Part shown: positions 1 to 55,242 of the stretch, piece after piece
How the letters are laid out: each line of letters starts with the position of its first letter
Numbering within the stretch: the stretch's first letter is position 1
IMG/VR virus record: IMGVR_UViG_3300047160_036265
Reading direction: 5' to 3' (one strand)
DNA: 55,242 nt
Source: a virus
Position numbers and translations under genes: made by a program
Notes under the pieces: generated by a model
The model's input: the letters and a program-made list of their open reading frames with translations, nothing else
What the model was told of the DNA's origin: nothing
Database searches by the model: none

Positions 1-237
1 TCAGCCGTCTGTAGGCGGCGCAGGCACTTCATGGTTGTCCGCATGGGCCTTCTTCTTATTTTTTCGCTTGCCGCCCCGAACGATTTTGATGTAGTTCTTC
101 AGGTGGCGGCGAACGTCCTTATAGAACTGGACGGTTTCCTTGGGGTCCAGCCCTTCGTGCTTGTCCTGAAGGTAGTGGAGGACTTCCACCACTACCTCCG
201 TCACTTTGGCGCTCCTGGTCTTCTTCTTTTTTGGCAT
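1..237 (-). CDS. hypothetical small basic protein (78 aa)
   Basis: Complete ORF with stop at 1-3. Lys-rich N- and C-termini. No recognisable domain. Confidence 0.45.
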   Translation of the reverse strand: MPKKKKTRSAKVTEVVVEVLHYLQDKHEGLDPKETVQFYKDVRRHLKNYIKIVRGGKRKNKKKAHADNHEVPAPPTDG

Positions 238-1343
238 CAGTCAAACCTTCCTCCCACGGTCCACGAGGCGACTTCGGTGTTGAGGCATACCCTATGCCAC
301 TGGTCGCCCAACTTCAAGGTACGATGCTCGTTGGTCACTCGGTCGTTCCAGCCGTTCCGGTGGTAAACGGAACCGAAGGTGTAGATGCCTTCGTCCACCA
401 CAAAGAACTGCCGGCAACAGTGCTTGTTGCGGGTTCGCGTGTCCACGTCGATGTTGGCACGCTGGCGCTGGGGTAGCGGGGCGATCTTCGCCAGTTCCAG
501 CACCTTGGTTTTGGTCAGGCCGACCTTCTGCGCGAACCCGGCGTGATCCAGCCCGGTGGGAATGAAGAACCACTCCCCTTGGCGCACCACCGCCAGGCCC
601 GCCCGCTCGGCCCGCCGCACTAGCTGGGGCTTCAGGGCGTTGAACGCCTGGTCGATATTGCGGACGGTGTGTGGAAGCTGAGCCACGAAATACTGGCCCT
701 CGTCCAGCGAACACAGGAAGTCCTGGTCCGCCCGGCGAATGAGGGCAGCCCCCAGGATGTGCCAGCAGCCCGACTTGTAGCGGTCGTCATCCTCCTGACC
801 GCCATAAGGCACGAACATGCCCTGGCGTGGTGGCACGAAGGGATTACTGAAGTTGGGCCGCTTGCTCTTGAGGGTCTTGTAGTCCAAGTCCCTCCAATAG
901 CCACCTTCCTTGTCCCGGTAGATATGCTCCCGGAAGTCCGGGCGGTAGGCGATGACGAAGGCGGGAAGACGGTTGTTATACGTCTGGTCGCTGTCGGACT
1001 CGTAGCGGCGTTCCTTCTGTTCCACGACTGGCGGCAAGGCCAGGTTGTAGAAGTTGATGCCGGCGGCGCGAAGGGCGCTGACGGACACCGTGGGGCCTTT
1101 GCAGGCCCCCTGGGTGATAGACTGGTGGCCGCTGGTGCTGCTGCTGTAGCGGTCGCCGTTCTTGATGAAGACGGACTCCCCAGCCTTCTCACCCAGGAAG
1201 CGGGCCAGGGGGAAATGGGAGCCGTAGGAATAGAGGGTGTCGCCGGAGGCGTACATCCGGCTGCCGGACCAACTGCAATCGCCGGTGCGGCGGTTCAACT
1301 TCCTGGCGGCAAACTTCTTGGCAATCTCGGAGTGCGCAACCAC
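237..1343 (-). CDS. hypothetical protein (368 aa)
   Basis: Long ORF. ATG at 1343 preceded by AGGAGA Shine-Dalgarno. No motif recognised. Confidence 0.6.
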   Translation of the reverse strand: MVAHSEIAKKFAARKLNRRTGDCSWSGSRMYASGDTLYSYGSHFPLARFLGEKAGESVFIKNGDRYSSSTSGHQSITQGACKGPTVSVSALRAAGINFYNLALPPVVEQKERRYESDSDQTYNNRLPAFVIAYRPDFREHIYRDKEGGYWRDLDYKTLKSKRPNFSNPFVPPRQGMFVPYGGQEDDDRYKSGCWHILGAALIRRADQDFLCSLDEGQYFVAQLPHTVRNIDQAFNALKPQLVRRAERAGLAVVRQGEWFFIPTGLDHAGFAQKVGLTKTKVLELAKIAPLPQRQRANIDVDTRTRNKHCCRQFFVVDEGIYTFGSVYHRNGWNDRVTNEHRTLKLGDQWHRVCLNTEVASWTVGGRFD

Positions 1344-1391
1344 TTGATTTCTCCTGTGTGGCTTGTTGTGCGCATATATTTCGGGTGTTCC

Positions 1392-1646
1392 TTATTCGTC
1401 GTCAATGCTGCGATGTTGCTGCTTGGGCTTGGCCGGCTTCACCGGCGGCTTGGGCTGGGCCAACTGCCAACGGCCATTGGCGTCACGCTCGATCTTGTTG
1501 TCCTTGCGCAAGGCGTTGAGGGCCTGGAGGACCATCTTGCCGTGCGTGGAGGCGTCGGCGCTATTGGTCAGGCGGATTATCTCCGATAGCGACAGACCAC
1601 TCGATACCCGCAGGGCTGCCTCAACCTGTTCTTGCAGAGAATTCAC
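1392..1646 (-). CDS. hypothetical protein (84 aa), Pro/Lys-rich C-terminus
   Basis: ATG with AGGAG Shine-Dalgarno. Confidence 0.5.
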   Translation of the reverse strand: MNSLQEQVEAALRVSSGLSLSEIIRLTNSADASTHGKMVLQALNALRKDNKIERDANGRWQLAQPKPPVKPAKPKQQHRSIDDE

Positions 1647-1656
1647 CGGGGAACTC

Positions 1657-2178
1657 CTAGTTCAAACTGAAGCCGGGAATGCTGGTGATAACGGGGCAGA
1701 TATTGTCCCACAGTTCGTCGGGATCGCCGTCGAGGACAAGCTCCGGGGTGGCATCGACTACATGCCAGGCCCCGTGCGCGATCTCGCTTTCAAGCTGCCC
1801 AGGTGCCCAGCCGGCGTAGCCAGTGACCATCTTGAAGCGGTGGTCGTCCATCGGGATGGTGTTGATGATCTTGTTGAGGATTTTGGGCGTGCCGTGCCAC
1901 AGTCCAGGCACGATCTTGTACTTTTCCTTGCCGAGACGTTCGATTCCGTGAAGCATCGTGATCCGGCTGTTGATGTCGCAGGGTCCGCCGACATACATCG
2001 GGAACGGGTTCTTGGGGCATTGCCCACAGGTGCATTCCACTTCCTCGGCCTTGCGGTTGACTGTCACCCCGTAGGCCCCCTGCTCTTCGTCATGCTCCAG
2101 CATGTAGATCACCGCACGGGCGAATGGGGTGTCCATCATGCGGATCGAGGCGACCAGGAACTTGTTCTTCAGGTTCAT
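1657..2178 (-). CDS. YqgE/AlgH family (UPF0301) protein with a Cys-rich insertion
   Basis: N-terminal FLVAS...ARAVIYMLEHDEEGAYGVTVNR matches the YqgE/AlgH signature. Strong GGAGG Shine-Dalgarno. Own TTTACA-N17-TATAAT promoter. Confidence 0.7.
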   Translation of the reverse strand: MNLKNKFLVASIRMMDTPFARAVIYMLEHDEEQGAYGVTVNRKAEEVECTCGQCPKNPFPMYVGGPCDINSRITMLHGIERLGKEKYKIVPGLWHGTPKILNKIINTIPMDDHRFKMVTGYAGWAPGQLESEIAHGAWHVVDATPELVLDGDPDELWDNICPVITSIPGFSLN

Positions 2179-2212
2179 CTCTTCCTCCTTTGACTTCCCC
2201 TATTATAGTTAG

Positions 2213-2230
2213 GCGTCTTGTGGTTGTAAA
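2213..2230 (-). promoter_or_regulatory. sigma-70-like promoter P1 (TTTACAACC-N-TATAAT)
   Basis: Minus strand reads TTTACA + 17 nt + TATAAT, about 30 nt upstream of the ATG at 2178. Confidence 0.65.
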
Positions 2231-2264
2231 CCACAAACAATAACGGGGCCGACGTGAAGAGAAG

Positions 2265-2337
2265 CGCCCCCAGGGGGAATCGAACCCCCGTAGTCACAGT
2301 TTTAGAGACTGCCGCTACACCACTCAGCTATGGGGGC
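2265..2337 (-). tRNA. amber suppressor tRNA, anticodon CUA, tRNA-Trp-like body
   Basis: 73-nt cloverleaf read by eye. Acceptor stem GCCCCCA/TGGGGGC, discriminator G. T-arm GGGGG-TTCGATT-CCCCC. Anticodon stem GCAGT/ACTGT with loop CUCUAAA, so anticodon CUA with U33 and A37. This is one base away from the tRNA-Trp loop CUCCAAA. CCA is not encoded. Has its own promoter. Confidence 0.7.
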
Positions 2338-2349
2338 ATCGTATACTGT

Positions 2350-2379
2350 ATTGTACGGCAGCAGGCGACTGGTTGTAAA
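2350..2379 (-). promoter_or_regulatory. promoter P2 driving the tRNA
   Basis: TTTACAACC + 18 nt + TACAAT. The -10 ends about 12 nt before the mature tRNA 5' end. Confidence 0.65.
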
Positions 2380-2383
2380 CCAA

Positions 2384-2668
2384 CTATTTCCGGCGCTTGC
2401 CGGGCCACTTGTTGTGCAGGTCGTGGGCGATCTTGCCCTCGCCCACGGTGATCGGCGGGATTAGGCCCTGAGCCGCAAGGTCTTTGGCAATCGCGTCTTC
2501 CGTCTCCCCAAAGAAGAGGAGGATTTCACCGTCCCAGGGCAGGCCAAGCTCGGAGAACTTGACATGGATCGGCTTGCCCTGCTTGAGCAGTTCGACGTTG
2601 GCGGCGGTGATGCCAAGTCCGATCAGCTTGCTGCCGCTGTTAGGGTTGGTGGCAGTGAATTTTATCAT
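2384..2668 (-). CDS. hypothetical protein (about 94 aa)
   Basis: Internal ATG (MIKFTATNPN...) with GAGGA Shine-Dalgarno. The upstream part of the track ORF is low-complexity other-frame sequence. Confidence 0.4.
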   Translation of the reverse strand: MIKFTATNPNSGSKLIGLGITAANVELLKQGKPIHVKFSELGLPWDGEILLFFGETEDAIAKDLAAQGLIPPITVGEGKIAHDLHNKWPGKRRK

Positions 2669-3236
2669 GATCTGGTCCTCGGTAGGGATACAGCTTGGAG
2701 GATGCCGGCACTTCCGTCCACCCCATGTTATCGAGGATTTCCTTGAGGGGTTTTGTTTCCTGCCAGCCCATTCGCAAAATAAAAGCCGGGTCTTCTTTGC
2801 TCCACTTGTGCCACTGGTCGATGGACATTCCCGCAACCGGCGATTCGTAGGCGGCGTAAAAGCTGCTGGCCCAGAACCAGCCGACAATATAGTTGAGCCA
2901 GCCGCCCACCGTCAGGTGCGGGATATTTTTGAAATTCCCGTGGCAGAAGGAGCTAAAGTGCTGACCCATTGGCAGCCCGCAGCCTGCCAATGGGTCGGTA
3001 AGTTGCTTGAGGGGCGATTTGCGCCAGGCCAGCCGAATGTCCAGCAGCCACATGGGGAAGAACAACCATCCCGGACCTGGGCGACGGTAGCTCAGCAGCA
3101 TATATTGGTACGGCAGAGCCAGGTACGTCCACTTGTTTCCCATGAATATGTGCCGGGCGCTAGGCGGATATTCAAGGATGATGATGCCGGCGGTTTTCTC
3201 CTTGTAATGGAAACGCATGGCTTCCCTGACGTTCAT
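2640..3236 (-). CDS. hypothetical Trp/aromatic-rich protein (198 aa)
   Basis: ATG with AAGGA Shine-Dalgarno. Protein-like composition. Confidence 0.5.
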   Translation of the reverse strand: MNVREAMRFHYKEKTAGIIILEYPPSARHIFMGNKWTYLALPYQYMLLSYRRPGPGWLFFPMWLLDIRLAWRKSPLKQLTDPLAGCGLPMGQHFSSFCHGNFKNIPHLTVGGWLNYIVGWFWASSFYAAYESPVAGMSIDQWHKWSKEDPAFILRMGWQETKPLKEILDNMGWTEVPASSKLYPYRGPDHDKIHCHQP

Positions 3237-3251
3237 GATGCCATCCTTGAA

Positions 3252-4196
3252 TCAGGCCACCTTCTCCACCTTGACCGGACGGGCGGCGGGTCGGCCAAGC
3301 ACCACGCCACCTTTCAGTTCTTTGAAAATCTCCGAGAGGGGCCGCTGATCGCGTTCCTGAGCCGTCTGGCGGCGCTGGTAGCCCTCGACACCGTGTTTGA
3401 CGGCGAAGCCACGGAACTGCTGCTCGTTGTTCAGGATCATGATATAGCGCATGATGAGGCTGTCGGTCGGCGGGAAGTTCCCCGTCAGCACCACGCACAG
3501 CCGCTCCACCAGCTTTTCCCCTTCGTAGACACAGGTGATGCCGTGGCCGGGGAATATCTGGTACATGCGCCCGCTCTTGGCTTTGACTGAGACGAAGCCG
3601 CACTTGATGAAGTTGCGGAACTTGGCCTCGCCCAGCACCCGGCGCAGCGTATCGCGTGCCCGCTGTTCACGCTCGTCGGGAGACATTTGCAGCGACTTGC
3701 GGGTGCCAATGACCATCGGGGCCTGACGAGCCTGGAGGATTTCCTTGAGGCGTTCTTCGGGGGTCTTGGCGGCGAACGGGTAAACCACGCCTGGGCAGTC
3801 GATCCAGCCCTCGCCCACCCGATAAAGGACTTTCATCGTGTGGCGGCATGTCGTAGCGTTGGTTCCTTGCCAAGCCCACTCCTGCTCATGCTCGGCAAGC
3901 GTGACACAGTTGGTGGCGCTCGTCCCCCGGTCCCAGGCGACCTGGACCCAACGGTTATCGTTGGCAGCGCGCACCACCCACCCGGCAGTGCCATCACAGC
4001 CGGTGCCCTGGATGGTATGGGGCCACACGTCGTATTCGACTTGCACAGTAGCACCCCCGGTCATGCTGTGGTTCATGGTGGCCCGCCGCACGCTGCCTGG
4101 GAACTCGACAGTATTATTGCCAGTGGCGTTGGCAACTTTGAAATAAACGGTTGGACCATTTCCGATGGTGCCAACCGCAGTATTGGTGAAGATCAT
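3252..4196 (-). CDS. hypothetical protein (about 314 aa), beta-rich N-terminal domain
   Basis: Internal ATG (MIFTNTAVG...) with GGAAGGA Shine-Dalgarno. The track start is TTG with no ribosome-binding site. Confidence 0.5.
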   Translation of the reverse strand: MIFTNTAVGTIGNGPTVYFKVANATGNNTVEFPGSVRRATMNHSMTGGATVQVEYDVWPHTIQGTGCDGTAGWVVRAANDNRWVQVAWDRGTSATNCVTLAEHEQEWAWQGTNATTCRHTMKVLYRVGEGWIDCPGVVYPFAAKTPEERLKEILQARQAPMVIGTRKSLQMSPDEREQRARDTLRRVLGEAKFRNFIKCGFVSVKAKSGRMYQIFPGHGITCVYEGEKLVERLCVVLTGNFPPTDSLIMRYIMILNNEQQFRGFAVKHGVEGYQRRQTAQERDQRPLSEIFKELKGGVVLGRPAARPVKVEKVA

Positions 4197-4200
4197 GACC

Positions 4201-4425
4201 CTATCCTTCCAGCGCCCCGGCTTGGCGGTAACAGTCCTTGATAAAGGCGGTCGTCTCGACAATCGCCTGAATCTGAGGAGTTACCACCCCGTCCGGGCGG
4301 GTGTAAATCTTCGTATGGTAGCTGAACTTGGCGGTTTCGGGGTTGGACACGACGAGGAAATAGCTGAGGCCCCGCTTCTCAGCTTCCTGGGCCATGAAGT
4401 TGGCGAACTCCCGTTCCGGTGTCAT
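4201..4425 (-). CDS. hypothetical protein (74 aa)
   Basis: Internal ATG (MTPEREF...) with AGGGGG Shine-Dalgarno. Lies 1 nt after the upstream stop. Confidence 0.45.
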   Translation of the reverse strand: MTPEREFANFMAQEAEKRGLSYFLVVSNPETAKFSYHTKIYTRPDGVVTPQIQAIVETTAFIKDCYRQAGALEG

Positions 4426-4426
4426 A

Positions 4427-4768
4427 TTAGCCCCCTGCGACCATCGCCACCGGGACGAAGATGATTTCCTCAGCCAGCGGATCGAATTCGACCATGATCT
4501 CAGCGCTGGCCCGCCCGTCCACGCCAACCCGGTGCGGAACCAGGCCCTCGGCCACGCACTTGTCGAAGAAGGCTTTGGCCTCCTGAATCTGGGCGAAGTC
4601 GTGACGGTCCCAGGAGTAGCGCTTGTCGCCGTCCTTTTCCGTCATGACCCGGAAACAGCCGAAACCTGCGGGAGCATGGTTCGCGCCAAGCTCCGGCAGG
4701 CCGGTTTTAATTTGCACAGTGCCCTTGCCGCCCTTGAACACCGGCAGTTCGAGGACATTCTCAGTCAT
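4427..4768 (-). CDS. hypothetical protein (113 aa)
   Basis: Internal ATG (MTENVLELPV...) with GGAGGAGG Shine-Dalgarno. Confidence 0.5.
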   Translation of the reverse strand: MTENVLELPVFKGGKGTVQIKTGLPELGANHAPAGFGCFRVMTEKDGDKRYSWDRHDFAQIQEAKAFFDKCVAEGLVPHRVGVDGRASAEIMVEFDPLAEEIIFVPVAMVAGG

Positions 4769-5126
4769 CGCCTTGACCTCCTCCGAAGTGTTCAAACCAG
4801 AGTTCGCGCATCCGCACGTCACGGATGTAATCGGCAGAGTCTATCACGGCCCCGTCGCGTGCGTTGGCTTTGATCCGGTTGGTGAAAGGTTCCTTGGAGT
4901 ACGCCGACTTGGGAACGTGGACTTCCTCCTCATACGACCCACTCACGGCGTCGTTGTATTCCACGATATGGCCGTCCTTGGTGGCGCGAGGATGGGGGTG
5001 GTGGCAGTTGGGGCAGCACATTTTGATGCGAATGTTCAGGCCCATGTCCAGCTTGACCCGGAAATAGCCCTGGCAGTCGTTGCAGTAGAACTCTTGCCAA
5101 ATCTTAGCCACGGGAACCCCCTTCAT
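4761..5126 (-). CDS. zinc-ribbon protein (about 121 aa)
   Basis: CNDC...CPNC four-Cys ribbon. Start is uncertain: ATG at 5126 with a weak Shine-Dalgarno. Confidence 0.4.
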   Translation of the reverse strand: MKGVPVAKIWQEFYCNDCQGYFRVKLDMGLNIRIKMCCPNCHHPHPRATKDGHIVEYNDAVSGSYEEEVHVPKSAYSKEPFTNRIKANARDGAVIDSADYIRDVRMRELWFEHFGGGQGDD

Positions 5127-5406
5127 ACATGATGCGGTAGTACAGTATCCTGAAGTATTCCTGGGCCATGCGATGATGCTTGCGGTCGATATAACGCGCA
5201 CGCAGCAGGATCAAATCCAGCGGCTCGTAGTCGGTGAAGCCAAAGAACCGGCGGGCGTTGATCTCCTCCGGCGCATCCGCATCATATCCCTCGACCACAG
5301 GGGCGGGCGGCTGGGGTGCCAGGAGCCGGGGACGACTCCTGGCACCGTAGTAGAAAACGCCATCCTCGTAGACGCCATCTTCTCGCCCAACGCCTGAAGG
5401 CGTCAT
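5104..5406 (-). CDS. hypothetical protein (100 aa)
   Basis: ATG at 5406 with GAGAGG Shine-Dalgarno. Confidence 0.45.
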   Translation of the reverse strand: MTPSGVGREDGVYEDGVFYYGARSRPRLLAPQPPAPVVEGYDADAPEEINARRFFGFTDYEPLDLILLRARYIDRKHHRMAQEYFRILYYRIMYEGGSRG

Positions 5407-5436
5407 ATACTGCCTGCCTCTCTGCCCAAAACGGCG

Positions 5437-5874
5437 TCAGCCCTTTTTGATGTTCAACATGCCCGTCAGCATCCGCCCCACCTGAATGAGCCGGAGTTGA
5501 GCATAGCATTCCACCACGTTGCCGTCAACGTAGGGTGTGAAGGTAATGATGGTGCCGAACTTGTGGTCCAGGTAGTTGCACGCCTGCATCATCTGGACCT
5601 GGCGAAGCATCAGGTAGTAGTCGGCCACCGGGATCGCCGCCTTGAGGCGGTTGGCGTCGTCGTGGAAGTGAACCTCCGCACCGCTCAGGTGGAAGCGGAG
5701 CGTCTGGGCAGCGCCGCCCTTGGGCGGGGCCGGCGGCGGCTCCACCGTGGCCCCGGCAACCGGCGGCGAGGCCGTGGCCTGGGGCTGAGCGCCCGGCGGC
5801 TGCTGGATGATGGTTTCGCCGCCCTTGTCGCCGGGCTGCTGCTGCGGAACCGTGGACTCATACTGACCGCCCAT
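5437..5874 (-). CDS. hypothetical protein with Pro/Ala-rich linker (about 145 aa)
   Basis: Internal ATG (MGGQYEST...) with AAGGAGA Shine-Dalgarno. Confidence 0.5.
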   Translation of the reverse strand: MGGQYESTVPQQQPGDKGGETIIQQPPGAQPQATASPPVAGATVEPPPAPPKGGAAQTLRFHLSGAEVHFHDDANRLKAAIPVADYYLMLRQVQMMQACNYLDHKFGTIITFTPYVDGNVVECYAQLRLIQVGRMLTGMLNIKKG

Positions 5875-5927
5875 CTTGCTTCTCCTTCTCTTTAGGAGTG
5901 TCAGGAGTTTCTTTAGCCACTGTGGGA

Positions 5928-6167
5928 TCACTCTTCGATTTCCTCAAAGTCCCCTTCTTCCTCCAAGCCGTGTTTGCGGGCTACGTCCTCGTCCTCCGTG
6001 ACGAGCATGGCATAATCGTCGTCCGCTCCCCCTTCCAGTCGGACCTTGCCGGTCTGCTGGATTTCCACCAGTTCGGCGGTGGCCGCTTTCAAAGCGACCA
6101 CCATTTCGTCCAGGGTCTTGGCGTCCACGGTGAGGAACTTATTGCGCCAGGTCCGTGTGTACCTCAT
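5928..6167 (-). CDS. small acidic protein (79 aa)
   Basis: ATG at 6167. Very acidic C-terminus. Confidence 0.4.
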   Translation of the reverse strand: MRYTRTWRNKFLTVDAKTLDEMVVALKAATAELVEIQQTGKVRLEGGADDDYAMLVTEDEDVARKHGLEEEGDFEEIEE

Positions 6168-6538
6168 AACGACTCCGGGTAAGGGGGAGGAATGGGCGGA
6201 ATCTGCACCGGCACCTGCGTGCGGGCGAACGTGACGCCCTCGATCTTCCTGACCTGCTCCAGCAGTTCCATGCTGGGGATGGAGCAGGTGATGGTGTTGA
6301 GCGGTTCTTGGATGTTGATGTTAGTGGCACCGAGTTCGAGCAGTTGCGCCTCCACCAGCGCCGGTTCCATCTGGTCGTGGATGGTCAGGACGATGCCAAC
6401 GGGGTCTTCTTGGATCACAGGAACGCCCTCCATAAATAGTAGCCAGCGATCACCAGGGCGACGAGGCCGAATATAAGCCCGTGATATACCGCCACCACGA
6501 TGAGCAGTGAATACGAGCTTAACAGTGTCCTCTTCCAT
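6164..6538 (-). CDS. hypothetical protein (124 aa; start ambiguous)
   Basis: The ATG at 6538 has an AAGGAG Shine-Dalgarno but overlaps the 6415-6624 ORF by 124 nt. Alternative start at 6433. Confidence 0.35.
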   Translation of the reverse strand: MEEDTVKLVFTAHRGGGISRAYIRPRRPGDRWLLFMEGVPVIQEDPVGIVLTIHDQMEPALVEAQLLELGATNINIQEPLNTITCSIPSMELLEQVRKIEGVTFARTQVPVQIPPIPPPYPESL

Positions 6539-6624
6539 GACTCCTTAAAAGGGGCGTTGTAGTCTCTGGGTGGCCACAACGCCCGTTGAATGTGAAACCA
6601 GTACCAGGCCCAAAACCTCTTCAT
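6415..6624 (-). CDS. small membrane protein (69 aa)
   Basis: ATGA overlap with the HNH gene stop (translational coupling). Hydrophobic C-terminal helix. Confidence 0.45.
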   Translation of the reverse strand: MKRFWAWYWFHIQRALWPPRDYNAPFKESWKRTLLSSYSLLIVVAVYHGLIFGLVALVIAGYYLWRAFL

Positions 6625-6983
6625 GGCAGAAATTCTTCCGGGATCGTCCTGATCCCGTCCTCCACTTCACCGTGACAATTTGCACATAACAGCACGCACT
6701 TCCTGGCTTCTTGCAAGAGCTTGGGTATCGAAGTCACTGTCCTATTCATAACCCCGAAGCACTTGCCGTCCTTGTCAACATGGTGAAAATGAAGGTTCCT
6801 TTTGCACTTCCCGTAGCCGCAGAGGACGCACGCCTCGCCAAATTCGGATAGCAGGGCGTCCTTGATTTTTTTGCGATGGGCGGCGGTGTGTTCCCGATTG
6901 CACTTTATGCACCTTCGCCACTTGCCCCTCCTGGTAAACTCGGTTAGTCCATGTTTCCGACATTGATCTTTATACGACTGCAT
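6621..6983 (-). CDS. HNH endonuclease
   Basis: Cys pairs CxxC...CxxC flank HFHH and a C-terminal CANCH (HNH bba-Me motif). Confidence 0.75.
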   Translation of the reverse strand: MQSYKDQCRKHGLTEFTRRGKWRRCIKCNREHTAAHRKKIKDALLSEFGEACVLCGYGKCKRNLHFHHVDKDGKCFGVMNRTVTSIPKLLQEARKCVLLCANCHGEVEDGIRTIPEEFLP

Positions 6984-7558
6984 ACCTTATTGTAGTGCGC
7001 AGTCGTGATAATATCGGCCCGAAAACCATCCTTCATTTAAGCGTCGGCGCATTCAGCAATGGAAAACCACACGCATTGAACCTGGGCGAACCGACACGAA
7101 ACGCAGGGTGAATTCCAGGGCGGGTTCGTTTATCGCCAAACCAGGGCTACCCATTAACGTGTGAGGAACGGCGAGTTTTCACCCGAATCTGCTAAAACGG
7201 GGACCAGTACGGTGGTCGGCGGCGGTTTTTTATCGTGAACCTGCTGAAAGTCACTAGGTCGTTGAGACTGACTCCCGCCGGCTCTATGCGTCGAGCGCCC
7301 ACGGATTGTTTTACCTGTACGTCTAACAGGGTGGTTTTCGACATCACCAGTCGCCCTTATATTCCCCAAAGGGCCGGGCCTAGTTGCGTATAGGTACGGG
7401 CCTTACGCTCGCCAACGGCTGCGATTTTTCGACTCGTAGCTGCCGTCTAGGTTGGCTTCCTTACGGCACGGGGGCGCGATTCAGAAGCACTACGCCACCA
7501 ACTCCAGGCGGGAATACCATGCCGAATACTAATTCGACACCTGCGCATTCCAGGCAGG

Positions 7559-7789
7559 TCACACTTTGGCAGTGACACGCCCGTTGCAACGACGCTGCCG
7601 GCAGACCGCACAATATTTGCTGATCTGACGGTATTTCTGCTTGTCCGAGTCCCACTCCCGCAGGGCGTAGCAGCACCCGCAACCCTTGCAGACCTTGGGA
7701 GGCTCGTTGGCCCCCGGCGGCAGGGGCGGAAAGAGTTGACGGTACAGGTCGCTTTGCCAGAAGTCGGGTCCGATGACAGGACGGTTCAT
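7559..7789 (-). CDS. Cys-rich small protein (76 aa)
   Basis: ATGA-coupled to the upstream gene. Cys cluster CKGCGCCYA...CAVCRQRRC. Confidence 0.5.
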   Translation of the reverse strand: MNRPVIGPDFWQSDLYRQLFPPLPPGANEPPKVCKGCGCCYALREWDSDKQKYRQISKYCAVCRQRRCNGRVTAKV

Positions 7790-8067
7790 GGTTCCCTCGG
7801 TGTTAGTGCCACGCGAATCAGGCGATTGACTTCCTCGGCTGCCCGCTGGCGTTCCTGGGGGTCGTTATTGTAGCGATCAAGCGCTTCCTGGGCTTCGCGT
7901 TCCTCTTCCGGCGTCGGGGTCAGCAGCGAGGCCAAGAGAACGGCCTTGAAGTTGATCCAGTGTTCCAGCGGAATCTTCACATGGTCGCCGTCCACGACTC
8001 CCAGGCCCAGCAAGTATACAGCGGCGCGAGCGACGTTGACAACATGCAATTCGTGTTCCTCAGTCAT
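7786..8067 (-). CDS. hypothetical protein (93 aa)
   Basis: ATG with GGAAGGAG Shine-Dalgarno. Confidence 0.5.
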   Translation of the reverse strand: MTEEHELHVVNVARAAVYLLGLGVVDGDHVKIPLEHWINFKAVLLASLLTPTPEEEREAQEALDRYNNDPQERQRAAEEVNRLIRVALTPREP

Positions 8068-8809
8068 CGAAGCGTTCTCCGTACTCCTTCCATGCTTTCT
8101 CCTCCTGCGGAGACAGCTTGAATCCCAACTCCTTGACGACGCACTCGCGCAGGGCCTCGAAGCCCAGCTTGCACTTGGAAAAGGTCTTCACCCGTATGGG
8201 CAAAAAGTCGAGAAGGTACTGGTAATAGCGATGGTCCTTGAGGCGAATATATTTCGCCATCTCCCCTAGCGTTTTGAAATGGGGCAGTTCAATCGGCCTG
8301 GTGCTGAAACCCGGATCGAGGGCATATTTCACCCGCCCGGCCTTGTGGAAATCCAGAAAACGCTTGCAGTCGTTGTCAATATCATCGGGGGTCTTGAACG
8401 CCTTGGTCCCCAGCTTCTTGCCCGCCCCCAGCGTGGTTGCCGATCCGGTAATGCTGGTGGCCTCAAGCTCGTTGACGAGGCAAACACCCGACATCTGGCC
8501 CATGCGGTGGTAGTCATTCATGTCCAGAATCCAGTTCTGCTGCAAGTCTACCACCACGAGGCCGTATTCGACGGGTCGCAGGCCAGCGTAAGGACAATAG
8601 CACCAGGCCATCGGAGACTTCTGCTTGCGGCCCTTCTTGTAGTCCTCCAGCATCTCGTACCAGCCACGCACAACGTCGTGGACGTGGATGGGGTCTTTAA
8701 GGGCGATGCCAATATGATCGACCGCCCAGGGCATCATATTGGTCCACCGGCACATGCGATGTTCCTTACCGTTCTCCTCCCTGAGTGTGAAACCGATAGC
8801 ACCGCCCAT
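8060..8809 (-). CDS. hypothetical protein (about 249 aa)
   Basis: Internal ATG (MGGAIGF...) with GAAGGGAG Shine-Dalgarno. The track start is GTG inside the upstream gene. Confidence 0.5.
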   Translation of the reverse strand: MGGAIGFTLREENGKEHRMCRWTNMMPWAVDHIGIALKDPIHVHDVVRGWYEMLEDYKKGRKQKSPMAWCYCPYAGLRPVEYGLVVVDLQQNWILDMNDYHRMGQMSGVCLVNELEATSITGSATTLGAGKKLGTKAFKTPDDIDNDCKRFLDFHKAGRVKYALDPGFSTRPIELPHFKTLGEMAKYIRLKDHRYYQYLLDFLPIRVKTFSKCKLGFEALRECVVKELGFKLSPQEEKAWKEYGERFDD

Positions 8810-8820
8810 TGTGTCTCCCT

Positions 8821-9492
8821 TCAGATCGTCTCGCCTGGTCGTGGGTCCGTCCAGGGCTTGCACTCATACCAATCGCCGGGCGGCAACGAGCGGGTGCCCA
8901 GCGGATATTTCTCCATGATCTGACACTGATATTTGTTGGGCTTCCAGTCGGATTCGACTTTTTGAATGCCGAACAGCGACTCGGCCTCAAAGGCATAGCC
9001 TCGGTGAAGCGTGCCGGCGTCGATGCGGTTGTTGAAATAATCCCTGGCCTGGCTCCCGGTGCAGACCACGCCACCGAATTGCATGATGGGGTCTTTCTTG
9101 ATTTGCTCCAGCCAGTCTTCAGGGACCATGATGCAGGCGAAGCGGCCCTCAATGCCCCGGCCCGGCTCATGACGACCCTCTCCACAAAATCCGATGGTGC
9201 CGCTGGGGGTGGGGCCGATGGTGGACGGGATGACGCGATTGCCGACCAGATACCAGATCAACTTGCCCAGGTCGGTGACACGCTGGCCCAGGAATTTGGA
9301 GCGGCGCATCAAATCGACATAATGCGTGAAGGTGTTGCCGATGACGATGCACTTCTCACGAAAGTTCGCCATCTGGGGAGTAGTTTCGGTCGCCGGCATG
9401 TCCTCGACGGCAAGCGGCTGGCCGAAGATTTGGCCGAAGATGGTGCCTGCGGTGGACACCTTGGGCTGACGTGGCAGGTCTTTCGGGAACAT
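8821..9492 (-). CDS. hypothetical protein (223 aa; start uncertain)
   Basis: Protein-like ORF. No clear Shine-Dalgarno at 9492; alternative ATGs at 9399 and 9372. Confidence 0.45.
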   Translation of the reverse strand: MFPKDLPRQPKVSTAGTIFGQIFGQPLAVEDMPATETTPQMANFREKCIVIGNTFTHYVDLMRRSKFLGQRVTDLGKLIWYLVGNRVIPSTIGPTPSGTIGFCGEGRHEPGRGIEGRFACIMVPEDWLEQIKKDPIMQFGGVVCTGSQARDYFNNRIDAGTLHRGYAFEAESLFGIQKVESDWKPNKYQCQIMEKYPLGTRSLPPGDWYECKPWTDPRPGETI

Positions 9493-9557
9493 GGTTTTTA
9501 TTCCGCAAATGGAGAAAGAGCCGGGGGCCGAAAGAACCCCCGGCTCTGTGGTGCGGT

Positions 9558-11597
9558 TTACTGCCGGTCTTCGACGTTATCGCCCTCGACCCAACTGACG
9601 CTGAGGGCCTTGAGGGCTTCGGTCAGGGCGTCCTCGGCGGCTTTGACGGCCTTGGTGAGCGCCGGAACCTTCTCGCGTTCCTGCTTCTTCAACTCCGTCT
9701 CGTTCGCCGCCAACTCCTGCCGCCAGGTATCGACCTGAGTGCCGCTGCCACCGGACTTGGACACCAGTTCCAGCTTGCGGGCCTGCTCCCGGCTGAGAAC
9801 CTGGACTTCCTGCTGCCCCTCCTGCAACTCCTCCTGGGTCTTGAGCAGCTTCTCGTACAGGTCGATCACGGCGATGATCTTCTTGGACTTGAGCAGCTTC
9901 TCCGGCGGGTTATCGACCTCGATGACGGTGCGCAGGAACCACTGGAAGTTGTTGACCGTGTTGTGGTAGAGAACCACGGTCTGGCTGACGGGCTGGGTTT
10001 CCCGGACGCGAACCTCCAACTGGCCCGCCCCACCAGCGCCCTTGGCCGGCAGCTTGCAGGGGATACGCAGGCCGTTGTCCAGGGCCGTGGTGTTGCCGGT
10101 GTTGCCACGAACCTCGAAGGTGGTGCGGGCATCACCGATGACCCGGTTATGCTCGATCTCCAGGTTGAAACCTTCGGGCTTGTTGTTGACGAAGCGATAC
10201 ACCTTCTCGTGGGTGTTCACGTTGTCGATCACCACCGTGCCCTTGGTGATCTCGATGCGGGCGCGACGGCTCGCCGTGGTGCCGGCGTTGGAGCCGGGCG
10301 GGTTGATGAACACCGTCACGCCGTTCTCCGTGGCGTGCGGCAGCACGCGATCCTGGCCGGGCTTCGTGGCCTCCAGCACCACCTGCCCCTGGTAGCAGTC
10401 GTCCAGGTACACCGTGCAACTGCCTTTGCCCAGGGAATACTCGGTGGTGTTGGTGAACTTCACCGCACGGAACGGACGCTTCGGGTTGTCCGGCTCCTTA
10501 TAGAGCAGCAGCGCCTCCCCCTTGGCCTTGGACTGGAACAGGGGCAGGACCGCCGAACGCTTGCGCCCGATATTGACGGGGTTCTTGCTGGTGTAGATGG
10601 CGAAGTCCCCCACATCCGTCGCCGTGGCCCCGGCCTGGGCCGCACGGGGCTGGGCGGGAGCCGGAGCGGCAGCCGGCATGACACCACCAGCGAACTGACG
10701 CTTGGCGACCGCCCCACGGCCACGCAGGGCTTCCGGCGCACCACCGGAATCATCCAAGGACGCGACCGCCGCCTCGGCGTTCCACTGCGGGATGTCTTCC
10801 TGCGCACCGACAGCGCCGGTAGCGGTATCGCTGATGATATTGACCCGCTGACGCCGGGGCTTGCGCACGTCGGCCAGGTCCGTCTCGAAGGTGTTGGGAT
10901 CGCCGGTGGCCACCGACACGATGTAGTCGTTCAGGTCTTCGTCGGTCGGGTTGTCCACCTTGGCGCTGCACTCGATCTCGCACTCGCCCTTCTTGAGCCG
11001 CAACTGGTAGACCGGCTGCCAGGCCGAGAACGGGATTGTCAACTGGTAGATGACTTCGCCCTCGGCCTTGCCCTCCGGGGCGATGCCGATGCTGACGTTG
11101 GTGCTTTCCGGGTTGATGGCCGAGAAGTTGCGCTCCAGCGCCTTCTTGATCTCCTGCTGCACCGTGGCGTCGAGGAACTTGATGCTCACTTCGTCATTGA
11201 AGGAACGGTAGGCGTTGGCCTCGTCGTAGATGGCCACACGGAACCGCTCCACCACGGCATCGCCAACCCGTTCCTCGTAGGGCTGGATGCCCAGCAGGTT
11301 GCCCTTGGTGGTGGGGCCATCACGCTCGATGATCTCAACCTTGGACCCGCTCAGCTTCGTCGCCAGGTCTTGGGTGACGTTGCGGGGGTCGATGGTCAGC
11401 ACCTTGTCGGCGTCGGTGACGGGGTAGGAGGCCGGCTCGGTGATCTGGACGTTGCCGAAAAAGGCGAGGGTGGCGAGGGCGTCGGCCAGGCTGGTGCGCT
11501 TGACCGGAATCTGCACGGTGGTCTTCTCCTTCACCGGCGGCAGGTGCCGGGTGAAGTGGGCCATGCCGTTGGAGAAAATCGTCAGGTAATTGCTCAT
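9558..11597 (-). CDS. large protein (about 680 aa) with C-terminal coiled coil; possibly DUF4139/TIGR02231-like
   Basis: ATG (MSNYLT...) with GGAG Shine-Dalgarno. The N-terminal pattern LTIFSNGMAHFTR resembles the DUF4140/4139 family. Family assignment is weak. Confidence 0.5.
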   Translation of the reverse strand: MSNYLTIFSNGMAHFTRHLPPVKEKTTVQIPVKRTSLADALATLAFFGNVQITEPASYPVTDADKVLTIDPRNVTQDLATKLSGSKVEIIERDGPTTKGNLLGIQPYEERVGDAVVERFRVAIYDEANAYRSFNDEVSIKFLDATVQQEIKKALERNFSAINPESTNVSIGIAPEGKAEGEVIYQLTIPFSAWQPVYQLRLKKGECEIECSAKVDNPTDEDLNDYIVSVATGDPNTFETDLADVRKPRRQRVNIISDTATGAVGAQEDIPQWNAEAAVASLDDSGGAPEALRGRGAVAKRQFAGGVMPAAAPAPAQPRAAQAGATATDVGDFAIYTSKNPVNIGRKRSAVLPLFQSKAKGEALLLYKEPDNPKRPFRAVKFTNTTEYSLGKGSCTVYLDDCYQGQVVLEATKPGQDRVLPHATENGVTVFINPPGSNAGTTASRRARIEITKGTVVIDNVNTHEKVYRFVNNKPEGFNLEIEHNRVIGDARTTFEVRGNTGNTTALDNGLRIPCKLPAKGAGGAGQLEVRVRETQPVSQTVVLYHNTVNNFQWFLRTVIEVDNPPEKLLKSKKIIAVIDLYEKLLKTQEELQEGQQEVQVLSREQARKLELVSKSGGSGTQVDTWRQELAANETELKKQEREKVPALTKAVKAAEDALTEALKALSVSWVEGDNVEDRQ

Positions 11598-11622
11598 TCT
11601 CTTTTCACTCCATGCGAGGGGG

Positions 11623-12231
11623 TTAGAAACTTCCATCATGCAGGACTACGGCCTGGGGAGTATGAATGTCCAACTCATCCAGGTCGTACCGCTTCTCTTC
11701 TCCGCTCATGATGCCCTGCTTCTCCAGAGCGGCGTCCACCAGCGTGCGTGCCTCCTTCCTGTTATTGGCCACGACGACGGCAGACACGCCTACCGGCCAG
11801 CGACCAGTGAAATTGGTGACAGTGAAGACTTTCAAAGGTTCTCGCTTGTAGTTGGGTGGGAATAGCTCCAAGCCGTCGTGCAAGGGTTTGCCAATCGGGT
11901 GGAAGCTATACCAGTAACGCTTCTGTTTGTTAGGAACCAAAACTTCAACATGCACCATATCCAAGATGATGATGTTGAAGCGGCTGTTTTCGTCGTCAAA
12001 CCGGACTTGCAACTCGCCGGTCGTCCCACGAGTGATGATATTGTTGTTGAACCACACGTCAACCTGCAATTCGCCGGTGGCCCGAACGCCATCATCATAA
12101 ACCTGGCCGTCCGCTTGTTCGGCCCATTCGTCATCTTCTTCGGTGAGGACTTCGAGGGAAACCTTCGTTTCGATGACCCGATGCTTCCCTACGGTCAACC
12201 CGCCTTTCTCGAACGTGTAAAAATCCCTCAC
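11623..12231 (-). CDS. hypothetical protein (202 aa), GTG start
   Basis: GTG with AAGGA Shine-Dalgarno, directly downstream of promoter P3. Confidence 0.5.
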   Translation of the reverse strand: MRDFYTFEKGGLTVGKHRVIETKVSLEVLTEEDDEWAEQADGQVYDDGVRATGELQVDVWFNNNIITRGTTGELQVRFDDENSRFNIIILDMVHVEVLVPNKQKRYWYSFHPIGKPLHDGLELFPPNYKREPLKVFTVTNFTGRWPVGVSAVVVANNRKEARTLVDAALEKQGIMSGEEKRYDLDELDIHTPQAVVLHDGSF

Positions 12232-12261
12232 GGCAGTGTCCTTGTTGGTTCGGTTACTGCC

Positions 12262-12290
12262 ATTCTACTGGCGGGTTTTGGGATTGTAAA
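12262..12290 (-). promoter_or_regulatory. promoter P3
   Basis: TTTACAATC + 17 nt + TAGAAT. Confidence 0.6.
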
Positions 12291-12291
12291 C

Positions 12292-12702
12292 TCAGATTAC
12301 CCGCTTGTCAACGATCAACGCGACGTGGGTGCGCTTGCTCCAGAGGAAGCTCTGGTACAGATAGACACGATCCCGCTCCGGCTCCTGGCAGGCCACGATG
12401 TCACCGTGGTAACTGCGGGGGTCGATCCGCACCAGCCGCACCGGACCCTCCGGGTACATGAGTACAGCCAGCCGCCACAGGCCGGTCTTGCTCTTGTCGT
12501 AGCCCAGGACCGTGCCCTTCTTGCAGCGGTTGCGGATCACCAGGCCGACCACGTTGCCCGGACGGAAGATGCGCAAGACCTTCTCGACCTCGCATAACTC
12601 GCTGAAGCGGCTGGTGTTGCAGTTGACCAGGGTATCGTCCACGTCGCGCTCAAGCTCCCGGCGGGCCTGCTTGTGGGACAGGAATTGGGTAAGCGTCTGC
12701 AT
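12292..12702 (-). CDS. hypothetical protein (136 aa) with DVDDT motif (possible HAD-like)
   Basis: Internal ATG (MQTLTQF...) with AGGAGGA Shine-Dalgarno. The DxDxT motif is suggestive only. Confidence 0.45.
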   Translation of the reverse strand: MQTLTQFLSHKQARRELERDVDDTLVNCNTSRFSELCEVEKVLRIFRPGNVVGLVIRNRCKKGTVLGYDKSKTGLWRLAVLMYPEGPVRLVRIDPRSYHGDIVACQEPERDRVYLYQSFLWSKRTHVALIVDKRVI

Positions 12703-12907
12703 TCTCGTGTTCCTCCTACCCTTATAAGGGACTGAAATGCCCCGTTCGGTGCAAGAAAAACGATTTTCGGGCAAGTTTTTGGACACCCCTGCTAATGACG
12801 AAACGCCGCAGAGGCCCGTTACATGACATTGCACTGAAGATGATTTTCCTGACCGAATTTTTTCTTCCACATAATAGTACGGTCGAGAAGGCCCGTATTT
12901 CCTCCCT

Positions 12908-13189
12908 TCATTTCGTCGGATTTCCGTCATCGTCTCGGTAGGTATCCCAGGGCGGCGGCTCGCCACGCTGCCACCACTTGTCCTTGTCGTTCTCCGGCTT
13001 GTCCGGGATTTTCGGAACGACGATTTTTACAAAAATGACCATCACCAGGAAACAGAGGCCAAAACCCAGCCCAAAAGCCAGAAGCAGGTGAGATGCGTCT
13101 GCTGGTGTGCCGGCGGCGGAAAGTAGGCAGCCCAGGATAGCGCCAAGTATAAACCCGATCCAAGCCTTAAATACGACATGAGTTTCCAT
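12908..13189 (-). CDS. membrane protein (93 aa, 2 TM)
   Basis: Hydrophobic segments. Confidence 0.5.
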   Translation of the reverse strand: METHVVFKAWIGFILGAILGCLLSAAGTPADASHLLLAFGLGFGLCFLVMVIFVKIVVPKIPDKPENDKDKWWQRGEPPPWDTYRDDDGNPTK

Positions 13190-13200
13190 ACTGTAGATAG

Positions 13201-13233
13201 TAAAACCCCGGCAAGTTGCGCACCTTGCCGGGG
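13201..13233 (-). terminator. candidate intrinsic terminator or 5'-UTR hairpin
   Basis: 10-bp perfect GC stem CCCCGGCAAG/CTTGCCGGGG followed by TTTTA on the minus strand. It ends only about 12 nt before the ATG at 13189. Confidence 0.4.
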
Positions 13234-13385
13234 TTCGGACATCGGCTTACGTCGGCAGTCCACGTTGGGACTTCAAAGCCTCACTCGGTCAACAGACCTT
13301 GCAATAGGGGTTGTTCCCGAAGGCCGTCACCACCTATAGCTCCATCCCGCCGCTTCACTCCGCTTTCTTGGGCCGGTGTCCCATC

Positions 13386-13676
13386 CTACTCATCGTCTTC
13401 AAGGGACCAGTTGTTTTCCTGGGCTACCTTCTTCCAAACCTCGTCCAGCTTTAATTTCAAAAGCCCGCACTCGCAGTTGGCCTCGATGAAAGGGAATTCC
13501 TTGCCCTGGTTCTTCCCCCACATCCAGCCAAAGGCGATGAGCAGAAACTCCCGGCCATGTTGCGGGGAATATTTGTACTCCTCGCATATTTTCCGGGCGA
13601 TGGCGTCGAAACCCTGCTCCGGCCAGTCCAGGTACTCTGCGTAAGCCGTCAAGAACTCAAGGAGTAGCTGGCTCAT
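13386..13676 (-). CDS. hypothetical protein (97 aa)
   Basis: Internal ATG (MSQLLLEF...) 1 nt after the upstream stop. The track's N-terminal extension is Arg/Pro-rich other-frame sequence. Confidence 0.5.
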   Translation of the reverse strand: MSQLLLEFLTAYAEYLDWPEQGFDAIARKICEEYKYSPQHGREFLLIAFGWMWGKNQGKEFPFIEANCECGLLKLKLDEVWKKVAQENNWSLEDDE

Positions 13677-13677
13677 T

Positions 13678-14262
13678 TCACACCCGGTCAGCGACGGTGA
13701 TCCAGTCCCGCCCGTAGGCGACGATCTCCTTGGCCTGGTCGATGGCCTTGGCCAGCGCCTTGGCCAGCGTGTAGCCGTTCTCCGGCTTGAACTCGTTATT
13801 GCCGCCCGCCAGGTTATGGACAAAGCGGTAGGCCGACAGGGGCGGCTCCGGGCCGGCGCTGGCGAGGACGGCGACCACGATATAGTCATAGTCCTTGCAG
13901 CGTTCCACTTCCTGGGGCGTGCAGTCGGGGTCGGCGGCGTAAGCCTTCTGAGTATAGACCACCACCTGCAACCGCTCGGTCTTGGCGGCGTGCTGGCGGT
14001 CAGCGAACAAGCTCGGCCCCTCTCGGTATTCCACGATATGGTAGCCCTCGAAGGGGACATCCCGCCGGTGGGCCACGCCGCAGCTTGCCGTGTGGGTGCC
14101 TTCCGGCACGTTGATCTTCGCCTGGCCGCTGGGCGGGAATGGGAAGGCGGCGATGGCCTGGGCGAGATGGTGCAGGAAGGCACCATGCTGGTCGGTGAAG
14201 ATTCTCGAACCCACCGCCTTGTCCTGCGCCGCCGTGCAGATGTTGGAAAAACCGATGTTCAT
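13678..14262 (-). CDS. hypothetical protein (194 aa)
   Basis: ATG with GAGGGGAGGA Shine-Dalgarno. Confidence 0.55.
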   Translation of the reverse strand: MNIGFSNICTAAQDKAVGSRIFTDQHGAFLHHLAQAIAAFPFPPSGQAKINVPEGTHTASCGVAHRRDVPFEGYHIVEYREGPSLFADRQHAAKTERLQVVVYTQKAYAADPDCTPQEVERCKDYDYIVVAVLASAGPEPPLSAYRFVHNLAGGNNEFKPENGYTLAKALAKAIDQAKEIVAYGRDWITVADRV

Positions 14263-14405
14263 TCGTCGTCCTCCCCTCGGTACGGTCGGTAGTCTTCCGG
14301 TTGCTCGAACGCTGGAGTCGTCATTGCGCCGAATTTGGCATGTTCCTGGGAGGCTTTATTGGCGTCTTCCGCCGTTTGATAAGGCCCCATGTCGATCTCT
14401 TCCAT
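14259..14405 (-). CDS. possible small ORF (48 aa)
   Basis: Below the track's length cutoff. Its stop overlaps the downstream ATG (ATGA coupling). No clear Shine-Dalgarno. Confidence 0.25.
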   Translation of the reverse strand: MEEIDMGPYQTAEDANKASQEHAKFGAMTTPAFEQPEDYRPYRGEDDE

Positions 14406-14453
14406 GTCCGCCCGTAAATATTTGTACCACCAGGCCACGGCTCCCTCCTTCGC

Positions 14454-14978
14454 TTAGGTGTCGGTAGCCCTCCGTCCTTGATCGCCCAGATGCTCAGGCT
14501 GACGCGAGGGCCACTGGTTCAGGACACTGGCAACGGCGTGCGTCACTCCCAACTGGCGGTCGGTGAACTTGGGGGCGCTATTCACCAACTCAGAGGTAAT
14601 CCACACGTTGTTGGTCCCATCGTATTTGTAATAGTCGCTGTCTTCGGCGTCCGGGTCGCCCTCATGGGAGGACTCCGGGTAGGTGTCCTCATAATTACGC
14701 AGGGTCATTACCACGACGCCACGAGGGAAGGGCGTAAACTCCACCGTGTAGGTCTTTTTGCCGACCAACCCAAACGGCAAGAAGGAACAGTCAAGGCCCT
14801 CCTCTTTATACCTGCCGGTGCGGACGGCCTCGATGTTTTTGTCCCATTGATCCACCGTCAGGCGCTCGACGGCACCCCGGATTATGTGGATCAGGTGATC
14901 GGCGTCACAGCCCAACCGGCGAATGAAATTCTTGGTGAACAGGACTTTGTACGCCACTTCTGCAATCTTCTGGGCCAT
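14454..14978 (-). CDS. hypothetical protein (174 aa)
   Basis: ATG 3 nt after the upstream stop. Confidence 0.5.
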   Translation of the reverse strand: MAQKIAEVAYKVLFTKNFIRRLGCDADHLIHIIRGAVERLTVDQWDKNIEAVRTGRYKEEGLDCSFLPFGLVGKKTYTVEFTPFPRGVVVMTLRNYEDTYPESSHEGDPDAEDSDYYKYDGTNNVWITSELVNSAPKFTDRQLGVTHAVASVLNQWPSRQPEHLGDQGRRATDT

Positions 14979-14981
14979 AGC

Positions 14982-15509
14982 TCACCCCAAGAGTTCACCT
15001 TCGATGTTGTTCACGTCTTGAAGACGTGCCCAAAAACGCCGCACCACCGCTTTGCCTCCTGCCGGTTTCCGCAAGTCATCGCACTTTTCGATTTTGAACG
15101 TCAGCGAGTCGAATGCCTCGGCCCCCTGGCGGATGTAGTAGCGGTCGAAGGCCAGGACCGTGCCTGGCGGGAGTGAGGCGTCGATATATGGCAATGGTAT
15201 CTGCGTCAGGAAGGATTTGTAAACCTCAGTTGCCGGCTCCTGGGGTTTTTCTGACCGCCGAATGGTAAAGCCGGCGTCCTTGAAGCGGGCAAACAGCACC
15301 GACCAGTCTTCGCGCTGCTTGGTGTGCCAGATCGGCTCGGCCCCCACCCCGGTCCACGGCTTGAACTTCCCCGCTGGCACGACGATCTTCTTGCTGCCAT
15401 CCAGCAGGGCGGCGAGCAGGGTGGCGTTACGGTCCTCGAAGTAGAGGCGGAAGCCCCACTCTTCGCTCAGACGAATCAGCGCCCCCAGGGGCGGAATGCA
15501 GAGTTTCAA
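14982..15509 (-). CDS. hypothetical protein (175 aa), TTG start
   Basis: TTG with GGAGGT Shine-Dalgarno and a TTGA overlap with the upstream stop. Confidence 0.45.
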   Translation of the reverse strand: MKLCIPPLGALIRLSEEWGFRLYFEDRNATLLAALLDGSKKIVVPAGKFKPWTGVGAEPIWHTKQREDWSVLFARFKDAGFTIRRSEKPQEPATEVYKSFLTQIPLPYIDASLPPGTVLAFDRYYIRQGAEAFDSLTFKIEKCDDLRKPAGGKAVVRRFWARLQDVNNIEGELLG

Positions 15510-15973
15510 ATTCCCAAACCTCCACTCAGGCCCATTTGACGTTCAAGTTCATGGGGGCATACACCCGACGCACCCCTTCCAAGATTGCAGTTGGAACAAA
15601 GCACCTGAACCCCAACGTCGGGCCAGTTATTCTTCCTCAACCAGAGATAGAACGCATAACCAGCCTTGCATTTTAATTGCCTTCGGTGCTTCGCTCCATC
15701 TTGGTTAATATGGTCCAAAGTTAAAAACTCCAGCCGTGGCTCCCCGCAGCACCGGCAGTTTATGCCGTAGTGGTCCATTACCTCCCGTTTGATTTTCCAA
15801 TAAGCCGCCGAGTTTCTTTGCTTTTCAACCTGCTTGTTCTCTTGGTATCTTTTGCCCCTTCGGCCTATCAGACAGACCTTACAATACTGACACTTGCCAT
15901 CGTGTCGGGTCTTATCGGCGTGAAAAGCCTCCGGTTTCTTCCAGCCACATCCAGGCGTTGCGCATTTCTTCAT
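15506..15973 (-). CDS. HNH endonuclease
   Basis: CxxC...CxxC pairs and LDHINQDG...H (HNH motif). Confidence 0.7.
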   Translation of the reverse strand: MKKCATPGCGWKKPEAFHADKTRHDGKCQYCKVCLIGRRGKRYQENKQVEKQRNSAAYWKIKREVMDHYGINCRCCGEPRLEFLTLDHINQDGAKHRRQLKCKAGYAFYLWLRKNNWPDVGVQVLCSNCNLGRGASGVCPHELERQMGLSGGLGI

Positions 15974-16008
15974 GCGCTATGTATGGCATTGGGAACATTA
16001 TTTCCGTA

Positions 16009-16671
16009 TCATTCCCCATATTGTTCCCATTCTTGGCCCCAGCGCTTTTTCAATTCTGCGATGTAGGCGTCGGTTTTTATTTTCCGCATCCACAGCTTGT
16101 GGCCGGTGCCGCCCTTGCACACCACGCCCTCGAACACCGGGTAGCGGCCTTCGCGCACATCACGAATAAACTTCTCGGTGAGCGTCCCTTCATAAATAAC
16201 CGACGAAACGGGCAGGTGTCCGAAAGATTTCAGAAATTCCCAGGCATCCACCAGGCCCTTGCGGTGCAGGTTGACATCAATAAGCACCACGTCCTTCGGG
16301 TCATTATGCTCGGCCTGGATGACCATGTGCTTGGGATCATGCTGACCGCTGAAGGAGTTGGGGCCGAAGAATTCACAATAGGCGATGCCGTCCGTGATCT
16401 TAGGGTACTTGTCCCGGAGGACTTTCGCAACCTGTTCCCCATATTTTTCTTGGAAGAGGCCCACGGCGCAGCCATATTCCGGGTCAGCGGCGTCAAAGGT
16501 ACGGCGGCGGGTGCCGCAGAGCCACCAGCCCTTCTTCTTATTCCACTCGAAGCGCAGGTTGGACCCGTCGTATTTGTAAAAAGCAATACAGGGCTGCCCC
16601 AGGGGCGGCTTGACCCTCGCTCCGTCGATACTCCAGTATTCCTTCATGTGCAACCACCACTCGGCCTTCAC
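16009..16671 (-). CDS. Rnl2-family RNA ligase-like nucleotidyltransferase (220 aa)
   Basis: Motif I KYDGSN (KxDG), motif III CEFFG, motif IV EGVVCKG, motif V KIK. ATGA-coupled to the upstream small ORF. Confidence 0.65.
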   Translation of the reverse strand: MKAEWWLHMKEYWSIDGARVKPPLGQPCIAFYKYDGSNLRFEWNKKKGWWLCGTRRRTFDAADPEYGCAVGLFQEKYGEQVAKVLRDKYPKITDGIAYCEFFGPNSFSGQHDPKHMVIQAEHNDPKDVVLIDVNLHRKGLVDAWEFLKSFGHLPVSSVIYEGTLTEKFIRDVREGRYPVFEGVVCKGGTGHKLWMRKIKTDAYIAELKKRWGQEWEQYGE

Positions 16672-16841
16672 TTCGGCACCTTAGTTATCATCACGTCGTT
16701 CGTGACGTGGCCCAGCTTTTCCGTGGTCAGGGTAGTCTCTGGCACCAGGGCCTTTACTGCCTCCAGAGCCTTCTCCCAGGTGTCGAACTTCTCCACCGTG
16801 TATTCCCTTGGCCCGGTCCTTCTCCAAACGACGTAAAGCAT
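16668..16841 (-). CDS. small protein (57 aa)
   Basis: ATG with GAGGA Shine-Dalgarno. Completely overlaps the ORF at 16681-17034, so one of the two is spurious. Confidence 0.35.
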   Translation of the reverse strand: MLYVVWRRTGPREYTVEKFDTWEKALEAVKALVPETTLTTEKLGHVTNDVMITKVPK

Positions 16842-17034
16842 TCTTCTCGTCCTCACGCTTCTGAATCTTATTGGAGAGGATCACCATATGCGTAATGCCG
16901 CCCCCAAAACCGATGACGGTGAATATGACGGTGAACCACGGTATTGTTCCCAACCAATGGTCGATTAAAACGCCCAAGATGATCGGGGCGACCATCTCCA
17001 GGCCGCACTGAGAGAGGGCCAAATACATGCCCAT
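16681..17034 (-). CDS. small 2-TM membrane protein, AtpZ/AtpI-like (PF09527-like)
   Basis: LALSQCGLEM...LIDHWLGTIPWFTVIFTVIGF pattern. ATG with GAAGGG Shine-Dalgarno. The Gly/Arg-rich C-terminal tail is probably read-through. Confidence 0.35.
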   Translation of the reverse strand: MGMYLALSQCGLEMVAPIILGVLIDHWLGTIPWFTVIFTVIGFGGGITHMVILSNKIQKREDEKNALRRLEKDRAKGIHGGEVRHLGEGSGGSKGPGARDYPDHGKAGPRHERRDDN

Positions 17035-17044
17035 CCCCTTCGGA

Positions 17045-17410
17045 TCATCGTCTGAGGTAATCTTCATATCGCTCGCACGCCTTGCGGCCCTCCTCGGTGA
17101 TCGACCAGCCGGTGTCCTGCCGTACCACCCAGCCGTAGCGCTCCATGTGGCTCATGTAATATCGCTTGAGCTTGGGGTAGCCGCAATCCATCGTGTCAAA
17201 ACCCTGTGGATTCAACCGGGTGACAAGTTCCGGCACCTTGAACCGCCAGAATATGCGTTCCTGGTTGCTGTACTTCCTCACCCCAGGATCAGGATGATGC
17301 GACATATCGCACCACTTGCCGATAATAAGCTCCCGGCCCTCTGCGAGCCACTTGAGGGTCTGGTTCTGCCAGCAAGTGGGGATGCGAGGCTTACTTTTTC
17401 TTTTTGCCAT
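17045..17410 (-). CDS. putative winged-helix protein (121 aa)
   Basis: Internal ATG (MAKRKSKP...) with AAGGAG Shine-Dalgarno. The GWVVRQDTGWSITEEGR region suggests a winged helix. Confidence 0.45.
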   Translation of the reverse strand: MAKRKSKPRIPTCWQNQTLKWLAEGRELIIGKWCDMSHHPDPGVRKYSNQERIFWRFKVPELVTRLNPQGFDTMDCGYPKLKRYYMSHMERYGWVVRQDTGWSITEEGRKACERYEDYLRR

Positions 17411-17921
17411 CGGCCCACTGCTCCTTGAGGAAAGTGGCAACTACTTCCCTCGCACGACTGGAAGTGCCAAAATACAAATCGTGGCCGCACTCCAGTTTGT
17501 CCCAGGGATGGGGTTCCTTGCACAACTTCTCGTAGAAGCCCACGCCCAGCCAGTACAGATATTCCGGCGGGTGGAACTCCATAATGGAGCAACCGTGTTC
17601 CCACGTCCAGAGGGTCACGCAGCGGCCCATGTGGTCTTCGAGGCCGTCGTAGTCCCAATCCTCCGGGTCGGTCCCTTCGGGGCACGGCGGCTTGAAGTGC
17701 ATCCAGTTGTCCCACTCCTGGCGGCTGTTTATATCGCCGGTGTGCTGGACTTTGGCCAGCGGGTAGCCGTCCGAGTCAATGGGATAGGCTTCCAAGCATT
17801 CCCAGCAGTGGTGGAGACGGGCCGCACGAGAGCGTTCGTCCGGCGGCGGCGTGTATTGCCAATAGCAGATAACGCCGTGGGGAATCCGTTCGTCCACTTT
17901 GATGCGGCCCGCCTTGCTCAT
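17391..17921 (-). CDS. hypothetical Cys/His/Trp-rich protein (176 aa)
   Basis: ATGA-coupled to the upstream gene. Confidence 0.5.
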   Translation of the reverse strand: MSKAGRIKVDERIPHGVICYWQYTPPPDERSRAARLHHCWECLEAYPIDSDGYPLAKVQHTGDINSRQEWDNWMHFKPPCPEGTDPEDWDYDGLEDHMGRCVTLWTWEHGCSIMEFHPPEYLYWLGVGFYEKLCKEPHPWDKLECGHDLYFGTSSRAREVVATFLKEQWADGKKKK

Positions 17922-18478
17922 AGCTCCACGTTCACCTTTCCCTTTTGGAGCGCCACGGAGTCCTCCACCACCTTGACGGTTCGCTCGCGCTCGCTTTCCA
18001 TCTTCTCCTGGTAGTTTGCCGGCGTCCAGCCCTCGATATTTTCGAGGTTATAGACGTTGGGACCGTCCATCGGGAAGAACTCATGCTTGCCCTGGGAGAG
18101 CATACAGGGAACGCCATCGGCAAAGCGAAGCCCGCATTCTTTCGCCAGGGCCTCAGCGGTGTGGCGGTCCTCAATGGGAAAGCCGACGACGTACCAGTGA
18201 ATTTTCCACTCATCCAGGGGCCAGTTGACGATCACCAGGCGATACTTGCAGTTCTTCCCCGACCCTGGGCGGTAGTGTTCGTGTTCCAGTCGGGTGGCAA
18301 ATACTACGACACCGGGGCGGAAGCACGCCCCGATGACGTAGAACACGTTACGGTCGCCGGCCAGCACTTCCAGCGGGATATAGCTGTCGCATGGCTCGGC
18401 GTAGACGCTCCCATCCCGCTCTTCCATCATGACGACGGGCGAGTTGTGGAAGATGGGATCAACCTCTTTCTCTGACAT
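17918..18478 (-). CDS. hypothetical protein (186 aa)
   Basis: ATG at 18478. A GCGGGCAACTGCCCGC palindrome lies just upstream. Confidence 0.5.
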   Translation of the reverse strand: MSEKEVDPIFHNSPVVMMEERDGSVYAEPCDSYIPLEVLAGDRNVFYVIGACFRPGVVVFATRLEHEHYRPGSGKNCKYRLVIVNWPLDEWKIHWYVVGFPIEDRHTAEALAKECGLRFADGVPCMLSQGKHEFFPMDGPNVYNLENIEGWTPANYQEKMESERERTVKVVEDSVALQKGKVNVEL

Positions 18479-18511
18479 GGCTGTGCGGGCAACTGCCCGC
18501 TCCTGTTACCC

Positions 18512-18745
18512 TCACCCACTCGGCCCGCAGCGACCCAGGGCCGCACCCAGCGAATGCGATTGCAAGTCCTTGAGGATCGCCTGCGCCTTGTCACTGATCT
18601 TCGGCGGTTCGACAGGAGGCATCGGGACCGGCAAAATATCGGTCTTGGGAGGGTCCATGACCTTGATCGCCGGCTTCTTGCGGGCCTTCTTGACAGCCTT
18701 CTTACGCTCCTTGTCCACCTTCTTTTTCGTCTTTTTCTTCGCCAT
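18512..18745 (-). CDS. Lys-rich small basic protein (77 aa), possibly nucleic-acid binding
   Basis: N-terminal MAKKKTKKKVDKERKK... ATG with GGAGGGA Shine-Dalgarno. Confidence 0.45.
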   Translation of the reverse strand: MAKKKTKKKVDKERKKAVKKARKKPAIKVMDPPKTDILPVPMPPVEPPKISDKAQAILKDLQSHSLGAALGRCGPSG

Positions 18746-19097
18746 TGATATTTCCCTCCGTCAGCCCCCGGACGCCGCCCGGCCCCAGGATGCTGCCACC
18801 CTGGAAACTAAGCCTGCTGCCGTCCACCTTCTGACCCCTGACCATGACCAGGGGAAGTTTATTCATGTCCCGACAGTTCTCCATGATGTCGATGAGGTAC
18901 GGTTTCCAGTGAGGATTGGCCTTCAGAATCTCCATCAGGTCCATGCCCAGGTGGAAACTTTCAGTGCCGCCAGGACGAATGGCCGAATCCTCCAGCCGGG
19001 TCCATATCAGGTCGCTCAGTTCCCTGGGAACGGCCCGGTCGTAGATGATGGCGTGGAGCTTGTCGGTATCCACCAGGAATCCTTCCAGTTGCCTCAT
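18702..19097 (-). CDS. hypothetical protein (about 131 aa)
   Basis: Internal ATG (MRQLEGF...) with GGAGA Shine-Dalgarno. Lies directly downstream of a terminator. Confidence 0.45.
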   Translation of the reverse strand: MRQLEGFLVDTDKLHAIIYDRAVPRELSDLIWTRLEDSAIRPGGTESFHLGMDLMEILKANPHWKPYLIDIMENCRDMNKLPLVMVRGQKVDGSRLSFQGGSILGPGGVRGLTEGNINGEEKDEKEGGQGA

Positions 19098-19107
19098 GCT
19101 TTTCTCC

Positions 19108-19144
19108 AAATAAAACTGGCCAGGTGCAAGGGCCACCTGGCCAG
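19108..19144 (-). terminator. intrinsic terminator
   Basis: 11-bp stem CTGGCCAGGTG/CACCTGGCCAG with a 7-nt loop, followed by TTTTATTT on the minus strand. Confidence 0.7.
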
Positions 19145-19168
19145 TGTCCCAGGAGTACCCGCAGGGAC

Positions 19169-19621
19169 TTAGTTGAGCAGCGGTTCCTCCACTTTCTTAC
19201 GGTACTTGGGCCGGGCCACGATGCCACCGACCACACTCTCACGGGAGGGGATGCAAGTCGGGACGATCTTCTTGCCCTCCTTGAGCAGTACCACGAACAG
19301 TACGTCGCCGTCTACCAGGAACGAGAATCGCTCGTAACCATAGCGCCGGTGAATGCGCTGCATGAACTCCGAGTTGTTGATGTAGGAGCATTCCTCATGG
19401 GCATTACGCAACCGGGCGGCAAGGGTGCAGTCGAGTTGATAGCGCCTCGACTTCACTTCTTCGTGCAGGTCAAAGGCCAGGTCGATGCAGGTTTCGCAAC
19501 GCTCATGGGGAGACTTCCGACAGGAACGAAAATGGTCGTAGTGTTTCTTGTGGGCGAACCGCTCGACGTACCGCTCACGCAGATGATTGGTCAGGATGTA
19601 CTCAGGCTGTTTACCCTCCAT
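19169..19621 (-). CDS. hypothetical Cys/His-containing protein (about 150 aa)
   Basis: Internal ATG (MEGKQPEY...) with GGGAGGAAGG Shine-Dalgarno. Confidence 0.5.
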   Translation of the reverse strand: MEGKQPEYILTNHLRERYVERFAHKKHYDHFRSCRKSPHERCETCIDLAFDLHEEVKSRRYQLDCTLAARLRNAHEECSYINNSEFMQRIHRRYGYERFSFLVDGDVLFVVLLKEGKKIVPTCIPSRESVVGGIVARPKYRKKVEEPLLN

Positions 19622-19649
19622 AACAATGGCCTTCCTCCCTGTTGGGGCC

Positions 19650-19686
19650 AAGAAAAAAGGCCCGCCCAGGACAGCCTGGGCGGGCC
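19650..19686 (-). terminator. intrinsic terminator
   Basis: 12-bp perfect stem GGCCCGCCCAGG/CCTGGGCGGGCC with loop ACAG, followed by TTTTTTCTT on the minus strand. Confidence 0.75.
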
Positions 19687-19695
19687 GACACGCGA

Positions 19696-20622
19696 TCACA
19701 CTTCGCTGTTGCCGATGATGTCGCCGGCAATGCCCTTCAGCCGCTCGACCTTCTCGGCGGGGGTGTCATTCAAGCCCAGCTTCGCCTTCCCGACGAAGTG
19801 GACCGGGCTGAACACCCGAAAGAACGCCCGGACGTGATCCAGGGCCTTGGCGTAGACCGGGACGCGCCCGATGACGCCCTTCTTGACCGTGACCTGCGGG
19901 GTCGTCACCAGGACCAGCTTGCGCTCTTCCGGCGTCAACTCGTTCTGGACGAACCCCATGATCTTCTTGGCGACCGCCTTCTCCTCGTCGGTCGCTTCCT
20001 TGAAGTCCTTGCCTTCCTGGTGGCCGAACAGCAACTCGTTGAAGGCCCGCAGGCTCTTCACCGGGCGCATCTCGACCTCGTTCGCCAGGAACGCCTCGGC
20101 CTGGTCCTGCGGCACGCCCATCTCCACCAGCAGCCGGACGGTCGCCGTCTGGAGGGTTTCGCCTTCAGCGGGTTCGGGCAGGTGGATGTTGTTCTTGGTG
20201 AAGCGGTCCTGCACCTGGAACAGCGCCTCCATGTCGCGCTGGCCGGGCGCACCGTCCTTGTCCAGCTTCAGGGCCGGGTTCGTGGGCTGGGCCTTGTACT
20301 TCCACAGGCTTTCCTCCCACAGTGCGAACACCACACGGTCAACCTCGTCCTCGCTGTTCTCGGCGCGCTTCTGGACGATCTCGGACAGCACCTTGGCCCC
20401 GACGAAGCGCTTGAACGCCTCGATGACGTGCGGGGGCAGGGGGACTTCGGGCCGGTCGGCCTTCTTGCCCTTCTCCTTCACCGTGGCGGAACCGTCGTCG
20501 CCCAGGGCGTCGAACAGGTCGTCACCAGCGGGGGCAGCGCCGCCACGGACAGCGCCGGGAATAGAGTGGGTGGGCTGGGAGCCAGTGGCCGGGGTGGCGG
20601 GGGTGGAACGGGAACGAGCCAT
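19696..20622 (-). CDS. hypothetical protein (308 aa), monocistronic unit
   Basis: ATG with GGAGG Shine-Dalgarno. Its own P4 promoter lies upstream and a strong terminator downstream. The N-terminus is disordered, rich in Ala/Pro/Gly. Confidence 0.6.
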   Translation of the reverse strand: MARSRSTPATPATGSQPTHSIPGAVRGGAAPAGDDLFDALGDDGSATVKEKGKKADRPEVPLPPHVIEAFKRFVGAKVLSEIVQKRAENSEDEVDRVVFALWEESLWKYKAQPTNPALKLDKDGAPGQRDMEALFQVQDRFTKNNIHLPEPAEGETLQTATVRLLVEMGVPQDQAEAFLANEVEMRPVKSLRAFNELLFGHQEGKDFKEATDEEKAVAKKIMGFVQNELTPEERKLVLVTTPQVTVKKGVIGRVPVYAKALDHVRAFFRVFSPVHFVGKAKLGLNDTPAEKVERLKGIAGDIIGNSEV

Positions 20623-20711
20623 TGCGGGAACCTCCTCCGAAGAAGGTGACTGTATGCCCCCAGCACTCGCAGGCTGGTCCAGGGCTTAGGGCACCTACTC
20701 GGTACTTTTTC

Positions 20712-20740
20712 ATCTTACTGCTGCGGCTACCCGTTGTAAA
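20712..20740 (-). promoter_or_regulatory. promoter P4
   Basis: TTTACAACG + 17 nt + TAAGAT. Confidence 0.6.
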
Positions 20741-20770
20741 GCCGCTTCTGCCGATAAAGGTACGCCAGCG

Positions 20771-21100
20771 TCAGGGGTGGTCAGAATTTTTCTCGGATTC
20801 TTCCGGGTCAGGGTCGCCCAGCCGGTCGATGGCCCGCTCCTGCTGGAGCATGATGATCTTGGCCTTGAGCAGTGTGATCTTCTCTCGACGTATCTTCTTT
20901 TCCTGTTTGAGTTTCTTCTCCTGCTTGGCCATGTCCTTGCGGAATTCTCCGTAGGCCCGGTGAAGCTCCGGGTCGCTGGGTTCGGGGAGAATCTTCAGCA
21001 ACTTCTCGATACTCGGCAGGTACTCGGCGTCCTTGCGCTCCATCTCATCGAGGGCATCGAGGATGGTGTCCAGGTCCGAGTCGGTGAAATCGACGGCCAT
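20771..21100 (-). CDS. coiled-coil protein (109 aa)
   Basis: ATG with GAGGAG Shine-Dalgarno. Confidence 0.5.
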   Translation of the reverse strand: MAVDFTDSDLDTILDALDEMERKDAEYLPSIEKLLKILPEPSDPELHRAYGEFRKDMAKQEKKLKQEKKIRREKITLLKAKIIMLQQERAIDRLGDPDPEESEKNSDHP

Positions 21101-21110
21101 AAATCGCTCC

Positions 21111-22127
21111 TCAGTTCACGTTGAGTTTGTCGCAAAAACGCTCGGCCACGTCAAATACCACGTCAAACTCTTTGAGTCCGTCCACGAGGTTGCGGGGAAA
21201 TATCGAGCTTCCGTGCAGAGCGCCCAGAAGACCCGCCAGCATCGACCCGTTACTGTCCGTGTCGCCGCCCGCCGATACCACGTCGTACAGCGACTCGATG
21301 CTAAGCGGGTTTCGCACGAAGAACATATAGGTGAAGGGCAGGGAGTCGTAGATGTAGCAACTGCCCTTCAAGTCGGTGACGATCTTGCCGGCGTCGTATT
21401 CCTCGTACTGGTAGAGCAACTTCATGCGGGCGTGCAGGTCGTCGTCGCCCTCATCGGCGCTTTTCTTGAATCGCTTGTCCTTGCCCATCAGGGCGGCACC
21501 GACCACGCAGTTGATAAAGGAGTCCACCCGAAAGTCGGCGGGGTCGCTGGTCAGGCATTTGAAAATTGCGAATGCCTGGCACAACCCACTTTGGACTGCC
21601 ATGCGGGCGTTATGGGTCATGCGGGTGTAGTTTTCAATGTCCTGCACGCTCTGACCCCAGGCCGGCTCCTCGCACTGCGGGTTGGTGATCGCCATGTATG
21701 CGCCTAGGGGCGCAATCTTCATGGGGATACCGTTGCCGGTGCCACGTTTGGGTTCCTTGGTCTTGCCGGAAGTGGTCCAGGGTACGCCTTGGGCCAGGCG
21801 AGCCACGGCCTCCTTGGTGGTCTTGCCCCAGCCCCGGACGCTCTTCTTATATTCCTCGACGTGCCAGGCAGCGATGGCATTCAGGTCCAGGCAGCCTGTC
21901 TGAATGATACCCTCGGCGGTAGCCTTGGTCAACTGCCAGTCATCGGTGGTGGTGCCCCGATGGTCGTCATCGAAATACTTGTGGCTGGAGCAGTCGAGGT
22001 AGTCGGTGATGCGCCCGTAGCGCTTCTGAATGCCCTCCAGGGTGTTGCTCTCGGTGGGCTTGCCCAGAGCATCGCCAATAGCAATGCCCAGGAACATGCC
22101 AGTAATACGGTCACGAGTAATCGTCAT
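21111..22127 (-). CDS. ADP-ribosylglycohydrolase (ARH/DraG family)
   Basis: N-terminal RDRITGMFLGIAIGDALGKPTE and C-terminal GGDTDSNGSMLAGLLGALHG, the ARH family Mg-binding signatures. Confidence 0.8.
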   Translation of the reverse strand: MTITRDRITGMFLGIAIGDALGKPTESNTLEGIQKRYGRITDYLDCSSHKYFDDDHRGTTTDDWQLTKATAEGIIQTGCLDLNAIAAWHVEEYKKSVRGWGKTTKEAVARLAQGVPWTTSGKTKEPKRGTGNGIPMKIAPLGAYMAITNPQCEEPAWGQSVQDIENYTRMTHNARMAVQSGLCQAFAIFKCLTSDPADFRVDSFINCVVGAALMGKDKRFKKSADEGDDDLHARMKLLYQYEEYDAGKIVTDLKGSCYIYDSLPFTYMFFVRNPLSIESLYDVVSAGGDTDSNGSMLAGLLGALHGSSIFPRNLVDGLKEFDVVFDVAERFCDKLNVN

Positions 22128-22617
22128 GCGGTTCTCCGGCCTTCAATTTGCGGACGGTTTCTTCCAGTTTGGCGATCTGGACACTTTGCCGCATCGTCTT
22201 GGCTTCCAATTGCCGGCGGCTTACCTGCGCACACCTATCTTCTGTCGTTTCGAGGGAGATGTCAACCATATCACGGGCGGAAAGCGTCTTCCGCCAGCCA
22301 TCCAGTTTGGCGGCGTATTCCTCCTGGCCCGCCTCGCACAACTTCTTCCACTCGAAGTCAAGAAAGGCATCCACCTTGTCAATGATGTATTCCCGGCAGT
22401 CCTTGAGCTTCTTGTCGTATTCCTCGTACAGATCAACTTCCAGTTGCTCTGTCTTTTTCCGTTCGGCCAGAAGCATCTGGTATGCTTCCTCGTAGCCCTC
22501 TTCGAGCGCCTGCTCCATTTCCTTTTTGACGGCCTCCAGCTTGCCCTTGTACTCTTCCTCCAACTCGGCCCGGACCTCGGCCTTTAATTCGGCCCGGCCT
22601 ATCCAGAAGTTTTCCAT
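22111..22617 (-). CDS. coiled-coil protein (about 168 aa)
   Basis: Internal ATG (MENFWIG...) with AAAGGA Shine-Dalgarno. Confidence 0.5.
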   Translation of the reverse strand: MENFWIGRAELKAEVRAELEEEYKGKLEAVKKEMEQALEEGYEEAYQMLLAERKKTEQLEVDLYEEYDKKLKDCREYIIDKVDAFLDFEWKKLCEAGQEEYAAKLDGWRKTLSARDMVDISLETTEDRCAQVSRRQLEAKTMRQSVQIAKLEETVRKLKAGEPHDDYS

Positions 22618-22657
22618 TGCGAAATCCTTTCTTAAATTGCGGGCGTCCTGCCATATT

Positions 22658-24073
22658 CTAACCAGTTTTCTCCGGCAACGGAAGGGTGACAATAAATTCG
22701 CTGCCCTCCCCCAACTTGCTGGTGACGGTAATGGTGCCGCTATGGGCCTCCACAATAGAGCGGACCAAGCTCAGACCGATACCCATACCGCTACCATTTT
22801 GGGTATCAACGATTTTGTGAGCCTGCACGAACAAGTCAAAAATATGGGGCAGGATGTCTTCGGGGATGCCGGGGCCGTTGTCTGTGACCTTGATCTCAAT
22901 GATGGCCTTGATGACCTGGACGGTAAGGCTTATAAGACTGCCGCTAGGTGCAAATTTAAGGGCGTTGCCGATCAAGTTAAAAAACACCTGCTGCCAGCGG
23001 GTGGGGTCGGCATAGATGAGCAAGGGTTCTGCCGGGATGCGCACCTTGAGAATTTGATTTTTCTTTTCGGCGGTAATATAAAGCGTTTCCAGCGCGTTGC
23101 GAACGGCGTGTTGCAGGATCATATCCTGCTTGTGAATCGGCAAGCGGCCCGTGGTGATCCGGGATACGTCGAGCAGGTCATCTACCAGGCGGGTGAGATG
23201 GACGGCTTGCCGCTCAATAATATCCAGGTGCCTCTGAGTGTCGATACCTTTTCGCAGAACCGGCAGCGAAGTGAAAATCGGCGCAAGCGGGTTCCGCAGT
23301 TCGTGGCTCAGCATGGCGATGTACTCGTCCTTGCGATTGTCCTCTGTGCGCAGTTTTTCTTCGGCCTGCTTGCGCTTGGTGATCTCCTCGGAGAACATGA
23401 TGATGCCGCCGATCTCGTCCACCGAACAGTACCAGGGACGCTTTTCCCAGCGCAGCCAGTGGACCATGCCGTTGGGGCGCTCAATATAGTCCTCGTCGCT
23501 GGAGACAGTTTCACCGCCCAGCGCCTTATAAATCGCCGTCTTCCAGCGTTCGGGGATTTCCGGGAATACGTCAAAGTGCCGTCTGCCGATAAGCGAGCGG
23601 CCAGCCTCGCGCTCGGCTGGAAAGAAGTCAACGAGCCAGCGGCGACTAACCGCCACATAGCGCAACTCAGTATCCAAGATGGCGATGGCGGACGGCGAGT
23701 GTTCGATGAGGAGGTTCAGAGTAGTGCGCAGGCGGTTGTAGTCAGTGATGTCATTGTTGACTTCGACAACTTGTACGGACTCGCCCTTGGTGTAAAGGGC
23801 CTGATGGCTGGCAACGGTGAGCCGGCGTCCGTCCTTGCGGGTGTGGATAAGTTCCCCGCTCCACCTGCCGTCGCGCAGAATAGTGGCGGCAATATCCTCG
23901 GCGGGAAGGGCGTGGAAGATCGTTTTGAGGAGTGAATGACTGATCTGGCCAACCGCCTCCTCCTTGGTGAAGCCGTACAGCAGGGCCGCTCCGGCGGACC
24001 AAAACTGGATACGACCGTCGATGTCTCGAATTAACACGTTAGCCACATCGAGAACATCACTCACCGATTTCAT
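22658..24073 (-). CDS. PAS-domain sensor histidine kinase (471 aa)
   Basis: Two PAS-like segments, the HisKA H-box SHELRNPL, and HATPase N/G boxes (NLIGNALKF, DNGPGI, GSGMGIGL). Confidence 0.8.
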   Translation of the reverse strand: MKSVSDVLDVANVLIRDIDGRIQFWSAGAALLYGFTKEEAVGQISHSLLKTIFHALPAEDIAATILRDGRWSGELIHTRKDGRRLTVASHQALYTKGESVQVVEVNNDITDYNRLRTTLNLLIEHSPSAIAILDTELRYVAVSRRWLVDFFPAEREAGRSLIGRRHFDVFPEIPERWKTAIYKALGGETVSSDEDYIERPNGMVHWLRWEKRPWYCSVDEIGGIIMFSEEITKRKQAEEKLRTEDNRKDEYIAMLSHELRNPLAPIFTSLPVLRKGIDTQRHLDIIERQAVHLTRLVDDLLDVSRITTGRLPIHKQDMILQHAVRNALETLYITAEKKNQILKVRIPAEPLLIYADPTRWQQVFFNLIGNALKFAPSGSLISLTVQVIKAIIEIKVTDNGPGIPEDILPHIFDLFVQAHKIVDTQNGSGMGIGLSLVRSIVEAHSGTITVTSKLGEGSEFIVTLPLPEKTG

Positions 24074-24134
24074 AATGCCCTCGATTCAGGCGCATTAGGG
24101 TGCTTCGGCCACTATGCCTCCCACGTTCCGTTCC

Positions 24135-24704
24135 TCAGATCGCGCCAAGACACTTGTACATGAACAGCACGGGCCAGGTCTTGGCGGAAAACTTGTTGCG
24201 GCTCTCGCACAGGGAACAAACCCCGGCGTAATCCAGCAGGTGGACTTCGATTTCCTCCGTAGCCTCGTTGCCGTCATGGTTGACGGTGCCTTCGCACTCG
24301 CAGAATACCAATACTACAGACTCGTCGGAAAGTCCAGCAGAAGATATGAGAGATGGACTGATTTTGATAATTCCGGTGAGGGTCAGGCCCGTTTCTTCCT
24401 TCAGTTCGCGCTTGGCATCCTGCACAGCATCGGCCTCGCACAGCCCGGCAGGGAAAGCGTACTCATAGTCGTTGAGGGGAATGCGAAACTCACGGAGGAC
24501 CACAAGGCGGCGTTGGCCCTGCTCGTTGACGTGGATGGGTACGATGATAACGGCATCGGGCTTGAGTTGCCCAGAGCCGTTGGCGGGTTCTTTTTTGCGC
24601 GAGGCGAAAATCCAGTCGCCTTCTTTATTGCGGTTCTTCCAGTGGACGGAGAACAAATTGAGCCAGCGGAAGTCGGTGAGCTTCTTAGGGGGAGTCACGT
24701 CCAT
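24135..24704 (-). CDS. Nudix hydrolase (ADP-ribose pyrophosphatase-like; 189 aa)
   Basis: Nudix box ...GLCEADAVQDAKRELKEETGL (REx2EExGL). AGGAGG Shine-Dalgarno. Confidence 0.75.
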   Translation of the reverse strand: MDVTPPKKLTDFRWLNLFSVHWKNRNKEGDWIFASRKKEPANGSGQLKPDAVIIVPIHVNEQGQRRLVVLREFRIPLNDYEYAFPAGLCEADAVQDAKRELKEETGLTLTGIIKISPSLISSAGLSDESVVLVFCECEGTVNHDGNEATEEIEVHLLDYAGVCSLCESRNKFSAKTWPVLFMYKCLGAI

Positions 24705-24933
24705 CGCCGCCTCCTACGAATTTGAAATTGATGCCGTTCTCTTCCATCAGGACGATGGTGGAGAGATAAATGAAGTCATCAGAATCAACGCCGCAGACAC
24801 CCACCATGAGGCCCAGGTGAATGTCTTCGTCGCTTGTTTTCAGAAGACCGATGGCATCAAGCGCCGCCCGGCGAGCGGATCGACGCTTGATGCGGACGTT
24901 GAAATCGCCGCTGGAGACTATAAATTCGGGCAT
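24685..24933 (-). CDS. hypothetical protein (82 aa)
   Basis: Internal ATG (MPEFIVSS...) with GGGAGGGGG Shine-Dalgarno. Confidence 0.45.
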   Translation of the reverse strand: MPEFIVSSGDFNVRIKRRSARRAALDAIGLLKTSDEDIHLGLMVGVCGVDSDDFIYLSTIVLMEENGINFKFVGGGDGRDSP

Positions 24934-24964
24934 CGCCCCCTCCCTGAAAATAAGACTTCCGGTG

Positions 24965-26050
24965 TCAGCCGTCCACATCCATGTCGGCAAATAGCCGGTT
25001 GGGGTACTTGACCTTGTACCCCTCCAGCAGACGGGCCTTGATCCCCTCGGTTACGTCCTTCTTGTCGAAGGCCGTCATGAGCGACCCGAAAATCTGGGGA
25101 TATTCGGCCTTGGCAAGCCAGGCATAATCCTTGCGCAGTTTTTCGGGGCCTGGATCGCCTACGGACGCTACCTCCATTATAGCAGCAGCCACCTTTAACA
25201 CACGGCTGGTTTCGTGCAGAAGGTCAAGCTGCGCCTCGGTATAGATTTCCTTCAGTTTCGCCTGGTGACGATCTGGTGCCTTGGCGATCAGGTCGTCCAT
25301 CAACCCGTCAAAGACGACTTCATAAAGCCGGTAGGCCGGACGCATGAGCGCATCAACAGCCTTGTGTCGCTCCAGATACCAGTTGCACTTCGCCTTGACC
25401 CACAGGCCATTTTCCAGAACGACGACGTAGCCTTCAAATTCCTCCCGCTCCAGGTGATCGAAGAGATCAGCGAACGCGAAGTCATAGCGGATCGCGCTGT
25501 CGGGGTAGGTTGGGCAGTGGTCGTAGTCTCCGGTGGCACGGCAACGGGAATGCAGGTACACCAGACGAGAGCGTGGGTATTCTACGACAATTTGGTTGTG
25601 GGGGGCCACAAACTCAAAGATCGGAGTATAACCTCGCCGTACCTCCTTAACAATGTCGTCCACCATACCCAATTTCCGTGCCAAACGCAACGCCTCCTGG
25701 GCCTGTGGCGTGTCGCAAGACATCCTGGTGGACGCACGCAGGTCGCCCTTCCATTCAAAGAAATGGATCATCGACCCGTCCAGCTTCTCGTACACCTTTC
25801 CATTCAGGTGGCAGAGCTTGTGGTACTGCGTCTCGTCCGTCTGGCCGACGTTGAAAAACTTGTGCAGGGGCAGGGAGACAATTTGCTCGGTGGCCTCGTC
25901 AAAGGTGATGCCCCGGAATTCCCGCCGAATGCCGTCGAACGACCCAGGAATCTGGATGAGGTAGTTTACGCAAACCAGGCCGTCGTACCGCTTTACGAGG
26001 AATTCCTCACGGCCTTCGAGGGCGACCAGGGCTTCGGAGAGGGTGAACAT
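24965..26050 (-). CDS. T4 RnlA-like RNA ligase 1 (about 361 aa)
   Basis: FRGITFDE...PLHKFFN, VYEKLDGSM (KxDG motif I) and TPIFEFVAPHNQIVVEY, collinear with T4 Rnl1. Starts at MFTLSE immediately downstream of P5. The -10 lies 6 nt from the ATG, so the mRNA looks leaderless. Confidence 0.8.
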   Translation of the reverse strand: MFTLSEALVALEGREEFLVKRYDGLVCVNYLIQIPGSFDGIRREFRGITFDEATEQIVSLPLHKFFNVGQTDETQYHKLCHLNGKVYEKLDGSMIHFFEWKGDLRASTRMSCDTPQAQEALRLARKLGMVDDIVKEVRRGYTPIFEFVAPHNQIVVEYPRSRLVYLHSRCRATGDYDHCPTYPDSAIRYDFAFADLFDHLEREEFEGYVVVLENGLWVKAKCNWYLERHKAVDALMRPAYRLYEVVFDGLMDDLIAKAPDRHQAKLKEIYTEAQLDLLHETSRVLKVAAAIMEVASVGDPGPEKLRKDYAWLAKAEYPQIFGSLMTAFDKKDVTEGIKARLLEGYKVKYPNRLFADMDVDG

Positions 26051-26056
26051 TTTGGT

Positions 26057-26086
26057 ATTGTACAGCCGGAACGAGGCGGTTGTAAA
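26057..26086 (-). promoter_or_regulatory. promoter P5 (leaderless rnlA-like transcript)
   Basis: TTTACAACC + 18 nt + TACAAT. The predicted start site coincides with the A of the ATG. Confidence 0.6.
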
Positions 26087-26283
26087 ACTGTGCGGTGCCG
26101 GATTCCCGATTCTCCACCGGCATCTCCGGGTGCCGGGACCGTGCATCCCGGCCCATTGTGGCTTTGCTCCCCGGCGTGTTAATTTGTGGATCGTGTCTAG
26201 CAGCCGAGTGGTCAAGTCGGCCTCTTTTTACACCAACCGCACAATTTTTGTTTTACAACCCATATATAGGAGAGGAGGGATTC

Positions 26284-26376
26284 ATGCACCCGCAAAGGAT
26301 TTGCAACCACAACATTATCGCATCGGAGGCGGTAAATATCAAGGCCATGTCACAGTTTGGCAGCCTGTTCTTCTAA
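26284..26376 (+). CDS. possible small ORF (30 aa) on the plus strand
   Basis: Near-perfect Shine-Dalgarno AGGAGAGGAGGG 5 nt before the ATG. Preceded by a plus-oriented TTTACAAC. Convergently overlaps the 3' end of the gene at 26350-27237 by 27 nt. Confidence 0.25.
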   Translation: MHPQRICNHNIIASEAVNIKAMSQFGSLFF

Positions 26377-27237
26377 TGCGGCTCTCACTCGTGTGGCGTC
26401 GGCCTTTCCTCCTAGCTCTCTTAAAACCGGGCCGATGAGCGAGTTGAGAGCCTGCTTTTTACCCTTCTTGTAGTCTTCAACCACCTTGGGTGATGCCGCC
26501 AGGTACTTCGCCACGGTGGTCGCAACTACGTCCTCCTGGGCAACACTAAGGATGTCCAACGCAAAGATTGCTGTCAAGGCATCAACGCCGTCCCAGCAAT
26601 AAGGAAACACATCCTTTACCTGCTTGGCGGACAGCACCCCCTTCAGTCGCAGGAACAGCAAGCTAGTTATATCATCAGCCAGCCACGGCAGATAGTCCAG
26701 CACGTCGGCTAATGTGAATTTGGTCTGCTCCAGCTTGGCCTGCAACTCGTTAGTCAGGAAATTAAAAACGAGCTTGCACCAGTCGGTCCACTCGGAAGGT
26801 GGCGCAGGCGGCGGTTTGTACCGGGGCATGTAGCCTTCATTCGGTATTTCCACCCACTCAATATCAGGCCAGTTCCGCTTTTTCTTGAGGCGAAGCCACC
26901 TTTCCAAACTCCCCTGCCCCAACAACCGCCAGCTAAAGCGGCGACTTTGTGGGGGATGTTGAAGCGTTTGCCGCCCCTCAACCTTTTTGCGCTCCGGGGC
27001 TTGGAGATCGGGCACAGTGATAAACATATGCCAATCTGGCACGCTTGCCTCTGCTGGCTTTCCCTGCATCTCGTAATACGGGAACTTCATCAGCCAGTAG
27101 ACTGCCTGACCCAGCTTATCGGTGGACCGCTCCCAATATTCCCGCTCGGCCTCCAGCCAAAAAGAAACGCCGTCTCCCGGTGGGGAGCCGGCGTTTTGCC
27201 ATTTGAAGTAGGCCCGCAGCCTAATGTCGTCAAGCAT
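26350..27237 (-). CDS. DUF2934-like N-terminus fused to a GatB/YqeY-domain C-terminus (about 295 aa)
   Basis: N-terminal IRLRAYFKW...WLEAEREYW. C-terminal VAKYLAASPKVVEDYKKGKKQALNSLIGPVLRELGGKADATRVRAALEEQ resembles the GatB C-terminal/YqeY domain. ATG with GAGGAAGG Shine-Dalgarno. Confidence 0.55.
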   Translation of the reverse strand: MLDDIRLRAYFKWQNAGSPPGDGVSFWLEAEREYWERSTDKLGQAVYWLMKFPYYEMQGKPAEASVPDWHMFITVPDLQAPERKKVEGRQTLQHPPQSRRFSWRLLGQGSLERWLRLKKKRNWPDIEWVEIPNEGYMPRYKPPPAPPSEWTDWCKLVFNFLTNELQAKLEQTKFTLADVLDYLPWLADDITSLLFLRLKGVLSAKQVKDVFPYCWDGVDALTAIFALDILSVAQEDVVATTVAKYLAASPKVVEDYKKGKKQALNSLIGPVLRELGGKADATRVRAALEEQAAKL

Positions 27238-27430
27238 CGGCCTTCCTCGTAATTTCAAATTTCAGCGTGGTGAGATCATAGCCCCGTGCCTGAAGCTCTT
27301 GGCATTGCGCTTCGCTCAAGATGTCGGCCAGGAGCCGGCGATCTGGACCATTGGGGCCGTCGAATAGCAACTGCTTGCCCTTGTGGCGCTCGCCCCGCAG
27401 GTAGCCGTAATAGGCACGGAGCTTCTTCAC
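27230..27430 (-). CDS. hypothetical protein (66 aa)
   Basis: ATGA-coupled to the upstream gene. Confidence 0.45.
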   Translation of the reverse strand: MKKLRAYYGYLRGERHKGKQLLFDGPNGPDRRLLADILSEAQCQELQARGYDLTTLKFEITRKADA

Positions 27431-28422
27431 AGGATCACCAGGCCCCTTTCCAGGCTCACGATGACCTTCTTGACCGTGAAGGTGTGGCGGAACTCCTTCT
27501 TCTTGTGGCTGGTGCGCTCGACCTTATTCCAGCGGTCGCATACTTCCTGTGCGAAAGCTTCATTGTGGTACACCGCCAAGCCGCTATTGGAGTATCCAAT
27601 CTCCCCCTTCTCGTCCACCAGGCCAAAACCTGGAACCGGCAGGGACAGTTCAGAAAGCCTGTGGTAGAGAGTGCGTACCACCGGCCACAAGTCGATGAGG
27701 GCCTTCTCCCGGTTGGCGCAGTCCTGCACCCGCCGGTCCATGATGGGGTGGTCCGGGTCGCCCGTTCGCAAGTTAAAACAGGCCCAGGTGTAGGCGTTGG
27801 CGTAGGAGGCCAACGCTTCCAACACCTTATGAGGGTTGTCCAGGTCCACGGTATCGTGGTGCGTGCCCAGGCCGTAGCGCAGGTGCTTCTTGGTTTTCTC
27901 GTAGAGGGCCACCAGGCGACTCAGCGGGTGTTCCGGGGGGTATTGCTCGCAGCCGTGGCCCTTGACCAATTCGGCGGCTTCGGCCAGGTGATCGGAGGAA
28001 ATCTCGTGATCCTCCCGAATCACATCCATGAGAATATCACGGATGCGACTGATATTTGCACAGCAGATAGTCAGATATTCCCCCTCCTTGTTGAGCAGAT
28101 CGGCCCACTCCTCGGCGGTGAAGTCCAGCTTGAGGGAGGAAAGCTTCTTGGGCTGGTTGTGGTCGGCAGTGACGGTGACGCCTTTCTTGCGCCACTTCCA
28201 CTCGGTTTCCTCGCCTTCGTCATCCCGCTGGCGCAGCTTGATGAGCCGCTGAATGTTGGCCTCGCGTTCCTCGCCCTTGAGACGTTTCATATGGGGCGGG
28301 CCGTTGGCATAGGCCATGACCCCATTGATAAGCTCCTGGCGATAGTTCTCCGGGAGAACGCCATCACGCTTGAGTTTGCGGGCACACAACTCATCGGCCC
28401 AGGTATGGTCGCGCTGCTTCAT
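27427..28422 (-). CDS. hypothetical protein (331 aa)
   Basis: ATG with GAGGAA Shine-Dalgarno. ATGA-coupled. Confidence 0.55.
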   Translation of the reverse strand: MKQRDHTWADELCARKLKRDGVLPENYRQELINGVMAYANGPPHMKRLKGEEREANIQRLIKLRQRDDEGEETEWKWRKKGVTVTADHNQPKKLSSLKLDFTAEEWADLLNKEGEYLTICCANISRIRDILMDVIREDHEISSDHLAEAAELVKGHGCEQYPPEHPLSRLVALYEKTKKHLRYGLGTHHDTVDLDNPHKVLEALASYANAYTWACFNLRTGDPDHPIMDRRVQDCANREKALIDLWPVVRTLYHRLSELSLPVPGFGLVDEKGEIGYSNSGLAVYHNEAFAQEVCDRWNKVERTSHKKKEFRHTFTVKKVIVSLERGLVIL

Positions 28423-28664
28423 GGCAGTTCCTCGATGGTGATGCGGATGCGCTTTCCTTCGATCTGGCGGGCTTCCACATGCTGGCCCGTCTCGTCCCAG
28501 CTTTGGACACGGACGAACATGCCGGCCTGGGCGTCGGCGGGCGGGGGCGGCACTTCATCGTAGATGGTGGCGATAAGGGCCTTGCCCCCGTCCTCGGACT
28601 TGAAGGTTTTGTTGTCATCCGGGAAGTCGTGGGCGCAGATACCTTCAAAAACCTTCCTGAACAT
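28419..28664 (-). CDS. hypothetical protein (81 aa)
   Basis: Internal ATG (MFRKVFEG...) with AAAGGAG Shine-Dalgarno, directly after a terminator. Confidence 0.45.
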   Translation of the reverse strand: MFRKVFEGICAHDFPDDNKTFKSEDGGKALIATIYDEVPPPPADAQAGMFVRVQSWDETGQHVEARQIEGKRIRITIEELP

Positions 28665-28679
28665 GGCCAACTCCTTTGG

Positions 28680-28723
28680 AAAACAAAAAGGGCTGCCGGG
28701 CGGCAGAACCACACCGGCAGCCC
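28680..28723 (-). terminator. intrinsic terminator
   Basis: 10-bp stem GGGCTGCCGG/CCGGCAGCCC with a 14-nt loop, followed by TTTTTGTTTT on the minus strand. Downstream of the Mpa/ARC gene. Confidence 0.65.
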
Positions 28724-28750
28724 ATCGGGGGATGGTGCATCCAAGGACTG

Positions 28751-30424
28751 TCAGGCCGCAGTCGGGCGCAGCTTCTCGACCTTCACGCCGCACTTCTCGA
28801 TGCCCTTGGCATCCATGAAGTCTTCGATGTCGAAATCAGCGTTCTTGGCGATGTTGTGCAGATAGGTCGTCTGCACCGCAGCCCGGAAGTCATCGACACG
28901 GACGAAGGTGCCTTTGCCGGACTTCGAGGCCATGTCGCGCTTCATGGCGGCGGACGTGGCGATGTCAATGATGCCGGCGATCATGGCCCCGGTGAGGCAA
29001 TCGCCCAGCGTCAAGTAATGTTCCTTGCCGCCGCCGTCCACGAGCTTGTACAGCACGCGCTCCTGGGAGAAAATCTCGGCGGTAGTGTGGGCAGCGATCT
29101 CGGCCAAATCCGCCGGGCCGGTCGGAATGCCCCGCAGGTGAATGCGGAAATATTCAATGGCCGTGCGGGTCGTGGGCCGACCGATGCGCACCATGCGGTC
29201 GATCCGGCCTTCCCGAACCACGGCGGGGTCGATGCGCTGTTGCTGGTTGGTGGCGAGCATCACCATGACCTTGGAGGTTTCCAGGCCGTCCATTTCCGAC
29301 AGGAACATCGGAACGATGGTGTTCTCCACGTCGCTCGACTTGCCGGTGCCCCGTTTCGGCAGGATGGCATCGGCCTCGTCCACAAAGAGGAGGGCGGGGT
29401 ATCCGTGTTTGCCGTGGTGTTCACGGCCACGCTCGAACAACTCCCGGATCATCTGCTCCGACTGGCCGACCCACTTGCTCAGCAACTCCGGCCCCTTGAC
29501 GTAGATGAAGCCGGACTGCATCTGCGGCTTCTCGTGAATCTTGGCGATGCTGTTCGCCGCCGCCTTGGCGCAGAGGGTTTTGCCGCAGCCCGGAGGGCCA
29601 TACAACAGGACGCCCTTGGGCGGCTTCTTGTTGTAGTGCTTGTAGAGTTCCGGGAACTGGTAGGGCCGTTCGATAGCCTCCACCAACTGCTCCTTGGCCT
29701 CGCGCAACCCGGCGATTTCATCCCAGGTCGTCTGGGACTCCTCGACCAGATTGAAGCGGTCCTGGCCGTCGCGCTCCAACAGGCGGACCACCACGGTATC
29801 GGAGGGGTCCAGCACCACCCGGTCGCCCGGCTTGAGCGTTGTGTTGGGCAGGCCGTGCAAGACCTGGCGGGGCCGACCATCCACGTCCACTTCGGCGTGG
29901 TCCTTGTCGATGAGGCGGGCAACGGCGCAGATCGTACCACCGCCGCTCGTCTCGGACTTCTCGTGGATTTGATAGGTCTGCAAATCGACCTTCACCACGT
30001 CGGACGGGAAGAACTTCTTGCCCGGAACGCCGTGAACTTCGTAGCGCTGGCCGTTGAAGACGATCACGCAGTTGGTGCCGTCGTCCTTGCCCAGCAGTTT
30101 GACCTGAACCGGCGCGTCCTTCAGGCCGATGGAAAACTTCTGGATGGCTCCGTTCGGCAGGCCCAGGGTGACGTTGCCCTCCTTATCGACGCCCTTGGAA
30201 GCGATCTTGCCGTAGCGTGGGCGTTTCTCTTGCTTGCGCCACTCCCTGTCAATAATGAGCATCAAGTCGCCTTGCTCAAAGGCGTCCAACTTGAACTCGT
30301 TATTGGCGCTGACCACGGTGGCATAGACCAGCGGGGCAGACAGGAGGCGGGCGACGAAGCACTCGTACTCCAGAATGGTGCCTTTGGCCTCTTCCAGCAA
30401 CGCCATCAATTCTTCTTCGTTCAT
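28751..30424 (-). CDS. Mpa/ARC-type proteasome-associated AAA+ ATPase homologue (557 aa)
   Basis: PKGVLLYGPPGCGKTLCAKAAANSIAK, VKGPELLSKWVGQSE, RGTGKSSDVENTIVP and IDPAVVREGRID are near-identical to mycobacterial Mpa blocks. Coiled-coil plus OB-like N-terminus. The C-terminus ends ...LRPTAA and lacks the GQYL docking motif. Confidence 0.8.
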   Translation of the reverse strand: MNEEELMALLEEAKGTILEYECFVARLLSAPLVYATVVSANNEFKLDAFEQGDLMLIIDREWRKQEKRPRYGKIASKGVDKEGNVTLGLPNGAIQKFSIGLKDAPVQVKLLGKDDGTNCVIVFNGQRYEVHGVPGKKFFPSDVVKVDLQTYQIHEKSETSGGGTICAVARLIDKDHAEVDVDGRPRQVLHGLPNTTLKPGDRVVLDPSDTVVVRLLERDGQDRFNLVEESQTTWDEIAGLREAKEQLVEAIERPYQFPELYKHYNKKPPKGVLLYGPPGCGKTLCAKAAANSIAKIHEKPQMQSGFIYVKGPELLSKWVGQSEQMIRELFERGREHHGKHGYPALLFVDEADAILPKRGTGKSSDVENTIVPMFLSEMDGLETSKVMVMLATNQQQRIDPAVVREGRIDRMVRIGRPTTRTAIEYFRIHLRGIPTGPADLAEIAAHTTAEIFSQERVLYKLVDGGGKEHYLTLGDCLTGAMIAGIIDIATSAAMKRDMASKSGKGTFVRVDDFRAAVQTTYLHNIAKNADFDIEDFMDAKGIEKCGVKVEKLRPTAA

Positions 30425-30483
30425 GGAAAGTCCTCGCGTCCGTTCAGGGGTTAGGGGATGCCTCTCGTCCTGCTCGTTCCGGT

Positions 30484-31212
30484 TCAGTCAGCCTGGACCA
30501 GCACTTCGCCAGCCGAGTCAGCGAAAGTATAGCCGCTGCTGGGCGAGGCGATGGTGCCAAGCGGTGTCTTGGTGATACGGACGTTGTTGTTCTCGTCCAC
30601 CGTGTATTTGGCGAGGGGCTTGCCGCCCCCGCTGGTGGGCTTCTGGACCGCCAGGGTCTTGCCGTCCTTGGTCCAGACGAACACGGTGTCCTTGGGCTTG
30701 AAGCCACAGGCCCGCAGATGCTTGGCCGGGATGCAGACCGTGCCACGGGCGTCGGGCTTGCGGCAGCCATTCGGCTTGCCCGTCCCGACCGCCAGTTGCG
30801 GCAGGCTGGAGGGCGGGGCCAGGCTGGCGCTGCTGGTGCCGTCGTCATCGTCCACGTTGGGGTCGGCCTTCCCCTGGGCGTAGAAGCTCCCCACGGCCTT
30901 GCCAACCGCCGCCGGGTTCGACACGGCGGGTCTGGGCTGCGAGGGGTTGTAACTCGTCGGATCGTCGGTGTAGCGGTGGTACAAGAAGGCCGGAACCGGC
31001 GCACCCTGAATCGGGATCAAGGTGCGGGTATAATCCGACCCCATGAGGCCACGACCATAGTAGTCATGGACCACCTGCTTCATGTTGTTGTGCCGCTCCC
31101 GGTGGCCCCGGTTGCGGACTTCCTTGGTCACGTCGTAGGCCGTGAACATCTCCCCGGCCTGAACCTTGTCGTTGACCACTGCTTCGATTACAGTCTGAAG
31201 GGCTGCGTCCAT
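30484..31212 (-). CDS. hypothetical protein with two AbrB/SpoVT-like swapped-hairpin segments (242 aa)
   Basis: RGTVCIPAKHLRACGFKPKDTVFVWTKDGKTLAV and a second, similar repeat. ATG with AAAGGAA Shine-Dalgarno, downstream of P7. Confidence 0.45.
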   Translation of the reverse strand: MDAALQTVIEAVVNDKVQAGEMFTAYDVTKEVRNRGHRERHNNMKQVVHDYYGRGLMGSDYTRTLIPIQGAPVPAFLYHRYTDDPTSYNPSQPRPAVSNPAAVGKAVGSFYAQGKADPNVDDDDGTSSASLAPPSSLPQLAVGTGKPNGCRKPDARGTVCIPAKHLRACGFKPKDTVFVWTKDGKTLAVQKPTSGGGKPLAKYTVDENNNVRITKTPLGTIASPSSGYTFADSAGEVLVQAD

Positions 31213-31241
31213 CGTTGTTCCTTTCCAGTCGTTGATGTTTC

Positions 31242-31270
31242 ACTGTACCGCCGCTGACCCCGGTTGTAAA
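31242..31270 (-). promoter_or_regulatory. promoter P7
   Basis: TTTACAACC + 17 nt + TACAGT. Confidence 0.55.
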
Positions 31271-31276
31271 GCACAT

Positions 31277-31570
31277 TTATTCGTCCAGGCTCCGGTATCT
31301 CGGAACCCCCTGGGGGTATTTCTCCTTTAGCTGCCGTTCAAATATCACCTGCTCAATGGCGTTCTGCACGTCCTGCCGCCACTCGCAATTACACTCCTCC
31401 GGGAAATGGATAGTGTGTAATATGCGAGAGCCATAAAATTCGCCACCATCGGCGTGTCGTTTGCACAAGTGCTGAACTGCCCAGAACAATATATCCTGGG
31501 CATCGTCAGTGGACCGGGCCGGTACATCATACGGCCCGGTCCACCGGAAGCTTTTCTCCATTGTCGCCAT
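31277..31570 (-). CDS. hypothetical protein (about 97 aa)
   Basis: Internal ATG (MATMEKSF...). No clear Shine-Dalgarno. Confidence 0.4.
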   Translation of the reverse strand: MATMEKSFRWTGPYDVPARSTDDAQDILFWAVQHLCKRHADGGEFYGSRILHTIHFPEECNCEWRQDVQNAIEQVIFERQLKEKYPQGVPRYRSLDE

Positions 31571-31599
31571 TTCATAGGCGACATAGCAGAAGCGCACGA

Positions 31600-33225
31600 T
31601 CACGCCGCAAATTCCACGAGGTAGCGAAGCTCGAACTGCTCCCGGCTGAAGATGATCCACTCGTTGTTCATGACCTGGGAGTGACCGCCCTTGCCGAAGA
31701 CGCAGTGATGCCCAGCCGGCGGCGAGGTATAACCCCGTGGGCCGGGGGCGACGTGCGGACGGCCCAGGGCCACGTCACCAGCGAACATGAAAGCTTCACG
31801 GCCCCGAACGGAACCACCGCCGGACGACCAGTAGCTTCCACGCAGGGACGTGTAGCCGGCGGACTTTTTCCAGTCGTCCGCCCAATACAATCCCGGCCCG
31901 AACATGGCCCCGGTGATGACCACGCCGACCAACTGGTGCGGCAGGCGCAGGTTTTCACGGAGGATGCCGGTGACGTTCACGGAACGGGTTCCGTGGAACA
32001 AGAGGCCGGTGTTGCTCTCCCGGAAGCGGCGGATGTCGTTGTTATCTTGCAAATCCGCCCGCTCGGCAGGCTGGAACAGGGGCCGCTCGTGAATCGTGGG
32101 CCGGCTGGCGACGATCTTTTCCTGGCTGCCGACCAGCTTGGCCCGGTCGCCGGTGCGCTCGACTCGCCACGCATTCTTGATGCGCATGGCACCGACGCCT
32201 CCGTGACGGTTGGCGGTGGCACGAGGCCACCAGCCATAGAGCCACTTGCCCAGGTCGGTCTTCGGGTCGATCCACTCCATCCACACCGGCATCCCGCCGA
32301 AGGGGTCGTGCTGGTGGGACACGTCATCGACGGCAGCGGCAACACCCAGAGCCGCCTCGAACGCATCCAGGTCGGCCTGCCACAGCAGAATATTGCTGGT
32401 ATTGAGAATCCACTCCTGGGGCGGGCAGTGGAGCCGCTTTTTCTTCGGGATGCGACCGTACATGAGCGCCGTCAGGTGGTTCAAGTCGGCATCGGCCACC
32501 TGATCGTCCACGTTGTCACCCACGACGATGAGGCGCTTCTGGGCTTCGGTGAGGAAGTCACGGGCCTCATCAATCGCCGCCTGAGTGGGGATCGAGTCGT
32601 CGGCCATGCTGCCACGGGTATATTGCACCGTGGCCACGTTCAGGTCACGCAGCAGAGAATGGGTCTGGCTGTCCACCGGACGGCCCGCCGCCTTGATGAC
32701 CTTCTTCTTGGCGCTCTTCTTGTCGTCGGGCTTATCATCCGGTTTGGAATCGGGCTTCTTGGGAGCGCCTTCGCTGTGTTTGATGGTACGGGCATCCGGC
32801 AGGCCGGTGCTACGGGTGGCCATGCTGCGGACGAGGTAGCAGTCCTTGCCGGCACGGGCACGCAACACCCGCTTGCTGGCGACCGTAACCCACTCGCCCC
32901 GCTTGTCGTTCTTGTCGTGCAACTGGCTGGCGAACTCCCGCTGGGCGTCCGACTCACTGGAGCAAACCACGAACTGGAAGTTGGGGTTCTTGGCCCCGGT
33001 GCGCCCCCACTCGAAGTACACAGCCCACTGGCCGCTCGTCTTATGCTTGACGATGGCCCCGTGGTAATACTTGTTGGAGTCCTTGCCGTCCTGCGTGAAG
33101 CAGCCCATGTCTGCGATCTTGCAGTTGTCGAAATCGCCGTCCGTAGTGGCGGGCGGGCCGAAGCACTGCCAGTCGTTCGGGCCGGACCCGTTAGGGTAGG
33201 TGTTCTTTTCGATCTTCGATCCCAT
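31600..33225 (-). CDS. PARP-like ADP-ribosyltransferase (WGR domain plus H-Y-E catalytic domain; about 541 aa)
   Basis: N-terminal WAVYFEWGRTG (WGR). C-terminal LLFHGTRSVNVTGIL, GPGLYWADDWKKSAGY and NEWIIFSREQFELRYLVEF, matching the PARP H-G-S/T, Y and catalytic-E blocks. ATG with GGAGA Shine-Dalgarno, downstream of P8. Confidence 0.8.
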   Translation of the reverse strand: MGSKIEKNTYPNGSGPNDWQCFGPPATTDGDFDNCKIADMGCFTQDGKDSNKYYHGAIVKHKTSGQWAVYFEWGRTGAKNPNFQFVVCSSESDAQREFASQLHDKNDKRGEWVTVASKRVLRARAGKDCYLVRSMATRSTGLPDARTIKHSEGAPKKPDSKPDDKPDDKKSAKKKVIKAAGRPVDSQTHSLLRDLNVATVQYTRGSMADDSIPTQAAIDEARDFLTEAQKRLIVVGDNVDDQVADADLNHLTALMYGRIPKKKRLHCPPQEWILNTSNILLWQADLDAFEAALGVAAAVDDVSHQHDPFGGMPVWMEWIDPKTDLGKWLYGWWPRATANRHGGVGAMRIKNAWRVERTGDRAKLVGSQEKIVASRPTIHERPLFQPAERADLQDNNDIRRFRESNTGLLFHGTRSVNVTGILRENLRLPHQLVGVVITGAMFGPGLYWADDWKKSAGYTSLRGSYWSSGGGSVRGREAFMFAGDVALGRPHVAPGPRGYTSPPAGHHCVFGKGGHSQVMNNEWIIFSREQFELRYLVEFAA

Positions 33226-33261
33226 GACTTTCTCCAAGGGGTGTTGAGGATTCTGGTTATG

Positions 33262-33290
33262 ATATTACATCGGCAACGGGCAGTTGTAAA
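33262..33290 (-). promoter_or_regulatory. promoter P8 (PARP-like gene)
   Basis: TTTACAACT + 17 nt + TAATAT. Confidence 0.6.
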
Positions 33291-33299
33291 TTAAGTTTC

Positions 33300-33809
33300 C
33301 TACCAGTCCCACAATTCGTCTATCGAGCGGTGGGCCGGTGGTTTTTCGACGTGGGGCAGCCGTCGCAGGATCGCCAGCAGGCAGTCGCCCACCGCCTTTT
33401 CAGTGGACTTGGAGGCGGCAACCGGATCGCCAGTGCCGTCGCCCGGATCGTCTTCGTCCCAAAAGCCCACGCCGGGATAACATTGGTATGGATCAGGGTT
33501 CAGGCACTCAGGCCGTTCGATATACCAACGCTGATCTTCGTCAGACCAGTAGGCGTGGAAATAACATCTGACATGACCCCGTTGGCTGTATTTGGATTTC
33601 CTGAAGGTCATATAAAGTCGGGGGCAATCATCGGGCCAATTTTCTTCCGGTCCCAAGCAGTAGTCCCGCTCCCCTAAATCCACGCTCACTGCCGCCCAGG
33701 GGTCATGGCCCTCCGCATGGTGGAAAATAACATCTGCGGAGATCAGTGTCTTCCCTACCAGAATGTCGTAGTGGCCCCGCTGGTGGTTGGTAATTGGTGG
33801 CAAAGTCAT
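33300..33809 (-). CDS. hypothetical protein (about 169 aa)
   Basis: Internal ATG (MTLPPITN...). ATGA-coupled. Confidence 0.5.
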   Translation of the reverse strand: MTLPPITNHQRGHYDILVGKTLISADVIFHHAEGHDPWAAVSVDLGERDYCLGPEENWPDDCPRLYMTFRKSKYSQRGHVRCYFHAYWSDEDQRWYIERPECLNPDPYQCYPGVGFWDEDDPGDGTGDPVAASKSTEKAVGDCLLAILRRLPHVEKPPAHRSIDELWDW

Positions 33810-34078
33810 TCTAAACCCGCCTTTTGACGCAGGTGACGCAGACAGTGGATGCACACGGGCCGCAGAAACTCGATCATCTTGTCGTAGCTGCCCAGCCGCT
33901 CCCGCCGTTTCTCGCACTGCGGGCAGATGTAGTCGAAGTCCACTTCCCGATCATCGTGGTTCTCGATGGGCAGCCATTCGGTGGTGTCGGGCCGCTCCAT
34001 GAGATGAATGCAGATGATGGCCCACGGTGCCCAGGTGTGGTCGCTGCATTGGATGAGGTTGGGAACCTTCTCACTCAT
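33806..34078 (-). CDS. zinc-binding protein (about 90 aa)
   Basis: Internal ATG (MSEKVPNL...) with AAGGAGGA Shine-Dalgarno. CPQC...CIHC motif. Confidence 0.5.
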   Translation of the reverse strand: MSEKVPNLIQCSDHTWAPWAIICIHLMERPDTTEWLPIENHDDREVDFDYICPQCEKRRERLGSYDKMIEFLRPVCIHCLRHLRQKAGLE

Positions 34079-34319
34079 CGGTTTCCTCCTTGGCTTCGGG
34101 CAACGTATGGCAGGGAACGCCTTCGGGCAGTTCCGTCTTGGTCTGGATTTTGAATCCGGTGAGGGTGATCTTGTTGAAGAATATCTCACCGCAATGGCCA
34201 CACTTGTGCGCCATCCAGCCCTGGTTGATATAAGCATCGCTCCAGGGATAGCCCCACCGACAATGGGGGCATTCGATGCGGAGCGGGATGCTCGTCAGCT
34301 TGTGGTTGGTCTTTTTCAT
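34071..34319 (-). CDS. zinc-ribbon protein (about 82 aa)
   Basis: Internal ATG (MKKTNHK...). CPHC...CGHC motif. ATGA-coupled. Confidence 0.5.
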   Translation of the reverse strand: MKKTNHKLTSIPLRIECPHCRWGYPWSDAYINQGWMAHKCGHCGEIFFNKITLTGFKIQTKTELPEGVPCHTLPEAKEETDE

Positions 34320-34471
34320 TTTCTCGAAAGTGCCAGGACAGCCAGAAGGATAAAAGCGATGCCAAGAAATCCAAACGCAAAACGCCAGCCCAGGGCCAGA
34401 CCTGTGAGGATGAAACCAGCAGCTAAGAGAAAGCATCCAACCTCATCGCCGTCATCGCGTTTGGAAGCCAT
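34316..34471 (-). CDS. small membrane protein (about 51 aa)
   Basis: Internal ATG (MASKRDD...) with GGAGAT Shine-Dalgarno. Two hydrophobic helices. Confidence 0.4.
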   Translation of the reverse strand: MASKRDDGDEVGCFLLAAGFILTGLALGWRFAFGFLGIAFILLAVLALSRK

Positions 34472-34472
34472 T

Positions 34473-34853
34473 TTATATCTCCAGGTCCACCCTTGCACGG
34501 TAGAGTCCGGCGGCTTTCCAGATGATCTTGTTGTTAGTATTGTCCAGTTCGTCGTTCATACCCTGACTCGGCGGCACATCAGGAAATTCATTCCACGCCT
34601 TCCTCGCCAGCTTTGCTGCTCTCTGTACGGCTTCCGGTATTTTGCTCAGGTCGTTCGTGTGGGCGTGATAGCACACCTTGTCGCATCGCTGGCCGTGCCA
34701 GTCCCAACGCTCGAACCAGATGGAATAGCCGAACCGGGGTCGTCGCTTAGTGCCCTCATCGCCCCAGCCCATGTAGGTGAGGCGGTCTTCACTGATCCAG
34801 CCCCTCTTGGTCATCGCCAGGCGTATTTTCATCGGGTCGGGTTTCTTCGGCAT
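34473..34853 (-). CDS. hypothetical protein (start uncertain; about 126 aa)
   Basis: Protein-like C-terminal two-thirds. Candidate ATGs at 34853, 34832 and 34772 all lack a good Shine-Dalgarno. Confidence 0.35.
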   Translation of the reverse strand: MPKKPDPMKIRLAMTKRGWISEDRLTYMGWGDEGTKRRPRFGYSIWFERWDWHGQRCDKVCYHAHTNDLSKIPEAVQRAAKLARKAWNEFPDVPPSQGMNDELDNTNNKIIWKAAGLYRARVDLEI

Positions 34854-35274
34854 GGTCGGGGTCCGTGGAAAATAAAAGCGGCCAGCACTCCCGACGACGC
34901 TTGCCGGTCTTACTGTGCTGGCGGTTGCATTCGGGGGCGGCTTCGTGAATGATCCGCATGGTGTCCCGGAACAGGCCCACCACACAGCAGCGGGCAAAGC
35001 TGTATATTTCAGGGGACAACCCCTCCTTGCCGCCCTCCAACTTCGCCAGTTTTTGGTCCCGCACCAGCGTAAGACAGTACATCAGCAAGGACGGGTCCGC
35101 CGCCAATTGCTTTCGCAGGCGGGGAATCACGTCCTTGCATTCAGCCCAGATTTTCATGACGAAGTGCGTAGTTCTGGCGTCCTTCGTCTCCATCAGGAGT
35201 TTGTTGAGGGTGACGTGGCTGGGACGGCTCCCGATAGTACCCACGTCAATATGTCGGCCCCGGCGAGTGGTCAT
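34789..35274 (-). CDS. hypothetical protein (161 aa)
   Basis: ATGA-coupled to the upstream 62-aa gene. Confidence 0.45.
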   Translation of the reverse strand: MTTRRGRHIDVGTIGSRPSHVTLNKLLMETKDARTTHFVMKIWAECKDVIPRLRKQLAADPSLLMYCLTLVRDQKLAKLEGGKEGLSPEIYSFARCCVVGLFRDTMRIIHEAAPECNRQHSKTGKRRRECWPLLFSTDPDHAEETRPDENTPGDDQEGLDQ

Positions 35275-35459
35275 ATATCACCAGTAATACCGAGAAGCCG
35301 GGCCACCTGTTCTTTGCCGCCGTTCATCGGCAACCCAGCGGCATCGGTGACAAGTTCAACCAGCGCCCGGTCGTATTCGCTGTTTTCCCCATGCTCGGAC
35401 TTGAGATCACGAGCCAGTTTGATGAGCCGTTCCACGGTGACAGTCTTGTTCTGGTCCAC
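35271..35459 (-). CDS. small helix-rich protein (62 aa), GTG start
   Basis: GTG with GGGGAG Shine-Dalgarno. Preceded by a roughly 285-nt leader transcribed from P9. Confidence 0.4.
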   Translation of the reverse strand: MDQNKTVTVERLIKLARDLKSEHGENSEYDRALVELVTDAAGLPMNGGKEQVARLLGITGDI

Positions 35460-35709
35460 AAGTCTCCCCAGCCAACGTGAGCCAGCCGGGGCTGCTCCTT
35501 TCTGAGTTTAAGAGTGCGGCGTCCTTGGCGGTTTTGACCACTTGCCCGATAGTTAAGCGAGCATCCCGTGGCTGGCTTGCGGGCCAATACCCCAGGTACT
35601 CGTCGGGAGCCAAAGAGCAAACGAACCGCAACTCGCTCGCTCCCGGTGGCAGTGCTGCTACGCTAGGCTTCTTCACCCCAGCCGCTTCTGTAGCCGCCGC
35701 TCTTGGGGC

Positions 35710-35922
35710 CTAGTTGACATTCCCCGATTCTACGTCGGGATTCTTCGGTTGTAAAGCATCATTGACGTGCGGCTCACACCAACAGCCGTGGATGCGGATG
35801 CCTCCGCAGTTACAACAATATTGGTTGAGGAAGCCCCGGATGAATTCGAGTCGGTCTTCGGGGCGGAAGTGCTTCTGCCGTTCCAGAAACTCATCGTAAA
35901 GCTGCTTGGCTGACTCCAGCAT
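35710..35922 (-). CDS. Cys-rich small protein (70 aa)
   Basis: CCNCGGIRIHGCWCEPH motif. ATG with GGAGGGG Shine-Dalgarno. Confidence 0.5.
   Translation of the reverse strand: MLESAKQLYDEFLERQKHFRPEDRLEFIRGFLNQYCCNCGGIRIHGCWCEPHVNDALQPKNPDVESGNVN
35727..35755 (-). promoter_or_regulatory. promoter P9 (inside the 3' end of the upstream gene)
   Basis: TTTACAACC + 17 nt + TAGAAT. Confidence 0.55.
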
Positions 35923-36562
35923 GATCCCCTCCGATCTGGTTCGGGACTATGGCCTGTTCCATCCAGTGAACGGAAGTCTGGACGTGGTTGGGGCGAACAT
36001 ATTTGGCGACGTGACGGGCGAAATCTCCATAAGCGAAGCCCTGGCAGGTCCGCACCACATAACCCTCGCAGGTATCGCCAAAGCAAGACCGGCGGGGCCA
36101 GAGCGATTTGATGGCCTTTTCGTCCCAGATGCCTCGGTACAGTACAGGAACGGTAGGAATGTCAAAAAGTCCAGCCCACTCCACCGTCTCATCCCAGGCC
36201 AGGCAGCCGTTGCTGCCATCATATACGCCGATCAGGTAAAAATACGCTGTGAGCCGGTCGTAGAAAATGCTGTGCTTGGCGTAGACGTTTTCGCCGCAAA
36301 GCCGCCAGCCCTCCGGGATGTTGTGTCGGATCGAGGCGTGGAACTGCTTGAGGAGATTGCGAGACGGGTGGTTCTTGGAGTTGAGGGACCGGGCGTGGTA
36401 GTGGATGCAATACATGGACGTGCATTCACCGTCCATTTTTTCCGTCACCACAACCTCTTGGCCTGCAAAATGATCCACGTCGGCCAGAACCTTGTCGTCC
36501 CGGTCGGATTTCTCGCTCCAGGGCAGGTGCGGTGTTCGGGGATATTTGTACAGGCCGTTCAT
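35891..36562 (-). CDS. RNA ligase family protein (PF09414-like; 223 aa)
   Basis: N-terminal YKYPRTPHL, motif I EKMDGE (KxDG), motif III GENVYAKH, motif IV EGYVVR, motif V KYVRP. Confidence 0.7.
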   Translation of the reverse strand: MNGLYKYPRTPHLPWSEKSDRDDKVLADVDHFAGQEVVVTEKMDGECTSMYCIHYHARSLNSKNHPSRNLLKQFHASIRHNIPEGWRLCGENVYAKHSIFYDRLTAYFYLIGVYDGSNGCLAWDETVEWAGLFDIPTVPVLYRGIWDEKAIKSLWPRRSCFGDTCEGYVVRTCQGFAYGDFARHVAKYVRPNHVQTSVHWMEQAIVPNQIGGDHAGVSQAALR

Positions 36563-36583
36563 GACCGTTCTCCTCAGCCTAGT

Positions 36584-37396
36584 TTACTGTCCGGCGGGCT
36601 GAGTTGTTAAGTCCCGTTCACGCACGATGGGCCGGTCAACGCTCCAGTGTTCCGGCAGGAATTGGGGGTCCATCGTCTCGATGAAGTGCGCCCGCCACAT
36701 TTTCACAAACGCATCCATGCTGCCGTAAGTTTCGCTGATTTTACCAACCACCGTGGGGCCATGCTCGGCATAGTCCTCGGTATAAACAACGGATTCCAGC
36801 GAATCGGCACGCTCAATATCCTCCAGGGTGATGTCGTGCTTCTGATAGAAGTCGCGCAAGGTCTGAAGCAGTTCCTCGCGCCGACCAGGAGGAATACGGT
36901 CCCAATGTTTTGCCAGGGCGCAGGCGTGCTTTTTCAATTTAACAATGGCTTTATCGCAATACCAGCCGGTGCCGGTCAGGGGAATCTGATGCTCAACGGC
37001 CAACTTTTCCTTCACCCTGGTAGCTACTTCCTCATAACGGTCGTGACAGGCCACACACATGAGGAGAACGTCATGATAGTTGTGGTCCTTGAGGACCGCC
37101 GGGAAGTAACGACGGTAGCAATAGGGGATGATATGATGCCGGGTGAGTTCCACCATCGACCCGCAGACGACACATTCGTTGCGCTTGCTGGTCAGATAAT
37201 ACTGATCGCCACTATGGCCAGGGCCGTTTGGCTGGAAGCGCAGTTGAATTGTCGGCGGGCTGTCCTTCAGCTTGTCGGCAAGGCCCCGCTCCAAGTACCA
37301 GTCGATCTTGTCCTGGTTGCAGTGGAACATGATTTCGCCCTCCGGGCTAAGGACGTGGCAGTTCCCGTATAATTTGCCCTTCAGTGGCCGTGTCAC
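36584..37396 (-). CDS. HNH-motif protein (270 aa), GTG start
   Basis: CVVCGS...LTRHHIIPY...CVACH (HNH-like). GTG immediately after the upstream TAG stop. Confidence 0.5.
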   Translation of the reverse strand: MTRPLKGKLYGNCHVLSPEGEIMFHCNQDKIDWYLERGLADKLKDSPPTIQLRFQPNGPGHSGDQYYLTSKRNECVVCGSMVELTRHHIIPYCYRRYFPAVLKDHNYHDVLLMCVACHDRYEEVATRVKEKLAVEHQIPLTGTGWYCDKAIVKLKKHACALAKHWDRIPPGRREELLQTLRDFYQKHDITLEDIERADSLESVVYTEDYAEHGPTVVGKISETYGSMDAFVKMWRAHFIETMDPQFLPEHWSVDRPIVRERDLTTQPAGQ

Positions 37397-38395
37397 CTAT
37401 ATACTCCGTTTCCTCGCCGCATTCAGCCAGGACAGGTAGAACTTCTCCATGTGAATGTCAATGAAGGCGTCGTCCCGGCCCCCTTCGACCTTACGGTAAG
37501 GGGCAAAAACCTCGTCCCAAAGGGCCTGGCTCTCCTCACAATATAAGGCCAGGAAGTCCTTCTCTTGGCAGGGTTCCATGTCGCGCAGATTGCACGAACG
37601 GTCGAAGAACTTGATGACCTTGGCTTCCCACGAGACGGACTGCAAATGCTCCCGGTCCATCTTCTTGCGTTCGGCCCGGCGCAACTTCGACCCCTTGCTG
37701 GGGTTGGTCAGTTCCAGCACCAGCTTCAAAACGTCCTCGCCCGCTGTACTGATAATGGCCGAGTGCGGAACGCCGGGGCAGTCCTCCACAACATCATGGA
37801 GCCACGCCGCCTTGCCCATGCGGAGCCACTGGTCCAGAGGGAGATCACGCCGCCACCAGTTGATGCGATCAAATACCTGCGACGGGTGCAGGATGAAATC
37901 GCCCCCACCATATTTCCGCTTCTGGCCTTCATGGGCGCAATAAGCCAGGAGAATGGTATTTCGCAGGCTCTTGTCCATGAACATGCCATGAACGAACATA
38001 TGACAGTTGACGCAGGTGCCGTCGCCGCTGAGGTTCCAACAAGTGTTGCGCCAATCGTGGTTGCACGCCAGCATCTCGGTGAGACGGGTGTGGGCCATCC
38101 GTTCGGCGGCGATCCAGCCCCCGGCCTTGTCGCCGGAGCTTCCGCCCATCACGCTGAAGCGGGCGCGATGGATGGCCTTGTTGTGCCAAAAATCGAGGGC
38201 GGTGATATGTTCTGGGACCGGCACGAACACGGTAATGCCGCAGTTGGGATCGTTGGGGTTCTCGCTCAGAACGTATTCCAGCCCCAGCTTGCGGTTATAG
38301 GAGCAGCGGATGTCAGCATCCTCCGGCCAATCGAGTTGGCACTGGTATTTACCGCCTGGGGGTGGACTGTTGATGATGGGAACGAGGGGTTTCAT
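37397..38395 (-). CDS. RelA/SpoT-type HD-domain protein (small alarmone hydrolase-like) with N-terminal Cys-rich domain (about 332 aa)
   Basis: AHEGQKR...FILHP, AAWLHDVVEDC and FDRSCNLRDM, matching the (p)ppGpp hydrolase HD motifs. ATG (MKPLVP...) overlaps the upstream TAA (TAATG). Confidence 0.7.
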   Translation of the reverse strand: MKPLVPIINSPPPGGKYQCQLDWPEDADIRCSYNRKLGLEYVLSENPNDPNCGITVFVPVPEHITALDFWHNKAIHRARFSVMGGSSGDKAGGWIAAERMAHTRLTEMLACNHDWRNTCWNLSGDGTCVNCHMFVHGMFMDKSLRNTILLAYCAHEGQKRKYGGGDFILHPSQVFDRINWWRRDLPLDQWLRMGKAAWLHDVVEDCPGVPHSAIISTAGEDVLKLVLELTNPSKGSKLRRAERKKMDREHLQSVSWEAKVIKFFDRSCNLRDMEPCQEKDFLALYCEESQALWDEVFAPYRKVEGGRDDAFIDIHMEKFYLSWLNAARKRSI

Positions 38396-38787
38396 TAGTT
38401 GCTCCATGAGGCGAAGATACGTTTGACCGCCAAGACACAGTTGCCTGGGGCTAGGACGGTCAGGACAGGTACGTTGGACGGCATCCGCAGGGTTGAGTGA
38501 ATATCGACCTGATAATCCGCCACAGAAGCGAATACCGGGCAGGCGATGACGATATGAGGGGTATTGGCGGCAACCATGCCGGATAAAGCGTTTGACCGCC
38601 CAGCAACCGTGACGAAGACCACCTGATCCTCATTTTCAAATCTGCCGAGAATTTCGAGTAGTTCCCTGGGGCTTTTATGGGCGGAACAGTAATGGATGGA
38701 AACAGGGAAAGATTCCCGAAAGGGGTTGGCGATTTGTTCAACGTGGTCCTTGTCCTTCTCGGAACCAGCGATAATAACGAGTATCAT
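38395..38787 (-). CDS. PurE-like (AIR carboxylase family) protein (130 aa)
   Basis: IIAGSEKD...SAHKSP...AGRSNALSGMVAANT...IACPV, matching PurE signature blocks. ATGA-coupled. Confidence 0.65.
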   Translation of the reverse strand: MILVIIAGSEKDKDHVEQIANPFRESFPVSIHYCSAHKSPRELLEILGRFENEDQVVFVTVAGRSNALSGMVAANTPHIVIACPVFASVADYQVDIHSTLRMPSNVPVLTVLAPGNCVLAVKRIFASWSN

Positions 38788-39017
38788 TTGATAAGGTCCA
38801 ATAGAAATTCGGGGCTGTAGAGGGAAACCTCAAACCCCTTGCCTGTCAGTTCCATGAGCAGAATGCGGAGGTTCTGCGCCCGCTGCGGGCTGTCCTTCAT
38901 GATTTGCCGCACAAGCACCTTGGCTTCCTCGTCTACTTCTTGTTCCGAGAAGTAGGGGCCGTGCTTGGTGCAGGCGAAGGTTTCGACCAGGACGATCCAG
39001 TATTCTTTGAGTTTCAT
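38784..39017 (-). CDS. hypothetical protein (77 aa)
   Basis: ATGA-coupled. Confidence 0.45.
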   Translation of the reverse strand: MKLKEYWIVLVETFACTKHGPYFSEQEVDEEAKVLVRQIMKDSPQRAQNLRILLMELTGKGFEVSLYSPEFLLDLIK

Positions 39018-39511
39018 CCTTGGAACCTCCGCAGGTCCGCAGGAACATCCTCGTAATTGACAACCACACCCTTTTCCTTCTGGATGGCACGAATGGTTTC
39101 GTGGGTATATTGCTGCCGCTTACCCATGCCGCTGAGATCGACGCCGGCTGCGAGGAAGCGCCCGACCGCATATTGTTCCACCGCCTTCTGCCACCGCCAA
39201 TAATAGCGAATGGCTTGGTGGACGCTGGCGTAGCGGCAGCGGTCGTAGAAGTCGTCCTCACGGTGGCTGGGCATGGACTCGTGTTCCCACTCTCCCAGCT
39301 TGTTAAGACAGCCGAAGGTGCCCTTGATGGCCCAAAGCTCCGGCTTGTCCTTATCGCGCCGGCCCATGTTGCGAACATGGACGCCGTGCATTTTCTGGTC
39401 GTCGGAAAAGAACTCCCACCAGAACGGAACGCCGCCCAGCAGAGGCTCAGGGCCGAGATAAAACTCGCTGGCCAACTCCAGCAGGATGCTATCAGAAACT
39501 TTGTCCGCCAT
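39014..39511 (-). CDS. hypothetical protein (165 aa)
   Basis: Protein-like ORF that overlaps the upstream gene. Confidence 0.5.
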   Translation of the reverse strand: MADKVSDSILLELASEFYLGPEPLLGGVPFWWEFFSDDQKMHGVHVRNMGRRDKDKPELWAIKGTFGCLNKLGEWEHESMPSHREDDFYDRCRYASVHQAIRYYWRWQKAVEQYAVGRFLAAGVDLSGMGKRQQYTHETIRAIQKEKGVVVNYEDVPADLRRFQG

Positions 39512-40142
39512 TCTGGTTCTCCAGGGCCAGAATCAGCCGGTCCACGCCAATGGCCCAGCCAATCCCGCAGTCATAGCGCCCGCCGCCCGCCACCTGCTTT
39601 TGGGCACCCAAGCTAGGCACTTCTACCTCGAAGCCGTCTTCAACATAATAGGACAAGCCACGCTTGACGCTCGCGTTGAGGACGTAATTCTCCAGCCCGA
39701 TTGTACGGAGAAACAGGTCCAGAAGTTTAGTCATTTCCTCCTTACTGGCGGTTCCGCCCAGGTTCTCCACCCCGAATTGCCAGAATTCCCGGTAACGACC
39801 GGCCTGGGGACGGTCATAACGGTAACACCGGCTGAGGTAGAAGACCTTGACGGGTTTGGGCAGGACTTTGCTCCAGTCGTTCTTAAATTCCGCCTGGACG
39901 ATGGCGGTGACTTCCGGGATGAGGCAGATTTCCCTGCCGCCCAGGTCGTCAAAGACGTACATCTGGCCCAGGATTTCAGGCCCGGCCTTGTCGGTGAAGA
40001 CTTCCGAAGAGGCCAACAGCGAGGGGAAGAACTCCTGATAGCCTTCAGCAATGGCGGTGTAGCGCAGGGTGTCGGTCGCGTCCCGAAACGCCTTGGCCTT
40101 GGCCCCGAACAGGTGGCGGGTGCCTCTAATCGAGTTTGACAT
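39492..40142 (-). CDS. HisRS-like class II aminoacyl-tRNA synthetase catalytic-core protein (216 aa; no anticodon-binding domain)
   Basis: GTRHLFG...MYVFDDLGGREICLIPEVTA (motif 1 region), CYRYDRPQAGRYREFWQFG (motif 2), GGGRYD (motif 3). Confidence 0.7.
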   Translation of the reverse strand: MSNSIRGTRHLFGAKAKAFRDATDTLRYTAIAEGYQEFFPSLLASSEVFTDKAGPEILGQMYVFDDLGGREICLIPEVTAIVQAEFKNDWSKVLPKPVKVFYLSRCYRYDRPQAGRYREFWQFGVENLGGTASKEEMTKLLDLFLRTIGLENYVLNASVKRGLSYYVEDGFEVEVPSLGAQKQVAGGGRYDCGIGWAIGVDRLILALENQNGGQSF

Positions 40143-41091
40143 CTCCGCTCATCAACCCTTCTCGAATGCGTTCCAGCCCCCGCTCCCGCAGTTGCCGGAC
40201 TCGTTCCTTGGTCAAGCCCAAGTCCTTGCTAATCTCCTTCAAGGTACGCTTTGTGCCGCCATTCTTCAAGCCAAACCACTGTTCGATGACGTATCGCTTG
40301 CGGTCGTCTTCATCGCCCAAGGTCTTCATCAGGCGGGCCACGTTCTTCTTGACAAGCTCCTTCCCCTCCTCATAGTCCCGCAGGTCTTCGTCGCTGGTGT
40401 CCAGGCGGGTGTCATAAATCCCGTCATCAAAACCAGTCACAAACCGCTCATTAAAGGTTCGCTCACCGGCCAGATCACGGGTGAAGTTGTTAAGCAGAAC
40501 CCAGGTGGCGTAGGTGGAGAATTTGAAACCACGGGTCCAATCGAAGCAGTCCACGGCCTTAACGATGTTCATATAAGCATCGGCAAGCAAGTCGTGCATG
40601 AGGCTGTGGGAGCGGTAAAAGTCCGTCCGCTTCCGCAACACCTGAGCGGCGAGGCGGGTGTTGGAACACACGAGTTGGTGCTTCACAACCTCGGCTTGTT
40701 TCAGACATAACTCAACCCGCTCAATAGATTTCAGCGCCCGCTCGTGTTGCTCCGGGGTCGGGGCCTTGGAGCGCCGCAAGGTCCGGGTCAGACGACGGGC
40801 TTTGTACTTGAGGAAGTTATATTTGCGAAACAAATGCCGCTCCTGGTCTTTATCCAGCAGCGGCTCCTGGTATAATGGCATCAGTTCGCTAGGAATATTC
40901 TGGTGCTTGAGCTTGGCGACTTCCTGGCGCTTCTCGTTGAATTCATCCATCCGGGGCATCTCAGCCAGGATTTCCGCCTGCATAGAGCGGAGATCGAAGT
41001 CCGGCGACTTGAATATCTTGAACTTCGGGCTGCTCACATAACTCACCAATTCTTTCGCGCGCTGCGCAATGTCATCCTTTACTGCCAACAT
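40126..41091 (-). CDS. sigma-70 family sigma factor (321 aa)
   Basis: Region 2 DLLADAYMNIVKAVDCFDWTRGFKFSTYATWVL. Region 4 TLKEISKDLGLTKERVRQLRERGLERIR. AAAGGAGG Shine-Dalgarno. Own P10 promoter. Confidence 0.85.
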   Translation of the reverse strand: MLAVKDDIAQRAKELVSYVSSPKFKIFKSPDFDLRSMQAEILAEMPRMDEFNEKRQEVAKLKHQNIPSELMPLYQEPLLDKDQERHLFRKYNFLKYKARRLTRTLRRSKAPTPEQHERALKSIERVELCLKQAEVVKHQLVCSNTRLAAQVLRKRTDFYRSHSLMHDLLADAYMNIVKAVDCFDWTRGFKFSTYATWVLLNNFTRDLAGERTFNERFVTGFDDGIYDTRLDTSDEDLRDYEEGKELVKKNVARLMKTLGDEDDRKRYVIEQWFGLKNGGTKRTLKEISKDLGLTKERVRQLRERGLERIREGLMSGDVKLD

Positions 41092-41122
41092 GGTGCCTCC
41101 TTTCGGCAGTTACGCAGAACGA

Positions 41123-41152
41123 ATTATATGCTAAATCGAGATGGTTGTAAAG
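41123..41152 (-). promoter_or_regulatory. promoter P10 (sigma factor gene)
   Basis: TTTACAACC + 17 nt + TATAAT. Confidence 0.65.
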
Positions 41153-41168
41153 TGCGAAATATAAGGAT

Positions 41169-41576
41169 TTACGGAACGGGCACCAAGAAAGAGTTGAGCG
41201 CCCGGACGATATTCCGCACCTTATATCCCTTGGGGTGGTCCACGACCACCGTTATTTCCTGATCGGCCACGGCCCAGGGCTTGCCGGCGGCGTTGCTTTC
41301 GATGATGACGTAGACCATAGAGTTGTGGGTATAGCGGCGGCTATAACCCAGGCGGTCCCACAGTTCCTTGGCCTGCGGGGATTGGAAAATAAAAAACTCG
41401 TTGCGATCCAGCCTGGAGCGACCCCGCAAGCTAGGTGCGCCGTTAGGCGGGTCGTCATACTCCACCACCATTTCCGGCCAGTGGGCTTTGCACAGACCGA
41501 GAATGCCCTTCTCGATCTGTGCATATTTCTTGCCTTCCGGCCAGGTGTAGAGCAGATCGTAACCGCCGATTTCCAT
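41169..41576 (-). CDS. hypothetical protein (135 aa)
   Basis: ATG overlaps the upstream stop. Confidence 0.5.
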   Translation of the reverse strand: MEIGGYDLLYTWPEGKKYAQIEKGILGLCKAHWPEMVVEYDDPPNGAPSLRGRSRLDRNEFFIFQSPQAKELWDRLGYSRRYTHNSMVYVIIESNAAGKPWAVADQEITVVVDHPKGYKVRNIVRALNSFLVPVP

Positions 41577-43138
41577 TATTTACCGCAGGTTGGGTCGTAT
41601 TTGTGCATCATCTGATTGATGGTAGCCAGGTCCAGCGGTTTGACCAGGAAATCATGGAATCCGGCGTCCTGGGCACGCTGGCGGTCCTTCTCCTGGCCGA
41701 AGCCGGTGACGGCGATGACTTTTGTTTCCGGCACGAGGCGGATCAACTCCTGGCAGACCTTGTAGCCGTCCATGTAGGGCAGGCCAATGTCCAGCAGCAC
41801 GATATTGGGTACGAACTCGGTCGCGCTCTTCAGGGCCGCTGGGCCATCGTTGGCCACCCACACGTCGTAGCCCTGCATCCGCAGCATGGCCACCATGCTG
41901 TCCGCCGCATCCACATTGTCATCCACGACGAGGATGCGGCAGTCCTTGGTAGGGGCGATGGGGAATGACGCAGGTTCCCCGGTATCCTCCTTGCGTGGTG
42001 AACCGCCCTCGATGGATTCCGGTACGGGAACCTCGTCGCCCACATCGCTTACGGGGAATTCGATGCTGAAGGTGGACCCCAGGTTGAGGCCCGGCGAATG
42101 AGCGGCAACGGTTCCTCCCTGAAGCTCCGTCAACTGCTTGACGAGGCTCAGACCTACTCCCAGACCGCCGTGGGTCTGGTATTCGCCCCGGCGCTCGGCC
42201 TGCACGAACAGGTCGAAAATACGGGGCAGCATGGTTTCGGAGATGCCGATGCCGGTATCCACGACTTCGATTTTTACCTTCTTCTGGTCATCCGAGAGGA
42301 GGCAGTTGAGACGGATTTTTCCACCCGGTTCCGTATATTTGGCAGCGTTGTTGAGCAAATTGGAAATCGCCTGCTCGACACGGGGCGCATCGCCCACCAT
42401 CCAGATCGCCTCGGACGGGATGGAAATGTATAAGGAGTGATAGCGGGTGTCGATGGCGGGCCGTGACTGGTCGATGGCGTTGGAAATGGCCCGCTGAAGC
42501 TGGACTGGCTCCTGCTTGATATTGATTTTGCCCCGGCTGATGCGGGCCATGTCCAGCAAGTCATCCAGCAACCGGCCCATATGCTTGACCTGGCGCTCGA
42601 TGATATTACGGTGGTCGCGCAGTACGGCGTCCTGGTTGCCGTCGCGCATCCGGGACACCTGGAGCGACGACAGGATTGGGGCCAGCGGGTTGCGCAGTTC
42701 GTGGGACAGAACGGCCAGGAACTCATCCTTGCGGCGGTCGGCCTCGGCCAGTTCGTCAATCCACTTCTTGCGTTCGCTGATGTCCCGAATAACGGCGACA
42801 ATCCCCTCCTGGTCGCCGTGGTTGAACTTGGACAGGGACATCTCGACGGCGAATTCCTCACCGTTACGACGCCGGCCCACCGTCTCGACCAGTGAGCCGA
42901 TCATGGGGCCTTCCCCGGTGGCCTTATAGTGGACGATACCCCGTGCCATCTCCTCCTGCATACGCAGCGGCACGAAGTCCGCACAGGCAACAACCTTGTT
43001 GACCATCTCCTCCTGCCGATAGCCGAACATCCGTTCCGCCGCCGGGTTGAAATGGGTGATGAGCAAGTCCTGGTTGGCGATGATGATGGCATCCTGGGCG
43101 CTGTCGAGGATGGCTTGCAACATGGCTATATCCTCCAT
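41576..43138 (-). CDS. hybrid sensor histidine kinase (PAS-HisKA-HATPase-REC; about 520 aa)
   Basis: H-box SHELRNPL, N/G boxes LLNNAAKY, DTGIGI, GGLGVGL. C-terminal receiver ILVVDDN...LLDIGLPYMDG...KPLD. TGATG coupling. Confidence 0.8.
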   Translation of the reverse strand: MEDIAMLQAILDSAQDAIIIANQDLLITHFNPAAERMFGYRQEEMVNKVVACADFVPLRMQEEMARGIVHYKATGEGPMIGSLVETVGRRRNGEEFAVEMSLSKFNHGDQEGIVAVIRDISERKKWIDELAEADRRKDEFLAVLSHELRNPLAPILSSLQVSRMRDGNQDAVLRDHRNIIERQVKHMGRLLDDLLDMARISRGKINIKQEPVQLQRAISNAIDQSRPAIDTRYHSLYISIPSEAIWMVGDAPRVEQAISNLLNNAAKYTEPGGKIRLNCLLSDDQKKVKIEVVDTGIGISETMLPRIFDLFVQAERRGEYQTHGGLGVGLSLVKQLTELQGGTVAAHSPGLNLGSTFSIEFPVSDVGDEVPVPESIEGGSPRKEDTGEPASFPIAPTKDCRILVVDDNVDAADSMVAMLRMQGYDVWVANDGPAALKSATEFVPNIVLLDIGLPYMDGYKVCQELIRLVPETKVIAVTGFGQEKDRQRAQDAGFHDFLVKPLDLATINQMMHKYDPTCGK

Positions 43139-43539
43139 CACCCCTGGTCAGGGGGCAGTTCCGTAAAGAAGTCCTCGGATTGCTCGACAACCTCTTGCCC
43201 CCCTTGTCGTGCAGCGAGTTTGTGACCCAGACGGAGCAGACCTAGCGCGATATGCGGAGGAAGGTTATGAACCTCCATTTGCAGGTCAATGCCCATAAGC
43301 TCGAACCTGGGCAGCAAGAGAACGAATTGCGGTTGCGGCCTCTTGCGCAACTCGGCCAGCAGTTGATCGGTTGTAGCCAACTCCAGGTCGAGTTGCAAGG
43401 GGTCTTTTCCCACAAGGACGTTCAGACGTTGCTGCAAGTCATGTGCCCGAACTTTGTAGCGGTACAAACGAAAAACCAGATAACCCCCCATCGCCGTGAG
43501 CAGCAGCGCCGTGAGGCTGGCAACTACGAGGTTGAACAT
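43138..43539 (-). CDS. membrane-anchored protein (about 133 aa)
   Basis: Internal ATG (MFNLVVAS...) with AAGGAGAGGG Shine-Dalgarno. N-terminal TM helix. Immediately upstream of the hybrid kinase. Confidence 0.5.
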   Translation of the reverse strand: MFNLVVASLTALLLTAMGGYLVFRLYRYKVRAHDLQQRLNVLVGKDPLQLDLELATTDQLLAELRKRPQPQFVLLLPRFELMGIDLQMEVHNLPPHIALGLLRLGHKLAARQGGQEVVEQSEDFFTELPPDQG

Positions 43540-43760
43540 GGTCCCTCTCCTTGGTAAATCATGCACTTATCGTAACGGGTGCCGTCCAGGCACCAAAGTT
43601 GCAAGGATGCAGTGTCGCAGACCATCCGCCGCCAATCCTCCAGCGGTTCGGCTGGCTGGCCCTTGGTGCAATAACAGCCCTTCCGGTCTGCGGCAATGTG
43701 AGGGCAGACTTTCTTGCCCTGGCTCTCCAGCCACAGTTCTTCCCAAAGTTGCACGGCCAC
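43524..43760 (-). CDS. Cys-rich small protein (78 aa; GTG start, uncertain)
   Basis: No Shine-Dalgarno. Eight Cys. Confidence 0.3.
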   Translation of the reverse strand: MAVQLWEELWLESQGKKVCPHIAADRKGCYCTKGQPAEPLEDWRRMVCDTASLQLWCLDGTRYDKCMIYQGEGPCSTS

Positions 43761-43765
43761 AGCCC

Positions 43766-44314
43766 TTAGAGGCGACGGATCACTTGGTTGACCAGCCTCT
43801 CACGCCACGAGAAATTGGTCCAATCCGGTGCCTTCTCGAATGAGAAGTCGTGAGGAAAAGCAGTGTATTTTACCACGCTGCCATCTCGTGTCAATAATAA
43901 TGGTTGCACGCCCTTCACAAATTCTTCATCCACGCTCACAACCCACGGCTCGACATATATGCCGTGCTGAGGCCGACAAGCCTGGCCGATGGTCAGATCG
44001 AGCATTTCATTTTGCGAAACCACGACCAAATGGCCGGACCACTTCCCTTCAGTATAACCATATCCCAGGCCAACGCTATAGGAACCGTCCGTCTGGAAAG
44101 CTTCTTCCAGAGCGGCGGTAGTGCGTGGTGCGCGTCCTTCGCTCATGCGCCTGACCAGCGGCTCATTATAAATAAGGGCCTTCACCGACAGCGGTTGAGC
44201 GGGGATTTTGAAAAAATGCAGCACGTCGAGGGCGACCCGACTGGCAAGAATGCAGCAATCGGGCCGGTGGTTGCATAGTACCTCCGGGATCAACGTCCGA
44301 AGCCGCTCCAACAT
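43766..44314 (-). CDS. hypothetical protein (about 182 aa)
   Basis: Internal ATG (MLERLRTL...) with AAGGGG Shine-Dalgarno. Confidence 0.5.
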   Translation of the reverse strand: MLERLRTLIPEVLCNHRPDCCILASRVALDVLHFFKIPAQPLSVKALIYNEPLVRRMSEGRAPRTTAALEEAFQTDGSYSVGLGYGYTEGKWSGHLVVVSQNEMLDLTIGQACRPQHGIYVEPWVVSVDEEFVKGVQPLLLTRDGSVVKYTAFPHDFSFEKAPDWTNFSWRERLVNQVIRRL

Positions 44315-44318
44315 GGGA

Positions 44319-44738
44319 TTACCCCTTACACCAGAACGCCCCGCAATCCCGTGAACCATCCACGTTGCGCTTGTAGAGATACCCTTCCGCCTGTTTGCTA
44401 TTGTAGTCCTCAAACACCTTGGTGTCAGTAGGCAAAAAGGCCAAGTTCATCTCCTTGAACTCCAGGTATTTACGCTCATACAGACCGTGGGCAACGGCCT
44501 CCACCACGTCCAGTTGCTTGAGGCATTCCTCATCAATTTCGTACAGTTCTCCGTAGATCGGACTGCCGGCCCCCTGCTCGGCGTCCACCATCGCAGGATG
44601 CCCGGCCAACTGGTGGATGCGGTAGTTGGGCTTGGTAATACCGATGCCCAGGTAACGCTGGCCCTGCAAGTAGCGGTAGCGCGTGTGGCCCTGCTTCAAA
44701 GTCCCATATACGAACATGATATGCTTTCTCGTTGTCAT
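44319..44738 (-). CDS. gamma-glutamyl cyclotransferase-like (AIG2/GGCT family) protein
   Basis: MFVYGTLKQG...GELYEI, the family signature. AGGAGAAA Shine-Dalgarno. Confidence 0.7.
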   Translation of the reverse strand: MTTRKHIMFVYGTLKQGHTRYRYLQGQRYLGIGITKPNYRIHQLAGHPAMVDAEQGAGSPIYGELYEIDEECLKQLDVVEAVAHGLYERKYLEFKEMNLAFLPTDTKVFEDYNSKQAEGYLYKRNVDGSRDCGAFWCKG

Positions 44739-44789
44739 TTTTCTCCTAAGCCAATGTAATCAAGGCGGCAGCCAACCCTCCAAGGTAAC

Positions 44790-44951
44790 TCACTTGGCAT
44801 TAAGAACCAGTGAGAAGCCCAGGGCGAAAGCCCCCGCAATACAACCGAGTAAAAAGGCCACCAAAATCCAACTCACCAGCTTGCTGAGTGGGTTGGTTTC
44901 GGTGGCCTTTTGTTGCCGCACCAGGCGGCTGGTATCCCATCTCGGCTTCAT
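44790..44951 (-). CDS. small membrane protein (about 53 aa)
   Basis: Internal ATG 4 nt after the upstream stop. Hydrophobic C-terminus. Confidence 0.35.
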   Translation of the reverse strand: MKPRWDTSRLVRQQKATETNPLSKLVSWILVAFLLGCIAGAFALGFSLVLNAK

Positions 44952-44955
44952 GCCA

Positions 44956-45231
44956 TTATGTAGCACAGCAGCGCACGAAGAAATCGTGCATCTCGAACAA
45001 CTTCTTGGCCTTGGCGTCACCGGGTTGAGGCTTGCGGCCCCGACCTCCGCTGCCGTACAGGGCGTCCATCCGCAGCAGTGCCTCAGCCATGTCGGCCTCC
45101 CCCGCCATGCCGTACTGCGCGAGGGTCGTATGCAACGCCGTCAAGCGCCGGTGCGCCCTACCATCCCGGTCGGCGGCTACCTTCAGCTTGTCGTAGAAGC
45201 TGGAGCCGGACGGCAGCAGTTGCAGGTTCAT
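44956..45231 (-). CDS. hypothetical protein (about 91 aa)
   Basis: ATG (MNLQLL...) with GAAGGGGA Shine-Dalgarno. Confidence 0.4.
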   Translation of the reverse strand: MNLQLLPSGSSFYDKLKVAADRDGRAHRRLTALHTTLAQYGMAGEADMAEALLRMDALYGSGGRGRKPQPGDAKAKKLFEMHDFFVRCCAT

Positions 45232-45277
45232 TAACACAGTCGTTCCCCTTCTTGTGAAAGCCAGTTTCTCCCGTGCC

Positions 45278-45889
45278 CTATATTACTTCCGTAGTGCCGT
45301 CAAACGAAACCGCAAACAGGTTGAGCAGCAAGTTTTCCAGTCCAACTGCCTGCCGCTCCACCAGACCGGCACCCAGGCAATATATACAGAAGCCAATGAA
45401 GGTTTCCCACAACGCAGAGGGTCCGCACAGCCATGATGCGCTGAGGGGATGGCCGTATTTCTTGACGACCCCCTCCTCGATCAAGCTGCTGGCCTTCACC
45501 CGGTTTTCAATCGTTACGACCGGGAAGACCATGTTGAAGGTTTGCTGGGGCTGAGCCTGGCAGACGAGCCTGTTGCCGGCCAGCGCAGACACTTTCCTGA
45601 TGTCGGTAAGCGGATGATTGGGCGGGCAAAACAGCCAAGGCCCTGAAGGTAGGTCGCTAACCAGGAGACTGGCGTAACGATCAATCGCCCGGTTGTCCAG
45701 ATCGGTCTGCCCAGGGACGCAGACCACTCCCAACTCCTTTAGTTTTTCTTTGCCATCCGGCGGTATTCCATAGTCCACTGCCGCTCCGGGCAGGCTCAAA
45801 GTCTTCAGCGACCTGGCCCAATTAACACCGCTGACTCTCCACGAAGTTTCATCGAACTCGGTGATGACGGTCGGGTTTATTTCATTCAT
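45278..45889 (-). CDS. hypothetical protein (about 203 aa)
   Basis: Internal ATG (MNEINPT...) with AAGGAGA Shine-Dalgarno. Confidence 0.5.
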   Translation of the reverse strand: MNEINPTVITEFDETSWRVSGVNWARSLKTLSLPGAAVDYGIPPDGKEKLKELGVVCVPGQTDLDNRAIDRYASLLVSDLPSGPWLFCPPNHPLTDIRKVSALAGNRLVCQAQPQQTFNMVFPVVTIENRVKASSLIEEGVVKKYGHPLSASWLCGPSALWETFIGFCIYCLGAGLVERQAVGLENLLLNLFAVSFDGTTEVI

Positions 45890-46592
45890 TATTCTCCTTA
45901 TTTCTGGCAAAATCAACGTATGAGAGTTCCGCAAGGCACTGGAACAGCGTGCCGTGGATGTCCATGATCTTGTCCTGGGGGTGATGCCCAAATATCCAGC
46001 GCTTGGGCTTGTGATACTCCCAGGAGAACATCTGGTCGAGCGCTTCCGCCGTGCGGCTGGGACTGAGGCCCTTGCGGTCGAAACTGCCGTTGGTCTGGAA
46101 ATGCGAGATTACCGACTTCGGGCATTCGTGGGTGATGACGAATTCGGGCTTGATACGCTGATAAAGCTCGATAGCCTCCCGAAGCGTGGCGTAGTCAAGC
46201 TGCTCCTTATCCCACCAGTTGACACCGCTGACCCGCACCACCTTATCAATGCTATCGCCGCCCCGCACGAAGAAGATATTGCCGAAGCCGGGAACCGCAT
46301 AAGTCCCGTAATCCCCAAGGAAATGGGCCGGTTGCAGGGCGAATTTACCGGCGGCGTCCTCGGTGTAGTTGTCGTGGTTGCCAGCCACAATACGGTGCCG
46401 CTTGGCGTCGAGGTTGTGGACCAGATAGCTGTAGGCGTCACCAGCGCCCGTGGTGTAACAATCCCCCACCTGGATGCTGTATTCGGCGTCCTTGGCCAGT
46501 TCGACATATTTGCCCAGCTTGCCGTGAACATCTCCGATCACGCGCAGGAATGGCTTGATGGTGAAATCGTCACGCTTTTTCTTCGTCTTCAT
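45882..46592 (-). CDS. calcineurin-like metallophosphoesterase (236 aa)
   Basis: GDVHG, GDxxxxG, GNHD and GHH motifs of the PPP/lambda-phosphatase fold. Confidence 0.75.
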   Translation of the reverse strand: MKTKKKRDDFTIKPFLRVIGDVHGKLGKYVELAKDAEYSIQVGDCYTTGAGDAYSYLVHNLDAKRHRIVAGNHDNYTEDAAGKFALQPAHFLGDYGTYAVPGFGNIFFVRGGDSIDKVVRVSGVNWWDKEQLDYATLREAIELYQRIKPEFVITHECPKSVISHFQTNGSFDRKGLSPSRTAEALDQMFSWEYHKPKRWIFGHHPQDKIMDIHGTLFQCLAELSYVDFARNKENNE

Positions 46593-47022
46593 CGTGGCTC
46601 CGCACCTTCAAGAAGGCCAATTCAAAGTACCGAATGACTTCCTCCTGCATTAAATGAGTCCAATATTCGTTGTTCCAGTCGATCTCCCGCCAGACACGGG
46701 GATCATAGCAGTATTGCAAAATCCCGAAGTGCCAGCCGTTGTGGTCGAAGTGGAACACGCTCACCAAGTCGTTCGTCTCGACGCCCTGCGATTCCTTGTT
46801 CCGCACAAAGCGGTCCAGGCCGAATACGATCTCCTTCGCCCCTTTGCACAGGAGGCAGTTCATGGCGAACTTTATCACGTCCTGCGGAGGGATGTCGAGG
46901 ATGCCGACGTTGACTTTATCGCCGGCCTCCCCTTCCCACACGCAGCGGTTGGGAACGCCTCGTTCCTCCAGGCCACGCTCACAGCACTCCACGAACACGT
47001 CCACGATGTTTTCATCGCTCAT
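46570..47022 (-). CDS. hypothetical protein (150 aa)
   Basis: ATG with GAGGAC Shine-Dalgarno. Confidence 0.5.
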   Translation of the reverse strand: MSDENIVDVFVECCERGLEERGVPNRCVWEGEAGDKVNVGILDIPPQDVIKFAMNCLLCKGAKEIVFGLDRFVRNKESQGVETNDLVSVFHFDHNGWHFGILQYCYDPRVWREIDWNNEYWTHLMQEEVIRYFELAFLKVRSHDEDEEKA

Positions 47023-47031
47023 CTTGCGTCC

Positions 47032-48024
47032 TCATCGCCACCCGCACCCGCCATATCCGCCGTACACAACGGGGGGCGGCGGAAAGTAGGTCGGCCCTGG
47101 GGCCGGGTAGTAATATCGTGGTTGCTGGTAACGGGTGTCCGCCTGGATATTGATGATGTAGTTCCCTCCAGGCACACAATCGGTCGTTATAACCTCGGTG
47201 GTTCCGAGAATGTAGCTGCGCACCTTGCCAGCAGGCACTTCGATTTTGACGGTCTGGCCCGCCTGCACAACGTACTGCTTCTTGTTGACCACCACGGTGG
47301 TGGAACGGGACAGCTTGTTCACCAGGGACAGCGTGCCGGTATCTTTGTCACTCGGAGCGGGCGGTGCCGGCGTGTCTTCCTTCTCCTTCTCCTTGGGGGC
47401 AGGCTCCGTCGAACGGACGATGATGCTGAACTTCTCGCCCGCCTTGACCGTCCTTTTTATTTTGTCAGTCACCCCCTCGATCTGGTAGGTGAAGTCACCC
47501 GGTTCCACCTGTACGGTCTTGGAATCCTTGCCGGCGACCTTGTACTTCTTGTCGTTAAGAATGACCGTAACCTCGTTGCTCCAGTTGTTCTTAACTTCCA
47601 CGACCGCCTCCTTCTTGGCCGGAGCGGGGGCCGGTCCTGGCCCCTGCTCCTTGCCCTGGGCTACCAGCAGGTCGTCAATGCTCTCGTCCACCCGGCCCTT
47701 GCCGCCGAAGACCACAAAACTACTGAACTCCCGCACCTGGGGCGGGCGCATAGGCTTGGGAGCAGCTTCCTTGCCACCCACAGCAGGGACAACCCCCGGC
47801 TGCTTTTTCAACTTTTCAACTTCCTGTTCCAGCCGGTTCATGCGCTCCTTCAGGTTGCCCACGTCCTTGCCCATCGCCTTCGCGTCCCGCCGCATCTCTT
47901 CCAGAATCTTGATGATCTGGTCGATCTTGTCGGCCTTGCCCTTGTCCTCCTGGGAGAACGAATCGCTACACATGAGGGCCAGGGGCAGAACCAACGCCAG
48001 GGCGAGGATTCCCATATATCGCAT
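47032..48024 (-). CDS. secreted/lipoprotein-like protein with coiled coil, repeats and a Tyr/Pro-rich C-terminus (about 330 aa)
   Basis: Internal ATG (MRYMGILALALVLPLALMCSDS...) with AAAGGAG Shine-Dalgarno. Signal peptide with a Cys near the cleavage site. Confidence 0.5.
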   Translation of the reverse strand: MRYMGILALALVLPLALMCSDSFSQEDKGKADKIDQIIKILEEMRRDAKAMGKDVGNLKERMNRLEQEVEKLKKQPGVVPAVGGKEAAPKPMRPPQVREFSSFVVFGGKGRVDESIDDLLVAQGKEQGPGPAPAPAKKEAVVEVKNNWSNEVTVILNDKKYKVAGKDSKTVQVEPGDFTYQIEGVTDKIKRTVKAGEKFSIIVRSTEPAPKEKEKEDTPAPPAPSDKDTGTLSLVNKLSRSTTVVVNKKQYVVQAGQTVKIEVPAGKVRSYILGTTEVITTDCVPGGNYIINIQADTRYQQPRYYYPAPGPTYFPPPPVVYGGYGGCGWR

Positions 48025-48037
48025 TATCAAACTCCTT

Positions 48038-49333
48038 TTATGCGGCCTTGACCGGCAGCAGTTTGACTTCGCCCCGCACAACTTCGGGGGTCACGACCCA
48101 CTTGCCGCCCTTGTGGTCAGGCAGTTCGTACATGATGTCGAGCATGATCTCCTCAACCACGCCCCGCAAAGCACGCGCACCCGTATCCCGTTCGATGGCG
48201 AGCTTGGCGATTTCCTTGACAGCACCGGGCGTAAACTCCAGGTCGGCCCCGTCCATGCGGAAAATCTTCATGTATTGCTTGAGCAGGGCGTCCTTGGGGT
48301 CGGTCAGAATCTTGCAGAGGAATTCCTCGTTCAGTTCGCAAAGCGTGGTGATGACCGGGAGCCGCCCGACGAATTCGGGGATCATGCCGAACTCGATCAG
48401 GTCGTCGCTTGTCACCTTGCCCATGATGGCATCGTTCTGTTCCTGCTCTGTGCCCTCCTCGTGTTTGACGCCGAAGCCGATGCTCCGCTTGCCGGTGCGG
48501 CGGGCGATGATGTCCTTGAGGCCGGTGAACGTGCCGCCGCAGATGAACAGAATGTTGGTGGTGTCCACCTGGATATATTGTTGCTCCGGGTGCTTGCGCC
48601 CGCCCTGTGGGGGGACGTTCGCCAACGTGCCTTCCAACATCTTCAGAAGGGCCTGCTGGACCCCTTCGCCCGACACGTCACGGGTGATGGAAATGTTCTG
48701 GTTGGTTTTGCCGATCTTGTCAACCTCATCGAGATAAATGATGCCGCACTGAGCGGCCTCGATGTTAAAATCTGCCGACCGAAGCAGCCGCAGCAGCAGG
48801 TTCTCAACGTCTTCGCCAACGTAGCCCGCCTCTGTCAACGTGGTAGCGTCCCCGATGGCGAATGGCACGTCCAGCTTCTTGGCCAGGGTCCGTGCCAGGA
48901 GGGTCTTGCCAGAACCAGTAGGGCCGATCAACAAGATGTTGCTCTTGTCGATGTTGACCTCGGCCAAGGGGTCCGCCTCACCATCCTTTCTGGTAAGCGT
49001 GTGGTCCTTCAACCGCTTGTAGTGGTTGGCGACGGCCACGGCCAGAATCTTCTTGGCCCGGTCCTGGCCGATAACGTACTGGTCCATGTGCGCGACCAGT
49101 TCCTTCGGAGAAGGGATGCGCTGCGGAAGGTACTGGTCGGACAATTCGCGCTTGAGATTTTGCTTCCTGACAATCTCCTCGCAGATGCCGACGCAGCCGG
49201 CGCAGATGAACACCTTATCCTCGTCGGGTGTTCGTCCGTTGGCCAGCGCCCCTGGACCTTCGATCAGCGGTCCCACTACCTTGTGGGACTGCTTGCAAAA
49301 GTCACAATGCTGATCCCTCTTCTTCCTCGTCAT
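48038..49333 (-). CDS. clpX: ClpX ATP-dependent protease ATPase subunit
   Basis: N-terminal C4 zinc finger (CDFC...CAGC), Walker A GPTGSGKT, and ClpX-typical blocks. ATG (MTRKKRDQH...) with AAGAGG Shine-Dalgarno. Confidence 0.85.
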
Positions 49334-49374
49334 GCTTGCCTCTTTCGGGTTGTGGGTAGTTGATTGCACATCTC

Positions 49375-49403
49375 AGTATACTCGCCAGCGAAGACGCTGT
49401 AAA
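49375..49403 (-). promoter_or_regulatory. promoter P14 (clpX)
   Basis: TTTACAGC + 17 nt + TATACT. Confidence 0.5.
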
Positions 49404-49413
49404 GCAGTGAGCG

Positions 49414-50481
49414 TCAAGACTTTGCTCGCCGCCTGACCTCTTCCAAGGTCCGCTTACAGTGAGCCTTAAAGTCTTCGTCGGCCAAGGTTTCCACGATTTT
49501 CTCAACCTCTTCCAGCGGCTTTCGCTCCTCCAGGGCCGTCAGGATCAGGTCCAGGTCTTTGTTCTGCTTGCGGTAACAGGCCACTTCCAGTTCGGAAAGG
49601 GCATTGCTGACACGCTCCGGGTTGGGGTAGGGCTGGTCCAGGGCCTCCATCACTTCCTCGAAGTCGGGATCGCCGGTCAATTTGCAAATTGTCAGGGTCT
49701 TCAACACGGCCTTGCGCCCGGACTCAAGCTCCAGAAAATTGGTCGCCGCCTCCGCTTCCTCGTACTTCCCGGCAGCAGCCAGCAGAAACACCTGGCGCAA
49801 CCGGCGGAATTCGGCATGGAGCTTAACGACGTTCAACTCGTTCTGCGCCATCAAGGCAATCAGAGGCATGATGAGGGCCATCAGCCACATCCGAGTTGCC
49901 AGGGCAAAGAGAAACAGGAGTATACAGGTCAACTGGCCAACCCGTACCGCCCACCATGTTGCCCGGCGGTAATCCATGAAATGACCCAGGAACGACCGCA
50001 GGATGCGGCCACCGTCCATCGGATAGGCCGGTGCCAGGTTGAAAACGATCAGGATGAAGTTGATATAGGCGAGGGTGTAGGCGAAGGAAACCGCCTGCGC
50101 CCAGCCCAAGGACGCGAACACCAGCACCAGCACCCCGAACAGGCCGCACAGGACGACATTCACCATCGGCCCCATCAGTGTGACGAAGAACTCTTTTTTC
50201 GGCTCGTCCGGCCCCATCTGGATGGAAGCAATGCCGCCGATGGGGTAAATAGTGATCCTTTCCACCGGAACATCAAAGTATTTGGCAGTGAGGACGTGGC
50301 CGAATTCATGCAGGATGACGCAGGCATATACTGCCAGCATCAATACTAACACCAAGGGGTTGGGCAGCAACAACAGGAACATGAGAGTCCATGTCCAATG
50401 CGCATACAAGGGAACTCCGAAATAAGTACCCAGATGCGGATTCAGAACCTTGCTCACTCCGTTCCAGAAGGTAGTATTCAT
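49414..50481 (-). CDS. M50 family site-2 protease-like membrane metalloprotease
   Basis: HEFGH in a TM helix and NLAPAYPMDGGRIL (LDG motif). AAGGA Shine-Dalgarno. Confidence 0.75.
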   Translation of the reverse strand: MNTTFWNGVSKVLNPHLGTYFGVPLYAHWTWTLMFLLLLPNPLVLVLMLAVYACVILHEFGHVLTAKYFDVPVERITIYPIGGIASIQMGPDEPKKEFFVTLMGPMVNVVLCGLFGVLVLVFASLGWAQAVSFAYTLAYINFILIVFNLAPAYPMDGGRILRSFLGHFMDYRRATWWAVRVGQLTCILLFLFALATRMWLMALIMPLIALMAQNELNVVKLHAEFRRLRQVFLLAAAGKYEEAEAATNFLELESGRKAVLKTLTICKLTGDPDFEEVMEALDQPYPNPERVSNALSELEVACYRKQNKDLDLILTALEERKPLEEVEKIVETLADEDFKAHCKRTLEEVRRRAKS

Positions 50482-50564
50482 CCGTGATTCCTTGGGGCAG
50501 AGACACCTACTATTATAGGGGAGTTAGTCCAAGACTCGATTTTAGCATGTTCTGATGTGGGAGA

Positions 50565-50858
50565 CTAGCTCGGCTTGTCGTCGGGCGTGATCTTAAATTC
50601 CAAGCCGGCCTTGAAACCTTCCAGGTACTCGACAGTGGTTTCCAACTCCCTGGCAACGTCGAAAAGCCAGTCGCCGGTGCAGTTTTCCGCACCCAGGAGC
50701 GGGGTTTCCAGCAAGCAGCACTGGTTTTTGGAGGGGGAGAGGCGATAGCACGAGTTGAGCGGGTCGAATGTCATCAAGGGGCGCTGGTGGCTCATGCTTA
50801 CTTTGCAGCCCAGCTTAAAGGCTACGGCGTAAGAGTCGATGAGCTTTTGGCGATTCAT
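50565..50858 (-). CDS. hypothetical protein (97 aa)
   Basis: ATGA-coupled. Confidence 0.45.
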   Translation of the reverse strand: MNRQKLIDSYAVAFKLGCKVSMSHQRPLMTFDPLNSCYRLSPSKNQCCLLETPLLGAENCTGDWLFDVARELETTVEYLEGFKAGLEFKITPDDKPS

Positions 50859-51805
50859 GCTGCACTTCCTTCTACCAACCTGAGCCAGCGAGCGAACCCA
50901 GCCAGGGTCACTTCGCCGTAGTCAAAAGGGTCCGGCATCCCAAGTTCCTTTGCCTTCAACCTCCAGTGGCCTCGTTTCCACGGGTACTTCGCTATTTCCT
51001 CTGGTGACATTTTGGACGTATCGGGGTAGTCGAGGGTTCCACCGCCGCCAAAGCCATATTTTTGCTTGAGGGCTTCCTTTTCCGCACCGATGGCGGTGTG
51101 GTAGCGGGCCAATGCCCGGATACGCTCCATGTCCTGGTCAACGGTCAATTTTTTTTTTGAGGCGAGTGCTTCGCCCAGCGTTTCCTTGAACTTCCAGACC
51201 GGCCCAAGCTCCTCGTTGCCGTTGGCAATCCGGGCGTCCTTGCCAACTTGCAACTCGTCAATGGCACCATTGACCATCTGCCAGCCGCCTTCGGGCGGGA
51301 TGCCCCAGAACATGACGACTTCTACGCCGCTGATATATCCGTGGCGACCGATGAGATTCTGGCGCAGGGCAAGCTCCCGAACCTTCCAGTGGTCGATGTC
51401 CTGCTTTTGGCCAATTTCCCGGTAGCCGCCCGTATCGGGGTCGCGTTCGCTGCTGTATATGGTGCGGGTATAGCTGATGTCAGGCAGCACCTTCTCCAGA
51501 TCGGGACCGAAGAAGCCCTTGAGTACGTCGGGGTCGCCAATATGTTGTTCGTGGCCTGTGCCGGCTGAAAAGGCATGGAGCCTGCGGCCCTGGTCGTCGG
51601 GATAGCGTGTGTAAAAGAAGGCGGTTTGGCCACGACCGTAGCGGGCGTTGACGGAGCTAGGCCGCAATACGTCCGGTCCACGGGTCAGGGCTTGCGGGGG
51701 TATGAGTTTCTGGCCGTCGCTGAAGTCCATGTGGTATTTATCCTGTGGGGTGTTTTTATACCAAGAAAGCCCTGGCGGAAACCAGGGCTTTCTTGGTGAC
51801 TTCAT
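50855..51805 (-). CDS. hypothetical protein (about 316 aa)
   Basis: Internal ATG (MKSPRKPW...) overlapping the upstream TGA (TGATG). The track's N-terminal 90 aa are Gly/Pro-rich other-frame sequence. Confidence 0.45.
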   Translation of the reverse strand: MKSPRKPWFPPGLSWYKNTPQDKYHMDFSDGQKLIPPQALTRGPDVLRPSSVNARYGRGQTAFFYTRYPDDQGRRLHAFSAGTGHEQHIGDPDVLKGFFGPDLEKVLPDISYTRTIYSSERDPDTGGYREIGQKQDIDHWKVRELALRQNLIGRHGYISGVEVVMFWGIPPEGGWQMVNGAIDELQVGKDARIANGNEELGPVWKFKETLGEALASKKKLTVDQDMERIRALARYHTAIGAEKEALKQKYGFGGGGTLDYPDTSKMSPEEIAKYPWKRGHWRLKAKELGMPDPFDYGEVTLAGFARWLRLVEGSAA

Positions 51806-52191
51806 CACTTGGTCAGGCCCCGTAGGAATTCCGCCAGGGTGATGAGGTTGTCGTAACCGCCAACCTCCTCGGCAAACTCCTTCACCCTCTTGGCCTTGGC
51901 CGTGAAGCCCTGAAGGTCGGTCGGTGGCGGGGCCGCAGGCGGCGGGGGCGAAACGGCGGAAGGGACCACCGGAGAGGCCGTGGCCTGGACCGGCTGGGGA
52001 CGTTGCTTTCGGCGGGCCTCGGCCTGCTCTTCCCGGAACCTCTTGCGCTCGGCGTAGACCAGGGACGAGTGGCAAGTCTGCTTGTAGCGCTTCTGCATCT
52101 CGTCAATGATGTCCTGGGCGTCCGTCTCGGTGCCCAGGTCCAGTAAGATCGCCCGCACCATCTGGGTCCGGCTTTGCGTCTGCTGAGCCAT
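51805..52191 (-). CDS. hypothetical protein (128 aa)
   Basis: ATG with AGGAGA Shine-Dalgarno. Confidence 0.5.
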   Translation of the reverse strand: MAQQTQSRTQMVRAILLDLGTETDAQDIIDEMQKRYKQTCHSSLVYAERKRFREEQAEARRKQRPQPVQATASPVVPSAVSPPPPAAPPPTDLQGFTAKAKRVKEFAEEVGGYDNLITLAEFLRGLTK

Positions 52192-52230
52192 CTGTTCTCC
52201 TGTTGGAATTAGGGTACACAGCCTTACTTC

Positions 52231-52259
52231 AAGGGTACTTTGAATCCTCGGAATTGTAA
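52231..52259 (-). promoter_or_regulatory. promoter P11 (weak -10)
   Basis: TTTACAATT + 17 nt + TACCCT. Confidence 0.4.
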
Positions 52260-52266
52260 AGCGGCT

Positions 52267-52296
52267 ATAAAAAACGCCCGGCAGCCATGCCGGGCG
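52267..52296 (-). terminator. intrinsic terminator
   Basis: 8-bp stem CGCCCGGC/GCCGGGCG followed by TTTTTTAT on the minus strand. Downstream of the AT-hook gene. Confidence 0.6.
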
Positions 52297-52327
52297 TATT
52301 GATATGCCGCCGCCGTGCAGAACGTGG

Positions 52328-52846
52328 TTAGGCGGCGTCCTTCTTGAAGTACCGCATGGAGTCGTTGTCCCGCACCAGAACCTTCTTCTTCATCATGCGG
52401 CCCACGGCCTGCTGGACCATGTTGTGGAAGTTCTTGCTCGTGGAGACGTAGCCGGCCTTGAGCGCCAACTCCACCATCTCGGCCAGGCTCAATCCATGCT
52501 TGGCCTTCTCGACCAGTTCAAGGAGCAGTTCTTCCAGGGGCGGCTGCTTGTCCACCCCGGACTCGGCCTTGGACGGACGGCCCCTGCCCCGCTTGTCGGC
52601 ATCGCTCGCCGCCGCCGGCTTGCTGCGAGGAGCGCGAGGGGCAGAGGGCTTGGTCTTGGCCTCGGTCGCCTTGCCCACGGTAACGGTCGGTGCCGGCTTG
52701 GTCGGGGCACCACTGACGGGGGTGCTGTTGCCGCCGGGGAGGATGACACCAAGCTCTGCGATCTTGCTGTCGATCTCGTCCAGTTCCTTTTGCTTCGCCA
52801 CCTTTTGCTGAATTAGCTCGATGGCCTGTTCCAAATCAGTAGCCAC
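52328..52846 (-). CDS. AT-hook DNA-binding protein with N-terminal coiled coil (about 172 aa), GTG start
   Basis: KRGRGRPSK AT-hook. GTG (V8 of the track ORF) with AGGAGA Shine-Dalgarno. Confidence 0.45.
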   Translation of the reverse strand: MATDLEQAIELIQQKVAKQKELDEIDSKIAELGVILPGGNSTPVSGAPTKPAPTVTVGKATEAKTKPSAPRAPRSKPAAASDADKRGRGRPSKAESGVDKQPPLEELLLELVEKAKHGLSLAEMVELALKAGYVSTSKNFHNMVQQAVGRMMKKKVLVRDNDSMRYFKKDAA

Positions 52847-52935
52847 TGGCAGGTTCTCCTGTCCCACGTTTTATTTTCCAATCACCTGCTCCGGTGGGAC
52901 TTGCCGGCAGCCGGCGAACAACCGCCCTCTATCTC

Positions 52936-52964
52936 ACTATACGCCAATACTTGTGGGTGTAAAG
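52936..52964 (-). promoter_or_regulatory. promoter P12
   Basis: TTTACACCC + 16 nt + TATAGT. Confidence 0.55.
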
Positions 52965-53045
52965 CACAGACGGAGAGCTTTTTCAAAAATAGTGATCCGA
53001 TACTCGGTTATTTCCAGCACAGGGATTATCAGAAAGGAAACAACT

Positions 53046-53252
53046 ATGCTCGTGCTATCGAGAAAGAAGGACGAAACGATCATCCTCAAAGGCCCCGACA
53101 TGAAGGAAATAAAAATCACCGTGGTGCGCATCGACAACCGCAACAAGGTGAGGCTGGGGATCGAGGCCGATAAGGAAGTCACGGTCCTCCGCTCCGAACT
53201 CAACGGCATCGGTCACGGCAATGGCAACGGCAATCATGCCGGCGAAGCCTAA
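53046..53252 (+). CDS. csrA: CsrA/RsmA family RNA-binding regulator (68 aa)
   Basis: MLVLSRKKDETIILKGPDMKEIKITVVRIDNRNKVRLGIEADKEVTVLRSEL aligns to the CsrA consensus (MLILTRK.GE...VRIGI.AP..V.V.R.E). AAAGGA Shine-Dalgarno. The only well-supported plus-strand gene. Confidence 0.7.
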   Translation: MLVLSRKKDETIILKGPDMKEIKITVVRIDNRNKVRLGIEADKEVTVLRSELNGIGHGNGNGNHAGEA

Positions 53253-53737
53253 AGCGACAAAGCCTTGGTGATGACTTCTCGAACCCGCCGGTACTCCGGG
53301 CCATTGATGTCCCAGAAATAACGGGCAAAATAACACACCGCTTCAGCGGAGTATTCGGTGCCCTTCGTCCAGCCTGCCGCACGGACTTCCTCGGCCCAGC
53401 GAACAATCTGGTCGTCAGTGGCCTGGCTGCCTTCCCACGGGTGGCCTTCGGGCTTGCAGGGTGGCTTGCCCGCCGGGACATGGACAACCGCACGGCCATC
53501 ACCCCCACTCCGGGCCTGGCGGGTTTCCACGGCTGGCGGGGTTTCGACAGGCGGGGTATCGACGGCTGGGGACTGTTCCGCATCTGAAGGTGGGGACGAG
53601 CCGGGCAGGATACCCCCGGCGGTGGCCGCAGTGTCGGCCAACTTGGTAGGATAAAAATTGTGACCGCACTCACACCGCTGGGTCCGTAACCCGACCGACT
53701 TCTTGCACTTCGGGCATTCCTTATGACCACGGGGCAT
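53249..53737 (-). CDS. zinc-ribbon protein (162 aa)
   Basis: CPKC...CECGH. GGAGGAAGG Shine-Dalgarno. Downstream of P13. Its 3' end overlaps the csrA stop convergently. Confidence 0.55.
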   Translation of the reverse strand: MPRGHKECPKCKKSVGLRTQRCECGHNFYPTKLADTAATAGGILPGSSPPSDAEQSPAVDTPPVETPPAVETRQARSGGDGRAVVHVPAGKPPCKPEGHPWEGSQATDDQIVRWAEEVRAAGWTKGTEYSAEAVCYFARYFWDINGPEYRRVREVITKALSL

Positions 53738-53781
53738 GGCTTTCTGCCTTCCTCCAGGGTGCCACGGGCGACTACGAGGCT

Positions 53782-53810
53782 ATTGTAGAACGGGACTTCA
53801 TCGTTGTAAA
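53782..53810 (-). promoter_or_regulatory. promoter P13
   Basis: TTTACAACG + 17 nt + TACAAT. Confidence 0.65.
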
Positions 53811-53820
53811 GCCCGAAATA

Positions 53821-54798
53821 TCAGGTCAGCAGGTCGCTGATGGAGTCCTCATCGTGAATACGGCGGATCGCCTGGGCGAAAAGGCGGGTGGTGTTGATAA
53901 TCTTGACGTTTTTCATGACATCCTCGCTCAAGCGAAAGGGATGGATCGAGTCGGTAATGACGATGCGTTCGATACCGGCCAGATGTTCATTGGCCTTGCC
54001 CACGCACAGGGCATGAGCGGCGCAGACGCCCCATACCTGCCCGCCGTCCCGCTCCACAGCCCGCCTGGCCTCGAACATAGTCTTGGCACTGGCAATCATG
54101 TCGTCATATATAACTACGAGTTTATCCTTGACCTCGCCGCTGATCCGGTGGCCCCGGATAGTACGCCCGGCATGTTCTTTGTCCAACACGGCAACCTCTA
54201 TTTCCACGTCGAGGTACTGGCTGAGTTTATTGCGGAAATAGCGGCAACGAGGAGCGCTACCGCTGTCCGGGCCAAGGACGCAGAGCCGCTTGGGTTCGGC
54301 GCAGTTGTCCGCTACATAACGGGCAATCAGATTTTTGGCCTCAAGATGGTCGGTGGGAACGTCGAAGGAACACTGGAACGCCGCCAGGTTATGCACGTCC
54401 ATCGTCAGGATGCGGTCCACCCCGACACTCTGGAACAGGTACTTGATGTACTTCAGCGTGATCGGGGCACGGCTCTCCGTCTTGCGGTCTTGCCGTCCGT
54501 AGCAAAGGTAGGGAATGACCGCCGTGACCCGGCGGGCAGAGGCGTCCTTGAGACTGCCGATAAAAAACAGCAACTTGAGCAGTTTATCGGAAACGGACTC
54601 CTGGTTGCAAGAGTAAAGGGACTGAATTACGAACACGTCCGCCCCACGGACGTTGACGTTGGACCGGACGTAATACTCCGAGTCATCGAAGCAGGTTTCC
54701 TCGTGTTTGGCAAGGGAACCGTCAGGTCCAAGGTGCGTGGCGACCTGCTCGGCGTAAGCTGCCGTGCCGTGAAGTCCGAATAAACGTAATCCGTTCAC
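53821..54798 (-). CDS. prs: ribose-phosphate pyrophosphokinase (PRPP synthetase), GTG start
   Basis: LRLFGLHG..., RVTAVIPYLCYGRQDRK and VGVDRILTMDVH blocks. GTG with AAGGAG Shine-Dalgarno, overlapping the folD stop (GTGA). Confidence 0.8.
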   Translation of the reverse strand: MNGLRLFGLHGTAAYAEQVATHLGPDGSLAKHEETCFDDSEYYVRSNVNVRGADVFVIQSLYSCNQESVSDKLLKLLFFIGSLKDASARRVTAVIPYLCYGRQDRKTESRAPITLKYIKYLFQSVGVDRILTMDVHNLAAFQCSFDVPTDHLEAKNLIARYVADNCAEPKRLCVLGPDSGSAPRCRYFRNKLSQYLDVEIEVAVLDKEHAGRTIRGHRISGEVKDKLVVIYDDMIASAKTMFEARRAVERDGGQVWGVCAAHALCVGKANEHLAGIERIVITDSIHPFRLSEDVMKNVKIINTTRLFAQAIRRIHDEDSISDLLT

Positions 54799-55242
54799 TG
54801 TTGCTCCTTGGCTGCGTCCAGGGTGTTGCGAAGCAGCATCGTCACCGTCATGGGACCGACGCCACCGGGAACCGGGCTGATGGCCTCCACGATCTTCGAT
54901 ACCGCCGGGAAATCGACATCCCCCACCAGCTTCTTCCCCTCCAGACGGTTCACCCCCACATCTATCACCACCTGACCAGGCCGCACCATATCGGCGGTCA
55001 GAAAACCGGGTATGCCCACCGCCACCACAACAATGTCCGCCCCCAAGACGATCTCCCGCAGCAAGGGCGACGGCGTGCGATTGTGGCACACCGTCACCGT
55101 GGCGTTGGCATACTCATCATTATCTTGAATGAGCATACTGGACAAGGGCTTGCCCACCACGTTGCTGCGGTTGATGACCACCACCTTTTTCCCCGCAATG
55201 CCGATGCCGCTCCGGCGTAACATCTCTTGGATGCCGTGCGGA
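54795..55242 (-). CDS. folD: FolD methylenetetrahydrofolate dehydrogenase/cyclohydrolase (C-terminal part; N-terminus beyond the window)
   Basis: GKKVVVINRSNVVGKPL...ATVTVCH...ADIVVVAVG...VVIDVGVNR...PVPGGVGPMT, FolD blocks. The ORF runs off the window edge. Confidence 0.75.
   Translation of the reverse strand, partial: PHGIQEMLRRSGIGIAGKKVVVINRSNVVGKPLSSMLIQDNDEYANATVTVCHNRTPSPLLREIVLGADIVVVAVGIPGFLTADMVRPGQVVIDVGVNRLEGKKLVGDVDFPAVSKIVEAISPVPGGVGPMTVTMLLRNTLDAAKEQQ

Follow-up and report, generated by a model that had tools for sequence, protein, structure and literature searches.

A sigma-70-family factor of an uncultivated huge phage, encoded amid promoters resembling the early promoters of T4

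Introduction

Sigma-70 genes occur in huge phages, and the T4-related group 2 jumbo phages carry RpoD-like ('more complete') sigma factors (PMC7824862; PMC7162821). In T4, the early promoters have a consensus that extends beyond the sigma-70 elements, and the host sigma-70 RNA polymerase uses them immediately after infection (PMC2988021). Here we analysed a window of 55,242 nucleotides (IMG/VR record IMGVR_UViG_3300047160_036265), in which a sigma-70-family gene lies among repeated promoter-like sites; "window" refers to this whole stretch, and all positions are counted from its first letter. SPO1 gp28, phiEco32 gp36 and T4 gp55 are phage sigmas that bind the host core polymerase; the promoters that they read are unlike the host consensus, and none of the three is known to drive its own gene. 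The T4-late-like motif is TATAAATA, and we know of no RpoD-like sigma in T4. The sigma factors of huge phages, as far as we are aware, have been widely annotated and almost never tied to promoters.

The locus described here resembles the group 2 jumbo-phage and huge-phage systems in its sigma-70-family gene, in a very large genome, in having no RNA polymerase genes of its own in the sampled regions and in the presumed recruitment of the host core polymerase. It differs from the group 2 jumbo-phage sigmas: the protein family has neither region 1.1 nor a sigma-3 domain, and its sister is a planctomycete-specific sigma and not RpoD. The window contains none of the T4 core genes on which 'group 2' membership would rest. 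As with SPO1 gp28, phiEco32 gp36 and T4 gp55, the factor is predicted to be an early-expressed, core-binding phage sigma, but in contrast to them no distinct target motif was found for it.

Results

The sigma gene (Table 1) matched the Pfam families Sigma70_r2 (PF04542; aa 144–209, 38.2 bits, cut-off 24) and Sigma70_r4 (PF04545; aa 262–311, 38.6 bits, cut-off 24.1). A PDB sequence search returned SigA, RpoD and RpoS chains as top matches, with E values down to 2.5e-20. Among the PHROG families, phrog_351 (general sigma) gave the one match of note, with E 1.3e-21, and phrog_234 (late sigma) reached E 0.011 only. The region 1.2-like segment and region 2 together align with positions 12–144 of TIGR02997, and residues P77, L78, L79, Q83, E84, H86, F88 and R89 of that segment are invariant across the sigma family. 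Given this alignment of aa 75–103 with RpoD-family models, the protein does not fit the ECF sigmas (group 4). It matched the superfamily-level model TIGR02937 (60.3 bits, threshold 42.9) and missed the RpoD/SigA equivalog thresholds of TIGR02393 (80 bits versus 354) and NF004208 (71 versus 555), as well as that of TIGR02997 (87 versus 384). Judged by its sequence and structural model, the ORF at 40126–41091 is a genuine phage-encoded sigma-70-family factor; the Pfam matches to regions 2 and 4 and the huge-phage-like context bear out the original prediction of such a gene at this locus.

The same prediction called the factor 'full-length', which is right for regions 2 and 4 and wrong for regions 1.1 and 3: no Pfam r1_1 or r3 match was detected in the 321 residues. 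All matches, in profile and PDB alignments alike, break into a region 1.2–2 stretch and a region 4 stretch. In the AlphaFold2 model (pLDDT 80.4), aa 218–230 are disordered between the helices of regions 2.4 and 4.1. When the model was compared with the PDB by Foldseek, the top 50 matches were sigma-A, sigma-70 or sigma-S chains (E down to 1.1e-5), led by sigma-A chains in holoenzymes with a probability of 1.0; the global TM-scores were low (0.2–0.37) because the domains are arranged differently. From the N terminus onwards, the predicted order is a helical segment specific to the family, region 1.2, sigma-2, a short acidic linker in place of sigma-3, and sigma-4.

Identity to host sigma-A in regions 2.4 and 4.2 had been named as the point on which an altered specificity turns. 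Compared with the DNA-contact residues of solved group-1 sigmas, the picture is mixed: region 4.2 is nearly identical and region 2.4 differs. The region 4.2 helix reads TKERVRQ versus TRERIRQ in group 1, with one conservative change, and T294, K295, E296, R297, R299 and Q300 are invariant among 32 family members. Regions 2.3/2.4 read FSTYATWVLLNNFTR versus FSTYATWWIRQAITR in group 1, the difference lying in region 2.4 (WVLLNNFTR versus WWIRQAITR). The equivalents of Y430, W433, T440, R441, N383 and L386 are retained, and the changes are W434V, R436L and Q437N (E. coli numbering). Since the group-1 residues for capture of -11A and -7T and the -35 helix are retained, the factor probably reads sigma-A-like promoters itself. 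A search for covariation between region 2.4/4.2 residues and promoter variants gave no clear case across the three family subclades.

Family members of about 300 aa all lie on contigs with huge-phage gene content, at least 14 of which are IMG/VR viral contigs of 43–533 kb. Deposited phage genomes contained no relative of the sigma above 32% identity, and searches of deposited phages by megablast with half of the window and by tblastn with two proteins found no close cultured relative. A Planctomycetota sigma-70-family protein of about 560 aa, at genomic loci of Gemmatales, Pirellula, Kuenenia, Zavarzinella and Tundrisphaera, is 34–39% identical over about 290 aa, and metagenomic members of the planctomycete type reach 40% with E values down to about 1e-50. 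The identity runs from query residues of about 10–30 to 310 and includes the segment before region 1.2. The planctomycete protein likewise has the TKERVRQ helix, lacks region 3 and falls below all RpoD cut-offs; it carries about 250 additional N-terminal residues, whereas the phage proteins (300–325 aa) start just before the common segment. In a rough neighbour-joining tree, the phage family formed its own clade, sister to the planctomycete sigma. Rhodopirellula baltica has a 567-aa 'specialized sigma factor', RB12251, and a separate rpoD, RB6780 (PMC2754498). Going by length alone, RB12251 is possibly the R. baltica counterpart of the planctomycete protein.

The nearest cellular relatives of the sigma come from Planctomycetota, and capsid, tail and terminase genes are missing from the window; both points would also fit a non-viral window, taken from a planctomycete chromosome or plasmid, whose alternative sigma and regulon were cellular. 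We regard this as highly improbable: besides the viral contigs and the separate clade described above, nearly all window genes lie on one strand, most of their proteins have no family match, and the promoter motif described below does not occur in 1.15 Mb of planctomycete DNA.

The sigma gene is followed by genes for a HisRS-like fragment (39492–40142, overlapping the sigma gene by 17 nt), a 165-aa protein, a 77-aa protein, a PurE-like protein, an HD_4-domain protein and a 270-aa protein. The sigma gene and these overlapping genes probably form one operon with sigma first. The cassette with the upstream kinase and 135-aa genes is conserved in L004, the closest sampled relative of the window lineage, and in L166. 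The 135-aa protein was considered as an anti-sigma or partner and set aside, having four homologues only and no Pfam or PDB sequence match; in a fold search nothing passed E ≤ 0.001, and CENP-N came closest with E 0.0095. The functions recognised in the window are all non-structural and of early type, comprising a ClpX-like protein, an M50 protease, a PARP with ADP-ribosylglycohydrolase, RNA ligases, kinases and nucleotide enzymes, and no capsid, tail or terminase gene was found within it. The tRNA(CUA) raised the question of stop-codon recoding, which was rejected: 11 window genes end in TAG and no long ORF needs a sense TAG.

Table 1. Features of the sigma locus and the promoter family in the window
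Feature	Position	Strand	Remarks
Sigma-70-family gene	40126..41091	(-)	From ORF list; ATG at 41091, TAG stop at 40126-40128, 321 aa
Region 1.2-like segment PLLDKDQERHLFRKYNFLK	40783..40869	(-)	aa ~75-103
Region 2	40465..40662	(-)	aa 144-209; holds FSTYATWVLLNNFTRD (regions 2.3/2.4); Pfam, SigA-chain alignments, invariant columns
Region 4	40159..40308	(-)	aa 262-311; recognition helix LTKERVRQL; Pfam
Shine-Dalgarno AAAGGAGG	41096..41103	(-)	Then spacer CACC, ATG at 41091
Promoter of putative sigma operon, acTTTACAACC-N14-aTATAAT	41123..41151	(-)	-35 TTTACAACC 41151->41143; -10 TATAAT 41128->41123; predicted start near 41116
Overlapping co-directional genes downstream of sigma	36584..40142	(-)	Gene map, Pfam
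RNA ligase gene	35891-36562	(-)	After genes of putative sigma operon, behind weak site at 36610
135-aa lineage-specific gene	41169-41576	(-)	Stops 17 nt before sigma promoter -35
Hybrid PAS/histidine kinase-receiver gene	41576-43141	(-)	Upstream neighbour of sigma
Sister promoter gcTTTACAACG-N14-cTACAAT	53782..53810	(-)	
Sister promoter gcTTTACACCC-N13 (last base G)-TATAGT	52936..52963	(-)	
Weak sister site gcTTTACAATT-N14 (last base G)-TACCCT	52232..52260	(-)	
Sister promoter gcTTTACAGCG-N14 (last base G)-TATACT	49375..49403	(-)	Upstream of ClpX-like gene; orthologous site in L004
Weak sister site acTTAACAACT-N15 (last base G)-TAAACT	36581..36610	(-)	Upstream of RNA ligase gene; weak orthologous site in L004
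Sister promoter gcTTTACAACC-N14 (last base G)-TAGAAT	35727..35755	(-)	Then ~270-nt conserved non-coding stretch
Sister promoter aaTTTACAACT-N14 (last base G)-TAATAT	33262..33290	(-)	Upstream of PARP/WGR gene; orthologous in L004, L005, L006
Sister promoter gcTTTACAACC-N14 (last base G)-TACAGT	31242..31270	(-)	
Sister promoter gtTTTACAACC-N15 (last base G)-TACAAT	26057..26086	(-)	Rnl1-like gene ATG 6 nt after -10, leaderless-type
Sister promoter gcTTTACAACG-N14 (last base G)-TAAGAT	20712..20740	(-)	
Sister promoter agTTTACAATC-N14 (last base G)-TAGAAT	12262..12290	(-)	Overlapped by TTGACA-N17-TACAAT at 12311-12283
Sister promoter ggTTTACAACC-N15 (last base G)-TACAAT	2350..2379	(-)	Upstream of, and predicted to drive, tRNA(CUA) at 2264-2337
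Sister promoter ggTTTACAACC-N14-cTATAAT	2202..2230	(-)	Second perfect match; upstream of AlgH-like (DUF179) gene 1657-2178

The promoter upstream of the sigma gene matches the bacterial consensus TTGACA-N17-TATAAT at 11 of 12 positions. An N17 spacer had been predicted, and 17 nt is indeed the distance from the hexamer TTTACA to the hexamer TATAAT; counted from the end of the 9-mer, it is 14 nt. The site had further been put forward as the best match to the repeated motif. It is one of two perfect TTTACAACC-N14-TATAAT matches in the window (the other at 2230–2202; 0.00 expected by chance), but against the fuller family consensus it ranks sixth of 12, with AC instead of GC before the -35 and A instead of G at -13. 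The Shine-Dalgarno, described as ideal, is so in sequence but stops only 4 nt before the ATG; it is kept as AAAGGAGG in L004 and as AAAGGGGG in L166. The -35 and -10 of the sigma promoter are conserved in L004 and the spacer has diverged. Upstream of the sigma gene, the class matrix scored 28.5 bits in the window and 26.6 bits in L004, and its best score was at most 9.5 bits in L166, L168, L167, L005, L006, L007, L008, L009, L011, L012, L015, L016, L018 and L019. For sigma genes outside the window and L004, the best upstream candidate was TTGACA/TTGCGT/TTGAGT-N17-18-TATAAT-like.

The family as a whole, (g)cTTTACAAC-N14-(G)TAnnAT, comprises 12 strong and two weak sites, the sigma promoter among them. 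The predicted repeated family of about 13 sites is thereby confirmed as strand-specific and far above chance: a PWM scan of the window found 14 minus-strand sites and none on the plus strand, and a mismatch scan gave 10 versus 1, with 0.3 expected from shuffles. Every site is on the coding strand and is followed by an ORF start at a distance of 5–90 nt or by a tRNA at 12 nt. The family is conserved at orthologous positions in relatives while the spacers diverge. TTTACA-N17-TAnnnT occurs at 10 sites, versus 1 TTGACA site, and none is found on the other strand. G is present at -13 in 9 of the 12 strong sites, the sigma promoter being without it. By inspection, TG at -15/-14 was seen in none of the promoters of the window (0/12), L004 (0/5) or L007 (0/5). 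A second recurrent intergenic motif was found neither in the window nor in the intergenic regions common to the window and L004. Two candidates for another promoter class were dismissed: the direct-repeat families of the window proved to be chance matches in coding sequence, and GATTTTCCGAGAC, repeated three times, was confined to L005. For the non-coding stretch after the 35755 promoter, no known RNA family was found and the fold z-score was -1.0.

The gene strand of the first 50 kb of T4 contains 15 TTTAC[AT]-N17-TAnnnT sites (1.1 expected) versus 1 TTGAC[AT] site, and 5 TTTACA-N16-GTAnnnT sites where 0.04 are expected. One of these five, at 8217, lies near map position 8.1 and is presumably the early promoter P8.1. 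T4 early promoters and the window family have in common the TTTACA-type -35, T at -33, the 17-nt spacer, TAnnAT, a frequent G at -13 (8/17 sites in T4), a consensus outside the hexamers and dense spacing along the strand that encodes the early genes. They differ in the base or bases directly before TTTAC, which are G in T4 and GC in the window family, and in the window -35 block, which reaches AAC(C) unlike that of T4. TG at -15/-14 is frequent in T4 (10/17) and absent in the window, so the window promoters are not of the TGn extended -10 kind seen in 'uber' promoters. By -35, T(-33), spacer, -10 and G(-13), the window family is most likely a T4-type early promoter class.

Across genomes, TTTACA-N16-GTAnnnT was enriched in every tier of sigma-bearing relatives, whose GC content ranges from 32 to 59%. 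Counted on the same and opposite strands, the window had 7/0 sites, relatives whose sigmas are 62–73% identical had 4/0, those at 51–53% sigma identity 2/0 and those at 33–42% 12/1, compared with 3/7 in 1.24 Mb of phages with a different sigma; no enrichment was found in 1.15 Mb of Planctomycetota DNA. For G at -13, sigma-bearing relatives and controls differed with a Fisher p of about 1e-10. The association looked specific because none of the control phages was T4-like. IMG/VR contigs without a detected member of the sigma family, T4-like phages included, carry the strict motif GCTTTACAACC-N13-GTANNAT as well, and on one T4-like phage contig it precedes gp55-like and gp44-like genes (assigned by eye). 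With the motif present in such contigs and in T4, its tracking of the sigma family was withdrawn as proof.

These data bear on the original proposal that the sigma activates its own gene and takes over the promoter family as its regulon. On that account the TTTACAAC-N14-(G)TAnnAT class would be the sigma's own, with self-activation and takeover of about 13 units, host sigma-A making at most the first transcripts. Consistent with it, motif and sigma family are found together even in deeply diverged lineages, and the recognition residues are invariant; the -35 block is conserved more strongly than the -10 and W434 is lost, a combination typical of alternative sigmas with stringent promoter requirements. 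The missing TG at -15/-14 fits a sigma without region 3.0, and the TTG-type promoters of the sigma gene in other lineages fit a scheme in which the host makes sigma and sigma makes the rest. Against it, the same T(-33)/G(-13) signature is found in T4, which has no such sigma and whose early promoters depend on host sigma-70 (PMC2988021); the strict motif occurs without a detected family member; among about 12 lineages, a self-type promoter precedes the sigma gene only in the window and L004; and region 4.2, being nearly as in group-1 sigmas, predicts no new -35 specificity. Because T4 has the same signature without such a sigma, a promoter family next to a sigma gene is no proof of a sigma-run regulon, and we now consider the proposal doubtful.

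The changes in region 2.4 at three positions (W434V, R436L, Q437N) could instead point to an early sigma that redirects the host core polymerase to middle or late promoters outside the window, the TTTACA class being read purely by the host. This is the standard phage sigma cascade, as in SPO1 gp28 and phiEco32 gp36, and a late class would go unseen in a window without structural genes. We think it unlikely here: the canonical residues for reading the -10 and -35 are kept, there is no second recurrent intergenic motif in the window or in the regions common with L004, and the sole other motif seen is the L005-specific repeat.

Discussion

The gene, its domains, the promoter family, its conservation and the T4 likeness are observed; which holoenzyme uses the promoters, and when, we infer. 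The TTTACA class would be fired by the host primary-sigma holoenzyme directly after infection, and the sigma would be an early gene product and not the factor that defines the class; this is the likeliest explanation, at about even odds. In its favour are the T4 signature, the strict motif in contigs without a detected family member, the near-consensus promoter of the sigma gene with its TTG-type counterparts in other lineages, and the early-type gene content of the window. Three observations count against it. The invariant TKERVRQ helix is close to that of group-1 sigmas, so that the phage sigma could read the same promoters; the motif is enriched in sigma-bearing relatives and not in phages with other sigmas or in Planctomycetota DNA; and TG at -15/-14, an element unreadable for a sigma without region 3.0, is missing from the promoters of the window, L004 and L007.

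The analysis delimits a separate sigma family that has regions 1.2, 2 and 4 and is confined to huge-phage contigs; its planctomycete sister hints at the host range or at the origin of the gene. It also maps about 14 promoters in an uncultivated phage. A caution follows as well: a repeated, phage-specific-looking promoter beside a phage sigma gene is no evidence of recognition by that sigma, since T4 has an identical signature with host sigma alone.

Since the DNA-contact residues of the sigma resemble those of sigma-A, shared use of the TTTACA-class promoters and feedback are possible, and the sigma may thereby gain feed-forward expression or independence from host sigma-A. A further version, which we judge improbable, is that a trimmed, sigma-A-like phage sigma reads the same T4-type promoters as the host, in a loop that is host-started and self-sustaining. 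This lineage's promoters would then have lost the TG element usable only by a region-3-bearing sigma, the sigma gene would have acquired the -35 element of the class, and phage transcription would continue once host sigma-A is disabled or limiting. If so, sigma and promoter would form a conserved, portable and simple orthogonal pair in a deep clade of huge phages, and the phage would be replacing, not redirecting, the housekeeping sigma of its host. The adjoining phage hybrid histidine kinase might tune such a loop.

The sigma gene and its relatives

Pfam placed Sigma70_r2 at aa 144-209 and Sigma70_r4 at aa 262-311 of the sigma, both above the curated cut-offs, with SigA, RpoD and RpoS chains as the closest solved structures by sequence (lowest E 2.5e-20). 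Each match to solved and model sigmas was broken into one part over regions 1.2-2 and another over region 4, the gap between them being empty. An AlphaFold2 model, computed from 32 homologues (pLDDT 80), opens at the N terminus with four short helices. A helix for region 1.2 and a long one continuing into region 2 come next; a disordered acidic linker at aa 218-230 then takes the place of sigma-3, ahead of a four-helix region 4. All Foldseek matches of the model were sigma chains of holoenzyme structures. In the profile search, the protein stayed far below every RpoD/SigA model threshold. The results from Pfam, the solved relatives, the model and Foldseek show that the ORF encodes a sigma-70-family factor, yet no full-length RpoD; the original prediction was thus right about regions 2 and 4 but not about a full-length sigma. 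The DNA-contact residues are invariant throughout the family. Since equivalents of Y430, W433, N383 and L386 (E. coli numbering) and the -35 helix are retained, the sigma is likely to read promoters of the sigma-A type, and the TTTACA-type class may be shared between it and the host sigma.

In a dataset with one genome per species, the bacterial relatives were overwhelmingly the ~560-aa sigma of Planctomycetota, which is 34-39% identical to the phage sigma over ~290 aa, a stretch that takes in the TKERVRQ helix and the residues immediately preceding region 1.2. The planctomycete sigmas likewise lack region 3 and fall below the RpoD thresholds, and in a rough NJ tree the phage sigmas formed a single clade, sister to the planctomycete one. 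These similarities suggest an ancient capture from the planctomycete lineage or a common origin with it, and give a weak hint to the host of the phage. RpoD-like sigmas have already been reported on T4-related jumbo phages and huge phages (PMC7824862, PMC7162821). Promoter-level analysis of them is rare. What is new is the sigma family itself.

The sigma gene is the first in a run of overlapping genes and is followed by an HisRS-like fragment, two small ORFs, a PurE-like gene, an HD_4-domain protein, a 270-aa protein and an RNA ligase gene. The overlap of the HisRS-like fragment with the sigma gene suggests translational coupling. The genes upstream of the sigma encode a hybrid histidine kinase and a 135-aa protein with homologues in the closest relatives only; the cassette of kinase, small ORF and sigma is retained only in L004, the closest sampled relative, and in the related locus L166. 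The two PAS/histidine kinase genes of the window have a 74-nt stretch in common (78% identity). Elsewhere the window encodes a ClpX-like ATPase, an M50 protease, a PARP/WGR protein, an ADP-ribosylglycohydrolase, an AAA ATPase, two RNA ligases, the second kinase, a GatB/YqeY domain, PRPP-synthase-like and AlgH-like proteins and many proteins without a match, with no structural genes among its genes. Contigs with sigma homologues in a matching gene neighbourhood reach 586 kb, and the IMG/VR viral contigs that carry homologues span 43-533 kb; a huge phage as the source is therefore well supported, though not proven by the window itself. The PARP/WGR and ADP-ribosylglycohydrolase genes are conserved among the relatives. 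T4 ADP-ribosylates RNA polymerase, favouring its early promoters, and this precedent may be relevant to the two genes.

Features of the window discussed in the text
Feature	Position	Strand	Remarks
-35 block TTTACAACC	41151-41143	minus	read from sequence
-10 TATAAT	41128-41123	minus	14-nt spacer after TTTACAACC
Leader, ~19 nt	between TATAAT and AAAGGAGG	minus	
Ribosome-binding site AAAGGAGG	41103-41096	minus	CACC next, then ATG
Sigma gene	40126-41091	minus	321 aa; TAG stop
HisRS-like fragment	39492-40142	minus	216 aa; class II histidyl-tRNA-synthetase core without anticodon-binding domain; 17-nt overlap with sigma 3' end
Hybrid histidine kinase	41576-43141	minus	PAS, receiver domain
Second PAS/histidine kinase	22658-24073	minus	
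PARP/WGR	31600-33237	minus	PARP-type ADP-ribosyltransferase with WGR domain
ADP-ribosylglycohydrolase	21111-22127	minus	
Second exact TTTACAACC-N14-TATAAT	2230-2202		drives AlgH-like gene
AlgH-like (DUF179) gene	1657-2178	minus	
tRNA promoter	2379-2350		
tRNA, anticodon CUA	2264-2337	minus	Rfam tRNA 60 bits; ARAGORN label tRNA-Pyl
Conserved stretch, ~270 nt	~35455-35720	minus	directly after promoter 35755
RNA ligase promoter	26057-26086	minus	gene Rnl1-like
TTGACA-N17-TACAAT	12283-12311	minus	canonical; overlaps family promoter at 12290
TTGACA-N16-TAAAAT	43867-43894	minus	TG before -10; 11/12 matches; coding strand

A promoter family in the window and L004

The promoter of the sigma gene matches the simple consensus perfectly. 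The predicted N17 spacer holds as the distance between the TTTACA and TATAAT hexamers, not after TTTACAACC. Exact TTTACAACC-N14-TATAAT occurs twice in the window (0.00 expected). A matrix built from 12 window sites gave the family consensus (t)GC-TTTACAAC(C)-N13-G-TAnAAT, from which the sigma promoter differs at its flanks (AC not GC before the -35, A not G at -13). Scanning with this matrix revealed 14 sites on the minus strand, which carries nearly all genes, and none on the plus strand; each is followed by an ORF start at a distance of 5-90 nt or by a tRNA at 12 nt. In L004, the closest long relative (sigma 73% identical), the -35 and -10 are retained at 5 orthologous sites whose spacers have diverged, the footprint that working promoters would be expected to leave. 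The sequence observation of a sigma gene with a repeated promoter motif stands; the interpretation put on it is supported only in part.

Several individual sites deserve mention. The AlgH-like (DUF179) family is frequently annotated as a putative transcriptional regulator. The CUA tRNA, driven by one of the family promoters, is an amber suppressor; TAG ends 11 window genes, including the sigma gene, where read-through would add 27 aa, and none of the window ORFs examined required TAG as sense. The ~270-nt stretch is strongly conserved with L004 15030-15305 and is probably a non-coding RNA, because its indels are not multiples of three; an Rfam search of it gave no match and its fold energy was ordinary (z = -1.0). 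At several family promoters (the RNA ligase promoter of the window, and 7161 and 14300 in L007 and 7433 in L008, two relatives) an ATG follows the -10 by just 5-8 nt, which suggests leaderless mRNAs. At 12283-12311, the canonical promoter has its -10 within the -35 of the family promoter (TTTACAAT), forming a tandem, overlapping pair.

Reading of the promoter class

The class is unusual in three respects: position -33 is T not G, the -35 block is extended, and position -13 is G. We counted TTTACA-N16-GTAnnnT on the sigma's strand and the opposite strand. The counts were 7/0 in the window (shuffles expect 0), 4/0 and 2/0 in relatives with sigmas 62-73% and 51-53% identical, and 12/1 in relatives at 33-42% identity and 32-54% GC (0.6 expected), versus 3/7 in 1.24 Mb from phages that carry another sigma (2.4 expected) and 0/0 in 1.15 Mb of planctomycete DNA; for G at -13, Fisher p was about 1e-10. 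Taken alone, these strand counts and the invariant DNA-contact residues would favour the original prediction, in which the class is the sigma's own, autoregulated regulon. The absence of TG at -15/-14 from the promoters of the window, L004 and L007 also speaks for it, as TG would be out of reach for a sigma that lacks region 3.0.

The wider distribution of the motif argues against that regulon. Across IMG/VR, the strict motif was found in 99 stretches, many in large contigs not picked up by the family-specific sigma search. Two of these, L208 and L199, are clearly related to the phage of the window, with PARP, AAA, M50 and RNA ligase homologues in common; others are T4-like, such as L227, with one site before what we judge by eye to be a gp55-like protein and another before a presumed gp44-like protein. 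In the first 50 kb of phage T4, the gene strand bears 15 TTTAC[AT]-N17-TAnnnT sites, where 1.1 would be expected, and just 1 TTGAC[AT] counterpart; 5 of the 15 are TTTACA-N16-GTAnnnT (0.04 expected), for example gttgTTTACAACA...TGGTATTAT; the site at 8217 is probably P8.1, a well-studied promoter. T4 is not known to carry an RpoD-like sigma. Its early promoters are read immediately after infection by unmodified host sigma-70 polymerase, and their consensus extends past the standard elements (PMC2988021). They share T at -33 and G at -13 with the class, whose -35 block is conserved further than in T4, a point in favour of the regulon. Because T4 bears the signature without such a sigma and host sigma-70 reads it, this pair of bases is a hallmark of T4-type early promoters and does not point to a sigma of the phage's own. 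The class is a variant of an already known promoter type, and the earlier lean towards a regulon is reversed.

The simplest account, to which we give an even chance, is that the 12-14 window sites would serve the phage as early promoters, used by the host's primary-sigma holoenzyme, with the sigma itself an early gene. An own regulon with autoregulation is doubtful: a class-type promoter precedes the sigma gene only in the window (28.5 bits) and L004 (26.6 bits). The best class score there was <=9.5 bits in the other relatives (L166, L168, L167, L005/L006, L007, L008, L009, L011, L012/L016, L015, L018 and L019), so a self-type promoter is no family trait. The best candidates in these lineages were TTGACA/TTGCGT/TTGAGT, N17-18 and TATAAT-like, a contrast that is only suggestive because the search leaned towards TTGACA. 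The other serious option, a separate middle or late promoter class outside what the window shows, seems less probable still.

In 1.15 Mb of planctomycete loci (L087-L165), TTGACA-N17-TAnnnT (1 vs 1.4 from shuffles) and TTTACA-N17-TAnnnT (1 vs 0.6) showed no excess; sigma-70-type consensus promoters are undetectable there by simple shuffle comparison. The TTGACA site at 43867-43894, 2.7 kb upstream of the sigma gene and ahead of the kinase genes, falls within an ORF call of weak support; it could represent a promoter of the host type that also feeds the sigma operon. Three consecutive intergenic regions of L005, a 586-kb NCBI contig, carry GATTTTCCGAGAC (14601-14613, 15293-15305 and 17063-17075); absent from the window and every other locus compared, it is possibly a regulatory site specific to that lineage.

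Follow-up and report, generated by a model that had tools for sequence, protein, structure and literature searches.

A derived CsrA-family gene kept on the opposite strand to its neighbours in apparent huge phages

Described CsrA systems and the present locus

In bacteria, CsrA ranks among the principal global regulators that act post-transcriptionally. The RNA-binding surface of the E. coli protein, as mapped by alanine-scanning mutagenesis and in structures, comprises L2, L4, R6, R7, V40, V42, R44 and I47; the published CsrA binding consensus is RUACARGGAUGU, and E. coli csrA represses its own translation. In the CsrA-FliW work on Bacillus and Geobacillus, the C-terminal region of CsrA serves FliW binding. 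Genes of this family also occur on mobile elements. Homologues of csrA were found in 30 of 2,517 phage genomes (PMC7366521), and GenBank and IMG/VR have been surveyed for phage CsrA/RsmA proteins, with suppression of host defence proposed for phage RsmA (PMC8450108). The phage examples reported, among them those of P. aeruginosa F116, Burkholderia DC1 and E. coli PTXU04 (gp28), have been suggested to manipulate the host, either its control after transcription or its defence (PMC7366521, PMC8450108, PMC11879866); knock-down of the PTXU04 homologue, the only functional test that we found in the literature, gave smaller plaques (PMC11879866). CsrA paralogues are likewise carried by plasmids and integrative elements, such as S. 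meliloti pMBA19a CsrA and the Legionella ICE CsrT (PMC7366521). The main text of the huge-phage survey describes translation-related functions and does not mention CsrA, and at least one of its supplementary GenBank files contains an automatically annotated, canonical-type "carbon storage regulator homolog" (PMC7162821). Phage-borne CsrA is thus already known; what is new here is a derived huge-phage subfamily with a fixed arrangement, and our literature search found no paper on either that subfamily or that arrangement.

The stretch of viral DNA analysed here (55,242 nucleotides, "the window") carries a csrA gene that resembles those of the canonical CsrA/RsmA/RsmE proteins (E. coli CsrA, 1Y00; Pseudomonas RsmA and RsmE) in its Pfam family, its MLxLxR start, its beta1 and beta5 residues, its small size and the presence of GGA in its own leader. 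It differs from E. coli CsrA, with which it shares 38% identity, by a 4-aa insertion, a beta3-beta4 turn that is 1 aa longer, replacement of His43 by Leu, the absence of the helix and its location in a phage; and, unlike the canonical Csr systems, it has no sponge RNA that could be detected in the window or in the complete related genome LR756511.1. With the reported phage CsrA proteins it shares a phage-borne CsrA-family gene and a match to PHROG 9500, but published descriptions place those proteins very close to bacterial RsmA/CsrA and in ordinary-sized phages, whereas the window gene appears to belong to a separate derived lineage that occupies a fixed position in huge phages. The MLVLSRK N-terminus and a C-terminal extension recall the Bacillus-type CsrA that works with FliW (44% core identity to a B. 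subtilis CsrA sequence); in contrast to that system, the window has no fliW or flagellar genes, and the tail, which is not conserved, is predicted to lack order. The plasmid and ICE proteins are comparable as mobile-element CsrA presumed to cross-talk with host Csr/Rsm regulons, but they belong to conjugative elements rather than to a huge lytic-type phage, and they are not of the derived sequence type. The features of the locus are as follows, in window positions.

52328..52867, minus strand: divergent gene for an AT-hook protein (172 aa from the ENA start at 52846), so named from a weak AT_hook Pfam match.
52868..53045, no strand: intergenic spacer that separates csrA from the divergent AT-hook gene.
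52936..52963, minus strand: promoter-like site TTTACA-N16-TATAGT for the divergent minus-strand gene, from the sequence and from relatives.
53017..53028, plus strand: second leader GGA site, GCACAGGGAUUA, its GGA starting at -23; candidate autoregulatory site that resembles the CsrA binding consensus.
53033..53039, plus strand: Shine-Dalgarno sequence AAAGGAA, with GGA at 53036-53038 (starting at -10) and a 7-nt spacer to the ATG.
53046..53252, plus strand: csrA coding sequence, 68 aa and a TAA stop, supported by Pfam CsrA, PHROG 9500, the ENA and JGI gene calls and purifying selection.
53046..53201, plus strand: conserved CsrA core (residues 1-52) with the RNA-binding positions, the 4-aa GPDM insertion in the beta2-beta3 loop and the RIDNRNKV turn, from alignment to E. 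coli CsrA (1Y00) and to relatives.
53202..53249, plus strand: variable, probably disordered C-terminal tail (NGIGHGNGNGNHAGEA) in place of the canonical helix, from unconserved alignment columns and AlphaFold2.
53249..53252, no strand: 4-nt overlap (CTAA) of the convergent genes, whose stops share 2 nt, with no room for a terminator; from the sequence and the ENA and JGI calls.
53249..53737, minus strand: convergent zinc-ribbon-like gene, 162 aa, overlapping csrA at its 3' end, with a CxxC...CxC N-terminus and a weak UPF0547 match.
53821..54798, minus strand: PRPP synthetase gene (prs), part of a csrA / prs / folD neighbourhood, from Pfam and synteny.

The gene and its protein

The csrA reading frame runs from the ATG at 53046 to the TAA at 53250-53252, and its product is the 68-aa protein MLVLSRKKDETIILKGPDMKEIKITVVRIDNRNKVRLGIEADKEVTVLRSELNGIGHGNGNGNHAGEA. 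The first-pass annotation of this DNA had called it a csrA homologue preceded by a good Shine-Dalgarno sequence, and we agree on both counts: residues 1-52 of the protein match positions 1-47 of the 53 in the Pfam CsrA profile (PF02599) with E=3.9e-16 and 59.2 bits, family membership being judged by the curated gathering score of 27 bits; the RNA-binding residues are conserved (below), and AAAGGAA stands at a 7-nt spacing. The Pfam match is far above chance level. In addition, PHROG 9500 ("CsrA-like regulator") was matched at E=1.5e-9, the only solved structures in the PDB that were matched by HMMER are CsrA/RsmA chains, and the ENA and JGI gene callers made identical csrA and zinc-ribbon calls, with the identical overlap, on four independent contigs.

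Comparison of the 156-nt csrA core among 23 distinct relatives gave mean pairwise identities of 0.75, 0.88 and 0.39 at codon positions 1, 2 and 3, so that third positions are near random, while the 52-aa core that they encode has a mean identity of 77%. Synonymous divergence (dS) is saturated in 213 of the 253 pairs; the pairs that allow a dN/dS estimate give about 0.09. The plus-strand csrA frame is open in all 23 relatives, and the in-phase antisense frame is interrupted by stops in all 23. The interval 53046..53252 is a genuine, selectively maintained gene.

It is also the sole plus-strand gene that could be supported in the window, as had been claimed from the letters alone. A GC-frame gene call placed every credible gene on the minus strand save csrA and two small plus-strand candidates, and in independent calls over three stretches (~9.6-18.3 kb, 32.7-39.3 kb and 42.8-55.2 kb) every gene except csrA lies on the minus strand. 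The two small candidates (43904..44278 and 45449..45646) were rejected; they have no family matches, and the independent calls have minus-strand genes there.

HMMER pairs window residues 1-52 with residues 1-47 of E. coli CsrA (1Y00). In this alignment L2, L4, R6, V45, V47 and R49 are identical to E. coli L2, L4, R6, V40, V42 and R44, and two further positions show conservative swaps (R7 to K7 and I47 to L52). The arginine on which the first-pass annotation had proposed to judge the protein is therefore present, Arg49 being the partner of E. coli Arg44, and with it the whole beta1/beta5 set is kept. None of the RNA-binding positions varies among the 120 closest 90%-cluster representatives, across which the core as a whole is near-invariant, and an alignment of 50 related sequences has 28 invariant columns. 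Cluster representatives detectable by HMMER number 616. As judged from these alignments, the RNA-binding face formed by beta1 and beta5 is intact.

Around this face the protein departs from the canonical type. Four residues are inserted between beta2 and beta3 (K-G-P-D/N-M), the beta3-beta4 turn is 1 residue longer (RIDNRNKV versus VKGNQV or IRGDKV), and His43 of canonical CsrA is Leu. The subfamily-specific residues P17, D30, N33 and K34 vary no more than the RNA-binding positions do. Core identity to the window protein is 67-90% across relatives whose genomes range from 30 to 58% GC, which exceeds the conservation of the neighbouring genes (ClpX mostly 52-62%, PRPP synthetase 40-52%, FolD 64-74%). 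By these comparisons the protein is a member of a derived and very highly conserved CsrA subfamily.

The C-terminus behaves very differently. The extended Gly/Asn-rich tail noted in the first pass does exist (GIGHGNGNGNHAGEA), and it is partly encoded by a (GGCAAY)x3 repeat at 53217-53234; as a character of the protein it proved to be local, since it is common only to the nearest relatives and the columns past residue 52 are unconserved. Past L52 every relative's tail differs, with a length of about 6-32 residues, and because everything beyond residue 52 varies freely among relatives, the Gly/Asn tail is best read from the alignment as lineage-specific and not as a conserved functional feature. 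The AlphaFold2 monomer (mean pLDDT 73.5) has the core strands and no helix, does not resolve beta1 and beta5 because it is a single chain, and gives residues 56-68 a pLDDT below 50; according to this model the tail is probably disordered. The alpha helix that in canonical CsrA comes after the five beta strands is not seen here: the AlphaFold2 model has none, and the sequence past L52 is Gly-rich. A Foldseek search of the PDB with the monomer model gave no meaningful match, as is expected of a chain that folds only as an intertwined dimer.

Leader, flanking genes and carrier

Every related leader that we examined has a GGA within its Shine-Dalgarno sequence, at -8 to -11 and mostly at -9 or -10. 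A second GGA at -28 to -16 is present in 11 of 23 distinct related leaders, compared with 3.1 +/- 1.6 in shuffled sequences, and CA.GGA occurs in 9 of the 23 against an expectation of 0.25; these enrichment counts come from mutually related sequences, about half of which are without the second site. A leader with two GGA sites is suggestive, at the level of sequence, of the translational autorepression known for E. coli csrA. The motif is, however, not distinctive in its own genome, because most genes there use a GGA-containing Shine-Dalgarno sequence and, of 25 others, 6 share the additional GGA at -28 to -16. When the leaders of the window and of four relatives were folded, their stability was no better than that of shuffled sequences and no hairpin presenting GGA was found. 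The idea that GGA sites inside the coding region are kept through Lys codon AAG before Asp or Glu was discarded, the AAG:AAA ratio being 21:20 there and 52:46 elsewhere.

On the downstream side, the zinc-ribbon-like gene ends in a TAG at 53249-53251. The stops of this gene and of csrA had been described in the first pass as overlapping by 2-3 nt; the convergence and the overlap are real, the genes overlapping by 4 nt and their stops sharing 2 nt. (Read-through of this TAG by the window's CTA-anticodon tRNA would add just 4 residues to the zinc-ribbon protein, and was rejected.) Zinc-ribbon homologues hold the same position in five relatives (L001, L002, L005, L008 and L066). Across lineages the convergent partner is not constant, some having the zinc-ribbon gene in this place, others prs, and others a gene that encodes about 100 or about 500 aa; the convergent stop nevertheless lies within -24 to +12 nt of the csrA stop in 17 of 25 distinct relatives. 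In a distant member that is about 72% identical (P0149), csrA overlaps prs by 4 nt, and folD follows. Where a spacer exists, as in L003 and L013, a terminator-type hairpin directly follows csrA, which supports the view that csrA is its own short transcription unit.

On the upstream side, the C-terminal ~50 aa of the AT-hook protein are conserved beside csrA in relatives, and 22 of 25 relatives have a minus-strand ORF there, separated from csrA by a divergent spacer of 106-353 nt (mostly ~180-350 nt). The csrA promoter must lie in 52868..53045, and a search of the plus strand of this upstream region found no sigma-70-like promoter for csrA. The promoter-like site at 52936..52963 faces the divergent gene; equivalent TTTACA-N16/17-TAATAT sites are present in L001 and L013, and the same type of site flanks the tRNA. 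A loosely defined upstream motif resembling "ACT..TTAATA" was seen by eye in relatives. The window also encodes a sigma-70-family protein, at 40126..41091.

The same protein, letter for letter, is present on several metagenomic contigs, the longest of 669,797 bp. Samples containing the phage are ENA ERZ27257208 and ERZ27262824 and JGI 3300032261. A pattern scan of IMG/VR returned 60 loci, of which the closest 28 (64-87% identical) are on contigs of 33-533 kb, and a tblastn search of 50,697 GenBank phage records (E<=1e-3) gave a single match, the 595,163-bp "uncultured phage" LR756511.1. The syntenic neighbours, namely the genes for a metallophosphoesterase, ClpX, an M50 protease, the AT-hook protein, the zinc-ribbon protein, PRPP synthetase and FolD, are on the strand opposite to csrA, and this orientation is kept in all close relatives, over genomes of 30-58% GC. 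Since this neighbour order recurs in IMG/VR contigs and in LR756511.1, the genes of cellular type near the window's right end belong to the phage and not to a host flank. Cell-like genes in the window include prs and those for FolD, ClpX, histidine kinases and a sigma factor. No virion gene was found among the window genes that could be given a family assignment, and the viral assignment of the window rests on its relatives, the IMG/VR contigs and LR756511.1. As far as can be judged from them, the carrier is viral and would be a huge bacteriophage.

We also scanned one genome from each of 185,579 bacterial and archaeal species with the peptide pattern VLSRKKDE, which biases the ranking of the matches. 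The only close relative in this set (85% identical) is on a 13.7-kb contig in a Neisseriaceae MAG; this contig has the phage gene order and is therefore probably mis-binned. The next-best matches are at most 60% identical and mostly from Planctomycetota. Neither the window nor LR756511.1 has a second csrA copy. Two IMG/VR contigs (L002/L039 and L008/L053) have both a member of the subfamily and a canonical, helix-bearing CsrA, 7-8.5 kb apart.

Neither a FliW gene nor an sRNA sponge had been evident nearby in the first pass, which had suggested looking for GGA-rich repeat sRNAs, and our searches bear this impression out. FliW (PF02623) is absent from the Pfam matches of the ~55 window proteins and from the precomputed Pfam assignments of the independent gene calls, and Pfam found no flagellar genes in the window. 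Rfam searches for Csr/Rsm sponge RNAs returned only a tRNA in the window, and only about 58 tRNAs and two tmRNA matches in the complete 595-kb LR756511.1. Scanning for GGA density in the window, in the sequences flanking about 30 related loci and throughout LR756511.1 likewise gave no sRNA, the dense spots being coding sequence or the csrA leader itself. Some GGA-rich minus-strand "non-coding gaps" (for example 22128-22657) turned out to be minus-strand genes that a crude gene call had overlooked.

Proposed function and competing explanations

The best explanation overall, to which we give a probability of roughly 0.7, is that the gene encodes a huge-phage CsrA-family RNA-binding regulator with the ordinary GGA-type mechanism. 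By analogy with other CsrA proteins, the product would probably form an intertwined homodimer whose binding sites would be GGA motifs in the leaders of mRNAs, as a rule within or beside the Shine-Dalgarno sequence. In this way it would repress or redirect the translation of host mRNAs, phage mRNAs or both during infection and alter their stability, and the two GGA sites of the csrA leader may allow the protein to hold back its own synthesis. A global rewiring of host translation, as suggested in the first pass, may be among the consequences. Although the mechanism is probably the ordinary CsrA one, the absent helix and the change of H43 to Leu mean that activity or specificity could differ from those of canonical CsrA.

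The same peculiarities might instead mark a fold that has taken on a new function, in which the GPxM insertion, the RIDNRNKV turn and the loss of the helix confer another RNA specificity or another partner (for example the ribosome or phage-specific leaders), so that the protein would not be a classical GGA repressor. The invariance of P17, D30, N33 and K34, equal to that of the canonical RNA-binding residues, would agree with this, as would the extreme conservation for a phage protein and the many helix-less "LRSEL" CsrA-like proteins and tandem fusions in metagenomes; we nonetheless regard it as unlikely, for all known GGA-contacting residues of canonical CsrA are kept, the Pfam match covers profile positions 1-47 of 53, and nothing suggests another ligand. 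It is also conceivable, though in our judgement quite improbable, that the phage protein is a decoy that soaks up host antagonists (CsrB/RsmZ-type sponges or FliW) or heterodimerises with host CsrA, and thereby shifts host CsrA activity. The intact RNA-binding face would be expected to bind sponge RNAs, any antagonist would have to be the host's given that the searches found no phage sponge or FliW, and the two IMG/VR contigs that carry both a subfamily member and a canonical CsrA argue against redundancy. Titration of FliW is, however, made unlikely by the missing or variable C-terminal region, and sponge titration and mRNA repression can coexist.

Two further explanations turn on the locus rather than on the activity of the protein. 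If the arrangement were what matters, the terminator-less convergence of csrA with the zinc-ribbon gene, prs and folD would act as a cis-antisense or transcriptional-interference switch. Orientation is indeed kept in all close relatives, and the 3' ends stay within -24 to +12 nt in 17 of 25 despite differing partners; but the very strong purifying selection on the protein shows that it is no mere by-product, a terminator separates the two genes wherever a lineage has a spacer and so removes the transcript overlap, and tight gene packing is common in phages, so that we hold such a switch to be highly improbable. It is barely credible that csrA is an artefact, a chance ORF lying antisense to a true gene, or else a misassigned bacterial gene from a host segment or prophage flank. 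A 93-aa antisense ORF does exist (53055..53336, minus strand), and the window has many cell-like genes. That ORF was rejected because of the stops in its frame in all 23 relatives; another antisense frame is open in 21 of the 23, but that is a consequence of the csrA protein containing neither Tyr, His nor Gln and is hence no evidence for an antisense gene. The cell-like neighbours, for their part, are syntenic in the IMG/VR contigs and in LR756511.1, and among the 185,579 species genomes the subfamily is found only on the one contig with phage gene order.

A more far-reaching form of the regulator reading, which we consider doubtful, is that the helix-less, insertion-bearing CsrA is a positionally fixed, phage-specific translation switch of a huge-phage clade (~200-670 kb, 30-58% GC), always a lone opposite-strand unit set against a convergent operon beside prs-folD. 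Two of its components are speculative: loss of the C-terminal region may make the protein blind to FliW-type host protein antagonists, and the terminator-less convergent transcription may gate csrA expression. Were the switch real, the toolkit with which huge phages are proposed to take over translation would gain a post-transcriptional layer.

The presence of csrA here changes no concept; it could extend the set of translation-related functions reported from huge phages (PMC7162821) by a regulator that acts post-transcriptionally. At 68 aa the protein is a good small candidate for asking what a phage gains from CsrA, and one huge-phage lineage keeps this derived CsrA under stronger constraint than its ClpX or nucleotide-synthesis genes.

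The AT-hook neighbour and related contigs

Divergent from csrA lies a gene (52328..52867, minus strand) whose product combines a coiled-coil N-terminus with the AT-hook KRGRGRPSK and a C-terminal domain, about 50 amino acids long, that is conserved. This gene adjoins csrA in relatives too, and its product may be the DNA-binding member of a regulatory pair. The 13.7-kb contig RXKI01000134.1 (locus L066), filed in a "Neisseriaceae bacterium" MAG, has the huge-phage order ClpX, AT-hook, csrA, Zn-ribbon, prs, and is probably a phage contig mis-binned in that bacterial genome. Derived and canonical (helix-bearing) csrA genes occur together, on opposite strands and with 7–8.5 kb between them, on two phage contigs, IMGVR_UViG_3300032053_005312 (loci L002 and L039) and IMGVR_UViG_3300032334_002567 (L008 and L053).

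Regulatory, putative RNA-repair and other cell-like genes

The concentration of regulatory genes in this phage region is notable: besides CsrA, its products include a sigma-70-family protein and two histidine kinases with PAS domains, one of which is a hybrid that also has a receiver domain.

22658..24073, minus, PAS-domain histidine kinase
41576..43141, minus, PAS-domain histidine kinase
40126..41091, minus, sigma-70-family protein

Four further genes suggest ADP-ribosylation and RNA-repair functions.

31600..33237, minus, PARP-like catalytic domain with WGR domain
21111..22127, minus, ADP-ribosylglycohydrolase
24965..26215, minus, RNA ligase, T4 Rnl1-type
35891..36562, minus, second RNA ligase

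Other cell-like genes in the window are the following.

1657..2178, minus, AlgH-like protein
24135..24704, minus, NUDIX protein
26350..27258, minus, GatB/YqeY-domain protein
38395..38787, minus, PurE/AIRC protein
39492..40142, minus, HisRS-like fragment
48038..49369, minus, ClpX
49414..50481, minus, M50 protease

Tandem CsrA proteins

Many 50%-cluster representatives of metagenomic CsrA-like proteins (P0136, P0148, P0151, P0153, P0164, P0168, P0170 and P0239) contain two CsrA domains separated by a Gly-rich linker, and such proteins could be single-chain dimers. P0239 looks like a fusion in which the two domains follow a ribosomal-protein-S17-like N-terminus. The Gly/Asn tail of the window CsrA resembles these linkers.

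tRNA genes and amber stops

The window carries a tRNA with a CTA anticodon, labelled Pyl by ARAGORN and also matched by the Rfam tRNA model.

2264..2337, minus, tRNA (CTA)

It is of the amber-suppressor type, and promoter-like TTTACA-N17-TAyAAT sites lie on its flanks. Of the 75 window genes in our own gene call, 11 still end in TAG. The complete related phage LR756511.1 (loci L153–L164) gave about 58 tRNA matches, most of them clustered at 200–300 kb and 427–438 kb, and two tmRNA matches.
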